Of a DNA stretch of 64,000 nucleotides, positions 1-64,000 are shown in pieces. The position numbers were made by a program, and so were the translations under genes. Each line of letters begins with the position of its first letter. Position 1 is the first letter of the stretch. This DNA comes from a virus: positions 3,408 through 67,407 of IMG/VR virus record IMGVR_UViG_3300036859_000232; one strand, written 5' to 3'. The notes under the pieces are model-generated. The model saw nothing but the letters and a program-made list of their open reading frames with translations. It was not told the origin of the DNA and ran no database searches.

Positions 1-964
1 ACCGGACGTTGACTGGCGCGCAAAGACCACCGGCTGCGGTGAGGGACATGAGTTCCTTCATGTCCCCTGCTGCGAGGATGGCATCGAGGTTCTTGCGCGA
101 CTCTTCCTGCGCCGACGCGACGAGCTTGGCGATCTTCGCGTCGTTGTTGACCGGATCGCGATCGAGGGAACGATCGTCCGGGAACTTCACGTGCAACGTA
201 GCGACATCGAGCCGTCCGGGCTTGCGGCCCTTCGTGAGCGCCTCAGCCTTGCGGATGTACGGATCGATGATGTCCTCGGGTTGCATCTCGCTACCGGAAT
301 CGACGCCCTTGAGGTCCGCTGCCGCCGTGATGGTGACGAGCGGGCGCTTGGGCTTGATCGAGGTCTTGGCTGAGGACGGCTTAGGGACGGCACGTGTGAT
401 CTTCGGCGTCACCGGAGTCGCGGCCGTTACTGTGCCGGTCTCGCTGTTGGCCGCATTCGTGGTGGACGCCGCGACATTCACCGGCTCGGGCGTGGTCGTG
501 GCGACCTCTTCCGTCTCCGTCTCCGCGACGACAGCGACGTTGACACCCTCGCCATCACCCTCGGATCCGTCGCCGGAACCGGTGCCATCGCCCTCACCTT
601 CGTCCTTGTTCTCGCCCTCGCCATCACCGCTCCCGTCGCCCTCGCCGTCATCCCCGTCACCATCGGTCGAGTCTGTGACGGCAATCTCCGACTCCAGGGA
701 CGCGAACTTCTCGTCGAGGTCGGCTTCAGCTTTGGCGCGCGCAGCCTGTTCGGTCGCGATCGCCGTGACCGTATTGGCATACGCCTCTCCGGCCACGATG
801 TCGCGATCGTTGCGAGCCGCGGTGAAGTTCTCACGCGCGAGCTTGGCCGCTTCGGTGAGCTGCTCGACAGTGAATCCTTCGAGCGGTGCATCCTTCACAG
901 CCTTGGGCATCTCCTCGTCGGAGAGTCCCAAGAGCTGCTGGATCATCTTGCGGATCGGGTCCAT
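1..964 (-). CDS. Major capsid protein, 5' part (scaffold-like N-terminal region; continues beyond window start)
   Basis: ATG at 964 after AGGAGG. Translates MDPIRKMIQQLL..., a Gly/Asp-rich linker, then ...LTAAGGLCAPVNV, a motif typical of a family of actinophage capsid proteins. Lies directly downstream of the portal and protease genes. Missing from the ORF track because it has no stop in the window. Confidence 0.8.
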   Translation of the reverse strand, partial: MDPIRKMIQQLLGLSDEEMPKAVKDAPLEGFTVEQLTEAAKLARENFTAARNDRDIVAGEAYANTVTAIATEQAARAKAEADLDEKFASLESEIAVTDSTDGDGDDGEGDGSGDGEGENKDEGEGDGTGSGDGSEGDGEGVNVAVVAETETEEVATTTPEPVNVAASTTNAANSETGTVTAATPVTPKITRAVPKPSSAKTSIKPKRPLVTITAAADLKGVDSGSEMQPEDIIDPYIRKAEALTKGRKPGRLDVATLHVKFPDDRSLDRDPVNNDAKIAKLVASAQEESRKNLDAILAAGDMKELMSLTAAGGLCAPVNVR

Positions 965-1085
965 TTGATTGCCTCCTGGTCGCAAAACGAGTTGCTGGCT
1001 TTGCGAGGAGACCGATGGACTTCGTCCGTTGGTCTGTACGGGCTGCGCCCGGTACCTCTTGGGCAGGACCGTACACGAGATTCGG
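965..1085 (-). promoter_or_regulatory. Structured 5' leader of capsid gene with RBS-sequestering hairpin
   Basis: Stems TGTACGG/CCGTACA, GACC..GGAC-GAA-GTCC..GGTC, and CTCCT-CGCAAA/TTTGCG-ACC-AGGAG, the last covering the SD. Confidence 0.45.
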
Positions 1086-1100
1086 GGATCGCGCGAGGAA

Positions 1101-2771
1101 CTACGTCAAGGAACTTGGCGCAATAGATGCTTCTAGCGTGTCAAACATCTGGTCGACGAGGTTGTCGAACGCATCGGATTCCAGACCAGAAATGGCGATG
1201 ATGGTGGTGAGTTTCGCGACCTTCTCGTGGAGGATACGGTCGGATTCTTCGCGGTGTCCAGCGGTGAAAGCGAAGGTCTGCGTGCAGCACGGACAGTCGT
1301 CGGAGACCACTTCGACAGGTGCGCCAAGGGATCCAATGAGTGCAAGGATCTCGGTCTTGTCGCCTTCCGCCGATGCGGCCAAGCGCATCTTGACCTTCGG
1401 GAAACCGGGAGTATTGACGGCACAGGTCGCAAGATAGCGGAGGCGACCATCGATCCCACGGGCATCGAGAGAAACTCCGCGAGCACGAGCGATGCGGAGC
1501 TGGTCATCGGTGGCATTAGGGCTAACAGCTCCCGAGAATGCGATGCCGACGCCAGGGAGCTTGAAGTAAGCGACGTCAGCAAATCCCGTGTCCGGATCGT
1601 CGTAGTGTGCGAGGGCTTCCTTCCACGAGGCGGTATTCGGAGCGTGTCCACCCTTGATGGCGAGAGGACCGGTTGGAACACGGGTGCCCTCGGCGGTGAC
1701 CGTGTACCCCGGCATGGCGTACTCAAAGTTGCAGTCGTCGTCGGTGTAGTCGGCGATCTCGTCGATGGTGATGCAGCGTCCGTCATATCCAATGTGACAC
1801 TCACCCTCGGCAGCAGCGAGTCCGAAGATGCGGCCACTCGGCTCGATCTCAACCCAGCGTCCAAGACGCTCCAACGGCGGGAGCGTGAAGAACTCCGCGG
1901 GCGGATCACCCTTGCGCGCACAGGCCGAGATGGATGTGACGGTTGCAATGGTCGTGGGGGAACCGACAGGTGTGTGGATAGTGGCGTCATCGGGTGCGTA
2001 ATCACGACCCTGACGTGTGGGGGCGGGAGAGATGACGTTCCCGGCGTCGTCGTACATCTCGAAGACGGCAGACGACATGGCGGGCAGGGCAACGATCGTG
2101 AATCCGATGAGTGTTCCTTCGACGACGTGGACGACGATATCGCGCGGGGATGTATCGTCCTCGTCGATGGCGTTGGTCTCTTCGTCCATAAGGGTCGAGC
2201 CAAGATCCGGCGACCAGGTCTGAAGGATGGGAGGTTCACCAGCCGGACCGGGAAGTGCCATCTGAACGCAATTGGCTCCGGCCGGGATACGCGTGTCGAT
2301 GACGCCGTCTGCGACGATAACGGTTCCATCACGAGCGACCTTAGTGACGACGCCGCAGACCTCTGAGAGTGCGTGTCCTCCACTCTCGGGCTGAATGGTC
2401 TGGATACGAATGGGAAGTGGGGGTTGACGGTTGAAGTTGATCGCGTGCGGATCGATGACGCGGGTGTAACCGTTGTCTTCGGTGAGTTCGCCCTCGCGGA
2501 AGTACAGACGGACGGGAACGGCGTAGGAGGACGGAGTGGAGGGCGTGTCGGTAGCGGCATGTGCGGCCATAGCCTCGATGATGCGACGGGCGGTGTCTTC
2601 GGGATCAGGGAGTGGATCGTTGATGGTGATGACCGATGCGTCCTTGACGTTCTTGTACAACGCCCGTAGATGGGCTTTCGCGTCATCAGCGGAATCGTGA
2701 CACTTCACGACTGTCCCGTCATCCTTCAACACGCACGTCTTGCCGTCTCTTTTACCGATCTTGTACGGCAT
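1101..2771 (-). CDS. Capsid maturation protease/scaffold-type head protein
   Basis: 556 aa between portal and capsid. GGH, TIVALPAM and AVNTPGFP motifs resemble actinophage prohead protease proteins. GGAGG RBS. Confidence 0.7.
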   Translation of the reverse strand: MPYKIGKRDGKTCVLKDDGTVVKCHDSADDAKAHLRALYKNVKDASVITINDPLPDPEDTARRIIEAMAAHAATDTPSTPSSYAVPVRLYFREGELTEDNGYTRVIDPHAINFNRQPPLPIRIQTIQPESGGHALSEVCGVVTKVARDGTVIVADGVIDTRIPAGANCVQMALPGPAGEPPILQTWSPDLGSTLMDEETNAIDEDDTSPRDIVVHVVEGTLIGFTIVALPAMSSAVFEMYDDAGNVISPAPTRQGRDYAPDDATIHTPVGSPTTIATVTSISACARKGDPPAEFFTLPPLERLGRWVEIEPSGRIFGLAAAEGECHIGYDGRCITIDEIADYTDDDCNFEYAMPGYTVTAEGTRVPTGPLAIKGGHAPNTASWKEALAHYDDPDTGFADVAYFKLPGVGIAFSGAVSPNATDDQLRIARARGVSLDARGIDGRLRYLATCAVNTPGFPKVKMRLAASAEGDKTEILALIGSLGAPVEVVSDDCPCCTQTFAFTAGHREESDRILHEKVAKLTTIIAISGLESDAFDNLVDQMFDTLEASIAPSSLT

Positions 2772-2779
2772 AAGACCTC

Positions 2780-5050
2780 CTACGCGAACTCAGGGACAAC
2801 GAGGCACTTGCAGTCACGAGTATCACCCGGCGATGCGGTGAGTGGTTTCGTCAGGTCAATGATCGTACCGTCGAGTCGTTGGTGAGCTTGGTGCGGGGCT
2901 CGCGGTGCAGGGCCTTTCCACCATGTCCAACCCGAGGCATATAGACCGACCTCGTTGAGTGAACGCAGGACAGCGGGACCCGTTGCGAGGAGGGTGATAC
3001 CGGCTTCTTTCTTCGGTGAACCACCAGCAATGGACAACGCACGCCGCACGATCGAAGCAGGAACGATGAGATCATCAGCTTCAGGCTGGGGGATGTCGGA
3101 TGACGCGCAATCGAACAGAAGGGTCGCAGCGTGTTCGCGGAGTTCGCGGATAAGGGACTGTGCGGCTTCATCGGTTCCACACGCGAGTTGGAACGCTGCA
3201 TCCTTCCTCTTATCACCTTCGAGGCCAGACACGACAAACGCGGCCTCAACGGCGCGGTCGCACCAACTCGCGAACAAGAACGGAACGGTCTCGAAGGAAT
3301 CATCGAAGAGATCATTCATCCCGAGTTGAACGACAGCTTCGCGACCAAGGGTTGATGCAACTTCTTCGGCGGCAACACCACGGAGCGATTGCTTGAGTCG
3401 TTGGTTACGTCCAGCACGGTTTTTGAGTTTGTTACCAGCCTTTTCGAGTGCGCGGCGCATGGAAGAGTCAGCCATGACGTGTACGCGCGCAAAGAGGTCG
3501 GCATCGATCTCAGCCAATCGTCGACCAAGGTCAGGGGAAGGGGGGTGACCATTGGCCGACGACAAGACTGGCTGACCCTTGCCCCGAACGGTTGCTGCGG
3601 GCTGTTCCTTCGGAGCGTTGCCTTGATGGGAAACCTGTTTGGTTGGTTCGTCGGGTGAGCCTTCGTTCTCTTGGCCGGGAAGCGAGAGGTCACGACCCTT
3701 GAGATTACGAAGCCATGCGAGCTGTTCGGCACGTTCCTTCTCGTCGGGAGCATCGGACTCGCGGATCCCGCGGATGCGACGCCATCCCTTACCGCTGACG
3801 AATCCGTATTCGACGCCCTTATCTGCGGCTTGGGTGATGTCGGGGTGAACGATGACGCCTGATGCATCGAACCACAGAACTCGGTCGTACCAGTCGTCCA
3901 CGCCTTCGGCACGGAGGATGGGCTGATACCAGTGAGTCGTGAGTGCGGCGAAGACGAATCGTGCGAAGGGCTCGACGTTCTCGCGGAACTTGGTCTCGGA
4001 GATTTCGCGCGAGCCCCACTGCGATGCTGACCCGATCCCGAAGAACGATTCGACGGGGAGCGGGAAGCCTTGCGCGATGCGGCGGAGTGAACGTTCGGTG
4101 CGTTTTTCCAGAAGTTCGTCAGCCGGACGCTCGAAGGTGATGGCCTCGACGCCCGACTTGCCCTTGTCGTTCCACGGATAGGTGAAGATGATCGGGATCG
4201 CCGCTGACGCAGCACTCGGATTCTGGAGCGTCTTGATGGCGATGTTCTTCATGCGGCGAGCGAATCGAGTCGAGTCCTTGGAGCGCGGGTCCTCTCCGGC
4301 TTCGGCAGGGAGTTCGATGTTCGATGGGAGGCCAACGAGTCCGGCCGTGGCAAGGCGGGCCTTGGCGACGGCTGCTGCCGCCCAGTCCCACCACAGGAGT
4401 TCGTCGGTGACGCCGATGAGTGAACGGACGTGCGAGTTGGCCTTGGACTTGAGGATGGGGTGTGGACGCCAGATACGGATCCACGTGTCGCCCTTTGACG
4501 GGTCGAGGACGAGTGCCTGACCCTCGAAGAAGTCCGGGATGGCGACAGAGTCGATGACCTCTTCGTTGCCGTCCTCGTCGGTCTTGCGAACAGAGGCTTT
4601 CTCCAGTTCGAGATGTGAGTAGGCCATCCAGGTCTCGCGGTAGATGCCCATCTCGGGGCGAGCCTGAACGCCGAGAAGTTGGGTTTCACCGACGAGGAGG
4701 ATCTGCATCGACATGTCGTAGAGGAGTTGTTGGACCTCGACGATCGAACCGAGCCGGTCGGCGGTTTCCTTCGCGACAGAATCGGTGTCGCGTTCGGGTT
4801 GCGCGTCGGTGTTCGAGGGTTTCTTGGCAGCAAAGGCGAGTAGGCCGGACATGAGGTCAGCAACCTGCGTGCAGCCGTTCTGGATCTCCCCGACCATGTC
4901 GAACTGTTTGACCGCGGTCTCCTGCCAGTCCTCACGGCGCTTGAGGGCGGCGTTGATGGCCTTCTCGTCGGAAAGATCGACTTCCTCGGCAGACGCGGTG
5001 AGGGAGACTTCGCGACGGCGGAATGGATTCAGGACTGCAAGTATCGCCAT
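2780..5050 (-). CDS. Portal protein (with C-terminal extension)
   Basis: 756 aa downstream of the terminase. RIWRPHP, SAAIPI and W..SE..F motifs typical of actinophage portals. Confidence 0.8.
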   Translation of the reverse strand: MAILAVLNPFRRREVSLTASAEEVDLSDEKAINAALKRREDWQETAVKQFDMVGEIQNGCTQVADLMSGLLAFAAKKPSNTDAQPERDTDSVAKETADRLGSIVEVQQLLYDMSMQILLVGETQLLGVQARPEMGIYRETWMAYSHLELEKASVRKTDEDGNEEVIDSVAIPDFFEGQALVLDPSKGDTWIRIWRPHPILKSKANSHVRSLIGVTDELLWWDWAAAAVAKARLATAGLVGLPSNIELPAEAGEDPRSKDSTRFARRMKNIAIKTLQNPSAASAAIPIIFTYPWNDKGKSGVEAITFERPADELLEKRTERSLRRIAQGFPLPVESFFGIGSASQWGSREISETKFRENVEPFARFVFAALTTHWYQPILRAEGVDDWYDRVLWFDASGVIVHPDITQAADKGVEYGFVSGKGWRRIRGIRESDAPDEKERAEQLAWLRNLKGRDLSLPGQENEGSPDEPTKQVSHQGNAPKEQPAATVRGKGQPVLSSANGHPPSPDLGRRLAEIDADLFARVHVMADSSMRRALEKAGNKLKNRAGRNQRLKQSLRGVAAEEVASTLGREAVVQLGMNDLFDDSFETVPFLFASWCDRAVEAAFVVSGLEGDKRKDAAFQLACGTDEAAQSLIRELREHAATLLFDCASSDIPQPEADDLIVPASIVRRALSIAGGSPKKEAGITLLATGPAVLRSLNEVGLYASGWTWWKGPAPRAPHQAHQRLDGTIIDLTKPLTASPGDTRDCKCLVVPEFA

Positions 5051-5055
5051 CTAAG

Positions 5056-5373
5056 TCAGTCTCCGGAATAAGTGATAAGGAACGCGGCCGCAAACATTGT
5101 CGCTCCAGCCTGGAGCACGGGAAGGGGGATGTCGACCATCCTGCCGGTGAGCCAGTAACCGAGCCCGATAATGTAGAAGCCGACGCACCACGGACAGATG
5201 AACAGAACTTCCCATCCATTGTCGGCGTGGCGGTCATACCAGTTACGGAACTTGATGATAGGCGGGAAATCGTCCTTGGTGATGAAGCGTACGACTCGTG
5301 CGAAGAAAAATGTCAACAGGATCCAGGTGAACTCGGGTGAGAGAGGGTTATGGAACTCAGGCAACGAAATCAT
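5056..5373 (-). CDS. DUF1360-like small membrane protein
   Basis: RVVRFITKD...CPWC motif with hydrophobic segments. ATG at 5373. Confidence 0.65.
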   Translation of the reverse strand: MISLPEFHNPLSPEFTWILLTFFFARVVRFITKDDFPPIIKFRNWYDRHADNGWEVLFICPWCVGFYIIGLGYWLTGRMVDIPLPVLQAGATMFAAAFLITYSGD

Positions 5374-5665
5374 CCGCGAGAAGATCGCGATAGGACTTGC
5401 CGGTGAGTGGATCAGAGCTACACCCACATCCTCCCTGCTGTATCGGCCAAAGTTCCCATTGTTCACCGGTTGAGAGGGTGACGCGATGAGGATTACGAGC
5501 CAGATGGCGCTTCTGGAACTGTGAATCAATTTCCAGGAGAAGACGTTCTGCGGAATGCTCGTCTACTCGGAATAAGGCAAGTCGGCCTTGACGCCAAACG
5601 AATCGGACAGGCTCGAAGGTCTGGTACGGGGTCACCACTCTCGCGCGCCGGAAGTCCACTATCAC
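5357..5665 (-). CDS. Hypothetical protein (GCGC motif)
   Basis: GTGA coupling with the upstream mini-ORF. QGGCGC near the C-terminus. Confidence 0.6.
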   Translation of the reverse strand: MIVDFRRARVVTPYQTFEPVRFVWRQGRLALFRVDEHSAERLLLEIDSQFQKRHLARNPHRVTLSTGEQWELWPIQQGGCGCSSDPLTGKSYRDLLADDFVA

Positions 5666-5805
5666 GAGTAGCACTTTCCTTTCTCGTGAACGTGCTCGAC
5701 GTATGCTTTCTCACACACCTTGATGTGAGCGAGCAAATCGCCTAACGGATCGGAGTTCGGGTCACTCCAGTCCGATGCTGGAGAGAGGTCGATGTCCTCG
5801 TACAC
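5662..5805 (-). CDS. 47-aa leaderless microprotein
   Basis: TACCCT -10 box, 6 nt, then GTG. MYEDIDLSPASDWSDPNSDPLGDLL... The stop overlaps the next start. Confidence 0.5.
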   Translation of the reverse strand: MYEDIDLSPASDWSDPNSDPLGDLLAHIKVCEKAYVEHVHEKGKCYS

Positions 5806-5844
5806 GACATGAGGGTAACGGATGACGGCAAGGGGTCAGCCAAT

Positions 5845-5935
5845 CTTCGGACAGGCAGAAGCCGCGGGGGTGACGCGGCTCCCACCTACATCCAGCCGAC
5901 GAGCTGGAAGTACGGGCGGAACAGGGAATGGTGCG
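5845..5935 (-). ncRNA. Candidate small structured RNA
   Basis: Extended -10 (TGGTACTCT) right after the TerL stop. Hairpins TCCAGC/GCTGGA and AGGTGGGAGCCGCG/CGCGGCTTCTGCCT. No convincing ORF. Confidence 0.35.
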
Positions 5936-5951
5936 TTAGGAGAGTACCACG

Positions 5952-7490
5952 TCAGCGGCCAGTGGCATGGAGATTCGAGAGATCGATGTCCGAACAGTCC
6001 TCCATGACCGATTCCTCGAAGGTGTACTTCGTCATGTGGAGGATGGCTTGAGTGGTCATGTCGACTTGATCGTCGGTCTCGTTGGCGGTACCGCGGAAGT
6101 CGGCGAGTTCCTTACGGTAACGCGGCACCCACAGACGCTCAGACTCAGACGGGATGTAGATGTTGCCGCCGATCTGGTACGGCTGGACGGCGTGGGCGCG
6201 CGAGAGTTTCGAGCCGTACTCACCGGGGTCGAACTCCATGAGACCTCCGACACGTGAGCGGAGTTGGTCGATGACGGCGGTCCCGTTGGCCTTGTCCTCG
6301 ACAAGGATGCCGGTGGCCTTAGGATAGCGACCGCGCGCAATCGTGACGAAGGTCTTGAGTTCGATGCAGGTGTTTGTGAACGAGAACTTCCCGCGGAGAA
6401 GATCGATAAGGAAGAAGTCCATGTCGATGCGACCCCATAGTCCCATGACAACCCAGTCAGAGGATTTCAGGTCTTTGAACGCACAGTCGAGCGACGTGAG
6501 CATCTGGTCGAAGTTGCGCGGAAGCGGCATGTCGGAATCGCCGCCCCAATACCTCCACTTCGACTCAGCGAAGATGCAACCTTCGGCTTCTCGCGGATCT
6601 TGGTTCCAGAGGCAGTTCCAACTATAGGTCGAGACGGTTCGCTCGATCTGTTCGGCCTCGGCGTATGCGTCCTTGAGTGTGAAGTCGGCTTGCGGGCGGA
6701 GAAGTGGTTCACCGGGCGAGCGACCAAGCGGATCCGGGATGGGGTTGTCGTCATCATCACGGATCTCTTGTGCGACGTAGGGGATGCGGATGAACTTCCA
6801 GTCGGCAGGATCACCCTCGTAGTCGTCGGATTCGAGACGACCGATGAAATCTTCCGGATGCCAGCGCACCATCGTGACGACAACGACGGTCCACGGCTGG
6901 AGACGACCGTAGATGACGGATGTCCAGTTGTTCCAAATAGCGTTCTGGTGGGTGGGGGACATGGCCTGATCGAAGTTTTTGGTCGGGTCATCAATGCCGA
7001 GAAACGAGAGTGGACGGCCTTGGACGGAGCCCGCCATACCGACTGCATAGACACCGCCGCCTTGTCCGCTCTCGCCAGGTTCGGTCTGCCAATAGGTCTT
7101 GGAGCGGGAGTCTTTGCGTAGACGCGTGAACCACTTGGATTGGTCGGCAGCGATAGTGCGACGGACCTTGTCGGAGAAGTCCATTGCGAGCCCGTCTTCA
7201 TACGACATGATGCCGACGAGCCCACCGGGAACGATGCCGAGGGCATGGAGTTCGAGCCACCAGAGCGGTGTGCCGATGGAGGTTACGAAGGACTTGCCGA
7301 ACTGTTGCGGGATGGAGATAGCTATCCATCGGGGTCCGTCACCGTTGACAGCATCAACGATCGCGTCGGAGATGATCTTCTGGTGAGCACGAGGCCGGAA
7401 GTTGGGAGTGATACGCGTACAAGTCGCGAGTGGAGATGAGAGGTAAACGACGTCTTCGGATTCGAGGAGGATGTCTGTGTCGAGAGGCAC
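5952..7490 (-). CDS. terL: Terminase large subunit
   Basis: Walker A PQQFGKS, Walker B LGIDDP, TMVRWH coupling motif, RNase H-like nuclease residues (SLD, EDKANG, DDQVD). Leaderless TAATAT-6nt-GTG. Confidence 0.93.
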   Translation of the reverse strand: MPLDTDILLESEDVVYLSSPLATCTRITPNFRPRAHQKIISDAIVDAVNGDGPRWIAISIPQQFGKSFVTSIGTPLWWLELHALGIVPGGLVGIMSYEDGLAMDFSDKVRRTIAADQSKWFTRLRKDSRSKTYWQTEPGESGQGGGVYAVGMAGSVQGRPLSFLGIDDPTKNFDQAMSPTHQNAIWNNWTSVIYGRLQPWTVVVVTMVRWHPEDFIGRLESDDYEGDPADWKFIRIPYVAQEIRDDDDNPIPDPLGRSPGEPLLRPQADFTLKDAYAEAEQIERTVSTYSWNCLWNQDPREAEGCIFAESKWRYWGGDSDMPLPRNFDQMLTSLDCAFKDLKSSDWVVMGLWGRIDMDFFLIDLLRGKFSFTNTCIELKTFVTIARGRYPKATGILVEDKANGTAVIDQLRSRVGGLMEFDPGEYGSKLSRAHAVQPYQIGGNIYIPSESERLWVPRYRKELADFRGTANETDDQVDMTTQAILHMTKYTFEESVMEDCSDIDLSNLHATGR

Positions 7491-7543
7491 AGATGGATAT
7501 TACTCGGGTGGTTTAGTAAGAAGCGTGATGATCTCCGAAGTCG

Positions 7544-7756
7544 TTACTGCTCATGGCAACCGTGATAACACCAATCATCGGCACGTTCCGTCTTCTTCGG
7601 ATCGTCGGTCATCTGCTCGTTGCGGAAGTGTCCGCATGGTAGGCGAACGTAACGCAGACCATCGGGAGTCTGGAAGTAGGCTCCGATCTCGATGGTCGAC
7701 CAATCCGCGAGGTTGAAAACAACGGGTGGAGAGTGAAGTTGCGTTTTCTTCGTCAT
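7544..7756 (-). CDS. Hypothetical protein
   Basis: ATGA-coupled small ORF with Cys/His residues. Confidence 0.55.
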   Translation of the reverse strand: MTKKTQLHSPPVVFNLADWSTIEIGAYFQTPDGLRYVRLPCGHFRNEQMTDDPKKTERADDWCYHGCHEQ

Positions 7757-8055
7757 TCGGGAGTTGATCCCTGCTCCACTGCCGGAACTTCGATTCCAGC
7801 CTGCATCATCCAGCGTCGGACCTCGTCGGGCTTCATCTGTAGCGCCAACTCGAACCCGAGGAGCAGCCGTGCGAACTTCTGCTTGAGCGCGAAGACATAG
7901 AACTCGTCGCGCTTCTCGTCGGGCAGCTCGATGTTGAGCCGGTACTGGTGGATCTCGTCATAGTCGCGCTCGATGACCGCATCGGGGAACCCCTCTCGGA
8001 CCAGCGCCTCGTACGTGTCGGGCTCGTCCTCGGCGTACAGCAGGTCGATGAACAT
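7753..8055 (-). CDS. Hypothetical cassette gene
   Basis: TGATG coupled. Ends AVEQGSTPE (junction motif). Confidence 0.7.
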   Translation of the reverse strand: MFIDLLYAEDEPDTYEALVREGFPDAVIERDYDEIHQYRLNIELPDEKRDEFYVFALKQKFARLLLGFELALQMKPDEVRRWMMQAGIEVPAVEQGSTPE

Positions 8056-8267
8056 CAATCGCTCCTGTCCGTTGGTCCTTGGTGAACGGACGCTTCGTGG
8101 AGCCGCAGGTGCATCTCGATGCAGGCCCGCTTGTCGTTGATGTGAGGCAGGTCCGGGATCGCAACACCGTGAACTTCATGCAGGTGTCCTCGCGTGCCGG
8201 TGGTGAACGCCGTCACGACCAGGTGGAAGGCGTGAGGCCGTCGCATGTCCTCTCTCGTCAGGCTCAT
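8055..8267 (-). CDS. Hypothetical cassette gene
   Basis: GAGGAGG RBS. Ends SVHQGPTDRSD (junction motif). Confidence 0.65.
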   Translation of the reverse strand: MSLTREDMRRPHAFHLVVTAFTTGTRGHLHEVHGVAIPDLPHINDKRACIEMHLRLHEASVHQGPTDRSD

Positions 8268-8578
8268 CAGCCCTCCTCGCTCGCGGAGGAATGCTGAACT
8301 GACGCCCTCATCGTGGCACCGTAGCTGAGTGTCCAGCGCTCTACGGCCCGCTCAGCGACAAGCAAAGGTTCCATCACGAACGCGTCCGATTGCGTTGGGC
8401 GCGCATCGCAGTCGCAGTCGGCGTCATCCGAACACATCGACGCGCAGCCGAGATCGTGCCAGAGCGTCTTACGAAGCGTCCTGGTGAGATCGGCGACGAT
8501 AGCTCGCGCTTCGTCCCGCTCATTCCGATAGACCTCCACTAACGTCTCCGCCGCTTGGAGGTCGAGTGGTTTGCTCAT
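8267..8578 (-). CDS. Hypothetical cassette gene (H-C-C-C-C cluster)
   Basis: ATG 8578, ATGA coupled. Ends SVQHSSASEEG. Confidence 0.65.
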   Translation of the reverse strand: MSKPLDLQAAETLVEVYRNERDEARAIVADLTRTLRKTLWHDLGCASMCSDDADCDCDARPTQSDAFVMEPLLVAERAVERWTLSYGATMRASVQHSSASEEG

Positions 8579-8841
8579 GACTCGCTGTCCTGACGGGATG
8601 AATGATGAACTGCCGTCGTTGGTCGGTCGTAGCCGACTCGCATCAGCCAGTCCATCGTGTAGCCGTACGACTTGCTCGCCCACTCACGCTCTTGGCGTGC
8701 TTCACGCCGGAGATCGCGACGAGGACGAGACAGGAGCCGGTGTGTTTTCGCTTCAGCGTCCAACGCGTCCGCACGGCGGTGACGGTACTTGAACCGCTCA
8801 CCAGCCGCGTGCTCGTGAGCCTCCCACTCGTCCCTCGTCAT
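8575..8841 (-). CDS. Hypothetical cassette gene
   Basis: ATGA coupled. Ends AVHHSSRQDSES. Confidence 0.6.
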   Translation of the reverse strand: MTRDEWEAHEHAAGERFKYRHRRADALDAEAKTHRLLSRPRRDLRREARQEREWASKSYGYTMDWLMRVGYDRPTTAVHHSSRQDSES

Positions 8842-9437
8842 GCATCCCCCTCGCTGGCTCCTGAACGGTGAGCGGGTGACGGTTGGTCAGTCCGCTTGAT
8901 GCCGAAGTCCTTCGCCTTGATCTTCACCATGCGCCCGTCGTCGTGCCACCAGACGATTCCCTCGATGTTGTGGGTGGCGAGGTAGTCGCGGATCGCATCG
9001 AACGTCCTGAATGGCATGACCAGTTTCACGTCTCCGTGAGGACGCAGGACGTGGCCGTAGCAGCCCTCAGGGTTCCCCTGCACCTTCGGGCCAATGAGTT
9101 CATAGGTGCCGTCTACTAACGACTGGCGACATGCGTCATACGCCTCGCGGTGGTACTGATGCTCAGGGCCGTCACCGACCGGAACCCAGCCCTGTTGCTT
9201 GCCCGTGTTCTCATCCACGTCGTTCGCCGGGACGAAGTCGGTAGGTGGCGTCTTGCCCTTCTTAACCTCGTACCGGGCGAACATTTTGCCGTCCTCGATG
9301 AGAACGCAGGTGCCGTCCCACTTCTGCGTAGGCACACCTTCACCAGCCAGAACCCATTCCGCGCCTGGAACGACCTCGTCACGAACGAGATGGTCCCCGT
9401 CGTAGTTGCGTTGGTAGAGGCTGATGATCTTCTTCAC
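8838..9437 (-). CDS. RNA ligase-like nucleotidyltransferase (DUF5565-like)
   Basis: KWDGT (motif I KxDG), YELIGPKVQGNP, EGIVW and MVKIK motifs. GTG start coupled to the upstream stop. Confidence 0.75.
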   Translation of the reverse strand: MKKIISLYQRNYDGDHLVRDEVVPGAEWVLAGEGVPTQKWDGTCVLIEDGKMFARYEVKKGKTPPTDFVPANDVDENTGKQQGWVPVGDGPEHQYHREAYDACRQSLVDGTYELIGPKVQGNPEGCYGHVLRPHGDVKLVMPFRTFDAIRDYLATHNIEGIVWWHDDGRMVKIKAKDFGIKRTDQPSPAHRSGASEGDA

Positions 9438-9709
9438 TCTGACTCCGTGGTTAGAGCGGAGGACTCGTGAACTGCCTTCAGGTCGGGTCGTCGCCACCCA
9501 TGGACAGGGCAGACGTTGACGGTTACGAGACGAGGACAACAGCACGGCTCGTTGGGCGCCGCGTCGAAGAAACTCTCGAGAACAGCACGGGCGATATGGT
9601 CAGCATTAGTCGCCATCGCCGTCGTACACCACGGGATAGCCCGAATCCGCTCGGCGGCCGACTCGACCTCAGCTTCGACTTGCTCACGAAGCCAGACGTC
9701 ATCGGTCAC
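9434..9709 (-). CDS. Hypothetical cassette gene (CPVHG Zn motif)
   Basis: AAGGAGG RBS. CCC...CPVHG. Ends AVHESSALTTESE. Confidence 0.65.
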   Translation of the reverse strand: MTDDVWLREQVEAEVESAAERIRAIPWCTTAMATNADHIARAVLESFFDAAPNEPCCCPRLVTVNVCPVHGWRRPDLKAVHESSALTTESE

Positions 9710-9810
9710 TTCGGTGTCACCTCCTTCGGCTTATCGCGCTTCTCCCCGCAGCGCGTACACCGGCTGAGTGCCGGGTGGTTCATCCCGTCGCACTTGCTGC
9801 ACTTCCACAT
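9706..9810 (-). CDS. 34-aa RanBP2-type zinc-finger microprotein
   Basis: MWKCSKCDGMNHPALSRCTRCGEKR matches W-x-C-x2-C-x3-N-x6-C-x2-C. Coupled at both ends. Confidence 0.7.
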   Translation of the reverse strand: MWKCSKCDGMNHPALSRCTRCGEKRDKPKEVTPK

Positions 9811-10028
9811 CAGGCGTCCGTTCTCTCGTTGTGCGCTGCCCAGTCGCACTTCCAGATGGAGTCCGGTGAGCAGCCCACGCAGTTGTGACCATCACCATCA
9901 GGGTCGTTCCACGGGTGGTCCGGGCGAGGGTCTTCCTCCGTTGCGCGAAGCGCCGCCAGCGCGTCGTCGCGGGAGTCGAACTGGTTGAGCCAGTTGGTCA
10001 GCCACTTCGGCACTTCCACGCTGCTCAA
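9810..10028 (-). CDS. Hypothetical cassette gene
   Basis: TTG start overlapping the upstream TGA. Ends AAHNERTDA. Confidence 0.55.
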   Translation of the reverse strand: MSSVEVPKWLTNWLNQFDSRDDALAALRATEEDPRPDHPWNDPDGDGHNCVGCSPDSIWKCDWAAHNERTDA

Positions 10029-10171
10029 TCCGTCACCGCGGACTTGTGCTGAACCGGTTCTTTCCGACGGTAGACCCAGATGCCGAACCCGGCGTGGTAG
10101 CACTCGAACGGGGACGCTTCCTCCATCTGCTTCCAGGCCGTGCAGACGGCGTCGGGGTGCGGTCGCTTCAT
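10025..10171 (-). CDS. 48-aa cassette microprotein
   Basis: MKRPHPDAVCTAWKQ...PVQHKSAVTD. Coupled at both ends. Confidence 0.55.
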   Translation of the reverse strand: MKRPHPDAVCTAWKQMEEASPFECYHAGFGIWVYRRKEPVQHKSAVTD

Positions 10172-10356
10172 GACTCACCGTCCCGTGTGGATGACTGCTC
10201 AAGCGCCGCGACCATCAGCTTCGAGTCCATGTGCTGCGCCAAGTAGCTCCGAACCGCCTTCTCGCAGAGTTCCCCGATCTCTGAGTCCTCGATGCAGGCT
10301 TGTACCCGGACGAGACGATGCAGGTTGTCGTCCACCCTCACGTAAAGCACCTTCAC
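10168..10356 (-). CDS. Ribbon-helix-helix-like DNA-binding protein
   Basis: LYVRVDDNLHRLV...IGELCEKAVRSYL pattern. Ends LEQSSTRDGES. Confidence 0.6.
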   Translation of the reverse strand: MKVLYVRVDDNLHRLVRVQACIEDSEIGELCEKAVRSYLAQHMDSKLMVAALEQSSTRDGES

Positions 10357-10829
10357 TCGGTCCCCTCTGTCCGTTCCGTCACTCTGGAGTTGCCATCCGC
10401 CAGCCCCGCTGGTGAATCAGGAACGTCAGCACTCGTAGCACTCTTCATGACCTCGAATAGTTCCTTGAGCCAGTCACCCGAGCACGTGAGCCCGTAGATC
10501 GCAGCAGCAACTAACAACTCGGCGTCATCGTCGGCTTCCAGGGCATTGATGAGCTTGTCCACGTTCTCTCGAACCTGGTGCGCCTGCTTGATGTACCGCT
10601 GCCGCTCCCGAGCATTCATGTCCGTGACGAGCTTCGCCATCTCACTTGCCTCCTGACTCGGTGTCTCTCGACTGGATGACTGCTCATCGGATACGGTGTA
10701 GCGCCCAGACTCGTAGGCGTCACCGTGCTTGTTCTGGATCGCGATTGCATCGAGCACGGTGCCTCCCTTAACGAGGATTCCCTCGACCTTCGACTGAGCC
10801 GTCTGCTTCCACCACACAATCCATCTCAT
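10353..10829 (-). CDS. Fusion of two cassette genes (internal RBS and ATG at 10640)
   Basis: Internal junction repeat at 10642-10686, with AGGAGG before ATG 10640. Confidence 0.6.
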   Translation of the reverse strand: MRWIVWWKQTAQSKVEGILVKGGTVLDAIAIQNKHGDAYESGRYTVSDEQSSSRETPSQEASEMAKLVTDMNARERQRYIKQAHQVRENVDKLINALEADDDAELLVAAAIYGLTCSGDWLKELFEVMKSATSADVPDSPAGLADGNSRVTERTEGTE

Positions 10830-10855
10830 GACTCACCGTCCTGTTTGGATGGCCA

Positions 10856-11113
10856 CTAGACTGCCGACCGCATACCCTCGGGGGCGAGGGGATCGAGGGT
10901 AGCGGTAGCGGCAGTCTTCCCAGCGTTGACGATGGTCCAACGAGAAGCGACCGGACAGTCCATGTAGTCGATCACGCGGCTATGACCTATCTTGCAGACC
11001 TCTTCGACGAGAACGGAGTCCCATGACTCACCCGGAGCGAAGTTGAGGAGGACATGAACGTGGATGGTCGGTCCACCGTCGTACGAGAGTGTCGCGTTGT
11101 GAACCTTCCTCAT
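10856..11113 (-). CDS. Hypothetical protein
   Basis: ATGA coupled. The stop falls inside a degenerate junction motif. Confidence 0.55.
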   Translation of the reverse strand: MRKVHNATLSYDGGPTIHVHVLLNFAPGESWDSVLVEEVCKIGHSRVIDYMDCPVASRWTIVNAGKTAATATLDPLAPEGMRSAV

Positions 11114-11385
11114 CGCGTCCATCTCTCATCGATCGGCGCACACAACCCACCCGCCGCCTGGAGGTTCTTCGACTGGTCGAACGGTCCGCGTCTCTTCCCG
11201 TAGCGGTGGAACTCGACGACTTCTCTGCGCGCGCTGAACGTCGGCAGCAGGTCACGGATTCGCGGTGGTGATTCGTTACGCGTGAACCAGTTCGCGAGTC
11301 GGCCCGTGTGATTGGAGAGTCGACGGAGCGCACGGGTGACGATGACAAGGAAGCGGAACATGCGGATGTTCCATCGGCTGCTCAT
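11110..11385 (-). CDS. Hypothetical protein carrying capsid-like motifs
   Basis: Contains LQAAGGLCAPID, compared with capsid LTAAGGLCAPVN. ATGA coupled at both ends. Confidence 0.5.
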   Translation of the reverse strand: MSSRWNIRMFRFLVIVTRALRRLSNHTGRLANWFTRNESPPRIRDLLPTFSARREVVEFHRYGKRRGPFDQSKNLQAAGGLCAPIDERWTR

Positions 11386-11546
11386 CGCTTCGTCTGTTTC
11401 GCGTACGCCTTCATCGCACGACGGACGATCGCTCCTATCGAACGGTCCTCCAGTTCAGCGATGCGACGGATCTCGTTGTAGATGTCCTTCTCTACGCGGA
11501 TGGACTGGTACTCCTTCAGCGGCTGATTCGAGGGTGGTCTTGGCAT
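11382..11546 (-). CDS. Arc/CopG-like ribbon-helix-helix regulator
   Basis: SIRVEKDIYNEIRRIA..EDRSIGAIVRRAM. Leaderless start after TGGACG-17-CATACT. Confidence 0.8.
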   Translation of the reverse strand: MPRPPSNQPLKEYQSIRVEKDIYNEIRRIAELEDRSIGAIVRRAMKAYAKQTKR

Positions 11547-11549
11547 GGG

Positions 11550-11582
11550 ACAAGTATGCCACATTTGTCACATTACGTCCAA
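11550..11582 (-). promoter_or_regulatory. Promoter with ATGTG(A/G)CA direct repeats between -35 and -10 (candidate RHH operator)
   Basis: TGGACG taATGTGACAaATGTGGCAtact. Confidence 0.5.
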
Positions 11583-11862
11583 CCGAAATACTCGACAACC
11601 CGGTATCCTGGGCATCGGGCCGGGAGCCCGAGGGAGCCGCAGGATCGCGAGCGGCGAACTCTCTCGCCACCGGGCGAACAGGCGAAGAGGTCGTCACACC
11701 CACACCCTCACCCTCAAGGGCAGCCACTATGGGTGTGGAAAAAAATGGAATAGGAGTCGATGAGCCGAGAAACATTTACGGTGCCTGTCCATAGCCCCCC
11801 CATCCTGATCCCGCGCGTGGCGGACCGGGACGAGGACGAGGACGGTGCGCGCTACGCGTGTG

Positions 11863-12102
11863 TCATCCGACTGACGTGATTAGCTCCACGTCCCACGTCT
11901 TGCCGACGTACTCGCGCACGCGCCGCTCCAGCGCCTCCAGCGTGTCTGTGATTGTCTCGTCCAGCCAGTCTCCCATCTGCTTAAGCTGGTCCTCCGTGAG
12001 CGGACGAGAGAACGTGCGCTGAGGCTTGCGCGCGAGCCATGTGTGTATCGCGTGCTCCGTGATCTTGAGTCCGCGTGTCGTGTCGTCGTCCTTGCGCGTC
12101 AT
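11863..12102 (-). CDS. Hypothetical protein
   Basis: ATGA-coupled ORF. Confidence 0.5.
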   Translation of the reverse strand: MTRKDDDTTRGLKITEHAIHTWLARKPQRTFSRPLTEDQLKQMGDWLDETITDTLEALERRVREYVGKTWDVELITSVG

Positions 12103-12557
12103 GACGTCACCTGCGAACCGTCGCGGAGAGGACGCGTGGAACATCCCGGGCCGTGAACCTCGCAGCACTCATAGCCCATGTCGTGATTCTTCGCCCAAGT
12201 AGCACCACAGTAAGTTGCGCGTTCGTCCATGATGCGCGGAAGATCGGCCGCTACCGGTAGCGCATCGACATACGCGATCTGCAACGGCCCACCATCGAAC
12301 GTCTCATTCGCCTCCAACGATCCACCGTCCATCGCGTCAGCTTCCCTCGCGTACGGTCCCCAAACATCGAAGTCATCGAACACGTACCAACCCGCTTCCG
12401 TGACGTCGTGCGAACCAGCCTTCACGTGCGAACCTCCTCGTGTTGACGATCTGACAACACCTACGCTACTCCTCCTCGCGGGTAGGTGCAAGAGGGTGTA
12501 GGCCGTCCATGCGAGTGCGAGGACGTCGAGCGCGAGGACGACGTAGAGGACGATCAT
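12099..12557 (-). CDS. Hypothetical membrane-anchored protein
   Basis: N-terminal hydrophobic helix. ATGA coupled. Confidence 0.55.
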   Translation of the reverse strand: MIVLYVVLALDVLALAWTAYTLLHLPARRSSVGVVRSSTRGGSHVKAGSHDVTEAGWYVFDDFDVWGPYAREADAMDGGSLEANETFDGGPLQIAYVDALPVAADLPRIMDERATYCGATWAKNHDMGYECCEVHGPGCSTRPLRDGSQVTS

Positions 12558-13186
12558 GCGACGGGTGACTCCACGTCCGATGCGGTTGGGTTATAGACGC
12601 ACCATGTCCCTTGGTAGGAGTCTGTGAGCGGGACGTATCCGGCGTCGGTGAGGATGGCGTCTATGTCGTCCAGGTACTCGGGGGCGTACTCGTCGCGCTG
12701 GTCGTCGGTCAGCTGGTCGTACTCTGCCGAAAGCTTCGAGAGCCGGACATACGCGGAGACGTAATCGGCTCCCGGTTTGTCGCTGACCAGGGCCGATGCG
12801 TCAGAGACGAACGTTCGGACGTTGCCCGTGAGCGTGTCCCGGCCGGTATCCCGTTGGACCAGTGGGTCCCCATGCGCCGATTCTCTGTGCTCGTCGCCGC
12901 AGATGGAGCACTCATACGGCGCAAGTAGCTCATGGCATCGGCCACAGTAGTCGGGGGAGTCTCCAGAGTGAACGTTGATACTCAGGATCACTTTCGGGAA
13001 CTCGCCGGAGTCGAAAGAGTGTTCGTCCATGCGGTCGATCCCGTCATGCTGAGCGATCCGGTCTAGGCGTTCTTCGGTCGATTCTCCGATGTTCCCGCCG
13101 TTCCCGTTCGTCAGCTTGTCCACGATGCATCCGGGACAGTACGTGTCTGCCGCGTACGTGTAACCAACGATGCTGTCGAAGCTCAT
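12554..13186 (-). CDS. Hypothetical Zn-binding protein
   Basis: GGGAGG RBS. YTYAADTYCPGC, FPKVI and CGRC motifs. Confidence 0.65.
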   Translation of the reverse strand: MSFDSIVGYTYAADTYCPGCIVDKLTNGNGGNIGESTEERLDRIAQHDGIDRMDEHSFDSGEFPKVILSINVHSGDSPDYCGRCHELLAPYECSICGDEHRESAHGDPLVQRDTGRDTLTGNVRTFVSDASALVSDKPGADYVSAYVRLSKLSAEYDQLTDDQRDEYAPEYLDDIDAILTDAGYVPLTDSYQGTWCVYNPTASDVESPVA

Positions 13187-13193
13187 CCCGTTA

Positions 13194-13256
13194 CCTCCCG
13201 CGTTCGTCGGCTGTTGTCCATGTGACAACACTACCGCGGATCGGCGTACGCGTCAA
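13194..13256 (-). promoter_or_regulatory. Early promoter module (promoter, palindromic operator, conserved leader)
   Basis: TTGACG-17-TAGTGT. TGTTGTCC-ATG-TGACAACA at 13212-13230. Leader CCGACGAACGCGGGAGG. Confidence 0.65.
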
Positions 13257-13639
13257 TATCCGGCTTCGCGCAAAGCCTCCCCTATGGCGTCATAATCCGG
13301 TCCGAGGAGCTGACGGAGTTTCGCGGTTTGCGCGCGCATCTGTGAGAACGTCCGCTCCGTCTCGCGGCTAGGCGTCATGCCTAGTTCGTCGCACATGTCG
13401 AAGTGGTCGGCGCAAGATTCCACGATCGACGCGTCCGAGAATAGGCAACCGAGAACGTCTTTCGCGGACGGTTCGCCTAGCGCGGATCCGGTCCAGAACG
13501 GGACAGTCATCCGGCGACGTCGATACCAAAGGGTGACCCGCCAACCGTTTGCGCCACTGTCGTCCTTCCATGGTGCGGGCTCGCCGGTAAACTCGACGTC
13601 CGCGCGGATTTGGTCGAGTGTCACGATGTCTGTTTGCAT
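13253..13639 (-). CDS. Hypothetical protein (conserved phage family)
   Basis: F.TG...EPSAKDVL.CL.SDA...D...ELG pattern. Confidence 0.7.
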   Translation of the reverse strand: MQTDIVTLDQIRADVEFTGEPAPWKDDSGANGWRVTLWYRRRRMTVPFWTGSALGEPSAKDVLGCLFSDASIVESCADHFDMCDELGMTPSRETERTFSQMRAQTAKLRQLLGPDYDAIGEALREAGY

Positions 13640-13989
13640 CAGTAGTCCTTCTCTTCCGTTATGAGTCGTTCCCGGATGACCATCAGACCGTCGCCAGCGT
13701 TCCGGAGATCGTCATACGTCGCGTCCCCCGCGTCCACCGCCGATAGGATCATGTCGAGGACATAGGAGTCCTCGCGTGCTTGGTCCTCGGCTCCCATCAT
13801 CAGACCCGGCCGGTACTCCCACGCGTCAGGGATCGTCTCGTCTCGCCGGTAGAGCGCTTCCGCGATGGCGAACGCGGCTCCCATGACGGTCCCCCATTCG
13901 TCTCCGTCGAATGAGTCGTTCACGATCCCTTCAACTATTGACAGACCGGGTGTTACGTCGTCGGTCGCGACGTCGAATCGCGCGGTCAT
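13639..13989 (-). CDS. Hypothetical protein
   Basis: GGGAGG RBS, coupled. Confidence 0.65.
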   Translation of the reverse strand: MTARFDVATDDVTPGLSIVEGIVNDSFDGDEWGTVMGAAFAIAEALYRRDETIPDAWEYRPGLMMGAEDQAREDSYVLDMILSAVDAGDATYDDLRNAGDGLMVIRERLITEEKDY

Positions 13990-14165
13990 TTAGCATCCCT
14001 CCCGCAGGAGTCCACCGAATCCCCGCACATGTCGCAAATCACGTCTGACGCGGGTAGAACGTTCCGTGTTCCGTCCACGTCTACGATTGCGACTGGTGCG
14101 GTCTCGTCCGTCGAAACGCTTAAAAGCGTTCCCGTTCGGCCGTTGTGTCGGATAGTGACTGTCAT
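13986..14165 (-). CDS. Hypothetical small protein
   Basis: ATG 14165 after GGGAGG. Confidence 0.55.
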   Translation of the reverse strand: MTVTIRHNGRTGTLLSVSTDETAPVAIVDVDGTRNVLPASDVICDMCGDSVDSCGRDAK

Positions 14166-14173
14166 CCCGGAAA

Positions 14174-14234
14174 CCTCCCGTCTCGTCGGTGTTGTCACAT
14201 TGACAACATACCCTCTCGCGCGTCGTCTGTCAAC
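14174..14234 (-). promoter_or_regulatory. Early promoter module (promoter, perfect palindromic operator, leader)
   Basis: TTGACA-17-TATGTT. TGTTGTCA-CAT-TGACAACA at 14190-14208. Leader CCGACGAGACGGGAGG. Confidence 0.7.
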
Positions 14235-14596
14235 ACGTCAGGGACGACGATTCCACTTGGCGTGAACGTCCACCGATCAGCGCGTGTCCGGTACCGCCGC
14301 AGCTTCGGATTGCACTCTGGACAAAACCGCGCTGCGTTGCGCTGGCGTTTCATCTGACGCTCCAGCGTCCGCGTTCCATGCCAGATGATCCGTGTCGTTC
14401 GCCAACCGATGCCTCGTGCCGCAACCGCCGCGAGCAGACGTGATCCTCGACCCGCTAGGTGATATTCCTGCCGACTGACGACATGCTCGACAGACGACGG
14501 TGAGAACACGTCGCAGAAACCGATGTAATGCGCGCAGTCGCCGCGCGCGTCTCTTGGGTAGGGTGCGTGGAAGTGATCGACGTAGACCGCCATCAC
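14195..14596 (-). CDS. GIY-YIG-like endonuclease with C-terminal CPxC
   Basis: VY..HF....HYIGF...R..H..GRGSRLL...ER..K...CPEC. Confidence 0.65.
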   Translation of the reverse strand: MMAVYVDHFHAPYPRDARGDCAHYIGFCDVFSPSSVEHVVSRQEYHLAGRGSRLLAAVAARGIGWRTTRIIWHGTRTLERQMKRQRNAARFCPECNPKLRRYRTRADRWTFTPSGIVVPDVLTDDAREGMLSM

Positions 14597-15063
14597 CGGA
14601 CGATAGACGCGAGTACCGACACGATCTGCGACCCGACGTAGTCGAGTCCTTGCTCCATCGCGTAGTCGTCGTCACCGATGAATCCCCAGCATGAATCAAG
14701 CTCGGTTTCGTGCAGGGTGTCGTGATCGCAGATTGACTCGATGGTGACGGTGTAGCCGTAGACCGCGCCGCGCATCCACTGGTCGTATGTCTCAACCTCG
14801 GACTCGGCACACTTCGCGACCAGGTCGTCAGGAGTGCCTACGTTCGCTTGGTCCTTCCGCGAGACGATGACGAGCCCCGCGACGCCGGAATCCCAACCGC
14901 TGCTGTCCATGCACTCAGCGCGGAATCGTGCTAGCTCCGCGTCATGGTTGGGAGTGTTCGGCGTGAAAGGTGATCCCATGCGGCAGGACATTCCGGAGTG
15001 TTCGTACCAGTACAACGGCGCGACCATCACCGCATCGTGTTCTTCGATGATCGACGCGAGCAT
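14593..15063 (-). CDS. Hypothetical protein (conserved phage family)
   Basis: PLYWYEHSG, WDSG, EVETYDQW..G.VYG and DSCWGF motifs. Confidence 0.7.
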   Translation of the reverse strand: MLASIIEEHDAVMVAPLYWYEHSGMSCRMGSPFTPNTPNHDAELARFRAECMDSSGWDSGVAGLVIVSRKDQANVGTPDDLVAKCAESEVETYDQWMRGAVYGYTVTIESICDHDTLHETELDSCWGFIGDDDYAMEQGLDYVGSQIVSVLASIVR

Positions 15064-15064
15064 G

Positions 15065-15175
15065 TCACTCACTCTCGCAATCGTGACCGTTGAACCATTC
15101 GTTCGCGTCCGTCTCGTCCGTGAGGTCGAACACGCGCCCACACTCCGGACACTTCGCTTCCGTTCTGACGTTCAT
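15065..15175 (-). CDS. 36-aa Zn-binding microprotein
   Basis: MNVRTEAKCPECGRVFDLTDETDANEWFNGHDCESE after GGGAGG. Confidence 0.7.
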   Translation of the reverse strand: MNVRTEAKCPECGRVFDLTDETDANEWFNGHDCESE

Positions 15176-15179
15176 TGCG

Positions 15180-15273
15180 CCTCCCTGTCTCGTCGGATAC
15201 CACAACTTACCACCATGTTGACAAACTGTCAACACCCTGCTACGGTGTGTCTTGTCCGACGAGAGAAGGGAGT
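15180..15273. promoter_or_regulatory. Divergent overlapping promoters sharing a palindromic operator
   Basis: TGTTGACA-AAC-TGTCAACA at 15216-15234. Plus strand TTGACA-17-TACGGT, minus strand TTGACA-17-TAAGTT. CCGACGAGA leaders on both sides. Confidence 0.75.
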
Positions 15274-15277
15274 AGGG

Positions 15278-15439
15278 ATGCCGGGGATGTTGATAACGAT
15301 CACCGTGGACGAGCTAAGGCCGTTGAAGTGGGACGGCGTGAAGTTCACGGTTCCGTGGTCGCAACGACTGAGCGCGATAGCCGCGTTTCGCGCGGTTGCC
15401 GACGAGCTGGAACAACGCGAAAGGGATGGTGAATGGTGA
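15278..15439 (+). CDS. Hypothetical small protein
   Basis: ATG after AAGGGAG. First gene of the rightward operon. Confidence 0.5.
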   Translation: MPGMLITITVDELRPLKWDGVKFTVPWSQRLSAIAAFRAVADELEQRERDGEW

Positions 15440-15777
15440 TGCCACGCAACACGCGCAACTGGTACATGAACGGACGGATTGACGGTCGATCCTCGCGCAT
15501 CGAAGGTGGACCGCAGGCGAAGGACGGCGGATTCGACCTCACCATCAACCAGCGTGAAGGTGGAGACGTCGCAGACGGACTGCGTGTCTATGGACTCGCG
15601 CAGTCAAGTGGCAACCTCGTCCTTGTTGCGACTGCGACGTCCATCGAGGGAGGACGCGCCACCGTCGAGGTCACCACGCATCGCGACAAACCCGGACGAC
15701 ATGTCGTCGTTCACGTCGGCAGCGAGACGTACTCGCTCATGAACACGCTCGACGCGGAGACGGAGGCGACACGATGA
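15433..15777 (+). CDS. Hypothetical protein
   Basis: MPRNTRNWY...IDGR...GGP..KDGGF. Coupled. Confidence 0.65.
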   Translation: MVMPRNTRNWYMNGRIDGRSSRIEGGPQAKDGGFDLTINQREGGDVADGLRVYGLAQSSGNLVLVATATSIEGGRATVEVTTHRDKPGRHVVVHVGSETYSLMNTLDAETEATR

Positions 15778-15902
15778 GACACAGTCTTTTGCGCGAACTG
15801 ATCTGTCGGTTACGTGGGCACAAGCCGAAACCGGACGGCGACGGATACCACTACTGCGGCCGGTGCGGCGACACCGTGCTGTACGGGGAGGTTGACGCAT
15901 GA
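15774..15902 (+). CDS. 42-aa CxxxGH...CxRC microprotein (DUF1660-like)
   Basis: LICRLRGHK...CGRCG. ATGA coupled at both ends. Confidence 0.6.
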   Translation: MRHSLLRELICRLRGHKPKPDGDGYHYCGRCGDTVLYGEVDA

Positions 15903-16330
15903 TGACAACGAGCAACCTTCCCCCCGGCGTCGAGTCCCACATGATCCCCGGCAACCGACCGGAGGACGTCGCATACGAGAAGCTGGCCGAAGAAGTCTCG
16001 GACGCCATCGGCGTCATCCTCGCCAGTCACGGAGTCGAGCTTGCCAACCTGCCGGACGAGGGTTACTCATTGTTCGACATAGCGGTGGACGGCGTACTGG
16101 ACGTGATCGTCCGCTACTCGCAGACGGAGGTAACGCCGACGAGCGAGTCCGTCTGTTGCAACTGTCAACGCCGCATCGTCAACGTGGACGGTGCGTGGAT
16201 CGACCCGGAAGCGACGGGCGACGACAGTGTGTGGAGAGAGACGTGCGACAGGAGTGAGGCGTTCACCGGGGAGCACGTGCCGACAGAACCGACAGACCGA
16301 CAAGACGACAGAGAGGACATGACGACATGA
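15899..16330 (+). CDS. Hypothetical protein
   Basis: SNLPPGV....IPGNRPED motif. GGGGAGG RBS. Confidence 0.65.
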   Translation: MMTTSNLPPGVESHMIPGNRPEDVAYEKLAEEVSDAIGVILASHGVELANLPDEGYSLFDIAVDGVLDVIVRYSQTEVTPTSESVCCNCQRRIVNVDGAWIDPEATGDDSVWRETCDRSEAFTGEHVPTEPTDRQDDREDMTT

Positions 16331-16683
16331 CCGACATACAGGCGACGCAGACGCACACGCCCGGACCGTGGACCTACGCCTACGGTCAGGTGTACGCGGG
16401 TAACCCGGAGGACATCGACGGGGTGAACGGCGGTATCAGCATCGGCCACGCGGACCGCAACGAGGAACGGACACGACCAACCGAGCGGGATGCCAACGCA
16501 CGCCTCATGGCAGCGGCACCGGAACTGCTCGATGCTCTCCACGTCGCGCTGGACGCTCTCTGGGAATTGTCTCGTGCAGCCGATGGAGACGATGTGTTCT
16601 CGGTGGACCCCTGGAACGAGGGAGGTATTGGCTACGACGCCATACGGGAACTGAGGGACGTCATCGGGAAGGTGGCCGGATGA
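16327..16683 (+). CDS. Hypothetical protein (HTPGPW...ANARL.AAAPELL family)
   Basis: Common phage accessory motif. Confidence 0.75.
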   Translation: MTDIQATQTHTPGPWTYAYGQVYAGNPEDIDGVNGGISIGHADRNEERTRPTERDANARLMAAAPELLDALHVALDALWELSRAADGDDVFSVDPWNEGGIGYDAIRELRDVIGKVAG

Positions 16684-16949
16684 CCACCCGCCCCTATTCC
16701 TCCATCCCGCTCGATGACCGCCTCTCCAATCTCACGCCCCAACAGGAACGCGCTCTCCGTCGCATCGAGTCCGCACACACGGTCATGCAGCAGGGCAGAG
16801 ACGAGTTCGCCGCCGCCGTCATCGAAGCGATCGACGTGCATGGACTGACGTACGGGCTGATCGGTGCGCGGTTGGGGAAGGATCGGAGTGACGTGTTCAG
16901 GAGTGCGAAGAGGTTGCGGAATCGACATAAGAAACGGAGCGAGGGATGA
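16680..16949 (+). CDS. HTH DNA-binding protein
   Basis: GLTYGLIGARLGKDRSDV HTH-like segment. Confidence 0.6.
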   Translation: MTTRPYSSIPLDDRLSNLTPQQERALRRIESAHTVMQQGRDEFAAAVIEAIDVHGLTYGLIGARLGKDRSDVFRSAKRLRNRHKKRSEG

Positions 16950-17146
16950 CGACAACACGACAGACTTACGAGAAGGCCCGCGAAGAACTTTACTGGTCAG
17001 GGATCCTGTTCGCGGTGGGAGCGCTCACGAATCACGACAACGTTTACGCGGGGATACTCGGTCACATGTTCGACCGTCCGAAGGTCGTTGTGAAACACGA
17101 CATCGAGAAGAACCGCCGACTGATCGCCAGTCTCGATGTCAAGTAA
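16946..17146 (+). CDS. Hypothetical protein
   Basis: Coupled small ORF. Confidence 0.5.
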   Translation: MTTTRQTYEKAREELYWSGILFAVGALTNHDNVYAGILGHMFDRPKVVVKHDIEKNRRLIASLDVK

Positions 17147-17648
17147 GCCGCTCGTCGGTCACCATCGTCCGGTAAAAGGGCTGACGAACGACTGGCTCAC
17201 TCCACCGTCGATCATCGAAGCGCTCGGACCGTTCGACTTGGACCCCTGCGCGAGCGTCGATCAACCGTGGGAGACAGCTCGCACGCAATGGACACACGGT
17301 GGGTTAGAAGTTCCGTGGACTGGATTCACGTGGATGAATCCTCCGTTCGGACGCGATATTCCCGCGTGGCTGAAACGCATGACCGAACACGACAACGGGA
17401 TCGCCCTTTGCGCGGTGAGGACTGAGACGACGTGGTTCCGCGATTACGTGTGGAACGAGGCTGACGCGATCCTGTTCCTCCATCGTCGTCCACACTTCCA
17501 CTATCCGGTGACAGGAGTACGCGCTAAGTCGAACAGCGGCGTTCCGATCTGTCTCGCAGGATACGGACTACTCGCGATGGAGCGATTGAAGAACAGCAGG
17601 ATCAACGGAACCTACGTCAGTCAGTGGGAGCCGATTCATCCTCAATAA
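17136..17648 (+). CDS. Phage N6-adenine DNA methyltransferase
   Basis: DWLTP, FDLDPCA, WMNPPF and RTETTWF motifs. Confidence 0.88.
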   Translation: MSSKPLVGHHRPVKGLTNDWLTPPSIIEALGPFDLDPCASVDQPWETARTQWTHGGLEVPWTGFTWMNPPFGRDIPAWLKRMTEHDNGIALCAVRTETTWFRDYVWNEADAILFLHRRPHFHYPVTGVRAKSNSGVPICLAGYGLLAMERLKNSRINGTYVSQWEPIHPQ

Positions 17649-18321
17649 CGACGCCTTCAACCTCCAACACCTGCGTCGTCTCGATCGCCATCGCTTCCGT
17701 CAGTCCTCGCAATGTCTTGTTCTGCAAGATCCGCTTGACCATCGCGCCCTTCACCTGCAACTGACCTGACGGTGGAGTCACATCCCCCGTTGACGACAAC
17801 GCCTCTCTCTCCGCTCGCTGATGTGCGGGAAGGTCGCTGCCGAACAGCTTCGCCAGTCGCATGAGTCCAACGTCGTCAAGGTCCGCAATGACCGCCAGCG
17901 TCCCGCCCTGTTCGCGGATCCGCTTCCGCAGCTCAGTCACAGGCTGCATCAGTACCTCTTGGATCTCTGCGGCCTGATCCGCGTGCTTCGTCGCCGCCGC
18001 CACTCTCCGCCGTTTGTGTACGGCAACTTCCTTCGCGGTCATGAAGTTGTCGTATGCCTCGGCGCGTTCCTTCCACCGATGCTTACGACTCCACTGAGCG
18101 CACTGGTTCGTCGCTGGCTTGAGTCCGTACTTCTCCGCGTATCGACGACCGGCCTCCGCAATGGTGCGCTGTCCGTGGTCGAGGTTGAGGTAAATCGTGA
18201 ATGCCTCGTATGCCTTACCGGATTCCTCCGGCTGACGTAGCCACGGATCACCCTTGTACTCGCGGTCGGCGTTCTTCGCGTAGTTCGGCATGGAGATGGG
18301 GGAACGCGCGAGTTCGGACAT
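17617..18321 (-). CDS. terS: Terminase small subunit
   Basis: W.RQPEESGKAYEAF..Y...W...H.WKERAEAYD pattern typical of this TerS family. Leaderless TACCGT before ATG. Confidence 0.7.
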   Translation of the reverse strand: MSELARSPISMPNYAKNADREYKGDPWLRQPEESGKAYEAFTIYLNLDHGQRTIAEAGRRYAEKYGLKPATNQCAQWSRKHRWKERAEAYDNFMTAKEVAVHKRRRVAAATKHADQAAEIQEVLMQPVTELRKRIREQGGTLAVIADLDDVGLMRLAKLFGSDLPAHQRAEREALSSTGDVTPPSGQLQVKGAMVKRILQNKTLRGLTEAMAIETTQVLEVEGVVIEDESAPTD

Positions 18322-18375
18322 GCCACGAACGGTACTCCGAGTTGTTGTGGTCGTCACGGTAGCCCAAAGGAGTGA

Positions 18376-18404
18376 TGGACAATTGTGGAATGATGTGGTA
18401 TACT
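18376..18404 (+). promoter_or_regulatory. Sigma70-type promoter
   Basis: TGGACA-17-TATACT with TG extension. Confidence 0.6.
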
Positions 18405-18460
18405 AGTTCAGCGGTGAGCTACGGGTCACTGACAACTGAATAGAGAGGGGGTGAACACGA

Positions 18461-18753
18461 ATGGGTGAGATCATCTCAGCAGTCGAGGGAACCACGTACT
18501 CGATGCGCTACGCCGATCGCGTGGACGAGCACGTCGTCGGACCGAAGTGCACCGAGAACAAACTCGTTACGAGTTGCAGGCACTCGACGGCACGGTTCTC
18601 GCGAAGACAAGCAACGAGAACTACGTCGGACGTGCGATCAACGCGCAGCGACGCAAGGGCAACAACGCTGCACTGGTGGTCGTGCAGTACCACAACGGGA
18701 AGGTGCGTGACCGGATGGACATCCCGGAAGGGATGACGGTTACGCTTCGATAG
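18461..18753 (+). pseudogene. Gene apparently split by a -1 frameshift near 18560
   Basis: Coding-like codon usage switches from the frame of 18461 to the frame of 18547 near GAGAACAAACTCG. Confidence 0.4.
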
Positions 18754-18760
18754 TCGAGCG

Positions 18761-18796
18761 GAGGGTCGGGTAGGTCGGGATGACTACCCGACCCTC
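18761..18796 (+). terminator. Hairpin/terminator, followed by promoter TTGCGT-17-TACATT
   Basis: GAGGGTCGGGTAG...CTACCCGACCCTC inverted repeat. Confidence 0.6.
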
Positions 18797-18857
18797 TTGC
18801 GTCTCGTGAGTGTCTATGCTACATTTGTGGAAGTCAACCGACGAGAGAGGAAACGGG

Positions 18858-19214
18858 ATGAGCGAGTTCAGGCGCGAACGCATCAACTTCCGAATCGAGG
18901 TCCACGGCGAGATGGACATCGAGTACGAGGTTGGCGTCGAAACTCCGAAGCAAGCCTTCTGCCGAACGTACGACACGTCGTACACGAGCACCATCCAGGA
19001 CATCGTCAAGAACGCTCACGACTTCTATTTCACCATCGAACCTACCGACATAGGCGATGACGACACCTGCCCCGACTGTGAGGGCACCGGCATGGTCATG
19101 CACGGACCGAACGAGGTCACGTGCGGCACGTGCGAGGGAGCCAAGACGTACGGCGGTCACACGGAAGTTGACCGAGCAGTCGAGATCGCGACCGGGGAAG
19201 GACCGCCGTTCTGA
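18858..19214 (+). CDS. Hypothetical protein with DnaJ-like CxxCxGxG repeats
   Basis: CPDCEGTG...CGTCEG. Leader CCGACGAGAGAGG. Confidence 0.65.
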   Translation: MSEFRRERINFRIEVHGEMDIEYEVGVETPKQAFCRTYDTSYTSTIQDIVKNAHDFYFTIEPTDIGDDDTCPDCEGTGMVMHGPNEVTCGTCEGAKTYGGHTEVDRAVEIATGEGPPF

Positions 19215-19432
19215 TGCCACTCCAACCATTGCTCCGCGTGTACGTCTGCAACGACTTCACTGGTTACTGGCCGGTCGGTACAGCCGCGGTGATCGTTGCG
19301 AACGGAGAGGTCGCTGCACTGAACTTGCTTCACGGTGAACTAGAGAAGCGTGGATTACCTGTCAGCGGAACGGTTCATGAAATTGAGACATACGACCCGT
19401 CAGTCACCATCCTCTGCGACGGCAACTACTGA
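19214..19432 (+). CDS. Hypothetical protein
   Basis: F.GYWPVGTAAV...DGNY. TGATG coupled. Confidence 0.65.
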   Translation: MPLQPLLRVYVCNDFTGYWPVGTAAVIVANGEVAALNLLHGELEKRGLPVSGTVHEIETYDPSVTILCDGNY

Positions 19433-19701
19433 TGAGCGAACTACCGATCCTCATCCCCGACCACACATCTGACTCCGACGTCCGTGACGCCGTCGTCACA
19501 TGGAAGCGGTTCGCCAAGGCGCAGAAGCTCGCCGACATCCTCGACGGGGAAGGGATTACGGTCGAAGACTCCAAGCTCCTCGACACCGAGATGTGGCTGA
19601 TGGTCCTGGCGCTGGCACAGGTGAAGAGAGCGAGCGTCGTGACGAGGTTACTGGCACTGGAGTTGTTGAGGGATCGAGAGGAGAGGAAACACCGTGGGTA
19701 G
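19432..19701 (+). CDS. Hypothetical protein
   Basis: Coupled ORF. Confidence 0.6.
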   Translation: MSELPILIPDHTSDSDVRDAVVTWKRFAKAQKLADILDGEGITVEDSKLLDTEMWLMVLALAQVKRASVVTRLLALELLRDREERKHRG

Positions 19702-19915
19702 GGAACTCATCAAGCTTCCGGGAAGAGGCGATTACGTCAGCGGACATGAGGCACTGTTGCGCGCGGCCGAGATGGCCGAACGTTCTGACTCGTTGCTCGG
19801 ATTGCCCCAGAACATACAGACACCTGATGACGTCCTCATGGGCAGCGCACTTGCTGGACTCGCGAACGCATACGCCGTCATCGCATTGACGGTAGTAACG
19901 GGAGAGCGCCAGTGA
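19694..19915 (+). CDS. Hypothetical protein
   Basis: GAGAGG RBS, GTG start. Confidence 0.55.
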   Translation: MGRELIKLPGRGDYVSGHEALLRAAEMAERSDSLLGLPQNIQTPDDVLMGSALAGLANAYAVIALTVVTGERQ

Positions 19916-20541
19916 AAACCTATCCGTTCCTGTCCTCGACCGCCATCGCCATCGTCGGCGAACGCGGATCCGGCAAGACCGCACTCGCCTGTCATCTGCT
20001 CGACCAAGTCCCGAACCGCCCCATCTACGTCTACCAGCATCAGGACCCGGACCTCATCGCGTCCCGCGGCTGGACGCAGATGTACCGCCTTGAGCAGATG
20101 TACGACATCGACAATGCCGTCGTCTGGATGGACGAGCCACAGATCTCCATCCCAAAGCTCGACAAGCGCGCGAACGAAGGACTCCAACGCCTGCTTTCCA
20201 TCGCGAGGCATCGAGACATCACGCTCATCATGTCAACGTGCGACACACGCTGGATCACGCGCGCGTTGGAGGCGTTCATCGACTGCTGGCTCATCAAGGA
20301 CGTCGAGCCTCGGCTCGTCAAACAAGGCGCACTGATGAAAAAGATCATCCAGCGTCATGTGATCGTCGATCCGGATGAGTTCCGCCTCCCGCCCCATCAA
20401 TACCTGTTCTACGGACGGCACTTCGACTCGTTGGACGGTCTGCACGAGTTTCGGTTGCCGGAATATTTCGATGAGCGATGGAGCAAGCCATATCGCGCGA
20501 AAACTGCGCCCGAAAGTGCGACGTTGTGGGAGGCATCATGA
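19912..20541 (+). CDS. P-loop ATPase (Zot N-terminal-like)
   Basis: GERGSGKT Walker A, VVWMDE Walker B, ARHRD. Confidence 0.8.
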   Translation: MKTYPFLSSTAIAIVGERGSGKTALACHLLDQVPNRPIYVYQHQDPDLIASRGWTQMYRLEQMYDIDNAVVWMDEPQISIPKLDKRANEGLQRLLSIARHRDITLIMSTCDTRWITRALEAFIDCWLIKDVEPRLVKQGALMKKIIQRHVIVDPDEFRLPPHQYLFYGRHFDSLDGLHEFRLPEYFDERWSKPYRAKTAPESATLWEAS

Positions 20542-20798
20542 CAGACGATCCACTCGAACCGTTCCGCGAGGACGTCGACCAGATGGTCGAGCGCGGCATC
20601 CGTCAGGCCGAGTACGCCAATCTCCTCGCAACCGTCGATTGGGTGCGCGTTAACGCCGTCATCCAGGAACGACTCGACGCGATGTGTGACGTGTTGCACG
20701 ACGAGTTCGGGATCCGCGAGCCAGGTGAGCAGACCATCCTCAAGAACTACTTACGCGTGAAGAGTAAGCGTGTGTTCAACAGGAAGGGAGGATTGTAG
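20538..20798 (+). CDS. Hypothetical protein
   Basis: GGGAGG RBS, ATGA coupled. Confidence 0.6.
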   Translation: MTDDPLEPFREDVDQMVERGIRQAEYANLLATVDWVRVNAVIQERLDAMCDVLHDEFGIREPGEQTILKNYLRVKSKRVFNRKGGL

Positions 20799-21817
20799 TG
20801 AGTCCGCAGATTGCGTACGAGGATTGGAAGCCTCAGGGTGAAACTCTCCGTCTTGTCGCTCATGCGCAGGAGATCTGCGAGGAGTACGCCACTGCCGGGT
20901 ACGACCTGACCCTCCGGCAGCTCTACTACCAGTTCGTTGCGCGCGACATCATTCGCAACAATCAGAAGGAATACAACCGACTCGGCACGATCATCAACAA
21001 GGCTCGACTATCGGGGCTCCTCGATTGGGATTACATCGTCGACCGTACGCGCAATCTTATGGCCCTTCCGCACTGGACCAAGCCGTCGTCGATCATTGAC
21101 AGCGCAGCGCGTGGGTACCGGCTCGACAAGTGGAGCACACAACTGTGTCGCGTCGAAGTATGGGTCGAGAAGGAAGCGCTTGCCGGAGTGGTGAGCCGTG
21201 TTGCCGATCGGAACGACTGCGCGTGGTTCTCCTGTCGTGGGTATGTGTCTCAGTCCGAGATGTGGGGAGCCGCACAACGGTTCAGCCGGTATCTTGCAAG
21301 CGGACAGAACGTCATCATCCTTCATCTCGGCGATCACGATCCGTCCGGCATCGATATGACACGCGACATCGAAGAACGGCTGAACAACTTCGTCACCATC
21401 GACAAGGTCAACGACGGCTACGAGAGATGGTCGTCTCTCGAAGAAACGGATGACTCGCAAGACTTCGATGCGTTCAAGGACTGGATGCGCGGCAAAGACC
21501 TCGGTCGTGTCGAGATCCGTCGCATCGCTCTCAATCGAGACCAGATCGACGAATACAACCCTCCGCCCAACCCGGCCAAGATGACCGACTCTCGGTTCCA
21601 GTCCTACGCCGACGAGCACGGTGAAGAATCGTGGGAGCTGGATGCACTGCCGCCCGACGTACTCGACGCGCTGATCGAAGAACACATCCGAGACCTCATG
21701 GATGAAGAAAAATTTCGGGACGTTGAAGACGACGAAGAGGAACAACGACGCATCTTGACGGCTGTGTCTGAGCGATGGGAAGACGTCGCCGAATACCTGA
21801 ACGGAGGAACGCCATGA
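20798..21817 (+). CDS. TOPRIM-domain protein (topoisomerase VI A / Spo11-like)
   Basis: TLRQLYYQ, EVWVEKEAL, GDHDPSG and WELDAL motifs. Confidence 0.8.
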   Translation: MSPQIAYEDWKPQGETLRLVAHAQEICEEYATAGYDLTLRQLYYQFVARDIIRNNQKEYNRLGTIINKARLSGLLDWDYIVDRTRNLMALPHWTKPSSIIDSAARGYRLDKWSTQLCRVEVWVEKEALAGVVSRVADRNDCAWFSCRGYVSQSEMWGAAQRFSRYLASGQNVIILHLGDHDPSGIDMTRDIEERLNNFVTIDKVNDGYERWSSLEETDDSQDFDAFKDWMRGKDLGRVEIRRIALNRDQIDEYNPPPNPAKMTDSRFQSYADEHGEESWELDALPPDVLDALIEEHIRDLMDEEKFRDVEDDEEEQRRILTAVSERWEDVAEYLNGGTP

Positions 21818-22218
21818 AGTGGATTCGACGGTTCCGCACAACCGGACTCTCCGGAGCATCGATCATAGCCGCAGGTATGGGTGTCGGCTCCATACACAAG
21901 TACCTCGAAGACGGACTCGCTACTGCCGTCATCCTTGAAGCGCTCCGTGATCTCAAGGCGCGCGCCGACAAAGCCGCTCAAGAGAACGACGAGTGGTTCA
22001 CGCCATGGGAGTACACGTCACATCCTGGTGGCGGCGTGTTCGGTAAACGCGGATTCCTTCGTGCGCTCGACGAACAGATCGACATCCACGAGAAGCGGCA
22101 GAGCGACATTTGGTCTGGGTTCATATGGGCGCGGGTGATGATCCGACGTCATCAGGAGGAAGTCGCGGAACTCATCATCAAGCATCACGACAAACAACGA
22201 CAGGGAGTAATAACTTGA
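21814..22218 (+). CDS. Hypothetical protein
   Basis: GGAGG RBS, ATGA coupled. Confidence 0.55.
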   Translation: MKWIRRFRTTGLSGASIIAAGMGVGSIHKYLEDGLATAVILEALRDLKARADKAAQENDEWFTPWEYTSHPGGGVFGKRGFLRALDEQIDIHEKRQSDIWSGFIWARVMIRRHQEEVAELIIKHHDKQRQGVIT

Positions 22219-22246
22219 GCCAACTTGCGAAGATCGAGGCGCTGCT

Positions 22247-22573
22247 GTGGACGAGCTAGAGGAATTGAAGGCCCGAGCGTCAGAACGTTCTCGAAGTTGT
22301 GATGAGGACGGGGATTTCGTTCTCTACAGCGCTTGGCAAGAGGCTGAAGCCGACCTCGACCGTGCCATCGCCATCGCCGCGGCGTACTGGACGGCATGGG
22401 AATCAGACGTAAACGTCGGTAAGGAACTGCTGGCCGAGACAGAGAATGAACTAAACGAGGCCCGAGCCGCTGTGCTGACGGGACGTGACGCTATAGGCGA
22501 CTACACCGAGGATTTCGACGTGAAAGTCGTGTGGTGGATGGACGACACCAAGTCCTACGAGCAGTACCGATGA
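22247..22573 (+). CDS. Hypothetical coiled-coil protein
   Basis: ORF in operon. Confidence 0.55.
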   Translation: MDELEELKARASERSRSCDEDGDFVLYSAWQEAEADLDRAIAIAAAYWTAWESDVNVGKELLAETENELNEARAAVLTGRDAIGDYTEDFDVKVVWWMDDTKSYEQYR

Positions 22574-22713
22574 CCATCCGTGCAGCATTCGACGGCAAGT
22601 GTCCGGTCTGCGAGAACCCCATCTACAAAGGTGATGACATCGATCGGCTTGGACCCGAAGACGGAAGTGCATGGGCGCACGCTGAATGCGTGGAAGAAAT
22701 GATGGTCGAATGA
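22570..22713 (+). CDS. Small Zn-binding protein
   Basis: A.FDGKCPVC...I.KGD...AHAEC. Confidence 0.6.
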   Translation: MTIRAAFDGKCPVCENPIYKGDDIDRLGPEDGSAWAHAECVEEMMVE

Positions 22714-23009
22714 TCCATCTCGACGATCTTCTCTTCTATCGTCTCCCCAATGACGCGATCGCCATCTGTCCGCTCTGCTGGAAGCAACCAGTGTGCGTCA
22801 TCGGAGAGATCGATCGTGCCGAATGGAACTCGTTGTCCTCGTACGGCCCCGACCGTCTCGACACCTACGTTCTGTCCTGTTGTGGTTACGAAGCAGAGTG
22901 TGTCGAGTACCTCTTCATCGGCAAAGAGTCGGTCGTTTACTTCTTCCGTCCGTACCTCATCCGACCAAACGATAGTGTCGACAATCGCGCGCGCGAGGAC
23001 GTCGAATGA
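22710..23009 (+). CDS. Hypothetical Cys-containing protein
   Basis: CPLC...SCCG. Coupled. Confidence 0.5.
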   Translation: MIHLDDLLFYRLPNDAIAICPLCWKQPVCVIGEIDRAEWNSLSSYGPDRLDTYVLSCCGYEAECVEYLFIGKESVVYFFRPYLIRPNDSVDNRAREDVE

Positions 23010-23185
23010 CCGACAAGCCACCATCCGCGTGGAAAACGTTCGTCTCTACTCGACCGAAGGTGATTCCGAAGAAGGTCAACGTGAAGTGTCCGTCGTGTCG
23101 AAGCTGGCTCGTCTACGAAACGAAGAGGAACCGATTCAAGTGTCACGACTGCGGTTGCACGTGGACGGTTGCCTACAAGGACTAG
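23006..23185 (+). CDS. 59-aa zinc-ribbon protein
   Basis: MTDKPP...KCPSC...FKCHDCG. ATGA coupled. Confidence 0.6.
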   Translation: MTDKPPSAWKTFVSTRPKVIPKKVNVKCPSCRSWLVYETKRNRFKCHDCGCTWTVAYKD

Positions 23186-23239
23186 ACCGCCCACTAAACC
23201 ATCGCTACCATCCCGTCAAGGAACTCACAGGGAGGTCGT

Positions 23240-23542
23240 ATGGCCCGCAACGGGATCGAATGTGACGAGCATGGCAAGTTCGAGTTCAAGGACGCGAAGT
23301 GGGAAATCGAGGAACCGAGTGAGTACCGGATCGGCGACCTCACGGTTCTACGTCCGGGCACTTGGACGTGGTTCTGTCCGGTATGTGGAAAGTTCATCAG
23401 TCGGGAGTTGTATCGACCTCCGTCAGATGTTCCAACGAGAGCCCCTGTGGAGCCCGTAGAGCATTTAGGGGGTCCTGGGATACCAGGCCAGGGGGTTGCG
23501 GGGCAGGAAGAAGCGGTCCTGGCTGAGTACGGTGGCTTGTAA
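23240..23542 (+). CDS. Zinc-ribbon protein
   Basis: GGGAGG RBS. CDEHG...CPVCG. Confidence 0.6.
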   Translation: MARNGIECDEHGKFEFKDAKWEIEEPSEYRIGDLTVLRPGTWTWFCPVCGKFISRELYRPPSDVPTRAPVEPVEHLGGPGIPGQGVAGQEEAVLAEYGGL

Positions 23543-23563
23543 TCGACACAGGGAGGTACGGGA

Positions 23564-23689
23564 ACGGGGAAACGGGGACGAGCACAGCAGCGAGCGCGTG
23601 GTGAGCGGAAAGAACCCAATGAGTCGGTGAAGGCGTTTCGAGCCCGCAAAGGGATCGCGACGCCGAAGCGCAAGCCGAGGAAGAAGTGA
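23564..23689 (+). CDS. Small basic protein, possible ACG start
   Basis: GGGAGG-7nt-ACG. (M)GKRGRAQQRARG...KPRKK. TGATG coupled to the next gene. Confidence 0.35.
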   Translation, partial: TGKRGRAQQRARGERKEPNESVKAFRARKGIATPKRKPRKK

Positions 23690-23835
23690 TGGCGGCTTGG
23701 TGGGATGTGGGCGGAAAGTGGGACGACGAGTCCTACGACCGGGAGCAGGAGGCTGACGACGATCTCGGGTTCTACGGATTCGTGTTACTGCTGGCGGTGC
23801 TGACGATGGTTGTGTCGTTCCTCGCGGTGACGTGA
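23689..23835 (+). CDS. Small membrane protein
   Basis: MAAWWDV...FYGFVLLLAVLTMVVSFLAVT. Confidence 0.5.
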   Translation: MAAWWDVGGKWDDESYDREQEADDDLGFYGFVLLLAVLTMVVSFLAVT

Positions 23836-24125
23836 TGGCCGATTACTGCGAGGGGTGCGAGAACCTTGCGGACATCATCGAGCGGTTGGAAGACGCATTT
23901 GATGACGGAGTCGGTCCACCGGACGAACTCGCTGACGCCTGGTTCACGCAGCACGTTGTGAGCCTCAACTACCCACGGGTGAAACGGGATCTGGAGCCGA
24001 TGTCGGGACAGATGCGACTCGGAGAGATGACCCAACAGGCGCTCCGGGAAACCGTCGCTGAAGACCTGGGCCTCACCGTGGACGAGCTGGATGATCTCCT
24101 CGACCGCATTGCTTTCGAGAAGTGA
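23832..24125 (+). CDS. Hypothetical protein
   Basis: Coupled ORF. Confidence 0.55.
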   Translation: MMADYCEGCENLADIIERLEDAFDDGVGPPDELADAWFTQHVVSLNYPRVKRDLEPMSGQMRLGEMTQQALRETVAEDLGLTVDELDDLLDRIAFEK

Positions 24126-24328
24126 TCGACTTCCGCTGCCCCCAATGTGACAACCGCGTTCGGCTCGACCTCCGAGGGATAGACGAGCACCCCGAGATCG
24201 TCGCGTTCATCGAGGCTTGGTGCTGCACGCGCCACCCTCGACCCGTCCGGATGGTTACCGAAGACGTCGAGCCCAAGTCGCTGTGCGCGGTCCATCACTC
24301 GACGGCCTGTGGGTGCTCTCGGCAATGA
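24122..24328 (+). CDS. Cys-rich small protein
   Basis: CPQC...CC...C..H...CGC. Confidence 0.5.
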   Translation: MIDFRCPQCDNRVRLDLRGIDEHPEIVAFIEAWCCTRHPRPVRMVTEDVEPKSLCAVHHSTACGCSRQ

Positions 24329-24564
24329 TGCGTGAACCGACCCTTCGCCAGTCCCGCGTCCTTGATCTCGGTCGCAAGGGCGTCTCCGTCCAGGTCATCG
24401 CCCGCCGCCTCAACTACAACGGCCCCCAGGCCGTTCGGGACATCCTGTCCCGCTGGGGAGTAGAACCGGTCGAAGAGGTCCGGTTCACGCGGTCGGCCAA
24501 GCCGGACCGGATCAAGCCGAGAGGCGGGTCCGGAGGGGCTCGGAAGGGTCGCGCGCGGTCTTAG
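24325..24564 (+). CDS. HTH protein
   Basis: GVSVQVIARRLNY..PQAVRDIL. Confidence 0.55.
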   Translation: MMREPTLRQSRVLDLGRKGVSVQVIARRLNYNGPQAVRDILSRWGVEPVEEVRFTRSAKPDRIKPRGGSGGARKGRARS

Positions 24565-24618
24565 GTCTTAGGTCTTAATGTTCTACACTGTCCGGTCTAT
24601 TGCCGCAATAGACCGGAC
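24557..24618. repeat. 3x GGTCTTA tandem repeat and perfect 14-bp inverted repeat
   Basis: GGTCTTA x3 at 24557-24577. GTCCGGTCTATTGC-C-GCAATAGACCGGAC at 24590-24618. Confidence 0.85.
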
Positions 24619-24741
24619 CACCCGTCAATCTACCGACATATAGGTACCCCCCACCCGTATACCGTATACACCTGACACGAACAGTAGTTCGCAGGTTGCC
24701 TGATGACTAAACTCCCTGGTCAGACCCCGGTTAAAGAAGAC

Positions 24742-24770
24742 TTGACTGGTATTGCCGCAACGGATATGGT
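24742..24770 (+). promoter_or_regulatory. Promoter with TATTGCCGCAA operator in the spacer
   Basis: TTGACT-17-TATGGT. The spacer contains the same core as the 24590 palindrome. Confidence 0.65.
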
Positions 24771-24780
24771 CACGTTCTCC

Positions 24781-25011
24781 ATGAGTGAAATGCGGATCAA
24801 CGGACGCCACTTACGAGCCCTTCGAGAGCTACGAAAATGGTCTCTAACCGACCTTTCAAGGGTCGCTGGAGTCACTGTTTCGACCCTTTCGAGGGCAGAA
24901 AGGGGCGAAAGAGACCTCGCTGAGGCCACAATCGAGCGCATCGCGGAGACGTTTGGGGTCCCTTTGGTCGTTCTCGTCAATGCGGATCGGGACGAGAGCG
25001 TCAGTGCCTAG
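24781..25011 (+). CDS. XRE-family HTH transcriptional regulator
   Basis: LRALRELRKWSLTDLSRVAGVTVSTLSRAERGE...IAETFGV. Confidence 0.85.
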   Translation: MSEMRINGRHLRALRELRKWSLTDLSRVAGVTVSTLSRAERGERDLAEATIERIAETFGVPLVVLVNADRDESVSA

Positions 25012-25582
25012 AGGCCGCGATCACTTCCATCAACCGGACCCACCAGAGCCCGGTACAGGGTGGGGCGATGGACTCGATGAAGGCGGCTACTCACGCGACA
25101 AGTTCTACTGCGGAGGCACCGACGCAAAGGGACACGCAGGCAAGGCTCGCGACCTCAAGGTGCAACCGTGGCTCCTCGACCTCATGTGGCGAGCCGCCGA
25201 GGAGATCCCAGCGTACAAGGGCCAGCTCGGCAACCTCGCTCGCAACGCGTTCACGCATCAGGTCAAGTACGACATTGAGCGCATCGCTGATCCGAAGAAA
25301 CGCGAAGCCCTCATGCGCGAGTTTCGGCTGCACGTCGACATGGAAGAACAGGCGCGGCAGATGCAGCGGTACTCGGAGATGCAGCGGTACGTGTCGTCGT
25401 GTGGAGTGGCGCTGCCGGTCTACGCGAACTCGGGCAACTGGATGATGGTGACGCGCGAGATAGAGAAGATGCGGAAGAACCTCGATGAGGGTGTCATCTG
25501 GGAACCGTGCGCGACAGAGGTACTACAACTCATCGACGAATACGAGAAGAAGTTACGCACCGCCAACAAGACGAAGAAGTAG
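25004..25582 (+). CDS. Hypothetical protein
   Basis: GTG start overlapping the HTH gene. FY..TDAKGH motif. Confidence 0.65.
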   Translation: MPRGRDHFHQPDPPEPGTGWGDGLDEGGYSRDKFYCGGTDAKGHAGKARDLKVQPWLLDLMWRAAEEIPAYKGQLGNLARNAFTHQVKYDIERIADPKKREALMREFRLHVDMEEQARQMQRYSEMQRYVSSCGVALPVYANSGNWMMVTREIEKMRKNLDEGVIWEPCATEVLQLIDEYEKKLRTANKTKK

Positions 25583-25599
25583 CGGGAGGAACATACGGG

Positions 25600-25842
25600 A
25601 TGACGCCAATGACGTATGACGAGGCTGTCACGGTTGTAGCGAAGTACCTCGATCAAGTCACCGACCCAGTGCTGACTTCGCACGATGAAGCTGCCCACGA
25701 GCTACTCGATGGGCTAGGCTACCGCGGACTCGTCGCTGAGCTTGAGTGGTTCCACCGCCTACTCTCGAAGTTCGAGCCCGAGACGGCGAAGTGGCTCAAG
25801 CCTGGGTGCGCATTGCTCGGTTATCGATTTGGCGCTGTGTGA
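25600..25842 (+). CDS. Hypothetical protein
   Basis: GGGAGG RBS. Confidence 0.55.
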   Translation: MTPMTYDEAVTVVAKYLDQVTDPVLTSHDEAAHELLDGLGYRGLVAELEWFHRLLSKFEPETAKWLKPGCALLGYRFGAV

Positions 25843-27491
25843 TGACGCTCACCGATAGTCTTCGCTTCCCCGAATGGGTCGACCCCGAACGCTGGGAAAA
25901 CAGCCAACAGTCCGTCTTCGAGGAAGTCGTCGCACGTTTCGATGAAGGGAACCGTATCGTTCTACTCGACAATCCGTGCGGTGGTGGAAAGTCTCTCCTC
26001 GCGTACATGGTGCATCAGGCCGTCAGCGAATCGTCGTACTATCTCGTCGGGACCAAGGGACTCCAGGACCAGATCGAACGCACACTCGGTCTTCCTGTCA
26101 TCAAGGGCCGCGCGAACTACATTCCCAACGGTGTCGACAATCCGACCGGTCACTACACCGAGCCGACATGTTCCGACTGCGACTACGACAACCGTACAGA
26201 CATGTGCTCGTATTGCACGAAGCCTGCGTTCTGTCCGTACTCATCGGCAAAGGAACTTGCGGCCATGCACCCTCTCCCTTGCGCCAATTACTCCTACGCT
26301 CTCGGCGAGTGGACATCTCCACGTTCGACGTTCCGTGACCGTCAGCTCGTCATCTGCGACGAGTCCGACACGATCATCGACCAACTGAAGTCATTCGTCT
26401 CCGTCGACATCTCGCCGCGGATGCAGCAACGCCTCCATCTCTCACCACCTGCACGCAAGACCGTTGAGTCCGCATGGGAGGAATGGTTCGACTACGCCAT
26501 CCCGCACATCTCAGCCGAACGCACCAAGATCATCGGCAAGACACTGGAGAACCGACGCCTGCGTGAAAGGTATGCACGTCTCCTCGACAAACTCACATTC
26601 ATCTCCGAAAACCTCGAAGGCTGGGTCTACGAGTACGAGCGTGACTACATTTCGTTCAAGCCGGTGACCGTCAATATGCTCGCGAATCAGTACCTCTGGA
26701 AGCACGGCGAGAAATTCCTGTTGATGACCGGGAGCGGTGGATCCCCAGAACAGGACATGAAAGATCTTGGCTTCGAGGGTGCGTGGGCTCCGGTGTTTGC
26801 TCCATCGACGTTCGATAAGTCCAGACGACCGATCTACCTATGCCCGTCTGCACGCATGACGAAGAAGACGGAAGTGACCGAGATGCCGAAGATGGCGCAG
26901 GCGTTCCTTGCGACGATCGACATGTATCCGGACTCGAAGATCCTCGTCCACACGCATTCGTATGCGCTGACGAAGACGCTCCTGAACGCGTACGAGGACT
27001 GGTACGACGACCAGGGGTACGATGTCTCGCTATCAGAAGGACGTCGCGTATTCGCCTACCTCAGCGGTGAAGAGAAGAACATCGCGCTCGCCGCGTTCGA
27101 CAAGATAGAAAATGCCGTTCTTTTGGCCCCATCGCTCGACCGTGGTTACGACAATCCCGACATCGACGTCTGCATCATTACGAAGGTTCCGTCTCCATAC
27201 CTCGGGTCGAAGCAGGTCAGTAAACGTCTTCGCGAGTACACGGATGGTGAGGCATGGTACGCCAACGAGACCATCAAGTCCCTTGTCCAGATGTACGGCC
27301 GCGTAATGCGAAGTGAAGAGGATCAAGGAATCACGATTATCTTGGATTCGATGTTCCCTATCTTCCACGGTCGTTGGAAGCGGATGTTCCCGAAGCATGT
27401 CAACGAGGCCATCGAGTCGAACTCGGCTATCCGTTTCCAACTCCGTCAGAGGATCCGCAATCAACCATCGTCATTCACTGCAACGTCTTGA
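25842..27491 (+). CDS. DinG/Rad3-like SF2 helicase
   Basis: Q motif, NPCGGGKS, Cys cluster (CSDC, CSYC, CPY), DESD, KVPSP, QMYGRVMR and ILDS motifs. Confidence 0.85.
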   Translation: MTLTDSLRFPEWVDPERWENSQQSVFEEVVARFDEGNRIVLLDNPCGGGKSLLAYMVHQAVSESSYYLVGTKGLQDQIERTLGLPVIKGRANYIPNGVDNPTGHYTEPTCSDCDYDNRTDMCSYCTKPAFCPYSSAKELAAMHPLPCANYSYALGEWTSPRSTFRDRQLVICDESDTIIDQLKSFVSVDISPRMQQRLHLSPPARKTVESAWEEWFDYAIPHISAERTKIIGKTLENRRLRERYARLLDKLTFISENLEGWVYEYERDYISFKPVTVNMLANQYLWKHGEKFLLMTGSGGSPEQDMKDLGFEGAWAPVFAPSTFDKSRRPIYLCPSARMTKKTEVTEMPKMAQAFLATIDMYPDSKILVHTHSYALTKTLLNAYEDWYDDQGYDVSLSEGRRVFAYLSGEEKNIALAAFDKIENAVLLAPSLDRGYDNPDIDVCIITKVPSPYLGSKQVSKRLREYTDGEAWYANETIKSLVQMYGRVMRSEEDQGITIILDSMFPIFHGRWKRMFPKHVNEAIESNSAIRFQLRQRIRNQPSSFTATS

Positions 27492-27517
27492 TTCTGTCGT
27501 CACTATCGACTACGATT
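27488..27517 (+). promoter_or_regulatory. Sigma70-type promoter
   Basis: TTGATT-17-TACGAT. Confidence 0.5.
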
Positions 27518-27706
27518 CATTGTCCACTGCGGGAGGAACGGGATGCTCATGAAGTGACTAACCAGGCAACGACTCGTTTTCCTTGCTCGTCGCTGCCGGG
27601 ATGTGTCACCGCCGATGGCGCGTACACGTGCTCGGCTGGCGGGACCTCCCGCAAGAGGTACGGCCATCCCGGCAGCGATCTTTCAGCCGACGAGAGGAGG
27701 TAGCGC

Positions 27707-27871
27707 ATGACCGACGAGCACTGGAGCGAGACACACGACAACATCGTGGCGCTCGCAACACATCTCGTCCACGAGGAGGGATGGGACGCTCATCAACTCC
27801 TCGAACTCATCGAGAAACCGTGGCACTTCGACGCGGAGTGGACGGCCTATAAGGAAGGGAAGGTGGCGTAG
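27707..27871 (+). CDS. 54-aa hypothetical protein
   Basis: CCGACGAGAGGAGG leader. MTDEHW...IEKPWHF. Confidence 0.65.
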   Translation: MTDEHWSETHDNIVALATHLVHEEGWDAHQLLELIEKPWHFDAEWTAYKEGKVA

Positions 27872-28600
27872 ATGGCTCCCTGGGGAGACGAAGCAACACT
27901 CGGTTCCGGTCTACCGGATCGGTTCCAGTTCACGGTGAGCAACTCGCGCGCGAAGTACCCGTACGAGAAGAACCCGACGCAGGTTGCCATCGTCATCGAG
28001 GGCGAGCAGAACATCGACGGCGAGATCGAGGATAACCACCTGTGGCTGAAGCCGGGAACCGCGTTCGAGACTGGTGACGAAGAGGGTACATTCCTCGTTC
28101 ACCAGGAGCAGACACCGGACGTGTACGACGGCGGTGGTCCTAAGCCGAAGAAGATCAACAAGAACTCGGCATACGGGAAGTTCCTCGCATCGGCCATCAG
28201 CGTCATCGGGATCGACGAACTCGCCGCGCATCAGGAAGCGACGCACCCCGAGCAGTCCAAGTACCAGATCTGGGACGTGACGTTCTGGGAAGGACTGGTC
28301 CTCGACATCGAGGTCGTCGACGAGCCGTTCGACTTCACGGACGACGAGGGCAAGGAAGTCAAGGGTGTCTCGCGTCAGCCATACGTGCGGGCGCTGTTGG
28401 GAAAAGCCGACGTGAGCACTGCGACTGGTGCGGCCACTCCCACGCCGGAGGCCCAGAACACTGCGCCGACGCAGAACGGAAAGCCTGCACCTGGTGACTA
28501 CCCGAACGCTCTCGCCTACATCGAGGCCGTGCAGAAGGCCGGTGGCGACGTGAGTGACGTCGCGGCATTGCAAGCCGAGTGGACCGCGGCGCAAGCCTGA
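27872..28600 (+). CDS. Putative ssDNA-binding / recombination protein
   Basis: Beta-rich acidic protein with a flexible C-terminus, located next to the nuclease. Function inferred from position. Confidence 0.45.
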   Translation: MAPWGDEATLGSGLPDRFQFTVSNSRAKYPYEKNPTQVAIVIEGEQNIDGEIEDNHLWLKPGTAFETGDEEGTFLVHQEQTPDVYDGGGPKPKKINKNSAYGKFLASAISVIGIDELAAHQEATHPEQSKYQIWDVTFWEGLVLDIEVVDEPFDFTDDEGKEVKGVSRQPYVRALLGKADVSTATGAATPTPEAQNTAPTQNGKPAPGDYPNALAYIEAVQKAGGDVSDVAALQAEWTAAQA

Positions 28601-28601
28601 C

Positions 28602-28844
28602 GTGCCTGCCATCGATAGCAAGTTCGGGTGGGTCACAACATCCGTCGAGTCGCTCATCGATGACGAACCTGTCTTCATCATCCGAGCGAAGGACAAGGCG
28701 TCGATTCCGGCGCTGTTGAGTTACGCCGAGCACGCACACTACGCGGGTGCGTCGGCTGAGTTCGTGAACGATGTCATCGCTTCAGTGAAGAGATTCGAGT
28801 CGTGGCAGTTGAAGAACGGTGACATCGTAAAGGCACCGGACTAG
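28602..28844 (+). CDS. Hypothetical protein (DEPVFxxRAKD family)
   Basis: DEPVFIIRAKD...K.PD. Confidence 0.7.
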   Translation: MPAIDSKFGWVTTSVESLIDDEPVFIIRAKDKASIPALLSYAEHAHYAGASAEFVNDVIASVKRFESWQLKNGDIVKAPD

Positions 28845-29032
28845 TGACCGATCACACACTGACCCTTGGGCGATGCGAATACTGCGACAAGCCGTTGCAG
28901 CAGTCGCCCAAGGGTCGCGACAAGAAGTTCTGCGACAAGACGTGTCAATCGAAGAAACGAGCCGAGGACAAGCGGTATGGGCAAGGACATCGCATCGATC
29001 GAAGTGTGGGCTCGTCTGAACACGCTCGATAA
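28844..29032 (+). CDS. Small Zn-finger protein (CxxC...FCxxxC)
   Basis: CEYC...GR.KKFCDKTC. Confidence 0.55.
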   Translation: MTDHTLTLGRCEYCDKPLQQSPKGRDKKFCDKTCQSKKRAEDKRYGQGHRIDRSVGSSEHAR

Positions 29033-29135
29033 GGGCGAGCAGTACACACACGACAGCAAGCGTTGGGCTGAATTGGTCAATCGCCTCTACGCATTGACCG
29101 AAGAGTTCACAGATATCGAGGCGAGTGTCCGATGA
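28977..29135 (+). CDS. Hypothetical small protein
   Basis: ATG 28977. ATGA coupled to the nuclease gene. Confidence 0.45.
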   Translation: MGKDIASIEVWARLNTLDKGEQYTHDSKRWAELVNRLYALTEEFTDIEASVR

Positions 29136-30241
29136 CGCCGAAGTGGCAGGTCGGTAAGGAACCGTGGGTTTACTACGATCAGAACGCGGGCTTCCAAGTC
29201 TATCGGGCATCAGTTATTGGCGGGTGTATTCGGTCGCTCGTCGCTGCTCGGTTAGGTGAGAGTCCGTTTCCTCTACACGCGAACCTTCGGAAGTCCTTGG
29301 ATGCGAGTGGTGGGCTGGAGGACGAGACCATCCGCAGGTTCACTATCGAGATGGCGAGCAGCGACGTCATCTGGCGACAAAAGATGGTCGAGTTAGTCGT
29401 TCCAACACCTAACTGCGAGTACGAGCAGGTCATCGTTCGCGGTCGCATCGACGGCATGTACCAGCTCGACGACTCCATCCTTGAAGTGAAGAACTTCGGC
29501 GACAACTACTTCGAGAAGTGGCACGACGGTTACAACCGCGGCGGCGTACTCGAAGGACTGGACGTGTTGCCGGGGTTCCTCGGTCAGAAATACCGCGTGC
29601 AGGGAGGGATCTACGGGCACGCGGCGGAACGGAAGGTGCGGTACGTCATCGGGCACAAGGTGAAGAAGCTTGGTGACGAAGACCTCGTAACCGGCGTGAC
29701 GGATGAAACGTGGGTCATTGAGGAAATCGACATCTCCCCGCCCATCGTCCCCAACGACCTCTACCCACTCGCCGACCTGCACGCGCGTATCCAATTCATC
29801 GAGGAGTGTGCCGCCAACGACGAACTCCCCGAGTGCGATCAGAACTGTCGTGAGGGAGATCCGTACGGTGAGTCGCACTTCTTCGCTGGTCCGAAGAAAG
29901 GCGATGACGACGACCTCAGCAAAATGATCCGGATGGACGAGCTACGCGAACTCCTCGGGTCAAAGGGTGAGGACGACGGAACGAAACGCTGGGGGCTGCT
30001 GGGCGAGTACGAGGACTTGAAGGACTACTTCAAGAACTCATACGGCAATCAGCAGCACACGGAGAAAGTGACGGCGGGTCCGTTCACTGCATCGGTGGTC
30101 CCGTACAAAGGACGCATGACGGTGGACGCGAAGTGGCTGAAGAAATCGCATCCGGATATCTACGACCAGTCGCTCAAGCCGGGTAGGCCGTACTTCATGG
30201 TGACGGTGAAGAAGGCCAAGTCGGAACAGGGAGAGGAGTAA
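29132..30241 (+). CDS. Cas4/RecB-like PD-(D/E)XK exonuclease
   Basis: RASVIGGC.R, GRIDG...ILEVK and Y..Q..IY motifs. Confidence 0.8.
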   Translation: MTPKWQVGKEPWVYYDQNAGFQVYRASVIGGCIRSLVAARLGESPFPLHANLRKSLDASGGLEDETIRRFTIEMASSDVIWRQKMVELVVPTPNCEYEQVIVRGRIDGMYQLDDSILEVKNFGDNYFEKWHDGYNRGGVLEGLDVLPGFLGQKYRVQGGIYGHAAERKVRYVIGHKVKKLGDEDLVTGVTDETWVIEEIDISPPIVPNDLYPLADLHARIQFIEECAANDELPECDQNCREGDPYGESHFFAGPKKGDDDDLSKMIRMDELRELLGSKGEDDGTKRWGLLGEYEDLKDYFKNSYGNQQHTEKVTAGPFTASVVPYKGRMTVDAKWLKKSHPDIYDQSLKPGRPYFMVTVKKAKSEQGEE

Positions 30242-30243
30242 GG

Positions 30244-30438
30244 GTGGAAGACGTCGTCCGCGAACTAGAGAAGGCCGCGGGAGTTCTTCGCGCAGTCGAG
30301 CGATACCTCATCGCCTACAACGAGTCGATGGCCGCGCTCCACATGAGCGAGAAGGTCATGCAGTCGCCTCTCACGTCAGCCGTTCAGAACGCAGCATTCG
30401 ACGCCGAACAAGCCGCACTTCGACTCAAGGGAGAGTAA
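30244..30438 (+). CDS. Hypothetical protein
   Basis: AGGAG RBS, GTG start. Confidence 0.55.
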   Translation: MEDVVRELEKAAGVLRAVERYLIAYNESMAALHMSEKVMQSPLTSAVQNAAFDAEQAALRLKGE

Positions 30439-30442
30439 CGGG

Positions 30443-30811
30443 ATGGCAACCAAGACAGAAGACCCGAAGTACGTCCGCATCACCGACAAGGGTGTCGCCG
30501 ACGCGCGCCGCTACCACATGTTCAAGGACTGTTCGACGCTCCGCGGTGCCGAGGACATCGATCTGGAGACGATCTCCGACCGAGAAGCAACACTCCTCGG
30601 TGTGTCGGTGTGCTCGGTCTGCGAGAAGCGGAAGAGTGGTGGACCGGCGATCGATGCACTGGAGGGATTCTTCGGCGAGGACTTCCCCACGTACGGTGGG
30701 GAACCACGTGAACTCGCATGGAAACTGGTCGACTACCTGAAGGAACGCAACATCTACCTCGCGCAGCGTGGGGTTCGTGGCGAGAAGACCGAGGAGCCTG
30801 CGTCCGAGTGA
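30443..30811 (+). CDS. Hypothetical Zn-binding protein
   Basis: YH...C..L...CSVC. Confidence 0.65.
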   Translation: MATKTEDPKYVRITDKGVADARRYHMFKDCSTLRGAEDIDLETISDREATLLGVSVCSVCEKRKSGGPAIDALEGFFGEDFPTYGGEPRELAWKLVDYLKERNIYLAQRGVRGEKTEEPASE

Positions 30812-31026
30812 ACATCCAGACGCTTCTCCTCCAAGCCGAAGAGTGCGCTGACGTCGCGCTCGACAAGATCCACGAACAACGCGGCGAACTCATGGAAGTC
30901 GGGCTGACCGCGTATCAGCTCGGCGTCATCACCGGCAAGCTCGCGGACATTGTCGGTCAGCTACACACGGCGCGACGGATGATGCCGGGTTATCAGCGGA
31001 ACGGAGGCGCATCATCCCACTCGTAG
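30808..31026 (+). CDS. Hypothetical protein
   Basis: GAGGAG RBS, GTGA coupled. Confidence 0.55.
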   Translation: MNIQTLLLQAEECADVALDKIHEQRGELMEVGLTAYQLGVITGKLADIVGQLHTARRMMPGYQRNGGASSHS

Positions 31027-31850
31027 AACCAGACAACCTCCGCGAGAAGCTTCTCGTCATCGGTGGCGGCGGCGCAGGAAAGACAACCATGTGGCTCTCT
31101 ATCGCGTGGTGGGCATTCCTCTCCGGTGACACCCGCAAGTTCTACGTCCTCGACACCGACGACGAAGCCGTCCTTCACGTGATGAATGAGCCCAAGTACG
31201 ACGGGATGCTTCACTCGTTCAACGGCGAGATCCACAACGAGGGCGGCAACATCATCCTGTGGTCGGCCTACGAGTGGGACGAATACGAACGCTTCTCCAC
31301 CTACGACAACTGGGAGAAATCAATCGCCGCCAAGGCGAAGAAGGGTGACTGGATAATCATCGACTTTGTCACGCACGTATGGACCGCAGCACAGGAAGGG
31401 TTCCTCCACGATGCGGTGAACAAGACCCGTGGCAAGGTGCTCTCGGATGCAGGGAAAGCCGGTCTCGAAGGCTGGGACATGTTCAAGACCGACTTCAACT
31501 GGAACGCAATCAACGGGGCCTACTACGACTTCATCAAACCCATCCTCATCAAGTCTCGCGCGCATGTGTTCCTGGCCGCGGAAGAGGAACCGATCAACCT
31601 CGACGCGAAGAAACTTGCCGATGAGTTGAAGGAACACGGCGCGCAGTTCGGAAAGTGGAAGGCTGTCGGTCAGAAGAAGTTGGCATACCAGTGCCGATCG
31701 TATCTACGTGTGCAGAGATTAGCGAGAGGAAGGGTCCTGCACACGAACGGTAAGGACCGGGCGCGGAAAGAGTTGAGTGGCGCGGACATGAAGCCGGACT
31801 TCTTCTCGGCCTACCTTCGTGACATAGCGGGCTGGAAGGTCGAACAATGA
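31014..31850 (+). CDS. AAA/RecA-like (Sak4-type) ATPase, probable ATC start
   Basis: Walker A GGGGAGKT lies upstream of the first ATG (31089). GGAGG-6nt-ATC at 31014. YVLDTD and IIID motifs. Confidence 0.75.
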   Translation: MPLVEPDNLREKLLVIGGGGAGKTTMWLSIAWWAFLSGDTRKFYVLDTDDEAVLHVMNEPKYDGMLHSFNGEIHNEGGNIILWSAYEWDEYERFSTYDNWEKSIAAKAKKGDWIIIDFVTHVWTAAQEGFLHDAVNKTRGKVLSDAGKAGLEGWDMFKTDFNWNAINGAYYDFIKPILIKSRAHVFLAAEEEPINLDAKKLADELKEHGAQFGKWKAVGQKKLAYQCRSYLRVQRLARGRVLHTNGKDRARKELSGADMKPDFFSAYLRDIAGWKVEQ

Positions 31851-32077
31851 TGCAGCGTCCGGGCCTTTTCCGCGATGCCATTGGTGCGTTCGTCAGTGTC
31901 CAGCTCGCCACCATCCTCAACATCGCCATGCGTGCATTCGTCATCATGTTCGTTGCGGCGGTTGTGGCGAAGAGGTTCGATGTGTTCGCGGCTGTTGGGT
32001 ACGTCGAGAGTCTCGCGTGGTCGGCGGGATACGACCTCGTACGCGAACTCATTCCTGGAAGAAAGGACGAGTCATAA
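31847..32077 (+). CDS. Small membrane protein
   Basis: Hydrophobic segments. Coupled. Confidence 0.55.
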   Translation: MMQRPGLFRDAIGAFVSVQLATILNIAMRAFVIMFVAAVVAKRFDVFAAVGYVESLAWSAGYDLVRELIPGRKDES

Positions 32078-33687
32078 CACTTCCAATCGCTGTTCGATTC
32101 TCACTTCCGAACGAAGCAGTCTCGCAGTCCTTCGGGCTACTTGCTATGCGTGGAGCCGGGAAATCGAATGCTGCCGTTGTCGTGGCAGAGACGATGTTCG
32201 ACGAAGGTATCCCATGGGTTGCCATTGATCCGAAAGGTGACTGGTACGGGATACGTTCATCGTCAACTGGGAAGAAGCCCGGACTGTCCATTCCCGTGTT
32301 CGGCGGTATCCACGGAGACATTCCTCTTCATGCTGATGGGGGAGTTTTACTCGCTGATCTCATCATCGACGAGCGACTGACCTGTGTAGTAGACGTATCC
32401 GAGTTTACGAAGGGTGAGCAGACACGGTTTCTCGTCGACATGGCCGACAGACTCTTTCGTCGTCAACGACGTAGTCCGGAGCCCATGCATCTGTTCCTCG
32501 AAGAAGCACACGAGTACCTTCCGCAGCGCGTGATGCGCGATCAAGCCGTACTCGTCGGGCTGTGGTCTCGCATCGTCAAGCAAGGACGGGCATTCGGTCT
32601 CGGATGTACGGTCATCTCACAGCGTTCGGCATCGCTGAACAAAGACGTTCTCACGCAAATCGGGACGCTCATCGTTATGCGGACCCTTTCACCCCAGGAT
32701 CGCAAGGCCATCAAGGACTGGGTCGACGAGTACGACGTCGACTCTACGATGCTGAAGTCGCTTCCCGAACTCGAAGATGGTGAGGCATGGGTGTGGTCGC
32801 CACAGTTCCTCAAGGTCTTCAAGCGCGTGAAGTTCCACCAGCGTCGGACGTTCGATAGTGGCGCGACTCCGAAACTCGGGAAGATCCGTGCGCCTAAGAC
32901 ACTTGCTCATATCGATATCAAGGCGATTGAGGCAAAGTGGGCTGAGTCGATCGAGCGCGCAAAGGAAGAGGATCCGCGAGAACTTCGTCGGAGGATTGCT
33001 GAATTGGAGCACAAGCTCATTCAGTCGAACGGGAAAGTCGAGCGAGTGGAGGTCGAAGTATCCATACCTACCCCGTACGTTCCAGAGATCATTGTCTCTC
33101 GCGTCAAAGAGGCTGAAGACATTCTTGGACAGTTACGGTTCTTCATAGCGAAACTGCCAACTAAGGTCGAAGAGAAGAAGGTCGTCCGTGAGGTTTCCTC
33201 CATCCGTAAGGACGAGGTCTCGCCCGTTCGACCGTCCGGGCGATCCGCAACGCCTCCGGACGACCTCTCTCTCGGTAAGGCTGAACGATCCGTTCTATCG
33301 ATTCTCGCGCAGTTTCCGAAAGGCCGAACGTTCAATCAGCTCGCACTTCTCACGGGTTACTCACCACGCGCTTCGACGGTAAAGGTGGCCGTAAGCAAAC
33401 TTCGCCGCATGGGTTACGTTGCGAACGGTCAGCCCATCAAGCCGACAGACGAAGGATTAACTGCGATCGAGGGGCACTACGAACCTCTTCCTCAGGGTGG
33501 GGCATTGCTCGACTACTGGCGCAATGAACTCGGTAAGGCTGAACGTTCGATACTCGACATCCTGGTGAAGAGGTATCCGGACGGAACGGACATCGATGCG
33601 GTTGCGCGCATTACTGGTTACAGTCCGGACGCTTCGACCATCAAGGTTGCGATGAGCAAGTTGCGCCGATTGGAATTAGCGTCTTGA
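32074..33687 (+). CDS. HerA/FtsK-like ATPase with C-terminal duplicated winged-helix, probable ATA start
   Basis: RGAGKS, IDPKGDW, EEAHEY.PQ, GRAFG and QRSA motifs. Two LGKAERS.L.IL...TGYS..AST.KVA.SKLRR repeats. Confidence 0.85.
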   Translation: MTLPIAVRFSLPNEAVSQSFGLLAMRGAGKSNAAVVVAETMFDEGIPWVAIDPKGDWYGIRSSSTGKKPGLSIPVFGGIHGDIPLHADGGVLLADLIIDERLTCVVDVSEFTKGEQTRFLVDMADRLFRRQRRSPEPMHLFLEEAHEYLPQRVMRDQAVLVGLWSRIVKQGRAFGLGCTVISQRSASLNKDVLTQIGTLIVMRTLSPQDRKAIKDWVDEYDVDSTMLKSLPELEDGEAWVWSPQFLKVFKRVKFHQRRTFDSGATPKLGKIRAPKTLAHIDIKAIEAKWAESIERAKEEDPRELRRRIAELEHKLIQSNGKVERVEVEVSIPTPYVPEIIVSRVKEAEDILGQLRFFIAKLPTKVEEKKVVREVSSIRKDEVSPVRPSGRSATPPDDLSLGKAERSVLSILAQFPKGRTFNQLALLTGYSPRASTVKVAVSKLRRMGYVANGQPIKPTDEGLTAIEGHYEPLPQGGALLDYWRNELGKAERSILDILVKRYPDGTDIDAVARITGYSPDASTIKVAMSKLRRLELAS

Positions 33688-33722
33688 TGGGCTGCGAGTC
33701 AAGAATTTATGGACGCAATCCG

Positions 33723-33953
33723 ATGAACTCACCTGCCGACTTCGACGCGCTCACCTGCTCGCGGAAGAAGAAGGGCGAAATCGCGATGATGTTGCAAGTC
33801 TGGAACGAGAGCATCTATCGCGGTGGATTCAGTGAGTCTCATCATCAGGGTGGCGGCATCCTCGGGATCAACTACTACGCAAAGGTTCGTACCGCCGCGA
33901 AGAAGGTCGGTCTGATGGTTGGGACTATCCCTTGGAACCCGAGGAAGATATGA
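33723..33953 (+). CDS. Hypothetical protein
   Basis: ORF coupled to the ERCC4 gene. Confidence 0.5.
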   Translation: MNSPADFDALTCSRKKKGEIAMMLQVWNESIYRGGFSESHHQGGGILGINYYAKVRTAAKKVGLMVGTIPWNPRKI

Positions 33954-34645
33954 CGAAGTTCCTTGTCTCCCCTGCCGAACGCCCACCAATCACCACGCTT
34001 GGTACGAACTCGCCACTCCCCGAACGTGTCGGCTCAGACATCATCTGGCAGGGCGCGGAGGGGCTCGCGGGCTGTCAGCGCAAAGCCATCCCCGACCTCA
34101 TCTCGTCTGTTCACGACAACCGACTCGGACGCGAGGTCGGACAGATGTCCAAAGCCGACCTGCGTTACCGATTCCTCGTCATCGAGGGTCAACCGTCCTG
34201 GGACCGTGAAGGCAATCTTGCAGGGTCGAGGTCACGTTGGTCGATACGTCAGCACAACGGCGTACTCTTGTCCGTCCAACAGCAAGGGATCCAGGTCGTC
34301 TCGTCACGTACGTCACTGGAGACATGCGCGGTCATCCAACACCTGTACGATTGGACGCAAAAGAAGGACCACGTGTCGAGTCTGCTGGCGCGAGAGAAGA
34401 CGCCGAAGAACGGATGGGGGCAGGTCGACGACAAGACAACGTTCGTTCACTTCTTTAGCGCGGTCGACGACATCAAGGACAAGATGGCCGCGAGGATCTA
34501 TGACATGTACGGAAATATCCTGACGCTAACGGTCGGTGAGGAGGAGTTGTTCAAGGTACCGGGACTAGGACCCAAGAGAGTCGCAAGCATCCTGAAAACG
34601 TTCGGGGTTGTTCAGCAGTCATCCACACGGGACGGTGGGTCATGA
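33950..34645 (+). CDS. ERCC4-type nuclease with HhH
   Basis: D...QRK...DLISS..D.RL, LVIEG, and VPGLGPKR HhH. Confidence 0.8.
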   Translation: MTKFLVSPAERPPITTLGTNSPLPERVGSDIIWQGAEGLAGCQRKAIPDLISSVHDNRLGREVGQMSKADLRYRFLVIEGQPSWDREGNLAGSRSRWSIRQHNGVLLSVQQQGIQVVSSRTSLETCAVIQHLYDWTQKKDHVSSLLAREKTPKNGWGQVDDKTTFVHFFSAVDDIKDKMAARIYDMYGNILTLTVGEEELFKVPGLGPKRVASILKTFGVVQQSSTRDGGS

Positions 34646-34947
34646 GCGACGGTGTTCTGAACCGCAACTGGCGGGCCGAGATCGGCTCCCGCATCCTCAC
34701 GGTCGAGCAGCGCGAAGGCTCCTGGACCGACTGGAGTACGGAGCCCGAGACGAAGCGAGAGGGACCGTACTGGACCGTCATCGACAAGGACACGCAGCAG
34801 CAGATCGGATCGTTCGGCATGGCTGTCGAGATGGCGACGAAGGAAGCGGCGATGAAGGAAGGCGAGCGGTTCGGGTCGAAGTGGGACTGGCCGATGGTCG
34901 ACCCCGACGAACTCGCGGAGCACAAGAGAACGGACGCCGATGGCTGA
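34642..34947 (+). CDS. Hypothetical cassette gene
   Basis: ATGA coupled. Ends AEHKRTDADG. Confidence 0.65.
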   Translation: MSDGVLNRNWRAEIGSRILTVEQREGSWTDWSTEPETKREGPYWTVIDKDTQQQIGSFGMAVEMATKEAAMKEGERFGSKWDWPMVDPDELAEHKRTDADG

Positions 34948-35149
34948 GGGCAAGCTCGTCTGCGAAATCGAGGCGCTCTGCGAGAAATGCGGCACCTGGC
35001 ATTCGGTCGTCCTGACCGACACGAACACACCGGGCCGGGAGGAATGGACGATCCGTATGCGCTGTCTCGCCTGCGGGTTCGCTCCGCTCGCGACCGCGGG
35101 CAAGCAGGTCCGACGACTGGCTCACAACGAGTCCGGCGGTGACGAGTGA
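34940..35149 (+). CDS. Zn-ribbon cassette gene
   Basis: CEKC...CLACG. Ends AHNESGGDE. Confidence 0.6.
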   Translation: MAEGKLVCEIEALCEKCGTWHSVVLTDTNTPGREEWTIRMRCLACGFAPLATAGKQVRRLAHNESGGDE

Positions 35150-35493
35150 GACTCCGTGACCACCTGCGCGGCACGAAGGAGATTCCGTGGCATGGCAAGG
35201 CTATCCGGCTCGTTGAGGAAGGACGCCGCGTCCACGGCACCCACCTGATGCATGACGTGATGGTCTGTGTGGCGACGACGGACCCGGTGTTCGCGTTCCG
35301 GCGCTACATCAGCGACATCGGCACGTCATGGGGGGACAACGAGTCCAGTCGGAGACGGTGGGTCATGACCTGTCCGCGCTGCACGTCCTCGCAGGTCGTC
35401 ACGAAGAACCGGCCCTACCTGTCGGCGTACCTCTCATGCCTCAGGTGCGACTACAAGTGGCGACTGGTCCGTGGCCGGGTGGTGCCCGCATGA
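35146..35493 (+). CDS. Zn-ribbon cassette gene
   Basis: CPRC...CLRCDYKW. Coupled. Confidence 0.55.
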   Translation: MRLRDHLRGTKEIPWHGKAIRLVEEGRRVHGTHLMHDVMVCVATTDPVFAFRRYISDIGTSWGDNESSRRRWVMTCPRCTSSQVVTKNRPYLSAYLSCLRCDYKWRLVRGRVVPA

Positions 35494-35741
35494 ACTTCGA
35501 CCAGGCCATCATCCTGCTCACCGGGTTGGTCGTCGTCGGGAGCATCGCGTTCATGGTCTGGTACGAGAACCGGCCAACCCACCGCTGCGCTACTCCGCTG
35601 GCTGCTCGATACGGCGCTGAGTGGTCGTGCGCGTGCGGACGCACCTACGTCTTTGGCTCGTATCCAGGTGCGCTGCCCGGTGGAATGTGGAGACAGCGAC
35701 TCGTGGACGAGTCCTCCAGTGAAGACGATCGGTCAACATGA
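35490..35741 (+). CDS. Membrane-anchored cassette gene
   Basis: MNFDQAII... TM helix, H.C...W.CACG. Ends VDESSSEDDRST. Confidence 0.6.
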   Translation: MNFDQAIILLTGLVVVGSIAFMVWYENRPTHRCATPLAARYGAEWSCACGRTYVFGSYPGALPGGMWRQRLVDESSSEDDRST

Positions 35742-35849
35742 CTCACCTTGCGCGCTACGCGCGCTGCGTTCCCGGTAAGACCCGAGAGGCAGAGGGAGGA
35801 CAGGGCGGCTTTGCCTCTGTCCCCCTTTGCTTCGAGGGAAGGGGGACAA

Positions 35850-36020
35850 ATGGCGACTGAGCGGTTAGTTGTACCTGAAGAACATCTCGCCGAAGTCATT
35901 CGCGTTATTCGAACCGGAGTTCACCACACTCGTCCGCTGAAACGGGAAGTTCGTCTGGAATTACTGCGGTGGTGTGATGACGAGGAACAGTATCTTCGGG
36001 ACCTCGAAGAAGATGACTGA
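35850..36020 (+). CDS. Hypothetical small protein
   Basis: L.VPEEHL.EVIRVIR.G...WC.DEE.YL. RBS lies inside the hairpin TGTCCCCCTT/AAGGGGGACA. Confidence 0.6.
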   Translation: MATERLVVPEEHLAEVIRVIRTGVHHTRPLKREVRLELLRWCDDEEQYLRDLEEDD

Positions 36021-37650
36021 TCTCTCGGCTGTTCTCACCTTCCGCCAGCACCTTCGCGAATGCACGGCCTGTCCACTTCACGCACAATGCAAGGGTCCTG
36101 TCCCGTGGCGCGGTGACCTCAACCCCGAGTTCGCCGTCATGGGTGAGGCTCCCGGCAGGACTGAGGACGCGCGAAACGAACCGTTTGTCGGCGACACAGG
36201 CAACATCCTCAACCACTGGCTGAAAATCAAGGGATTCGATCCGAAGGTGATGACCTACTTCAACGCGGTGCAGTGTTACCCGAAGCGTCTACAACCGAAG
36301 CCCACCGCTGCGGAGATGAAGGCGTGTCGCGGATGGATGAACGGCCAACTGGAATTCATCCGGCCGAAGATCCTCATCACGCTGGGAGTGACAGCGTTCG
36401 AGTCGCTGATCGGCGGACGATGGCCGGAACTCAAACTCGTTCATGGGAAGCCTCTCATGCACCCGACATACGGCTGCTGGGTGTGGCCGTGTGTGGACGA
36501 GAAGACGAAGGCTCTTACCCCGCAAGGATGGAGAGGGTTCGAGGAACTTTCGGATGGAGATCTCATTGCAGTTGTGAACCCTCAGACGTTAACGTCTTCT
36601 TGGGAGCCTGCATCCTTCCATGGATACGACTACCACGATGAGATGGTCGTGATCGACGCGCGGTCATCCTCGCAATGGCTCTCCCCGAACCACCGTTGTC
36701 TCGTCCGTGATAGAGGGCAGAGACAATCAGTGATCGAGGCTTGGCAGCTAGATCCCCAACAAGCAAGACATGAGCTACCGATCCGTCATCAACTCCTAGC
36801 CGAACCAAGTCGTTCAATCGGTCAGGACTGGGCTGCGCTCGTTGCCTGGTACATCACCGAGGGCAGCATCCCTCACCACACTGGGAGTTCGATTCGTATC
36901 TACCAATCGTTGCGGACGGGACATGTTGAGACGATCAGGAAACTTCTCTACACAGTCGGGGCCACGTTCAAGGAACGTAATCCCCGCAGCGACGAATACG
37001 TCTTCTCGGTAACCGGACGAGTGGCCGAGAGGCTTCGTGCGCTAGCCCCTGGTCGAACAATGACTTCCGCGATGGCGCATCTGCCATATTCCGAAGCTGA
37101 CGCATTTCTCCAAGCTTTCATCGATGGTGATGGACATCGTTCTACTCGACGTAATCGTGAGGAACTTTCCATCATTCAGAAACCAGGACCAACGGTTGAC
37201 CAGCTTCAGATCCTCTTAGCGAGATTGGGCTGGAGGTCTATCGTTCGACCTCACGGCGACTGTGTGCGGATCGACATCAATGCGAAGTCCTGGTTCCAGC
37301 CTTACCCGCAGTCATTGGGAACAACGTCCTATCAAGGAACTATCTGGTGTCCTTCTACAAGCTCGGGATTCTGGGTGGCTCAACGCGACGGGTTCCCATT
37401 CATCACTGGTAATACCTACCACCCGTCCGCGTACTTGCGTGGGAGGAATAAGACCTACGAGACGAAGATCCTGAACGACCTCGAACGGTTGCGGATCTGG
37501 TGGACGAATCAAGAGGGTGGACTGGACATCTGTTACATCGCGAGTTGCGACCGACCGTTCTATCGGTATGACGACTGGGCGATCGGACTGTGTCAGCATC
37601 ATGCACAACGACAGGGGAGCCTCTTCCCGGAAGACGTAGGAGCCAGATGA
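36013..37650 (+). CDS. Family 4 uracil-DNA glycosylase containing an intein
   Basis: CTACPL, GEAPG..ED...PFVG, NAVQC, TLG..A and TYHPS motifs. Interrupted by an intein. Confidence 0.9.
   Translation: MTDLSAVLTFRQHLRECTACPLHAQCKGPVPWRGDLNPEFAVMGEAPGRTEDARNEPFVGDTGNILNHWLKIKGFDPKVMTYFNAVQCYPKRLQPKPTAAEMKACRGWMNGQLEFIRPKILITLGVTAFESLIGGRWPELKLVHGKPLMHPTYGCWVWPCVDEKTKALTPQGWRGFEELSDGDLIAVVNPQTLTSSWEPASFHGYDYHDEMVVIDARSSSQWLSPNHRCLVRDRGQRQSVIEAWQLDPQQARHELPIRHQLLAEPSRSIGQDWAALVAWYITEGSIPHHTGSSIRIYQSLRTGHVETIRKLLYTVGATFKERNPRSDEYVFSVTGRVAERLRALAPGRTMTSAMAHLPYSEADAFLQAFIDGDGHRSTRRNREELSIIQKPGPTVDQLQILLARLGWRSIVRPHGDCVRIDINAKSWFQPYPQSLGTTSYQGTIWCPSTSSGFWVAQRDGFPFITGNTYHPSAYLRGRNKTYETKILNDLERLRIWWTNQEGGLDICYIASCDRPFYRYDDWAIGLCQHHAQRQGSLFPEDVGAR
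36490..37413 (+). mobile_element. Intein (308 aa) with LAGLIDADG-type homing endonuclease
   Basis: Begins CVDEKTKALTPQGW. Block B SPNHR. LVAWYITEG and FLQAFIDGDG motifs. Ends FWVAQRDGFPFITGN, followed by Thr. Confidence 0.9.
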
Positions 37651-37859
37651 CCAACGAGTCGAAGAAGTCACCACGCATCTCTGCCGGTGTCGCCATCGAG
37701 GAGATGCGTGCGGCATTGAACGTCGAGAGTGGCGAGCCCACGTTCGACGACGTCCAGTACGCCGCATACTGGGCGATGATCTATCTCGCCGAGAACAAGG
37801 CCGGTGAGTTCGGGCACGAGATGAAGAAGAGACGTGCCCTCGCGGAGCTGGACACATGA
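37647..37859 (+). CDS. Hypothetical protein
   Basis: AGGAG RBS, ATGA coupled. Ends ELDT. Confidence 0.6.
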
Positions 37860-38247
37860 GCCTTACTGAACGTCGAGCAATATTCGTCTACGAGGGAGCA
37901 CGACTCGCGGCCGTTGCTGCCAAGGCTCCAATCATCCCTGAACTATGGAAAGAACGCGAGCCGCATTTCCAGGAACAGTTCCTCGAAGTCATCGAACGAC
38001 AGATGGGGCCGATGCGTTCGGAGTCACCCGAGGAACTTCATGGCTCTTGGGTGCAGGCGTACGTCGACATGGGATGGACGTATGGATCCGAACGCGATAC
38101 CGAGAAGAAGACGCACCCGGACATGGTCCCGTACGCCAAACTCGGGCAGTTGGAGCAGGACAAGGATGCTGTGTTCGTAGCGCTGTGCGAGATCGCGCGT
38201 CAGTGGATTTACGACCTTCCGGATGAATCGGAGTTGGACACATGAGC
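37843..38247 (+). repeat. 19-nt direct repeat flanking the RyR-domain gene
   Basis: CGGAG(C/T)TGGACACATGAGC at 37843-37861 and 38229-38247. Confidence 0.8.
37856..38245 (+). CDS. RyR-domain protein
   Basis: H.SW.....GWTYG..RD..KKTHP.MVPY..L...EQDKD. Confidence 0.8.
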
Positions 38248-38529
38248 GACCAGAACGGACTCAAGGGTGGAGTGCTTCTCGGTGGTCGACAGTTCACCAT
38301 CACTCTCTCCCGCGAGCAGGACGCCACGCTGAAAGTTCTCGCGCAGATCAACAAGACCTCGGCTGGAGTGGTGCTCGACTACATCGTTGCCAAGGGGATA
38401 GACATGGCGTGGGAGGAATTCATGGTCAGTAAGTTGATGTGGTCGCTGGCGAATTGGGTGACGTGGGCGCGATGGGGGACGGCAGTTGAGCAGTCATCCA
38501 GTCGAGACACCGAGTCAGGAGGCAAGTGA
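38242..38529 (+). CDS. Hypothetical (RHH-like) cassette gene
   Basis: [17 protein letters not shown]. Ends [15 protein letters not shown]. Confidence 0.55.
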
Positions 38530-38948
38530 TGGGAACAAGGGCCGACTTCTACGTCGGACGCGGCAAAGACGCTGAGTGGCTGGGCTCGATCTCGTGCGAC
38601 GGCTACCCCGAGGGCATCGACATCGACGTCCTGATGACGACGACGCGGGAGACCTACGAGGCCGCGCTGATGCGGTTCTTCGCCCAGCGTGACGACGTGT
38701 CCGGGCCTGACCACGGCTGGCCTTGGCCCTGGAACGACTCGAACATCACCGACTACGCCTACGCCTTCGATGAGGGCAAGGTCTGGGCGCATGGGTACGG
38801 CTGGTTCGATCCGATGCAACCCGAGCCTGAGGAACACGACGACTTCGGGAAGCCGACAACCGAGTTCCCGGATATGAGCGAGCGCAAGAACGTCGCCGTT
38901 CCGGGCTCGATTCGCTCAGGAATGATCGCGTTCGGAGTGACCGAGTGA
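38529..38948 (+). CDS. Hypothetical protein (MGTRADFY...DGYP family)
   Basis: AGGAGG RBS supplied by the junction. WPWPW..S..TDYAY.FD. Confidence 0.75.
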   Translation: MGTRADFYVGRGKDAEWLGSISCDGYPEGIDIDVLMTTTRETYEAALMRFFAQRDDVSGPDHGWPWPWNDSNITDYAYAFDEGKVWAHGYGWFDPMQPEPEEHDDFGKPTTEFPDMSERKNVAVPGSIRSGMIAFGVTE

Positions 38949-38982
38949 CCACTCGTCAGCACAAGTCCGCTGGCGGTGCGGA

Positions 38983-39174
38983 GTGAGCGACTACCCCGAT
39001 AACTGGCCCGGGTTCACGGACGCCGAGGACATGCTGTGTGAGCACCATGCTTGCCGGTGCGCACGGGCGAACGAACTTGCATCTATGGGGCTGGTGCCGG
39101 ATGCGATTCGCGCGCACGAGGAGCGGGTCAGGTGTCGGCAGCGACCGGCCCACAACGAGAGAACGGACGCATGA
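38983..39174 (+). CDS. Hypothetical cassette gene
   Basis: GTGA coupled. Ends PAHNERTDA. Confidence 0.55.
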   Translation: MSDYPDNWPGFTDAEDMLCEHHACRCARANELASMGLVPDAIRAHEERVRCRQRPAHNERTDA

Positions 39175-39308
39175 AGGCCGGGAAGCGTCCACCGTGCTCG
39201 AAGTCGGATTGCAAGAACAAGGCCATCGTCCGCACAACCGAAGGCTGGTTCTGCGGCAAGCACTCGCCGCGCAAGGACGGCAAGAAGAAGAGTTGGAGAG
39301 GCTCGTGA
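39171..39308 (+). CDS. Small Zn-finger protein
   Basis: CSKSDC...WFCGKH. Confidence 0.55.
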   Translation: MKAGKRPPCSKSDCKNKAIVRTTEGWFCGKHSPRKDGKKKSWRGS

Positions 39309-39507
39309 CTTTCGGACGCCCGACGTGCGCTGGGGAAGCCCCATCCTGGGGTCCTGGCGCGGCGTCCGTTCACGAGTCCTCACCCGACGAGACTTGACAA
39401 CCTCTAAGAAATGTGGTCCACGGATCCCTGTCGAAGATTGACCTGACGCAGAGAGCCTCCTAGCGTGAACGGGTCCGACCAAAGACCCCAACACGGGAGG
39501 CTCTCGC

Positions 39508-39993
39508 ATGGCTACTGTACCCATCCAAGTCAAGCGTCATCCTGTCCTCACCGCCGTCCTCGCGTGGATCCTCGTCATGACTCCGGTGGGCATGACCGCT
39601 GAGGCCGCGTTCCATCTCGACCACACCTACGAGCCCAGTCATGGGATGGACCTCTTCCCTGACGTACAGGGGCTCCATACACAGCCGCCACAGGCCCTCC
39701 CTGCTCCTGTACGGGCTTCCGGCCACTCAGTTGTCGTCCAAGTCCATTTCAAGCCCGGAGGCGACTTCTGGCGGGCGCTGGCGAACTGTGAGAGCCCAGA
39801 CGGACGGTCAGGCCGATACCTCGGCTACTTCCAGTTCCACCCGAACACGTGGCAGGCCACGGGTGGCGGGGACCTCGGGTCCTACGAACACCAGAAGACT
39901 CGCGCGCAACAGTGGGCCGCGAAGGTGGATCCGGGGTCAACCGCGGGCTGGCCGGTGTGTTGGTGGCGGGCGAAGCGAGCCACGGGTGGCTGA
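39508..39993 (+). CDS. Rpf-like lytic transglycosylase with signal/anchor
   Basis: W.ALANCES...YLGYFQF...TW...GG...Q..RA...GWPVC. Upstream promoter TTGACC-17-TAGCGT. Confidence 0.8.
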   Translation: MATVPIQVKRHPVLTAVLAWILVMTPVGMTAEAAFHLDHTYEPSHGMDLFPDVQGLHTQPPQALPAPVRASGHSVVVQVHFKPGGDFWRALANCESPDGRSGRYLGYFQFHPNTWQATGGGDLGSYEHQKTRAQQWAAKVDPGSTAGWPVCWWRAKRATGG

Positions 39994-40156
39994 AGTCCAT
40001 CTGTTCACCCTTGTCTGTCCGGTCATTCTCGACAGCGATGGCAATCACATCGCCGGGTGCGGCAAGGGCTGGGAGTCCACCAACCGGACGGAAGCGTGTA
40101 CCGGGTGCGGGATGGTCGGCAAAGTGATCGACGTCACCTTTGTTCAGCCGGTCTAA
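39986..40156 (+). CDS. Small Zn-ribbon protein
   Basis: CP...GCG...CTGCG. Confidence 0.5.
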   Translation: MAEVHLFTLVCPVILDSDGNHIAGCGKGWESTNRTEACTGCGMVGKVIDVTFVQPV

Positions 40157-40166
40157 CCCTTCGTCG

Positions 40167-40493
40167 TCATGTTGGTGGGAACAACTTTGGTTCAACCGCG
40201 GATTCGTTGTTGTCCACGGCCTTCTTCGCCTCGTAGGCCACTCTCGCGAAAGATGACAATCCGTATCCGAACAACACTGTGCTCGCGACGTTTAACTTTC
40301 CGAGTGCGATGCTGCCGACATCGATTCCTGCCGAGAAGTCACTGGCTCGAAGCAGGAACGCCACGCCGACGCCCACGAGTACGACTACCACGAGTGTCGC
40401 CAAGTCGTTCCATTTCTTGTTGCTGACCAACTTCAACGCCGACACTGCCGTCCAGATCATTGCTCCTGCGACTACGAGTGGTGCGAACTCCAT
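40167..40493 (-). CDS. Holin
   Basis: Three hydrophobic helices, in the lysis cassette. Confidence 0.65.
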   Translation of the reverse strand: MEFAPLVVAGAMIWTAVSALKLVSNKKWNDLATLVVVVLVGVGVAFLLRASDFSAGIDVGSIALGKLNVASTVLFGYGLSSFARVAYEAKKAVDNNESAVEPKLFPPT

Positions 40494-40533
40494 GACACCC
40501 TCCTCTATCGGGTACGACGGACGATATTAGCCC

Positions 40534-41076
40534 TTATGGTCCCGAGTTTGCCATCACGCCTGCGATGATTCCGGCGATGGTCAGCAGCACGAGGATGAAC
40601 CCGGCTGCTGCGTAGATTCCTTGCCGACTCTCAACCGATCCAACCTTCTTCTGCTCGACAGCCGAGACCCGACTATCAACTTCACTCACGCGAGCTGCGA
40701 CGAGATTCACTTTCTCGTCAACACGTGAGGCGAGGAGATTCACCTTCTCGTCCAGCGACACGTGTTGAACTGTGTACTCACCACGCGGCATGAACTGGTT
40801 GGACTGATCCGCAAGTTGAGCACGGAACTCGTTCACACTCTCGAACCGCTTCTCAGTCGCGGTCTCGGCCTTCAGGACCGCCTTATCCTGCGCCTCGAAG
40901 CGGTCGTAATACCGTTTATCCCGCTCGTCCATAACTTCTCTGTAGCGCCGGTCCCTCTCGTCCATCAGTTCACGTAGTTGAGCGATCTCTCGGTGGAGGG
41001 CGTCAGTTGTGAGGGCGGTTGGATCGGACTTGAACTTCCCCTCTTCCTCCCCAACACGCTGCGCTTGTTCGCTCAT
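40534..41076 (-). CDS. Coiled-coil protein with C-terminal TM (lysis-associated)
   Basis: KAV.KAE.ATEKRFESVNEFR..L.D motif and a C-terminal hydrophobic helix. Confidence 0.7.
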   Translation of the reverse strand: MSEQAQRVGEEEGKFKSDPTALTTDALHREIAQLRELMDERDRRYREVMDERDKRYYDRFEAQDKAVLKAETATEKRFESVNEFRAQLADQSNQFMPRGEYTVQHVSLDEKVNLLASRVDEKVNLVAARVSEVDSRVSAVEQKKVGSVESRQGIYAAAGFILVLLTIAGIIAGVMANSGP

Positions 41077-41685
41077 CTACGGCTTGGTCACCACGTCGTA
41101 GATGGCGTCAACTCCCTGCATGTATCCGCCATCCGGATTCGGTACCGTCAGATGCAGGTAGAGCGGCTTGAGGATCCCCCACTTGTCCTTCGCGAGTTCC
41201 TCAGTGAGAACCTCGCGCATCGCGTCCTTCAACTCTTGTTTCGTCGCCATATCGAACCAATCCTCCTCTGCTCCGGTGATCTTTCCCCGAACCTTCTCGC
41301 GGGTGAGCGTACGTCGTGCGTTGCGCTTGAGTCCGATATGGACGTGATCGGTGTGGGGCGAGGGGCCGGTGTAGCTACGCTCGTTGGGGTTCCCGAAGCC
41401 CACGACGCGACGGTTGAAGATAACGGATTGGATTCCGAGGTCGTTGGCGTTCTTGACGCACCAGTCGAACAACTTCCGGCCCTTGACGACGTCGGTCGTG
41501 AAGAAGTCGCACGCTCCGCACTCGCAATGTTCTGATCGCGTCCGAGCACAGCGAGAACGATCGCGGATGACCTCTGTACGCGAATAGCCGAAAACTTCGG
41601 CGACAACCTTCCTGAACGCTGCCATGCCGGGTGGAATGGATGACGAGTAGACCCCAGACGGTTCGTCGTATTGACTTAGCGACAT
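41077..41685 (-). CDS. Endolysin (Zn peptidase, M15-like)
   Basis: SEH...ACDF and HTDHVHI Zn-binding motifs. Upstream of membrane genes. Confidence 0.75.
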   Translation of the reverse strand: MSLSQYDEPSGVYSSSIPPGMAAFRKVVAEVFGYSRTEVIRDRSRCARTRSEHCECGACDFFTTDVVKGRKLFDWCVKNANDLGIQSVIFNRRVVGFGNPNERSYTGPSPHTDHVHIGLKRNARRTLTREKVRGKITGAEEDWFDMATKQELKDAMREVLTEELAKDKWGILKPLYLHLTVPNPDGGYMQGVDAIYDVVTKP

Positions 41686-41712
41686 GTCACCACCCTTATT
41701 CGCTCCGCTGAA

Positions 41713-42360
41713 TTATAGGCTCACCAACGTTACGACCATGGACGCCCGCAGAATCGTCACTGGCCCTCCAACCTCTGTCCCTACTGCTGATCCACCGCGG
41801 TCCTTCGCGTCCTCGCCGATGGTGATACGAACTTTGTCGCCCGTTCTCATTGCGAACTCATCCGTTAACGAGATGAACGACTCATGAACAACATCTCGGT
41901 CCCGTGACTCCCTGTTCGCTGAGATAACCCCGTATGCGACCCCCTTGTGGAACTCCAGTCGGATCGTGTTGAAGCTTCCATCATTGTTGTCGAAGTTCGC
42001 GTATGCCGAAACGCGCCATTTAGCGTCGAAGGGGATGACCGCTACTTCCGCAACCGACGAGATTCCGTATGGATCGTACTCCACAGTTGAAAATGGAATC
42101 GGGTCATTGGCGTTGAGAGGGACCGGGATATCGCGGACCTTCCGCATCGTTGGCCAAATGAACCGGTCCTGCATCTCCGCGAACATCCCATCGCCGTACG
42201 TGTCGCATTCGAGTATCTGGTCGGGGTCCTCGCTGAAGTTGAACAACAAACGGAAAGGATTGGTCGGTGTGCCCTTCCCTCGGACATTGATGCACGCGTG
42301 CTTGTCGAATCGACAACCGCATTCGGTGAAGTCGATCTCTTCGTCGACGCACTCGACCAT
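41713..42360 (-). CDS. Minor tail/virion protein (paralog B)
   Basis: G.GT..NPF motif. Shares YANFDNNDGS.NTIRLE with its neighbour. Confidence 0.6.
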   Translation of the reverse strand: MVECVDEEIDFTECGCRFDKHACINVRGKGTPTNPFRLLFNFSEDPDQILECDTYGDGMFAEMQDRFIWPTMRKVRDIPVPLNANDPIPFSTVEYDPYGISSVAEVAVIPFDAKWRVSAYANFDNNDGSFNTIRLEFHKGVAYGVISANRESRDRDVVHESFISLTDEFAMRTGDKVRITIGEDAKDRGGSAVGTEVGGPVTILRASMVVTLVSL

Positions 42361-42362
42361 CG

Positions 42363-42971
42363 CTAACTCTCCAGCGATACGAAGGACACGACCATCGACG
42401 CCTGGAGGATGGACACTCCGGCTGTTGCGTCCTCCCCGACCGTGAACTTCACAAGGTCACCTTCGTTGAACAGGAACTCATTGGAGTAGTTGAGGAAAGA
42501 CTCGTGGACGACATCAACATCACGGGACTCACGCGACGCCTCGATGATCGAGTATCCCCCACCCGAGTTGATCTCTAACCGGATGGTGTTGTAGGAGCCG
42601 TCGTTGTTGTCGAAGTTCGCATATCCGGTGACTCGGAACATACCGTCGAAGGGAATCTCGACCTCTGCCGACGAGAACGACATGGGCGTGAGGGCGTAGT
42701 CGTACTCCAGCGTGTCGTAGGTGAGATTGTCGTTGGCGTTGAACGAGGCAGAGGCGTTACGGACCTTCCGCACCGTCGCCACCGTGAACCGGTCCCGCAT
42801 CTTGGCGAACAGTCCAGACGGCGTACATTCGATGATGTTGTCGGGGTCCGCAGAGATGATGGGGACGGGGGTGACGACTCCATCGACGACCGCCAGTTCG
42901 ATGCAGTCCGAGTCCTCGAAGCTACATTGGCACCCAGCCGCGAGAACAGTCCCGCATCGTGGACAGTTCAC
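42363..42971 (-). CDS. Minor tail/virion protein (paralog A)
   Basis: ISADPDN...GLF motif. Paralog of 41713-42360. Start uncertain. Confidence 0.6.
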   Translation of the reverse strand: MNCPRCGTVLAAGCQCSFEDSDCIELAVVDGVVTPVPIISADPDNIIECTPSGLFAKMRDRFTVATVRKVRNASASFNANDNLTYDTLEYDYALTPMSFSSAEVEIPFDGMFRVTGYANFDNNDGSYNTIRLEINSGGGYSIIEASRESRDVDVVHESFLNYSNEFLFNEGDLVKFTVGEDATAGVSILQASMVVSFVSLES

Positions 42972-43014
42972 TGAAAGGTCCGTAGCAGGAGGCTGTGAAT
43001 GATACTATTCTCCT

Positions 43015-43512
43015 ATGACTCGTTCAGGACGACCAACTTTAACCATCACCGACATCATGTCACTTGGTCAACGAACATCTGAGGGATGTCTTCTGTGGCC
43101 GCGCGGGACAAACGGACTCGGGTATGGACGCGTCAGGATCCATGGACGTCTCTGGGTCGTACATCGATTCGTTTGGACTGAGTTACGTGGCGAGATTCCA
43201 GAGGGGATAACGCTCGATCATGAATGTCATAATCGCGCGGCACGCAAGGAAAAGTGTCAAGTCCCCGAAGGGGAATGTCCACATCGAAGATGCTACGAAC
43301 TCGGCCATCTTGTTCCACGGGAGCAGTGCGACAATTGGTCACGAGGTAACCAAGGTGGCGCTGCCATTCATCGGGCGAAAACGCATTGCCCTCAAGGCCA
43401 TCCGTACTCAGGAGAGAATCTCTACGTACGACCGAACGGTGAGAGATGTTGTCGTCAATGTCGCCGCGAGGATGATCGTCATCGGAAGGAAATGAAACGT
43501 CTCAGTCGTTAA
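43015..43512 (+). CDS. HNH homing endonuclease (antisense insertion)
   Basis: C.LW...GYG...VHR..W...LDHEC.N...HL. C-terminal KTHCPQGHPYSGENLY...C..C. Leaderless TACTAT-6nt-ATG. Confidence 0.85.
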   Translation: MTRSGRPTLTITDIMSLGQRTSEGCLLWPRGTNGLGYGRVRIHGRLWVVHRFVWTELRGEIPEGITLDHECHNRAARKEKCQVPEGECPHRRCYELGHLVPREQCDNWSRGNQGGAAIHRAKTHCPQGHPYSGENLYVRPNGERCCRQCRREDDRHRKEMKRLSR

Positions 43513-43558
43513 GACATCCACCAGCGATAACCGCTTGACAACGTGGACAGTTCGCCAT
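43502..43558 (-). pseudogene. Orphaned 5' end duplicate of gene 42363-42971
   Basis: MANCPRCQAVIAGGC versus VNCPRCGTVLAAGC. 12-nt identity GAACTGTCCACG. Preceded by TACACT and AGGA. Confidence 0.65.
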
Positions 43559-43604
43559 GTGGTCCTAGTGTAGAGAGGTCTGTGCCACGAGCAAGGGTTT
43601 CAGG

Positions 43605-44774
43605 TCAGTAGATGCCGTGGAAGGGACAAATGCGGATGTCTTGGATCTCCTGCTGGCTGGTGCCGTCAGACAAAAAAGTGACTGGTTGGAGGATGAAATA
43701 CACTCCGCCGTATGGATCACGGCCACCATCCGTCGCAACGAGAACCTGCCCCACTTGGTCCCATTCGCCGGTCATACCGCCATATCCACCAGTGAGTCGA
43801 GGTCCGACTTGATTGCCATCCCAATCAAGTATCTGACTCATCGTGTTGCTGCCACCCAGACCCAAGCTGATCGCGCCACTGCGATACCAGTAGCGATGTG
43901 TTGGGTCAGGTGTAACGAAGGTGATGCCGTATGTTTGTTCTCCGAATAACCCTTGACCAACGACATTCATCGGGTACGACCACTGCTGCCCGTACGCGCC
44001 GAATGCGTCATGCACGACATGGTGACTTCCGTCCCAGGCGAACATGTAATGCGAATTATCGGTGAACCCGAAACTCGACACGTTGAAGCCAAAAACATCA
44101 TCGGGTGAGAGTTGCGCGATGACGTCCCCGTCTCCATCTCGCGAGAACACGCGTACGACGGGCTCGTCACCGAATGGTGCGTTTATCGCGAGCTGATTGC
44201 CGTCATACGACCAGCAATAGCTATAGATGGGTTTCGTCGATGTGAGTCCCGTTGCGGAAACGTCAACCACATCCACCGTCATCGTGGTGGTGTTCAGTCG
44301 GAAGATTCGTGGTTGCGGATGAGTTAGATCGGTGGCGAGGAATGAACAGTTGTTCGTGCGAGGGATGAACCGTAATTGCGTGCGTACCTCTAGCGTTGAC
44401 GGGATGTCGTACTTATCGCTCAGGTCCGGTTCCCAGTCCGCGATGACATCACTTGTCGTATCCATCTTTGCGAACCACGGCTCGTGGCTTTGTGGGTCCG
44501 TGTCTATCCCGCCGAAGGTCGAGTCGTAGGTCAGACCTACCACCACCATCGACTTGTCGAGGTTCCAGCCTGACCACACGTTATAGTCAAGAAAGATTCC
44601 CGCTGACTCCAGGAACTCCGGTACATCCGGATCGAACCGTTGGAAGGTCACTCCGGGATGTTGTTGCTGTGGTGGGAAACGTCGTCGGCCGCGGAGGTAA
44701 CCGAGGATCGGGCGGATGACGACATCGCCGAGATCTGGCTCGACCCATCCCCAATAATCATTGTCCACCGTCAC
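43605..44774 (-). CDS. Beta-propeller-like virion protein (possible receptor binding)
   Basis: WSYDGNQLAI / FTDNSHYMF propeller-like repeats. In the tail region. Confidence 0.55.
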   Translation of the reverse strand: MTVDNDYWGWVEPDLGDVVIRPILGYLRGRRRFPPQQQHPGVTFQRFDPDVPEFLESAGIFLDYNVWSGWNLDKSMVVVGLTYDSTFGGIDTDPQSHEPWFAKMDTTSDVIADWEPDLSDKYDIPSTLEVRTQLRFIPRTNNCSFLATDLTHPQPRIFRLNTTTMTVDVVDVSATGLTSTKPIYSYCWSYDGNQLAINAPFGDEPVVRVFSRDGDGDVIAQLSPDDVFGFNVSSFGFTDNSHYMFAWDGSHHVVHDAFGAYGQQWSYPMNVVGQGLFGEQTYGITFVTPDPTHRYWYRSGAISLGLGGSNTMSQILDWDGNQVGPRLTGGYGGMTGEWDQVGQVLVATDGGRDPYGGVYFILQPVTFLSDGTSQQEIQDIRICPFHGIY

Positions 44775-45535
44775 CCAAGAACCGTCCAAACGTCTTGATC
44801 GAAAGAAAGGTCTTCCGGATCAGTCGGATCTTCACCGGGAGGCCATGTAGCAGGCACGTCGTCGATCGTCTTGCGGATTGCTCCATAGAATTGCCCGCGG
44901 CCGTGGATGAGATCGATCATCGTCCAGTCGCCCGTCAGATCGGTGGACGAGGCGATGCCACCATGACCCGTCAGTGGTGCATCCATCGTGAAGTCGCCCG
45001 CAAGGTCCGGAATGGTGAGAGTTCCGATGCCCTTGAGGATGGCGATCATCGTCTGTTCGAGAACGGTCATGGTGGGCGACATTGTCCCGACACCGTGAAC
45101 GATTAGTTCCATGCCGAAGGCCTCCTGCGCGGTGGGCGAACAGGATCCGACGCCGGTCATTTGGCACGCGATAGCGAACGATTCCTCTAGGGAAAACGTG
45201 CCTGCACCTACGCCGAGGATGACGAGTGCCATGGCGTAGGTTTCGTTCAGTTCAACGGAAAGGGAGCCTTGCCCGAGTGCCGCCATTTGCATGGCGAATA
45301 CTTCCTGAAGTTCTGCTGCGAGAGTTCCGACACCGGTTGTCGTGAGTTGGATGACTATGTCGTTTTGAAGGTCGGGGGTGAGGGTCCCGACTCCGGTCAT
45401 GGTCGAGAGGAGACCAAGGTCCACAATGGCGTCTGCGGTAAGGGAGCCGACTCCGATCATGCGGGCTTCCATTGTGAGCCGACATTCATCGGACGTGTTG
45501 ACCGGTGGACTACTGAAGTTAAGAAGGGTCGCCAT
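44771..45535 (-). CDS. Repetitive virion protein (about 19-aa M.G.G.L repeats)
   Basis: Periodic GVG(T/S)L motif. Confidence 0.6.
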   Translation of the reverse strand: MATLLNFSSPPVNTSDECRLTMEARMIGVGSLTADAIVDLGLLSTMTGVGTLTPDLQNDIVIQLTTTGVGTLAAELQEVFAMQMAALGQGSLSVELNETYAMALVILGVGAGTFSLEESFAIACQMTGVGSCSPTAQEAFGMELIVHGVGTMSPTMTVLEQTMIAILKGIGTLTIPDLAGDFTMDAPLTGHGGIASSTDLTGDWTMIDLIHGRGQFYGAIRKTIDDVPATWPPGEDPTDPEDLSFDQDVWTVLG

Positions 45536-45544
45536 GGGTCGCCA

Positions 45545-45901
45545 TCAGCCGAAGGTCCCACGGGCCAGGCACATCCCGTTCTTGAACTCGATTCCGAGCA
45601 CGAAGTTTGCCCACGCAACAAAGTTGAACGGGACCACAAAGTCCTTGTCGGTAATGGACGTCATGAAGTCGATGTAGTCATCGGTGAAGTTGATGATGAG
45701 CGAGAAGTTAGCCCATGGGAGGAAAGTGAAGGGGACCGTGAAGTCCTTGTCGGTGATATCGGTGGCGTAGTCGATCCAGTCATCGGTAAAACCGATACCG
45801 AGTGCAAAGTTGTCCCAGTCATTGAACGTCAGCGGAACATCGAATGTGCGGGGTGGGGTGTCGTCAAGGTTCGGGTAGTTGAAGTCGAGTAACGTCGCCA
45901 A
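45545..45901 (-). CDS. Small virion protein with 34-aa tandem repeats
   Basis: F.VP..F..W.NF.L.I.F(TDD.ID..T.ITDKD) about x2.6. Confidence 0.6.
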   Translation of the reverse strand: MATLLDFNYPNLDDTPPRTFDVPLTFNDWDNFALGIGFTDDWIDYATDITDKDFTVPFTFLPWANFSLIINFTDDYIDFMTSITDKDFVVPFNFVAWANFVLGIEFKNGMCLARGTFG

Positions 45902-45905
45902 GGCG

Positions 45906-46868
45906 CTAGACCGGGCGAGTGATGATGTGTGAGGTTAAATTAACCGCACCAAACGAATCCTTACCTATAACGGTCCAGGTGTTCCCGTCAATGACGGTAG
46001 TGTCCCCCAATTCAACGGTTCCCCCGGTAGGGATGGCTAAGAAGTCGGCCTTGATAAGTCCTCTCATTCCTCCCGCAAGTCTCATGTTTGTCGCACCGGA
46101 AACGTGTGTGAGCCGGATGCGTGCTGCAACCCCCTTGCCTCCCTGCCAGTAATCGTTTTCGTTTACTGCGTTGGAGCCCTCTTGGAGAGTCCATGCTCCG
46201 GAGGTAGCGCTTACCCACTTGGACACTGTCGCGTCAGTGACGCCCGGGAGCCGCGAGAAGGCCGCAGAACTGGTCGAGGTGTCCACTATGCAGAGTGGAC
46301 ACCCGTCAGAGTATGCAGAAATGAGCGAGTCCATCAGGTGCGCACCCCAGTTACTAGACGTGCTCCCGACACGCGTGGCGTAGTGAACGGCGTTCTTCGT
46401 GAGCTTGAGCCAGTACGAGAAGCCGGTCGTGTTCAGGACAGCGGTTGCCCCTCTTCGTGCCCCAGTCACGCTGGCGTAGCTGGCGAGAGTGTCGGTACGC
46501 CAGAAGCCTGTCCCAACCGGTGCGGATGTTGATGCACTTGCGCAAGGTCGTCTGAACCGTTTGTTCGTGCTTCCTTCATAGTCCTCGAACGCACCAAAAG
46601 AGGATGTCGACGCACCGTCAGGAACCGGAATCTCCAGCGCGAAGTACCAGTCCGTTCCTGAGTCGTTGGCGTCGGTGCCTGATCCCGCGCACTTGAAAAC
46701 ATCGAGAGAGTACGAACTGCTACCAGATTGTCCTGTTCCCGTTCCCGCTGACACGTTCTCCACGAATGACCAGTTCGCAACACCCGATCCGCCGACGAGA
46801 TCCTTCAACTTCTGAGACATCTGCGACCAAGGTGAGGCGTGTGTGATGGTTCCAGCGGACCAGGCCAC
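45906..46868 (-). CDS. Minor virion protein
   Basis: Ser/Thr/Gly-rich. GDT.VIDG..W C-terminal motif. Confidence 0.6.
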   Translation of the reverse strand: MAWSAGTITHASPWSQMSQKLKDLVGGSGVANWSFVENVSAGTGTGQSGSSSYSLDVFKCAGSGTDANDSGTDWYFALEIPVPDGASTSSFGAFEDYEGSTNKRFRRPCASASTSAPVGTGFWRTDTLASYASVTGARRGATAVLNTTGFSYWLKLTKNAVHYATRVGSTSSNWGAHLMDSLISAYSDGCPLCIVDTSTSSAAFSRLPGVTDATVSKWVSATSGAWTLQEGSNAVNENDYWQGGKGVAARIRLTHVSGATNMRLAGGMRGLIKADFLAIPTGGTVELGDTTVIDGNTWTVIGKDSFGAVNLTSHIITRPV

Positions 46869-46871
46869 GAC

Positions 46872-47279
46872 TTAACTTTCCTGGACGACGACGCCGCCCA
46901 CCGCGAACCTGACCGAATCTCCGGTGTTGACGACACGGTTGGTCGTCAAATTCCCCCAGTAATGGATGTTCTCGGTTGTTGCTGCCTTGAGACTCGCGGC
47001 TACCACGGTTCCCCAGTTCGCTGTTGCGGTCGCCCAGGAGATGATGTTCGTGTTGGATGTTTGTTGTGACGCCACAGCCGCCCAGTTGCTTGTGTCCAGC
47101 GGGTAGGTCTGTCGCGCGTATCCAGTCCCAATCGTTGAGACCTCCGTGCCACCACCAGAGCTGGTCGGTGCGGTCGTGTATAACTCGACATCAAGGTTGG
47201 CAGGTGGCGTGAACGTCGCCTCGCTCGTCCAATGCTTAAGGATCAGGTTCGAGAGGAAGTTACCCTTGCCGGAAGCCAT
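46872..47279 (-). CDS. Tail fibre-associated structural protein
   Basis: LYT.AP...GGTEVS...GYARQ...ATANWGTV...GD...F..G motif common in phage tail proteins. Confidence 0.75.
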   Translation of the reverse strand: MASGKGNFLSNLILKHWTSEATFTPPANLDVELYTTAPTSSGGGTEVSTIGTGYARQTYPLDTSNWAAVASQQTSNTNIISWATATANWGTVVAASLKAATTENIHYWGNLTTNRVVNTGDSVRFAVGGVVVQES

Positions 47280-47521
47280 CAGTTACCCCCCGTCAAGAGT
47301 TCGGTGATGAGGTCATGAGCAGCGATCGAGAGCGTCCCTTTCGTTACTTCTCGCGCACCATGCAACTGCGCGTTGATAATGAGCATGATCTTCTTCGGCA
47401 ATTCCTTTCCGTCGTCATCTTCCTCGTGATCCGTTATCGCCAACGAGAGGTCAGCCGTTGGGAACATCTTTCGTAGCACCGCCAGTTCGTCCTCAAAGTC
47501 ACTCAACTTCGGAGTCGCCAT
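47279..47521 (-). CDS. Hypothetical protein
   Basis: TGATG coupled. Confidence 0.55.
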   Translation of the reverse strand: MATPKLSDFEDELAVLRKMFPTADLSLAITDHEEDDDGKELPKKIMLIINAQLHGAREVTKGTLSIAAHDLITELLTGGN

Positions 47522-47934
47522 CAGTTCGCCCTCGCGTCAACCGAGAAGTCCGCGACCGCGTGCATCTCGACCTCGATGGTGTGCATGAGGCCGGTGAAGA
47601 ACTTCGGCCGCTCGTTCGCGAATGCCTCGAAGTGCTCAGGCCCGAGTTCTCCCATGTCCCGCCAGTTGAACTCGATGCCCATCTTCTCGAAGAACTTCGC
47701 GAGAACACATGCCTCCCAGTGGATGAGGGAGATGGACTTCCCCATGAAGTCGAGGACGACTTGTGTCGAGGCGTCGAGGAATTCAACCTTGCCTTCGAGA
47801 AGGTTGGTCTGCTGTTCGACCCGAGTGGTTGCAGCGTCGAGAAGGTCCCGTGATACCGCAAGAGTGTTCTGGAAGCGATACGCGATGACCGTGAAGACCA
47901 CGGTCAGGATTCCAATGACGATGTATGGTCCCAT
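47521..47934 (-). CDS. Membrane-anchored hypothetical protein
   Basis: GAGGAG RBS. N-terminal TM helix. Confidence 0.6.
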   Translation of the reverse strand: MGPYIVIGILTVVFTVIAYRFQNTLAVSRDLLDAATTRVEQQTNLLEGKVEFLDASTQVVLDFMGKSISLIHWEACVLAKFFEKMGIEFNWRDMGELGPEHFEAFANERPKFFTGLMHTIEVEMHAVADFSVDARAN

Positions 47935-47984
47935 GACTCCTCCTCTGAACGAAAGTACCAGTCACGCCTCCGGATAGGAACGCA

Positions 47985-48464
47985 TTACGCAGATTCGTCT
48001 TCTCGCAGCTCAACCGTCTCGACGAAATGGATAGTGACGCGAAGGGGTCCGGTCCCGCCTCCTGTCTCCAGAACGTCGACCGTGAAGATGTCACCTTTCT
48101 CGAACGTGGTTCGCAAAGGGAGCCGTTCAGGACCGACAACCTCACCAATCGGAACCGTGGGCAGACGCCCATTGAAGATGCTGATCCCGTTCTTGTAGAC
48201 CTCGAACTCAGCTTCAGTGGTTCCATCGCCAGATGACCGCTCGGCTCGTACGAACCTGATGACGCCATTCCTATCCGCGGCGAGGGAGTGCCCCGCAGCT
48301 ATCCGTAGGTTCTTCCAGGACTGCCAGCTATATGCACGGGTGGCGAGCGCGGCCAACAGCCGCAGGAGGTCGCCGTGGTCATGCCTCTCCAATGAACGAA
48401 GGCGTTCCTCGGCCGTAGCTATCTTGTCTGGAAGTCCACCGATACCTCCTCGCGGATCAGGCAT
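47985..48464 (-). CDS. Minor tail protein
   Basis: E.RLRSLER coiled start, VYKNG..IF and GD.FTVDV motifs. Confidence 0.65.
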   Translation of the reverse strand: MPDPRGGIGGLPDKIATAEERLRSLERHDHGDLLRLLAALATRAYSWQSWKNLRIAAGHSLAADRNGVIRFVRAERSSGDGTTEAEFEVYKNGISIFNGRLPTVPIGEVVGPERLPLRTTFEKGDIFTVDVLETGGGTGPLRVTIHFVETVELREDESA

Positions 48465-49545
48465 CTGATGTTCTCCCAAGCGGCGTTAGGGTCGTCTCGA
48501 TGATCGACTTCTTCCCTTGGACCTGACCGCTCACCCGTTGCAGTCGCATGAGTTCCTTTACATCGCGGCACCCGAGCAATTGACCGGACAATCGCGTGTC
48601 GCATCGTGTCCCTGGGATGAGTTGGCGCAGGTGTGGACCATCCTGATTCACTTGAGCGCTCACGTAGTTCGGTGGTGTTTTGAGGAACTCCCAACGCGAT
48701 AATGCAGCGGCATGTGCGGATTCGGCGTCCTTGATGTTCAAGTCTGTCTCGTGTTGCTCAACGAGTCCAAACACAGAATCCACTCCACCAGCCGACTCGT
48801 TGACCCGTTGTTCCCTCAACTCGCCAGTGAACCGGTATCTCGTTGCTAGATCCCCGCCGCGTTCCTCAAGGTCGGCCATTTCACACACCGGGTCCCAGAG
48901 CTTCAACACCTGGGGGAAGAGGATCTCCACACCGCCGATATAGATGGTCCGGGCGATCGCGGTGAAGTCCAACCCCGCGCTGAATACCGTCCTCATAAGG
49001 TCGGCGGCGCGTGGAGAGTCCTTCTTCTTCATGGTCATTTCCATGCTGATACCAGTGGGCTTGGCGGTCACACGGATGTTCGGCGACGGGTCTTCCTCTA
49101 ACGCGTCTTCCACTAACACATTGAAAATGTTCGCGAGGTCGGTCGAGAGATTCCGGTCGTGCAATGACAGGTACCGCCGCTCAAAGACCATGAAAATATC
49201 GCGCGCCGTGAATTCAATCAGTTTGCGGTTGAACTTGAGGGTCTGAAGCGGACCGGACCATGCAAGGTAGTTATCGGCATAGATGTTCATGTCGTGTGAC
49301 CACGTACGAATGGGATTAACGCGAACCTCGCTGATGCGACTGGCTCGTGCGTTCATGAGGTCGCAGCAGAACGATCGTGCCTCACCGGTTGTCGGCAGGC
49401 TCGCCCGTGCGCCCGAGAAGTTGTTCAGGATAGCGTCCCAACTCATCGCCTGGAACGGGAACTCGAACCGCGGGCCGGTTCCGCCCTTCTCCGTGATGAC
49501 TAGACGGTACTCAGGACATCCGAGTGTCGCGAGTGACTGTGCCAC
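48457..49545 (-). CDS. Minor tail (hub/Tal-like) protein
   Basis: LGC..Y start, WSGP and LIPG motifs. Second gene after tape measure. Confidence 0.7.
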   Translation of the reverse strand: MAQSLATLGCPEYRLVITEKGGTGPRFEFPFQAMSWDAILNNFSGARASLPTTGEARSFCCDLMNARASRISEVRVNPIRTWSHDMNIYADNYLAWSGPLQTLKFNRKLIEFTARDIFMVFERRYLSLHDRNLSTDLANIFNVLVEDALEEDPSPNIRVTAKPTGISMEMTMKKKDSPRAADLMRTVFSAGLDFTAIARTIYIGGVEILFPQVLKLWDPVCEMADLEERGGDLATRYRFTGELREQRVNESAGGVDSVFGLVEQHETDLNIKDAESAHAAALSRWEFLKTPPNYVSAQVNQDGPHLRQLIPGTRCDTRLSGQLLGCRDVKELMRLQRVSGQVQGKKSIIETTLTPLGRTSDA

Positions 49546-50643
49546 CTACAAACTCCGGTCGAAACGCTCGACCGTGACCAGAACGTCTTCATCACCGTTG
49601 TTCTCCACGCAGACGCAAAGGGACGTACACGCGGCCATGTCCGGTGGTGCGAACAGGTCACCTTCGACACGGTTGGAGACATACGGATCGAGAATCGCAA
49701 ACCCTGAACGGTAGTCCTTCAATGAAGGATCCCAATACTGCACCTTGCGGGTACGACCATCGATGACGAGCTTGGCGTCCTGCTCGATTTCAGTCACGCG
49801 GTACGACCAACACGGTGACCCCTCGTGTCCGGGTGGACAATTGTCATCGAAGGTCGGGCGTGCCGTGATGTCGATGTCGGTCGCATCTCCACCCGTGGCC
49901 TCGACAGTGATACGAAGAGTAGCGTCTCCTGGCCACTTATTGGTTGTCGTGATACCACACACTTGATCGGTTGGTTCTGCGACCTCCTCGATAACTGTTT
50001 CTGCTGGCGCGTAAAGGAATGGCATCTGTGCGCCGAGTTGGAAGGATACCTGCTGGATACGGTGCTCGTTGAGTCCTTCGCGGATCTGCGATGGAGGGAT
50101 GTAGTCGACAAGTCCAACACCAACCATGTGACGGAAGTACGGCTCAGAGTCGGAACCTGCGGCTGTATCGGGACAGGACTTCAACATCGTCAATTCGTCA
50201 TTAACACATGCCGAACAACATCCGCGAAGAACCTCGTACAGCCATGACTCTCCGTAATCCATACCGCGTTCAGAGGTAGAGATGAGCTGTCCGTTCACCG
50301 AGATTATTCGCTGGTGAAGCTCAAGTGGAGACAGCCAGCCACCGACATCTGAGCGTGCCGTCATCTCACGATCGAATGGGCTCCCAAGAGAGATGTACCC
50401 AGGGAATAGACCGAGGAACTCCTCCGACTCCGGTCGGTTGGAGTCATACCAGGGCGCATCGTCATCGGCGGGATTCGTGTATTCCAGAACGACGTCGTAG
50501 TCATCCGTCTGGTCGAGAGCATCACAATGACACCCGGTCGCAACGTTGAAACTCGCTCCACCGAGTTCCTTCATATAGGCGCGCGTGCGATTGCCGTTGG
50601 CGATCTCACGACCGCTGAGGCAAAGATACTTTTGCCACCGCAT
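49546..50643 (-). CDS. Distal tail (Dit-like) protein
   Basis: EIAN..RT.AY, Y..PA.D.APWYD..RPES.EFLG and LVIDGR motifs. Follows tape measure. Confidence 0.75.
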   Translation of the reverse strand: MRWQKYLCLSGREIANGNRTRAYMKELGGASFNVATGCHCDALDQTDDYDVVLEYTNPADDDAPWYDSNRPESEEFLGLFPGYISLGSPFDREMTARSDVGGWLSPLELHQRIISVNGQLISTSERGMDYGESWLYEVLRGCCSACVNDELTMLKSCPDTAAGSDSEPYFRHMVGVGLVDYIPPSQIREGLNEHRIQQVSFQLGAQMPFLYAPAETVIEEVAEPTDQVCGITTTNKWPGDATLRITVEATGGDATDIDITARPTFDDNCPPGHEGSPCWSYRVTEIEQDAKLVIDGRTRKVQYWDPSLKDYRSGFAILDPYVSNRVEGDLFAPPDMAACTSLCVCVENNGDEDVLVTVERFDRSL

Positions 50644-53600
50644 CAGCGTGTGGACTCCTGCGCCAACCTCGCGGAGATAGCGAACCAGAGGTCTTCCTCG
50701 TCGCGATCGGCATGGTGGATGTTAAGCACGGGCGCGATGATTCTTGGTTCGCCCTGCTGCACCATCCGACGTGAATCCGGATGAGAGAAGACATCTGAAC
50801 CCTTCGGCAGATTGACCAATTCCGGTCCTTTCTCACCCACGACGGTCCACCCACCAAGGGAGTTTCGCATTCCGTGTTGCGCGACCGGTATGGTTCCCGG
50901 CAGAAGAGGAATACGGAAAGGATCCCCCTTGACGATGTTGTTGATGTCGATGATCGCGTTCTTCATCCGTTCTAATTTGTCGAGGATCTCTCCCAGCGTC
51001 AGATCCTCGGTATCGAATTTATCGTTCAACCTGTCAAGAGCTTGAGCCGCATCATCGATCGATCGTTTCGCTCGGATGTGAGCATCCTCAAGTCTCTGTT
51101 GGGCGTCAAAGAGATGACGTGAGTTCTCTCTCTCCAAGTCGTCCAACCTCTCTATCGCATCCTCGAATGCGCGCTGCCTGTCCTCGAACGCCTCCTGAAG
51201 CGCCTTGTTCGCATCGAATATCTGACGGTTGGATTCGATCTCCAGGTCATTGAGATCACGGATACGATCGGCATGTTCTCTCGCTGCATTTCTCCGGAAA
51301 TCCTCAAGCTCACGTTCCCGTTCGAGATTGAAGTCCTTGAGATCACCCCCACCACGAGCCTCGTTTAGTTTCTGACGAGCGGCACGTTCAGTAACAACAT
51401 CGTCCTCGCGCTGTGCATCCTCAATGGCTCGGAACGCTGAGACGATATCGAACGCAGCTTGGTCGCGAATCTTCTTTTCTTCACGCGCGAAATCCTGAAG
51501 CTTGCGGTTGTGGTCGCGATTGAGATCCTCAGTTTTACGGTTGTGTTCGAGGAGAGTCTCTTCCAATTTGCGCTGACGGTCCTCACGCGCACGCTGGAGT
51601 TTGATGTTCGCGTCTTCGATCTTCTCGTTTGCGTCTTGGAGGGAACGCTGGTTCTGTTGATTAACGTCACGTGTACGTTCAAGTGCATCTTCACGAGCAC
51701 GTGCCAGGTTGAGTTCAGCGTCAGTGATGGATTTGTCTGCGTCCTCGACTGCTCGCTGGTAACGGACGTGAGCATCGGCTAACTGCTGAAGATTCTCGGC
51801 AGTGAGTTCAGTCTCATCATTCAGCCCGCGGAGAGAATCGATAACCGTGTCTGAGATGCCGTCGAGATTAGAGAGTTCATCCGCGAACGCCTTGGCTTCC
51901 TTGCGCGCTGCTGCCCCGTTGTCGGTGAATAACTTCATGATTTTTGCTGCCACGTACAGGATGGGGAACATCACTTTGAGACCCTCGACGAGGTCATGGA
52001 AGATACGCAGGAGTACGGGAGAGTCCTTGATGAACGCTCTAATCCCGTCGATGAACTTCAACCAGAACACAACTCCGCGCGCCATGACGATGACGAAACC
52101 GAGCATGAGATCAGCGATTTTCGTCAGTATGGGTGCAAGTTGTGTTCCGAGATCCTTGATGACGTCGTCAATGACCGCACGAGTTACCTCGAAGATTTCG
52201 TTCAGGGTACGGGGAGCCTCAGGAATACGTTCCAGCCGAGCACGCGCTTCCTCAACGAGACCGAGTAGAGACAACAATGCACGTTCTCCGGACGTGAAGC
52301 TCCCTTCGATGGAGATACCAACGTCCTTTAACCCTTCGGCGATCCGCTTGAGGTCTTCCTCGTTCTGCGTGAAGTTAAGTCGCGTACGAGTAGCTTCGAG
52401 GTTCCCGGCGATAACGTCCTGAACGTCTTTGAGGGCTTGCTCGAATGTGACGCTGGCCTCGTGTCCTCGCCGCAGTCCTTCGGCGACCTTGAACAACGCG
52501 ATCGACATCCGGGACGCCGCGCCTTCGGAGATGTCGAAGCTCTGGAGGAGTTGTCCGACGCTGTTGAGGTAATCGAGAGCAGCGGTCTGCGAGACACCAA
52601 ACGCGAGTGTCGTGACTTCCGAGAACCGACGAACGATATCCGCGCTATCCCCGAACGTCGCTTCGATGTTGGCCTGGAGCGCGATGAACTGACTGCCGAT
52701 CTTTGCAGCCTCGATACCGAACTTGACGACAGCCTCGATCATCTCGCCGATCTTTTTGATGAACTCAGCGGCGATGAGGATGACTCCAGCCACGCCACCA
52801 GCGAAACCAGTACCGAGGAGAATGGAGACGTCGCTGATCGAGAAGCCGAACGAGGCGAGCGCACCTTCAGCCTTCCCGAAGATGCCGCCGAGTTTCCCTG
52901 CTACTCCACCGAGGAATCCACCGCGTTGTGCCAGATGGTCGAATGCACCACTAAGTTTGCCACTGGCCTCAGTGACGCCACTGGCCTTAGCTGCGAGGAT
53001 GTCGAACTCGCGCTGACGATCCTTCGCAAGTGCGGGATTGACACGATTGATGGCAGCGTTAAGTTCGGCACCGACCTTCTCCTGCGCCTTCAACTCCCGA
53101 TCGGCAGCTTCTTCCGCGGCTTTGGCCGATGCCTCCCATGCCTTCCGCCGTTCGATCGCGAGTTGGTGAGCCTCCTCGGTCTCCTGAAGGAACAACTCTT
53201 GACGGATATTACGGATCTCTTCTGTCTGTTGCTTCTCTACCTGAAACGATTGTTCCTTTGCAGCCGCGACTTCATGTGCTGCCTGAGTCTCTAACTCGAA
53301 GAGGGAGCGCTGTACGGCCTCGCGTTCTCTTAGCGTCCCGATCGGTTCACCAAGTCCCTCACGAAGTTTCTGTTGCACTGCTTCGAGTTGGGGGATGACA
53401 TCCGCAAATTGCGGGAAAAGTTCGATGCCCTTACTTGTCGCTGAGAGTTGACGGATCTTGCCTTCCAGGTCTCCTATTACTGTCGAGATGACCGCGAAGC
53501 CTTCCTTTGCACCCGAAACATCGAAGCTCTTGAGGATCCCGTTGATATCGAATTCGTCTCCGATTCCTTCGAGTTCTTGCCGGACACCCTCTGCGAACTT

Positions 53601-53690
53601 TTTGAACGCCCCACGCATGGACTCGAGAGACGCGATAGCTTCCGTCGCATTGACGGAAACTTCGAGTTCCGCGCTTCCAATGATGGGCAT
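50643..53690 (-). CDS. Tape measure protein
   Basis: 1015 aa helical/coiled-coil. IIGSA.LEV start. C-terminal VGEKGPELV.LP.GS.V. Confidence 0.9.
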   Translation of the reverse strand: MPIIGSAELEVSVNATEAIASLESMRGAFKKFAEGVRQELEGIGDEFDINGILKSFDVSGAKEGFAVISTVIGDLEGKIRQLSATSKGIELFPQFADVIPQLEAVQQKLREGLGEPIGTLREREAVQRSLFELETQAAHEVAAAKEQSFQVEKQQTEEIRNIRQELFLQETEEAHQLAIERRKAWEASAKAAEEAADRELKAQEKVGAELNAAINRVNPALAKDRQREFDILAAKASGVTEASGKLSGAFDHLAQRGGFLGGVAGKLGGIFGKAEGALASFGFSISDVSILLGTGFAGGVAGVILIAAEFIKKIGEMIEAVVKFGIEAAKIGSQFIALQANIEATFGDSADIVRRFSEVTTLAFGVSQTAALDYLNSVGQLLQSFDISEGAASRMSIALFKVAEGLRRGHEASVTFEQALKDVQDVIAGNLEATRTRLNFTQNEEDLKRIAEGLKDVGISIEGSFTSGERALLSLLGLVEEARARLERIPEAPRTLNEIFEVTRAVIDDVIKDLGTQLAPILTKIADLMLGFVIVMARGVVFWLKFIDGIRAFIKDSPVLLRIFHDLVEGLKVMFPILYVAAKIMKLFTDNGAAARKEAKAFADELSNLDGISDTVIDSLRGLNDETELTAENLQQLADAHVRYQRAVEDADKSITDAELNLARAREDALERTRDVNQQNQRSLQDANEKIEDANIKLQRAREDRQRKLEETLLEHNRKTEDLNRDHNRKLQDFAREEKKIRDQAAFDIVSAFRAIEDAQREDDVVTERAARQKLNEARGGGDLKDFNLERERELEDFRRNAAREHADRIRDLNDLEIESNRQIFDANKALQEAFEDRQRAFEDAIERLDDLERENSRHLFDAQQRLEDAHIRAKRSIDDAAQALDRLNDKFDTEDLTLGEILDKLERMKNAIIDINNIVKGDPFRIPLLPGTIPVAQHGMRNSLGGWTVVGEKGPELVNLPKGSDVFSHPDSRRMVQQGEPRIIAPVLNIHHADRDEEDLWFAISARLAQESTR

Positions 53691-53698
53691 GTCGCTAC

Positions 53699-54109
53699 CT
53701 AGGCGTCCTTACCGAGCGCCTTGACTTTGGGCTTCTGAATCGCCTTCGTGGCCTTGGACTTCTTCGTCGCGGTTCCGTTCGTCAAAGCCTTGACAGCCTC
53801 GCTGCGCTCGTCCATTCGTTCCCTGATGAGATCGGACAACCACTTCGAGATGTCGAGGAGATCTTCGGCGTCGATGTATGCCTCTGGATCGGTCATCAAC
53901 TTGTCCCACGACGGCCTGTCTTCCTTTACGATCATCTGACGGATGAACGCAGTGACCTGATCGACGGAAGATTCACCTTCGAGTTGTTCTGGCGGCTTGC
54001 GGACGGTTGCGATGGGAACGCCCGGATACGTACGGAAGGTCTTCCCACCCAACTTGAACTTGTGACCAGGCCGCTTCTTACGTTCTGCGTCAAAATCGCG
54101 TTCTGCCAT
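53699..54109 (-). CDS. Tail assembly chaperone (G-like)
   Basis: FKLGG.TF...L.DI..WL. Immediately upstream of tape measure. Confidence 0.7.
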   Translation of the reverse strand: MAERDFDAERKKRPGHKFKLGGKTFRTYPGVPIATVRKPPEQLEGESSVDQVTAFIRQMIVKEDRPSWDKLMTDPEAYIDAEDLLDISKWLSDLIRERMDERSEAVKALTNGTATKKSKATKAIQKPKVKALGKDA

Positions 54110-54119
54110 GTGCTACCTC

Positions 54120-54647
54120 CTAGCTCGACGGGAGACGGAACAGTGACGCTGGACGACGGCCGCGTAGGAGTTGGCCGGATGAGCGCAGCCCAACTTCGTC
54201 GGCGGCGTCGATAAGGAACGGGTTGCCTGATGTATCTCCTCTCCAGACGACCGGTCCAGTGGTCTTGAACTGATCCCCATTACTGCGTGTGCCGGGGTAC
54301 GGGTTGGTCAGACGATACCGTCCACCGGACTGTGGGATGGTGTAACCAGTCGACTTGCCATCGTGGTGCAGGAACGCAATGGGATGATCGAATACAACCG
54401 AGTACGCCGCACCACCAATCGGCACTACGGATCCGGAATCACGAATATGACCTGACCGTCCGTCCGTCACTTTCCCCGTGGTCCCCGAGTAACGCGTGCC
54501 GATCTTCGGGATAGCGGCTTGCAGGACAGCGTCAGCAGCCGTTTTGACGAGCTGTCCAACTGGTCCTTCGGGCGTATCGATGAGTGCATTGACGCGATTG
54601 GGAAAGACCTCAATGGTCGTCTTGACATGGACCTCGATGTCGCCCAT
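54120..54647 (-). CDS. HK97 gp10-like neck/tail completion protein
   Basis: G.IRDS...A...HDG...NPFL.DA. Confidence 0.65.
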   Translation of the reverse strand: MGDIEVHVKTTIEVFPNRVNALIDTPEGPVGQLVKTAADAVLQAAIPKIGTRYSGTTGKVTDGRSGHIRDSGSVVPIGGAAYSVVFDHPIAFLHHDGKSTGYTIPQSGGRYRLTNPYPGTRSNGDQFKTTGPVVWRGDTSGNPFLIDAADEVGLRSSGQLLRGRRPASLFRLPSS

Positions 54648-55177
54648 CACACCCCCGCCAACAGTTCCATCGCCATCCGGTCTGCCTCGTCCCACTTCGG
54701 GTTCATGCGCTCAGTCCCTTGTTTGGCCTGAGCTAGCATCTTCGCGTTCGCAACCCACTCGTCCAACTGCTTCTCCAGGTTCGCACGTGATCCGGCTTCG
54801 TCCATCATCAGGGTATACGTCAGCGCATAGAACTCTCGCGCGGTCAGAGAGTCGAAGGTCCGGGTGCCATTGAGCAAGCGTCCCTCGACGAGGAGAAGAT
54901 TCGATCTTCCCCATTCCCAGACGTAAACCGCGTGTTCGATATCCCTTTCACAGATGACCTCGATGAGCCAGTTCGACAGGTCGGTGAGTTGCTCGACGGT
55001 GATGTAGACATTCCCGTCCTCCAACATCGGCCGCATGACGTCAGGCTCGGTCACGCACGAACAGACGAGGTCGATGAAGTCCGGAATGGTCGAAGCGAAC
55101 AGAAACGGGCCGAGGGGCGCATCGAGCCTAACTTCCCACCAGCGTCTTCCGAGCTTGAAGGTATGTGTCTGATTCAC
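54647..55177 (-). CDS. Tail assembly chaperone paralog with T-like extension
   Basis: HTFKLG...YITVEQLTDLSNWLIEVICER aligns with 53699-54109. Extra C-terminal domain. Confidence 0.55.
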   Translation of the reverse strand: MNQTHTFKLGRRWWEVRLDAPLGPFLFASTIPDFIDLVCSCVTEPDVMRPMLEDGNVYITVEQLTDLSNWLIEVICERDIEHAVYVWEWGRSNLLLVEGRLLNGTRTFDSLTAREFYALTYTLMMDEAGSRANLEKQLDEWVANAKMLAQAKQGTERMNPKWDEADRMAMELLAGV

Positions 55178-55686
55178 ACCACGGTAACCGCAAGCTGTAC
55201 GACCACTCCTCCGACCCCGCCCTGAGGTCCGATGGGAGTCGTGGAGATGATGGCGACGGCATTGCGATCCTTATAGGCGGGGAGGAGTTTGTCAGCATTG
55301 GCGAGATCGACGATGGCCGCGCAGATAGTCATAGCCTCATCGAGGATCGACTCTCCCTTCGCCTGGAGTTCATTCGCGCTCGGAGGGGAACCACCCGTCT
55401 TGATGGTCGGCACGCATCTCAGCAACGCGATAGCAAAGGTGTGATTGAGGGGCATGGAACATCGGATGGGGATGGGTTGTCCTTGGAAACTGGAGCCAAG
55501 GTCCCCTTGTGACGATCCGGTCCACGACACGATGAACGTATCGACGCATTTCTGCCCAACGAAATCGTGAGCAATGAGTCCGGCATGGATGTACTGGCGC
55601 AATGGGATGTCGACGCCATCCGTTGCGAGACGAGTGGTGAGATTGTCGAGGATCGTTTGCGCGATATCGACGAGGCGTCCATCCAT
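55174..55686 (-). CDS. Tail terminator-like protein
   Basis: LLRCVP...P...L and PIGPQGG.GG motifs of an actinophage head-tail connector family. Confidence 0.6.
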   Translation of the reverse strand: MDGRLVDIAQTILDNLTTRLATDGVDIPLRQYIHAGLIAHDFVGQKCVDTFIVSWTGSSQGDLGSSFQGQPIPIRCSMPLNHTFAIALLRCVPTIKTGGSPPSANELQAKGESILDEAMTICAAIVDLANADKLLPAYKDRNAVAIISTTPIGPQGGVGGVVVQLAVTVV

Positions 55687-56684
55687 CAGCGGCTCTCCAT
55701 GAAGTCAACCACCGCGTTCACCGCACGTTCAGTTGCTTTGCCGTCACACAAGTCACCATAGGCGTAGTCGACGGCTTCAGCACGCAACTCCCTCGCGCGC
55801 GGAAGGTCTTCGAGGGCTTCGAGGATACCGTCATAGAGGAACTCGGGCTCATCGACCGTGATGCCAGGGATGTGTGACCAGAACCTCATCCCGTGTTCGA
55901 CGTTCCTGCGATACCACGGTGCATTCAAAACAAGGACGGGCCGACCGGTGGAGGCGAACTCATACAACGTCGAGGAGTTGTCACAGACGTACAGATCAGT
56001 TTCTTCCATGACGTCCCACCACGACTCCACGAACGGCACCTTCCTCCGCGCCCAGAACGTCCGAAAGTGCGAGTACATCCGCGGGTGACAATGACCGATG
56101 ATGTCGAATGGACGATCCTCGCGACGGATGATGTTCGTAAGTTCAGTCTCATAATGGGGAAATGCCCACTGGGTCTCAGCAACGACCTGGATGTCCGCGT
56201 GGAACGAAAAGGCGACGGTGTTTACCGGTTCAGATAAGGCAAGTGGTGGAGGGCCGACATGAAACCCATCGAGATATGGAACACCGATCGCAACAGCCTG
56301 TTGTCCCGATGCTCTACACAGATCCGCATCACGTTCTGACGGACATAGGTTGAGAACGACCCGCTCACGCCCCGCACCACCTGAGTAACCAGAGTGATGT
56401 AGTCCACGACCATCAGAGTATGTCTGTCCGACCCCGTGGTTGACGAGGATGACCTTCGCCGGATTGACCGATCGATAGTCCGGTTGTGACGCCACGCACA
56501 CGAGTGACCGTTCATCCTGTGGCACGGAGCGTTTGATGACATCGATACCCAGCTCTTGCGCTCGATCGGCGGCTCGGCCTCTTGCGTAGAAGATACCGCG
56601 GTACTTGGTCGGGAGGTTGTCATACAAGTGGAAGAGATGCTCGACGAGATGCTTGCCAGTGGCGTAAAAGGCGATGGTGGTCAT
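55686..56684 (-). CDS. GT-B glycosyltransferase (CDP-glycerol glycerophosphotransferase-like)
   Basis: HG, HPR, CDNSSTLYEFA..GRPV and DG.ATER motifs. Confidence 0.75.
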   Translation of the reverse strand: MTTIAFYATGKHLVEHLFHLYDNLPTKYRGIFYARGRAADRAQELGIDVIKRSVPQDERSLVCVASQPDYRSVNPAKVILVNHGVGQTYSDGRGLHHSGYSGGAGRERVVLNLCPSERDADLCRASGQQAVAIGVPYLDGFHVGPPPLALSEPVNTVAFSFHADIQVVAETQWAFPHYETELTNIIRREDRPFDIIGHCHPRMYSHFRTFWARRKVPFVESWWDVMEETDLYVCDNSSTLYEFASTGRPVLVLNAPWYRRNVEHGMRFWSHIPGITVDEPEFLYDGILEALEDLPRARELRAEAVDYAYGDLCDGKATERAVNAVVDFMESR

Positions 56685-57496
56685 AGCGACACCAGGCACG
56701 GGTCGTCTATGAGAAGCGGATCGGTGGAGGGATCAGGTGAGTAGAACCACGTGTGGAAGATCTCGTCGATGGCGTCGATACCCTTGTCCTCCAGGAACCG
56801 TCCGTAGTCGCGCCAGTGCTGCCCCGCACCGGCAGGAACGCGATCACCGGCTGCGGCGTAGGCGGCAGCACCGTTACGGGCTTTGCGGGCCATCTGATCG
56901 ACGGAACGGTATGGGTAGTGGTGGATCTCGATGGGTGAGTCGGTTTGTGTGCCGACCATGCCGGGATAGCGAACGCCGTGATTGCCCATCTCAATCTGGA
57001 AGCCGGGGAGTGGACGGAACGCGACCTTCGGCAAGGGAGCAGCGAGTGTACGTTTCCAGCGGATGCGTTTGATGGGATCGTCGATGGTCTCGTCGTCTTC
57101 GGATGTGACGACATGGTCGTAAAGAATCGCGAACTCGACGTGCCAGTCAATACCCTCACCGAGGTACTCCCTGAACGGTGCGCCGTAGTCCTCCATCCAC
57201 ACCCAGACCTCGTCGGCATCGAAAGGAACGATCCAGTCTGCGTCGTAATCGTCACGCGCCATCTCGGCGAGGGCGGTCATCTTCTGTGATTGGAGGTACG
57301 CCGGTTCATAGTCCGGAACGAGCGTCAGCCACGGTGCGTTGATGGACTCTTGTTCGAGGAGGTATCCGAGCGTTCCGTCAGTCGAGCAATTGTCCGCGAT
57401 GATGACGTGGTCGAGTTGACGCAACATCCGCGGCAGAGTGTACGGCAGGATGTCCATCTCGTCCTTGCACATGCACACGCCGACAACTCGCGTCAT
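56681..57496 (-). CDS. GT2-family glycosyltransferase
   Basis: KDE.DI, IADNCSTDGT, WIVPFDADE and HYPYRS motifs. Confidence 0.85.
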   Translation of the reverse strand: MTRVVGVCMCKDEMDILPYTLPRMLRQLDHVIIADNCSTDGTLGYLLEQESINAPWLTLVPDYEPAYLQSQKMTALAEMARDDYDADWIVPFDADEVWVWMEDYGAPFREYLGEGIDWHVEFAILYDHVVTSEDDETIDDPIKRIRWKRTLAAPLPKVAFRPLPGFQIEMGNHGVRYPGMVGTQTDSPIEIHHYPYRSVDQMARKARNGAAAYAAAGDRVPAGAGQHWRDYGRFLEDKGIDAIDEIFHTWFYSPDPSTDPLLIDDPCLVSL

Positions 57497-58155
57497 CAGT
57501 AACCACTCCCGATGCGTTGCGCGCCGATGTGGTGAACCCATTCGGCTGAGTCTCGTGGTCCCCAATACGCAGCCCGGAGTAGCGGGTCAGAGAACAACGC
57601 GTCACTGAACACGTGCTCGGAACGTGGTCCTGTCGGCCAGCCGGTACGAGTCAGGACTCGCCGATACAGCGACGGATTGGTAGTGAAATGTAGCCGGTGT
57701 TCAAGCCACTGATAACCGTTCCACTCACAGTCCTTGTATTCGTCCGGCCACATCTCGACGATCCCGCCAGCCTTCTCCTCGGCTTCATTCCAGGACTGAC
57801 GGCGTAACGCGAGTTGAACGACATGAGGGCGATGTTCGAGGACTTCGATCATCGGTCGGAGGTTCAGTGGCCAGTTGAAGACGAAGTCGTCCTCCAAGTG
57901 GAAGACGTAGTCCTCATCGGCGTGTTTGACGATGCCCCATGCGCGGTTGATGGCGCTGCCGAACCCTCCGCGCGATCCTCCACAGACCTCGAAGTCGGGG
58001 TAGCGACGAATGAGTTCCGATACATGCTGCGAGTCGCGGTCGGTGTGGATGATGGCTCGCGTGATGTTGCCGATGAGGTTGTCTTCCGCGGACGAGATAG
58101 TGCGTTCGAGGAGTTCATCGCGACCGTCCGTCATCACGAGTAGCAGCACACTCAT
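57496..58155 (-). CDS. GT2-like glycosyltransferase
   Basis: TDGR..L, FHLEDDF, FTTNPSL and HIG motifs. Confidence 0.8.
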   Translation of the reverse strand: MSVLLLVMTDGRDELLERTISSAEDNLIGNITRAIIHTDRDSQHVSELIRRYPDFEVCGGSRGGFGSAINRAWGIVKHADEDYVFHLEDDFVFNWPLNLRPMIEVLEHRPHVVQLALRRQSWNEAEEKAGGIVEMWPDEYKDCEWNGYQWLEHRLHFTTNPSLYRRVLTRTGWPTGPRSEHVFSDALFSDPLLRAAYWGPRDSAEWVHHIGAQRIGSGY

Positions 58156-58781
58156 GTCGTCACCCCCGCTACCTGTTGACTCTTCCACTTCTCGAAGTCC
58201 TTGAGGATACGTTCGCGAAGACCTTCCTTGTCCGCGATCGTGTTGTTGCGACCATCCGCTCGCCAGTGCGCGCGATAGATGGCCTTCGGGACACGGATGA
58301 CGCGGTTGCGGAGATGAAGGATACGGAGGAACAACGCCCAGTCCTCGTATGCCTCCCATTGCTCCTGAAATCCACCGACCTGATCGAAGAGTTCACTGCG
58401 GATAGGCGATCCGATGACGAGGTAGTTCCCGCGTTCAAGCGGTCTGATCGTGAACAGTTTCGGTCGAGGTTCGGGATCCTCGGGCGTGATGAACTGAACA
58501 GCAGGATTGAGAACAGCGGCAGACGTGATGGACGAGCGGGCCATATAACGGAGGAAGTCCGGCGCGAGTTCATCGTCGGCATCGAGGAACATGAGCCACT
58601 TGGCCTTCTTCGCCTGATTGGCAGCGGTGTTGCGAGCCTCGGCTAGGGTGCGTCCGTGGTAGTGAACGATGTCGAGTGGCTGGACGGATTGACGTTCGAC
58701 GGATGGGATGGCACGTGACTTCGCCAGGTTGACCCATGACTTGTCACCGTATGTCGCGACGATGATGGACATGTCTACCAT
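58152..58781 (-). CDS. GT2-family glycosyltransferase
   Basis: ARN, FLDADD, VGGF and EDWALF motifs. Confidence 0.85.
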   Translation of the reverse strand: MVDMSIIVATYGDKSWVNLAKSRAIPSVERQSVQPLDIVHYHGRTLAEARNTAANQAKKAKWLMFLDADDELAPDFLRYMARSSITSAAVLNPAVQFITPEDPEPRPKLFTIRPLERGNYLVIGSPIRSELFDQVGGFQEQWEAYEDWALFLRILHLRNRVIRVPKAIYRAHWRADGRNNTIADKEGLRERILKDFEKWKSQQVAGVTT

Positions 58782-59269
58782 CGCGCACCCTTTGAAGAAT
58801 TGCATCGCATGTGGGCTGTTTGCAAGTTCGCGGCATCATCAGTTCCACCAAGGATTACAGGAATGATGTGATCTACAGTTGGAGCAAGCGGGTGTGGATA
58901 CGTCTTGATTCGCTGGCTCACCGGTTTCTTACATATCTGGCACATCCATTCATCACGTTGAAAAATCTCACGACGTCGAATCCTGTAACGACGTGCGCGA
59001 CGTTTGTCCCTTGCTCGATTGCGACATAAGGGCGAACAATAACGACTCTTGTATCCCCAGGGTCGGAAACGTGTCGAGCAAACCTCACAAATCATCTCAT
59101 CGGGAATAGCGTGACGCCCCTCATACAAGCGAAGTCCCGCTCGCCGCTTGATGGTTTCTCGTTCCTTCGCGGCAACACGAGTGCATCTAATAGAGCATCG
59201 CTTTTGCCCATTAGCCCAAGGCGTGAACCACTTACGACATTGAGGACAACGAAGTTTCTTCGTCTTCAC
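58775..59269 (-). CDS. HNH endonuclease with Zn-finger repeats
   Basis: CPQC..F...CS..C repeats. RD...CQIC...TVDHIIP...GG...NLQ.AH..CN..KG. Confidence 0.88.
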   Translation of the reverse strand: MKTKKLRCPQCRKWFTPWANGQKRCSIRCTRVAAKERETIKRRAGLRLYEGRHAIPDEMICEVCSTRFRPWGYKSRYCSPLCRNRARDKRRARRYRIRRREIFQRDEWMCQICKKPVSQRIKTYPHPLAPTVDHIIPVILGGTDDAANLQTAHMRCNSSKGARW

Positions 59270-59952
59270 GCCCATAGTCGTCTCCGCTGTGCGAACAATG
59301 CTCGATCCTGACGCACTCGTTTGAACCCTTGAAGATACGTACTGTCAATCTTCCCCTTCGGTTTTCCCTTCGAGTCGTACAGGTGAGGATGGAAGTGTTC
59401 TACGTGGGAATCCTCAGCAAAGGCCCAAGCGTTGCGTGCCTTAGCTGTAGCAACCAATTCGTCGTCGACGTAGAGATGGTGGTACCTCTCGCAGAGAATC
59501 GCATCCAGCCGGTCAATGGTTCCCAACTCACGCGCGTACGTTCGACGCACTAACGAATGTGTGGCATGGATCCCTTTGAGTGTCCTCGGGTTACCGAGGT
59601 CGTTCGTACCCACAACGCCGATGGACTCGTCTGCCATCTTGTCGAGTGCCGCGACATCCCATTCGTGATGGAAGTTGAGGTCGTCGGCTCCGGTGAAGAC
59701 GAAGGGCTCGGTGGTCTTGCGATAGCCCTCATTGGTCTTGGCCGCGTAGTCCCCTGGACCAGCCGGTTTCATACGGACGATGTAGTCGGCATCCGCGGCA
59801 TCGAGAGCCTCTAGTTCGTCTCGCTGGTTCTCCGTCGCGATGAACAGAAGGCGATACGGGACCTGCGTGTTCTCGCGGATGTTCTCGATGAGCGGACGAA
59901 CGCGGTGCGGACGATTCAGCACCGGCACGAGGATGACGATCGAAGTCGTCAT
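59266..59952 (-). CDS. GT2-like glycosyltransferase
   Basis: VPVLNRP, FTGADD, YVDDE and VEH.HP motifs. Confidence 0.8.
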   Translation of the reverse strand: MTTSIVILVPVLNRPHRVRPLIENIRENTQVPYRLLFIATENQRDELEALDAADADYIVRMKPAGPGDYAAKTNEGYRKTTEPFVFTGADDLNFHHEWDVAALDKMADESIGVVGTNDLGNPRTLKGIHATHSLVRRTYARELGTIDRLDAILCERYHHLYVDDELVATAKARNAWAFAEDSHVEHFHPHLYDSKGKPKGKIDSTYLQGFKRVRQDRALFAQRRRLWA

Positions 59953-59962
59953 CTACTCACCA

Positions 59963-60022
59963 AAGAAGACGGGCACTCCCCGTTCGGTCGCGCGACCATG
60001 CACGGAGAGTACCCGTCTTCGA
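59963..60022 (-). terminator. Long hairpin downstream of the major tail gene
   Basis: GAAGACGGGTACTCTCCGT...ACGGGGAGTGCCCGTCTTC followed by TTT. Confidence 0.7.
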
Positions 60023-60046
60023 TGAAGAACGCTAGTGACTCGTGAC

Positions 60047-60700
60047 CTACGAGGCGATGAGTTCCTGAGCCCCACACTGCGGCTCCGGTAGGTCCGTGTC
60101 TCCCGCCCATGCGTAGAGGGACCCACACTCGTCCTCGGCAGGCCAATTCCAGTCATTTGCTGGTCCGTCGAGGAAGTTCTCGTTCTCGTACCCGACGCCC
60201 GTGAAAGCGTTGGTGATCGGGTTGTTCTCCAAGGACTTGTCCGAGGGCGTCCACCGCGTCTTGCCGAAGACGTGACGAACATACGGATAGGTCATCGAGA
60301 TTCCGGACCCCTCACCATTGAGGGTCCAGCCCTCCATTGCGACCCCCAGTTCATTTCCTGCTGTGCCGACCCGCGGCAAAGCGACACCAAGCGTCTCCCC
60401 GTCGAGGGTGAGCAGGGTCCCGCCAACGAGGAGTTTCTGTGCCTCGGGATCATGGTCGCAGAAGACCAATCCAAACGTGAGGTTCTTGTACTTGTCCGGA
60501 TCGAGGAACGCGAAGCACACGTCTCCCGAGCCGTCCTTCTGCGTGAAGTCGTCGCCCGCCTCGATGTTGTATCCGATCGCAAGCGAGACGTTCGTCTTGG
60601 TGACATACAGATTCTTGTCACCGGAAGCAAACCGGCCCGCGGAATCGAGCTGCGCGAACCGGGTCCGGACGAACCGGAAAAGTTTGTAGCACTGTGCGAT
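60047..60700 (-). CDS. Major tail protein, probable ATC start
   Basis: TAAGGAGG RBS then ATC. (M)AQCY...R..QLD..G...E.GDDFTQK..SG.VC...C..DPE...ENN...F.DGP, typical of an actinophage tail tube. Confidence 0.8.
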   Translation of the reverse strand: MAQCYKLFRFVRTRFAQLDSAGRFASGDKNLYVTKTNVSLAIGYNIEAGDDFTQKDGSGDVCFAFLDPDKYKNLTFGLVFCDHDPEAQKLLVGGTLLTLDGETLGVALPRVGTAGNELGVAMEGWTLNGEGSGISMTYPYVRHVFGKTRWTPSDKSLENNPITNAFTGVGYENENFLDGPANDWNWPAEDECGSLYAWAGDTDLPEPQCGAQELIAS

Positions 60701-60766
60701 GACGCCCTCCTTAGTCGCGTCCCTCGGGACGCTCCGCTGCTAGTTCCTTGACAGAGTACGACTCGC

Positions 60767-61393
60767 TCATACGGCTGTCATCCATTTTCCGAATTCAAGG
60801 GCGGACATCTTCGCTCGATTCGCTCCACGCCCTCGCGCCCACGTCCGCCTGATGTTCTCTAGTTTGGTGACAGCCTCAAGATGTTCGGCTTCTACGCACA
60901 GCGTCACAGAACAAAGGTGGTCAACCTCCATCCCTTCGGGGATAGGCCCCTTCGCGATTCGGTAAGCAACGCGGTGCACCTGAACTTCCCCGAGCGCGGT
61001 GAAGGCTCCGTACTTACAATCCCATTTGTTCCCAGGATTGATGATTCCACCTGTCCAGATACGACAGCCACAAACCGTTGGGAAGCTTCTGTCGAGAAGG
61101 CGTTGTTCCGCCTTAGTGACATCTTCTTCCGTGACTGGACGAAGTCTCCATTTCTGATGACGGTGAGTAGAGCAATAGCCCTTAGCTTTAGCTGACTCGG
61201 TACAGTCATCTTCCAGGCAGAACCGACCCTGCATCGATTCGCGCGGAACTGTTAGACCAGCCGCTCTGGCCCAGTTTCCAAGCGTCTTACGTGGGACACC
61301 TAGTTCTCGATGAATCTTTTCTTGCGTGTCCCCCGCACGTAGAGCAGCTAACACTTGTTGCCTTACTTCAGAGGGCCAAGGATTCGACCTCAT
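60767..61393 (-). CDS. HNH endonuclease with N-terminal HTH
   Basis: HTH ELGVPRKTL.NW. GC.IWTG, VHRVAY...GPIP.G.EVDHLC....CV...HLE.VT..EN.RR. Confidence 0.85.
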   Translation of the reverse strand: MRSNPWPSEVRQQVLAALRAGDTQEKIHRELGVPRKTLGNWARAAGLTVPRESMQGRFCLEDDCTESAKAKGYCSTHRHQKWRLRPVTEEDVTKAEQRLLDRSFPTVCGCRIWTGGIINPGNKWDCKYGAFTALGEVQVHRVAYRIAKGPIPEGMEVDHLCSVTLCVEAEHLEAVTKLENIRRTWARGRGANRAKMSALEFGKWMTAV

Positions 61394-62160
61394 GGATGGA
61401 CCACATAGCCGAGATCCGGCTCATCAGGGTCGAGAATGACCGAACGGGCCATGAGGCCATGGGGATTTTCGAGCGCGATCGCCATGTCGATCTCCGGGAT
61501 GCCGAACTGGACGGGACGACCGGGAAGTGGGGTGAAGAACGCGGATTGGAGCGCAATCGAAACACCTTGACGCGTGACAGAGACGATATTACGAGGCAGG
61601 CGACACTCGGCACCCTCGAACGCTTCCGGATTGCAACCGATGAAGAGTTCGCAGGCGAGGATGGCGGCTGCACGGCGTAGATGAGCAGGAACGTCTGAGC
61701 CGTATCGGTAAGTGACGAGGAAGTCGTCGTCGCAAAGAGGCCACTTGTCACCGTCGATACGGACGAGGTCGTTTCCATGGAAGTCGTATGCGCCGAGAGG
61801 GAGTTCGCCGTCATCGGTTGTGACGACAGACTCGACGGACACGATCGGACCGAAAGGAAGGGTGATAGAAGACTGGAATCGGCACCCACACGCGAAGTCG
61901 GTCCGGTGTCCACACGCCGAGAACACAAAGTAGCGAGACAGGGTGAGGATCCCGTCGACCACGGTCAGGTCACGAACCGCGAACCAACTGGCCGAACATG
62001 GATGGACAGTAACCTCGCACGGACCGGAATACTGCTGCGCGGTGGCTTTGTAGAGCAACGCAGATGCAATAGTGATGAACTCGTCGATCCCGTCACCGAT
62101 GTAGTCGTCACAGGGCTCGCAGAGATCCGCCGCAGTTGCCCAGGATCCACAGAGCGTCAT
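61390..62160 (-). CDS. Head-to-tail adaptor
   Basis: AS..LY..T...Y.G.C...V.PC, LACE, CRLP and VTRQGVS motifs. Confidence 0.8.
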   Translation of the reverse strand: MTLCGSWATAADLCEPCDDYIGDGIDEFITIASALLYKATAQQYSGPCEVTVHPCSASWFAVRDLTVVDGILTLSRYFVFSACGHRTDFACGCRFQSSITLPFGPIVSVESVVTTDDGELPLGAYDFHGNDLVRIDGDKWPLCDDDFLVTYRYGSDVPAHLRRAAAILACELFIGCNPEAFEGAECRLPRNIVSVTRQGVSIALQSAFFTPLPGRPVQFGIPEIDMAIALENPHGLMARSVILDPDEPDLGYVVHP

Positions 62161-62336
62161 ACGAGAACGAACTCCACGGCTAGGCGTTCGTCGGTGACCA
62201 CCTTGACACGCGCATCGGACTCTTCTCCACATGCGACAAATTCAGCATCGAGAGTGGCCCGCTTGGGGTCAGTGACGACAAGAACGGAGAAGTCCTCCCC
62301 TTCGGTCACTTGGCACAACCTGATGGATGCCGTCAT
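62157..62336 (-). CDS. 59-aa hypothetical protein
   Basis: Leaderless TAATGT-6nt-ATG. ATGA coupled to the adaptor gene. Confidence 0.55.
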   Translation of the reverse strand: MTASIRLCQVTEGEDFSVLVVTDPKRATLDAEFVACGEESDARVKVVTDERLAVEFVLV

Positions 62337-62375
62337 GGATTCACATTACTCCGAGTGAGTTTGGCTGACCAGGCA

Positions 62376-63812
62376 TTACAGGAGCCCGTCCACAACCATG
62401 TAGATGGGACGGCGAACAGTCGTCCCTCCTCCAACTGTGTAAACGACTATGTCAACCGATTCCCCCATCTGGATTGCCGTATCGAGGACACCCTGTACGT
62501 AGATTGCGAGTGCTTCCTCTAACGACACGGAATCGGTGAGGTCGAGCAGATTCGAGACGAAGAAATCTTCGATGAATGGCACGCTCTCGTCCAGTGCGAC
62601 AATCGCGGTAATGGTAAGTGCTTCAGTCAATTCCAAGGCTTCTGACAACGTGATCGTGGCTGTTACCACGGCCACCAATGTTTCGGACACCGAGTCGGTA
62701 AGTACCACGACTATACTGATTGCTGGAGATTCCGATACCGCAATAGCCTCGGCAACTTCGGCCACGACGGTTGTTATAAGCGATTCGTTCGTCGTTGCGG
62801 TGTCCGAGAGCGAGAGGACTGCGAACACGCTGGCTGAATCAGCGAGTGATAGCGAATCTGACAGGAAGAAACTCACACTGATGTCAGTCGTTTCAGAGAA
62901 TGCGACGGCAGCGTCGAGGGAAGCAATGATTGTCGCGGCTAAGGTCTCGGCAACGATTGCGGTATCCGTAAGTGAAACCGTTGCCGTAATGGTCTGCAAT
63001 TCGACAAGGGATACCGATACCTCATCAGTCAGTGAAACAGTCGTCGACTCGGCCAAAGACTCGACATAAGTGTTGGGTTCGGTCAATGCCGCTGTCACGC
63101 TTTCGGTCGGGGCTTCGGCAACCGTAGCCGAATCGGTGAGCGGCGCAGTGTAGGGGGCCGCAATGGCAACCTGATAGCCGACATAGTTTACAGCCGTTAT
63201 TTGGGTTGAGTCGAACGTCGCGTTACCAGTGGAGCCCGCCGCGGCCTGCACCTTGGTAGCAGAGGACATCGCCTGCGACGCAGCACCAGCGTTGTGGTCG
63301 CTTCGTTCCGTCCACCCTGCCGGTGGTGTGTGCGTGGGAGAAGGGAGTCCCGCGTTCTGGCAGACACAGGCGAAGATGAGACAGTTGTTCGCATTCGTTG
63401 TTACAGCGTTCGCCGTCTCGTCGGCGGCGCTGCCGGTGTTACTGCCGTCGATGTTGATAACGCCCGTGACCTGAGCCGCACCAGTTATACGGTGAATCTC
63501 AGCATTAACGACGCGGGCCGTAACCCATGACCAGGTGAAGTTCGTCGCATCGACCTGAGTCTGAGTAGCAACGACGATATAAGCCTGGAAATACGGACCG
63601 GCCCCATTGTTCGTATTTTCTATCCGAGTCCATCCGGTAGGACCCGTTACGGTACCAGGGTCTTGCCGCCAGTCGACGAATGCAAGAAGGCAATCGCCAA
63701 GAGCAGTACTTGTCGGCTTCGTTACTGTGACAGACGTCGTAGTGCCACCCGTATTAGGGTCGTCGGCTGTCTGCACCGATTGCCAGACCGGCGCGACCGG
63801 ATCGGTCGCCAC
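62376..63812 (-). CDS. Thr/Ser-rich virion surface protein (N-terminal beta domain plus about 20-aa repeats)
   Basis: KP....GD.LLA...P.GWT motif twice. Repeated L(T/S)D(S/T)...E units. Confidence 0.65.
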   Translation of the reverse strand: MATDPVAPVWQSVQTADDPNTGGTTTSVTVTKPTSTALGDCLLAFVDWRQDPGTVTGPTGWTRIENTNNGAGPYFQAYIVVATQTQVDATNFTWSWVTARVVNAEIHRITGAAQVTGVINIDGSNTGSAADETANAVTTNANNCLIFACVCQNAGLPSPTHTPPAGWTERSDHNAGAASQAMSSATKVQAAAGSTGNATFDSTQITAVNYVGYQVAIAAPYTAPLTDSATVAEAPTESVTAALTEPNTYVESLAESTTVSLTDEVSVSLVELQTITATVSLTDTAIVAETLAATIIASLDAAVAFSETTDISVSFFLSDSLSLADSASVFAVLSLSDTATTNESLITTVVAEVAEAIAVSESPAISIVVVLTDSVSETLVAVVTATITLSEALELTEALTITAIVALDESVPFIEDFFVSNLLDLTDSVSLEEALAIYVQGVLDTAIQMGESVDIVVYTVGGGTTVRRPIYMVVDGLL

Positions 63813-63816
63813 CGCT

Positions 63817-64000
63817 TTACTCCGCAGCGATCAGCGTGGCGGTGAAGGACGCGGGCGCGTAGCCCTGCGCTTTCGAGTCCATCGCAGCGTCGGCGTAGAA
63901 GTCCGGTGCAGTGCCCTTCCAGTCACGGAAGGGAACTCCGGACTGATGGGGCTCGCCCTCAAGTTCGGCGCCGGACGCAAGGATCCGCTCACCCGTTGCC
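63817..64000 (-). CDS. 3' end of a virion-region gene (partial)
   Basis: Open frame ...FRDWKGTAPDFYADAAMDSKAQGYAPASFTATLIAAE*. Confidence 0.5.
   Translation of the reverse strand, partial: ATGERILASGAELEGEPHQSGVPFRDWKGTAPDFYADAAMDSKAQGYAPASFTATLIAAE

What the first reader, a model, noticed from the sequence alone, without database searches (positions are those of the whole stretch)
7753..10862. Conserved junction motif at nearly every accessory gene boundary: candidate gene-cassette shuffling system
Seen: about 12 consecutive small genes here and about 8 in 34.6-39.4 kb carry the same degenerate DNA motif, in frame 25-45 nt before the stop. Examples: GTT CAC GAG TCC TCC, GTT CAG CAT TCC TCC, GTT CAT CAT TCA TCC, GTT GAG CAG TCA TCC, GTT CAG CAC AAG TCC, GCT CAC AAC GAG TCC. 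The RBS and overlapping start of the next gene follow. Unrelated proteins therefore end in similar tails (VHESS, VQHSS, EQSS, AHNE). At 10856 the motif persists although a TAG falls inside it, and at 38956 it lies after the upstream stop, which argues for a DNA-level role. Inference: each unit is a mobile cassette (site right half, RBS, ORF, site left half) exchanged at these sites. This is integron-like in logic but has no attC palindromes and no recognisable integrase in the window.
Basis: partly seen in the sequence, partly recalled or inferred. Interest (0 to 1): 0.9.

Follow-up and report, generated by a model that had tools for sequence, protein, structure and literature searches.

The report
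Repeated stop-start joints between phage genes
Two blocks of small accessory genes in an uncultured soil phage are stitched together by copies of one roughly 43-base joint that ends one gene and starts the next, and the joint probably serves both as a translation hand-over and as a seam where genes get swapped or fused.

Summary
About 16-17 of 29 gene boundaries in two arrays (7.5-11.1 kb, minus strand; 33.9-39.4 kb, plus strand) carry copies of one ~43-nt element. It consists of a conserved left core (GGCAGTTCAGCAGTCATCC-like), a spacer, a ribosome-binding site, and a start codon overlapping the upstream stop. All copies lie in the sense orientation. None occurs elsewhere in the 67-kb genome, nor in 4.15 Mb of other phage and prophage DNA.

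The DNA similarity exceeds what the shared peptide tails would give. The genes on either side of similar joints are unrelated.

Two ORFs are fusions of independent genes joined exactly at an element. In the three gene families that have close relatives, homology stops at or near the element.

The complete genome has no integrase or resolvase, the element has no hairpin, and no conserved RNA structure or 16S complementarity was found. So this is not integron-like.

My best reading (about 0.45) is a portable translational-coupling joint that also acts as short homology for modular shuffling. That would be a translation-level analogue of T4 PeSLs and a relative of Cluster K start-associated sequences.

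Relatives' DNA could not be fetched, so breakpoints were seen only through protein tails. This scan has noted similar junction linkers before in other phages; those notes are unchecked.

The parts
7544..11122 (-). Left array: 13 small ORFs (14 cassettes) directly upstream of the large terminase gene (5952-7490)
   Evidence: ORFs. Fourteen of 16 array ORFs and one neighbouring ORF (11382-11546) looked up exist as identical predicted proteins in the public collection. RLIG1-like RNA ligase at 8838-9437.
33932..39397 (+). Right array: an ERCC4-type nuclease followed by about 15 small cassettes. It is interrupted by a terminator-like hairpin at 35803-35822 and by a 36016-37650 gene.
10826..10866 (-). 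Element copy. The upstream gene ends at a TAG inside the left core. The right half is intact before ATG 10829.
   Evidence: D3; E 4.6e-7. Not recovered in the leave-one-out test.
10638..10693 (-). Element copy inside ORF 10353-10829. A 2-nt insertion relative to the 38485 copy removes the stop, so two cassettes are fused. AGGAGG and ATG 10640 are kept.
   Evidence: I4: 26/26 identical; I11; 2-nt gap.
10168..10208 (-). Element copy of the consensus type, with ATGA overlap before gene 10025-10171.
   Evidence: I1: 44 nt, 86% with 34602-34645; E 1.7e-9.
10017..10059 (-). Element copy with a CAGCACAAGTCC core. The stop lies 5 nt before GTG 10019.
   Evidence: E 3e-3; 16/20 with the 38983 junction. 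Not recovered in the leave-one-out test.
9808..9846 (-). Second subtype (CACAACGAGAGAACGGACGC) before ATG 9810.
   Evidence: I6: 27 nt, 93% with 39148-39174; 17/20.
9434..9477 (-). Element copy with GTGA overlap before the RNA-ligase-like gene.
   Evidence: (E 3.2e-7).
8575..8615 (-). Element copy with ATGA overlap before gene 8267-8578.
   Evidence: D3; E 3.8e-9.
8265..8304 (-). Element copy with TGATG overlap before gene 8055-8267.
   Evidence: E 2.2e-6; E 0.019.
8053..8093 (-). Degenerate copy seen by eye. It keeps GTTCAC and the 17-nt register. No statistical support.
   Evidence: In one search its junction has no family partner at >=15/20.
34602..34645 (+). Element copy forming the tail of the ERCC4 nuclease, with ATGA overlap before gene 34642-34947.
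   Evidence: I1; E 4.8e-10.
35115..35149 (+). Hybrid-subtype copy (GCTCACAACGAGTCC) with GTGA overlap before ORF 35146-35493.
   Evidence: (16/20 with the 39171 junction).
35332..35367 (+). Copy inside ORF 35146-35493. The spacing is off by one, so the ATGA stop is out of frame and two cassettes are read as one ORF.
   Evidence: (E 0.044). The 115-aa ORF is called as such in the public collection.
35698..35741 (+). Element copy forming the tail of gene 35490-35741. ATGA follows, then a 40-aa ORF or none, then a terminator-like hairpin.
   Evidence: E 2.9e-6; E 0.047.
38480..38529 (+). Element copy with a 26-nt spacer and GTGA overlap before gene 38526-38948. It is the near-identical partner of 10638-10693.
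   Evidence: I2, I4, I11; E 3.8e-10.
38951..38986 (+). Copy lying behind the stop of gene 38526-38948. It keeps its own frame, ending in GTGA at the start of gene 38983-39174.
   Evidence: (16/20). The core frame is open for 41 codons upstream in another frame, so translation is not excluded.
39146..39174 (+). Second-subtype copy before ATG 39171. A weaker one lies at 34915-34947.
   Evidence: I6; 17/20 and 15/20.
39362..39397 (+). Left core only, forming the tail (ASVHESSPDET) of a 30-codon ORF at 39305-39397 that starts by GTGA overlap. No ribosome site or start follows.
   Evidence: (E 0.67).

Best explanation
**What it is.** The element is a portable translational-coupling joint.
- Its right half supplies the ribosome-binding site and a start codon overlapping the upstream stop. 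The site is often GGTGA or GGAG, complementary to the 16S 3' end.
- Its left half becomes the last 10-14 codons of whatever gene lies upstream.
- The copies are homologous DNA. They were spread and kept alike by recombination between joints, both within the phage and with its relatives. This is homology-driven recombination, not the work of a dedicated site-specific enzyme.
- Whole small ORFs can therefore be inserted, replaced, or (after a frame slip in the joint) fused, and still be translated.

**Shown.** The copy family, its orientation and its confinement to the two arrays. DNA-level similarity beyond the shared peptides. Unrelated flanking genes. Two fusions at joints. Tail replacement in relatives' proteins.

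**Inferred.** That recombination at the joints caused these patterns, and that the joint couples translation.

**Unexplained.** Why the left core is conserved.
For: - **Real, localised family.** Profile hits occur only in the two arrays, and none occurs in 4.15 Mb of other DNA. Array junction pairs at >=15/20 identity number 21 of 325, against 14 of 4465 among other junctions.
- **DNA-level similarity.** After synonymous resampling of the upstream codons, the counts at >=15/16/17 of 20 fall from 21/10/6 to means of 4.4/1.6/0.4. None of 300 resamplings reaches the observed counts.
- **Val codon use.** Eight of the 10 in-frame Val codons opening the core are GTT. GTT makes up 20% of Val codons genome-wide.
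- **Most similar pairs.** They lie in opposite arrays and join unrelated genes: 44 nt at 86%, 26/26 within a 45-nt block, and 27 nt at 93%. Trimmed array proteins show no paralogy.
- **Fusion at a joint.** All 28 non-self homologues of ORF 10353-10829 match only one half.
- **ERCC4 nuclease.** Bodies end at ...KTF. The 83%-identical relative carries another subtype of the tail. More distant relatives carry unrelated tails.
- **8055-8267 protein.** Its cluster mate is alike up to ...MHLRLHEA and then unrelated.
- **8267-8578 protein.** It is 75% identical to its relative over 81 residues, and the last 21 residues are unrelated.
- **Controls.** Two neighbours without this element keep their C-termini in close relatives. 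Terminase alignments cover 96-100% of the query in the top ten relatives and 93-100% in most others.
- **Stop-start overlap.** It is present at 9 copies as ATGA or GTGA and at 2 as TGATG.
Against: - No DNA of relatives could be read, so breakpoints are known only from three protein families. C-terminal tails also evolve fast for other reasons.
- The laid contigs showed no rearranged forms.
- Copies within one array are only 73-78% alike over about 40 nt. That is poor substrate for homologous recombination.
- No RecT was found. A Sak4-like AAA_24 match is below the family cut-off.
- Twenty ATGA/GTGA overlaps outside the arrays lack the element, so coupling itself does not need the left core.
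- The model does not explain conservation of the left core.
Confidence: 0.45

Rival explanations
1. Purely regulatory start-associated element, like the Cluster K SAS/ESAS. The left core would be read on RNA or DNA by a phage or host factor, or would mask the ribosome site until the upstream gene is translated. Copies would stay alike through selection, with no role in gene exchange.
For: - All copies are in the sense orientation, at a fixed register (17, 20 or 26 nt) from the start codon, and only at non-structural small genes.
- The 3' end of the core (TCCTCC or TCATCC) pairs with the ribosome-site region better than the same geometry does at 95 other junctions: -5.5 against -3.5 kcal/mol, Mann-Whitney p 0.006.
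- SAS/ESAS show the same distribution and have an unknown reader (PMC3203893, passages read).
Against: - Core and ribosome site show no covariation (permutation p 0.73).
- There is no conserved RNA structure: 0 predicted pairs, z-scores -1.4 to +0.8.
- There is no Rfam match.
- The motif is absent from the tails of ERCC4 relatives at 64-69% identity, so it is not conserved at that junction.
- Selection alone does not predict 26/26 identity between two copies while other copies differ widely.
Confidence: 0.25
2. Passive relic. The two arrays would descend from an inverted duplication of one array, or from serial reuse of one gene's 3' end. The genes have diverged or been replaced, and the joints survive only because they contain ribosome sites and stops.
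For: - Junction subtypes appear in nearly the same order along both arrays: 10688~38485, 10054~38954, 9840~39146, 9472~39368, with 10203~34610 out of order.
- The right halves are ordinary ribosome site plus start.
Against: - The genes between matching joints show no residual similarity.
- The left core has no ribosome-site role, yet it is the best-conserved part.
- Near-identical copies imply recent copying.
Confidence: 0.13
3. Dedicated site-specific cassette system in the integron sense, run by an unrecognised recombinase that reads the left core.
For: - The core is asymmetric and oriented, sits at cassette boundaries, and has mosaic left and right halves.
- Many array ORFs have no known family.
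Against: - The complete genome has no tyrosine or serine recombinase.
- The site has no secondary structure.
- Copies are too degenerate for a specific site, with spacers of 10-33 nt.
- No circle or excision joints were seen (contigs only).
Confidence: 0.07
4. Protein-level signal. The shared C-terminal peptide (A-V-[HQE]-[HQE]-S-S followed by an acidic end) would be a tag, for example for degradation, or for stalling at termination.
For: - The core is translated in the same frame in most copies.
- The variable positions are mostly third codon positions.
Against: - The frame is forced by the overlapping stop, so it is not independent evidence.
- DNA similarity exceeds what the peptides give.
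- One copy is cut by a TAG after the Val codon, and one lies behind the upstream stop.
- Distant homologues of the same proteins lack the tail.
Confidence: 0.05

Closest known systems
PeSL (promoter-early stem-loop) cassettes of T4-type phages (Arbiol et al. 2010, PMC2839356: abstract and sections 13 and 16 read; Comeau et al. 2014, PMC4122927: search listing only)
   Same: - A repeated regulatory motif at the boundaries of ORFan genes in plastic regions.
- It includes the upstream stop, and the Shine-Dalgarno and start of the next gene.
- It is proposed to act as short homology for insertion, deletion and replacement of the flanked genes.
   Different: - PeSLs are about 100 bp, intergenic, and built from a sigma-70 promoter plus a terminator hairpin.
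- This element is about 43 nt and lies inside the upstream coding sequence.
- It has no promoter-like site: 0 were found in 34-40.5 kb.
- It has no hairpin, and it works, if at all, at the level of translation.
- PeSL mini-circles and relatives' breakpoints were shown experimentally. Here they could not be tested.
Start-associated sequences (SAS) and extended SAS of Cluster K mycobacteriophages (Pope et al. 2011, PMC3203893: passages read)
   Same: - An asymmetric repeat in one orientation.
- It occurs only at non-structural genes, tied to start codons.
- It contains the ribosome site and precedes genes of unrelated families.
- Its reader is unknown.
   Different: - SAS is a 13-bp sequence 3-7 bp from the start. 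Its consensus has 0 matches in this window at up to 2 mismatches.
- ESAS are 17-bp inverted repeats.
- Here the conserved core lies 17-33 nt from the start (10-15 nt in second-subtype copies), is not an inverted repeat, and is translated as the upstream gene's tail.
Integron attC gene cassettes
   Same: Arrays of promoterless small ORFs in one orientation, separated by a recurring site.
   Different: No integrase, no attC-type imperfect palindrome, and the sites overlap coding sequence.
Stoperators of Cluster A mycobacteriophages (recalled, and mentioned in PMC3203893)
   Same: Many copies of an asymmetric site, oriented with transcription, at gene boundaries.
   Different: Stoperators are 13-bp repressor sites in temperate phages. 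This genome has no integrase, and no repressor was identified. Binding was not testable.

Membership tests
Integron gene cassettes | Adjacent tyrosine recombinase (IntI) | tested here: not met
   PF00589 has 0 matches in the complete 67,407-bp genome, and PF00239 also has 0. The controls matched in 14 and 13 of 14 genomes.
Integron gene cassettes | attC site: imperfect inverted repeats able to fold as a hairpin | tested here: not met
   The consensus fold of 10 copies has 0 pairs. Eight single folds gave z-scores of -1.37 to +0.80.
Integron gene cassettes | Excised circular cassettes | not testable with these tools
   Only contigs were available for the two runs, and the listed joints were self-matches of the repeat.
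PeSL cassettes (T4-type phages) | Repeated motif at boundaries of ORFan genes in plastic regions, carrying the next gene's Shine-Dalgarno and start | tested here: met
   Most array ORFs have no Pfam family.
PeSL cassettes (T4-type phages) | Sigma-70-type promoter plus stem-loop terminator in the motif | tested here: not met
   There are 0 promoter-like sites in 34000-40500, and its 2 terminator-like sites lie outside the elements. No stable fold was found. The left array was not scanned for promoters.
PeSL cassettes (T4-type phages) | Differences between close relatives map to the motif | tested here: inconclusive
   Only protein tails could be compared. In 3 of 3 element-bearing families, homology is lost at or near the element. 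Two proteins without this element keep their C-termini. Relatives' DNA was not obtainable.
SAS/ESAS (Cluster K mycobacteriophages) | One orientation, restricted to non-structural genes, tied to start codons | tested here: met
SAS/ESAS (Cluster K mycobacteriophages) | 13-bp consensus 3-7 bp from the start; ESAS 17-bp inverted repeats | tested here: not met
   The consensus taken from the paper has 0 matches at up to 2 mismatches. The core is 17-33 nt from the start in first-subtype copies and 10-15 nt in the others. No inverted repeat was found.
SAS/ESAS (Cluster K mycobacteriophages) | Conserved across related phages at genes of different families | tested here: inconclusive
   One relative (P0122, 83% identical ERCC4) has a family-type tail, and relatives at 64-69% identity do not. 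No relatives' DNA was available.
Termination-reinitiation tether (TURBS-like; recalled analogy) | Upstream motif complementary to small-subunit rRNA | tested here: not met
   Six cores were tested against two actinobacterial 16S genes. The best duplexes were matched or beaten by 4-95 of 100 shuffles, and they fell at different rRNA positions.

The most novel reading that the evidence does not exclude
The joints form an addressable exchange system that needs no classical recombinase. Joint subtypes occur in nearly the same order in two divergent operons. Because every copy is in the sense orientation, recombination between an inverted pair would swap the distal arms of the two operons and leave every gene correctly oriented. 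Double crossovers in neighbouring joints would replace single cassettes. The conserved left core would be the recognition or pairing site of an unidentified phage factor that promotes this exchange.
Probability: 0.12. Interest if true: 0.8.

Novelty: new variant of a known kind. Interest (0 to 1): 0.55.

Why it matters
How phages insert new small genes into tightly packed, translationally coupled operons without breaking expression is an open question. A joint would give a simple rule for viable modular shuffling if three things hold: it carries the stop, ribosome site and start; it tolerates any upstream gene by becoming its tail; and it offers homology for exchange. The same joint would explain how gene fusions arise.

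Such joints would also be useful markers for cassette boundaries in uncultured phage genomes. The case is limited to one genome, and exchange is shown only indirectly.

Tried and rejected
- **Iterative 15-nt weight matrix.** It drifted to a generic codon pattern (GTC GAC GAG...) and was dropped.
- **Exact-pattern scan of IMG/VR.** It returned 105 stretches (82 listed, each with a single match). None carries the full element (at most 15.7 bits). I read these as chance hits.
- **Search for relatives' DNA.**
  - No match in GenBank phages by megablast.
  - By blastn there were only short hits to an RNA-ligase gene and a RyR gene.
  - Terminase relatives reach at most 37% identity in IMG/VR, at most 36% in JGI metagenomes, and at most 39% in GTDB genomes.
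  - ERCC4 relatives reach at most 41% in IMG/VR.
  - Closer relatives (47-72% terminase identity) exist only as proteins from Logan assemblies.
- **Sequencing runs.** Two soil runs hold the phage: X1 is probably its source, and X2 has identical fragments. Laying them gave only self-matches of the repeats and one low-support joint in X2 (side 20, 31 foreign letters). No rearrangement was seen. No RNA holder is listed.
- **RNA-level tests.**
  - No consensus structure.
  - No cognate covariation between core and ribosome site.
  - No 16S complementarity.
  - No Rfam family.
- **Recombinases.** Phage_integrase, Resolvase and RecT are absent. AAA_24 matched at 21.6 bits, below its cut-off.
- **Functions in the early region.** Pfam and PHROGs gave only a helicase, a HerA-like ATPase, a topoisomerase-like protein and the ERCC4 nuclease.
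- **Not used.** Structure prediction, fold search, complex prediction and the protein-atlas search.
- **Supplements.** The supplementary files of the two papers were not opened. Tables S1-S6 and Figures S3-S4 of PMC3203893 may hold more SAS detail.

Full report
**Context.** The window is bases 3408-67407 of a 67,407-bp virus contig with direct terminal repeats, rated 100% complete. Two soil metagenome runs hold it.
- Its large terminase (5952-7490, minus strand) is at most 37% identical to terminases of Microbacterium and Arthrobacter phages. It is therefore a new actinophage-like lineage.
- Genes from about 15.2 kb leftwards, including 7544-11122, are on the minus strand. Genes from 15.4 to 40.2 kb are on the plus strand.
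- From gene orientation alone, I infer that the two arrays lie at the far ends of two divergent blocks.

- A loose pattern matched 6 places. All are in the two arrays and all are in the sense of the genes.
- Aligning 10 copies shows that similarity runs from about 7 nt before GTT to the start codon.
- A profile built from them found only those 10 (E 4e-10 to 3e-3), plus 35343 (E 0.044) and 39363 (E 0.67), in the whole genome on both strands. Everything else scored E >= 1.4.
- Leaving one copy out at a time recovered 8 of 10. The best other hit was always 35343.
- In 4.15 Mb of 347 other phage, prophage and metagenome loci, the best score was 15.7 bits, against 23-35 bits for nine copies here.

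Without any model, I compared the 42 nt before 121 start codons all against all:

| Pair class | Pairs at >=15/20 | Pairs at >=16/20 |
|---|---|---|
| Array with array | 21 of 325 | 10 of 325 |
| Other with other | 14 of 4465 | 2 of 4465 |
| Array with other | 6 of 2470 | 0 of 2470 |

A second subtype (CACAACGAGAGAACGGACGC) links 9808-9846 with 39146-39174 (27 nt at 93%) and, more weakly, with 34915-34947.

By these criteria about 16-17 of 29 boundaries in the two arrays carry a copy. The small-gene blocks at 11.3-24 kb have none.

**Anatomy.**
- The left core of about 19 nt is followed by a spacer of 17, 20 or 26 nt. The spacer holds the ribosome site, often GGTGA or GGAG.
- These ribosome sites are complementary to the 16S 3' end ...GGATCACCTCCTTT, read from two actinobacterial genomes.
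- The start codon overlaps the upstream stop. Nine copies use ATGA or GTGA, two use TGATG, one has an 8-nt overlap, and one has a 5-nt gap.
- The stop is part of the element and the spacers differ by multiples of three. The core is therefore automatically read in one frame, which yields the shared tails.
- The in-frame position is a consequence of this design, not separate evidence.
- Where the spacing is off, the stop is missed. A 2-nt insertion in the 10688 copy, and an offset of one in the 35332 copy, put two cassettes into one ORF (10353-10829 and 35146-35493).

**DNA or peptide?**
- I redrew synonymous codons in the upstream genes. The number of similar pairs fell from 21/10/6 (at >=15/16/17 of 20) to means of 4.4/1.6/0.4. 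None of 300 redraws reached the observed counts.
- Eight of the 10 in-frame Val codons that open the core are GTT. GTT is 20% of Val codons in the genome.
- One copy has a TAG directly after the Val codon yet keeps its right half. One copy lies behind the upstream stop.
- The similarity is therefore at the nucleotide level, through constraint, recent common descent, or both.

**What it is not.**
- It has no conserved fold: 0 consensus pairs, with single folds no better than shuffles.
- The 3' end of the core is complementary to ribosome-site sequences in general (-5.5 against -3.5 kcal/mol at 95 control junctions, p 0.006). It does not co-vary with its own site (p 0.73).
- It shows no consistent complementarity to 16S rRNA.
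- It matches no Rfam family.
- There are no promoter-like sites in 34-40.5 kb.
- There is no match to the Cluster K SAS consensus.
- The genome has no integrase, resolvase or RecT.
- Twenty ATGA or GTGA overlaps elsewhere in the genome lack the element. The left core is therefore not needed for overlap coupling as such.

**Evidence for exchange at the joints.**
1. *The most similar copies lie in opposite arrays and join unrelated genes*. With the last 14 residues trimmed, the array proteins show no paralogy: the best E was 0.038 in a 32-protein set.
2. *ORF 10353-10829 is a fusion.* Of its 28 non-self homologues in 1.84 billion representatives, 25 are proteins of 76-112 aa that match only residues 63-147, starting from their own residues 1-9. 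Three are proteins of 54-58 aa that match only residues 1-47. None spans the joint.
3. *Close relatives' proteins differ at the tail.*
   - ERCC4 homologues all end their conserved body at ...KTF. The 83%-identical one continues with another subtype of the same tail family. Those at 64-69% identity continue with unrelated tails.
   - The cluster mate of the 8055-8267 protein is alike up to 3 nt before the core, then unrelated.
   - The relative of the 8267-8578 protein is 75% identical over 81 residues, and its last 21 residues are unrelated.
   - As controls, the 37647-37859 protein, which has another joint type, is conserved to its last residue in its cluster mate. The 7544-7756 protein has no joint behind it. 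It keeps its C-terminus but differs at its N-terminus, which lies next to a joint.

These are three families seen only as proteins. They are suggestive, not decisive.

**Mechanism.**
- I favour a portable coupling joint that doubles as short homology for modular shuffling (0.45).
- The main rival is a purely regulatory start-associated element (0.25).
- A passive relic of an inverted duplication (0.13) fits the near-collinear order of joint subtypes in the two arrays. It does not fit the near-identical copies or the conserved non-ribosome-site core.
- A dedicated site-specific system (0.07) and a peptide tag (0.05) are unlikely, for the reasons given above.

**Comparison with known systems.**
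- In logic the element is closest to the PeSLs of T4-type phages: regulatory cassettes at ORFan boundaries that mediate shuffling (PMC2839356, abstract and sections 13 and 16 read).
- It differs from PeSLs in being shorter, coding, and free of promoter and hairpin.
- It shares its distribution and orientation with Cluster K SAS/ESAS (PMC3203893, passages read). It does not share their sequence, position or form.
- It fails the defining tests for integron cassettes.
- Earlier notes of this scan describe similar junction linkers in other uncultured phages. I did not check them.

**Limits.**
- This is one genome, assembled at about 15x depth.
- The host is unknown.
- No DNA of relatives, no raw reads and no RNA data were available.
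- The fusions could in principle be assembly errors. However, the 115-aa ORF was called identically from two independent sources, JGI/IMG and Logan, and the 158-aa ORF is on record under both.

Noticed in passing
window 37843-37861 and 38229-38247: A second joint type. Nearly the same 19 nt (ending ...GGACACATGAGC) precedes both the RyR-domain gene (37856-38245) and the next gene, so two adjacent proteins end in ELDT. In a cluster mate at >=90% identity, the upstream protein keeps this tail unchanged.
   Followed up: partly
window 10688/38485, 10054/38954, 9840/39146, 9472/39368: Joint subtypes occur in nearly the same order along the direction of transcription in both arrays. Only the pair 10203/34610 is out of order. 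By my own hand count, a random order of five would do as well in about 5 of 120 cases. The pairs were chosen after seeing the data.
   Followed up: partly
window 39305-39397: A 30-codon ORF starts by GTGA overlap with the stop of gene 39171-39308 and ends in the family tail ASVHESSPDET. No downstream start follows.
   Followed up: partly
window 36016-37650: A long ORF in the right array has an insertion of about 300 residues. I saw only the translation and ran no family search on it.
   Followed up: no
window 35803-35822: A terminator-like hairpin with a T-run splits the right array, directly after the element copy at 35698-41.
   Followed up: no
window 8001-10000, 34001-36000, 38001-40000: The array segments have G+C of 0.616-0.624, against 0.54-0.61 in most of the window.
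   Followed up: no
window 17617-18321 (minus): A 234-aa protein matches a PHROG annotated as terminase small subunit (E 3e-13). It lies 10 kb from the large terminase and on the opposite strand to the genes around it.
   Followed up: no
window 15176-15235: A palindromic TTGACA...TGTCAA sequence lies upstream of the leftward gene 15065-15175, in the gap between the two divergent gene blocks.
   Followed up: no
window 31047-31499: A sub-threshold match to AAA_24 (Sak4-like ATPases; 21.6 bits against a cut-off of 27) in the ATPase gene upstream of the HerA-like and ERCC4 genes.
   Followed up: partly
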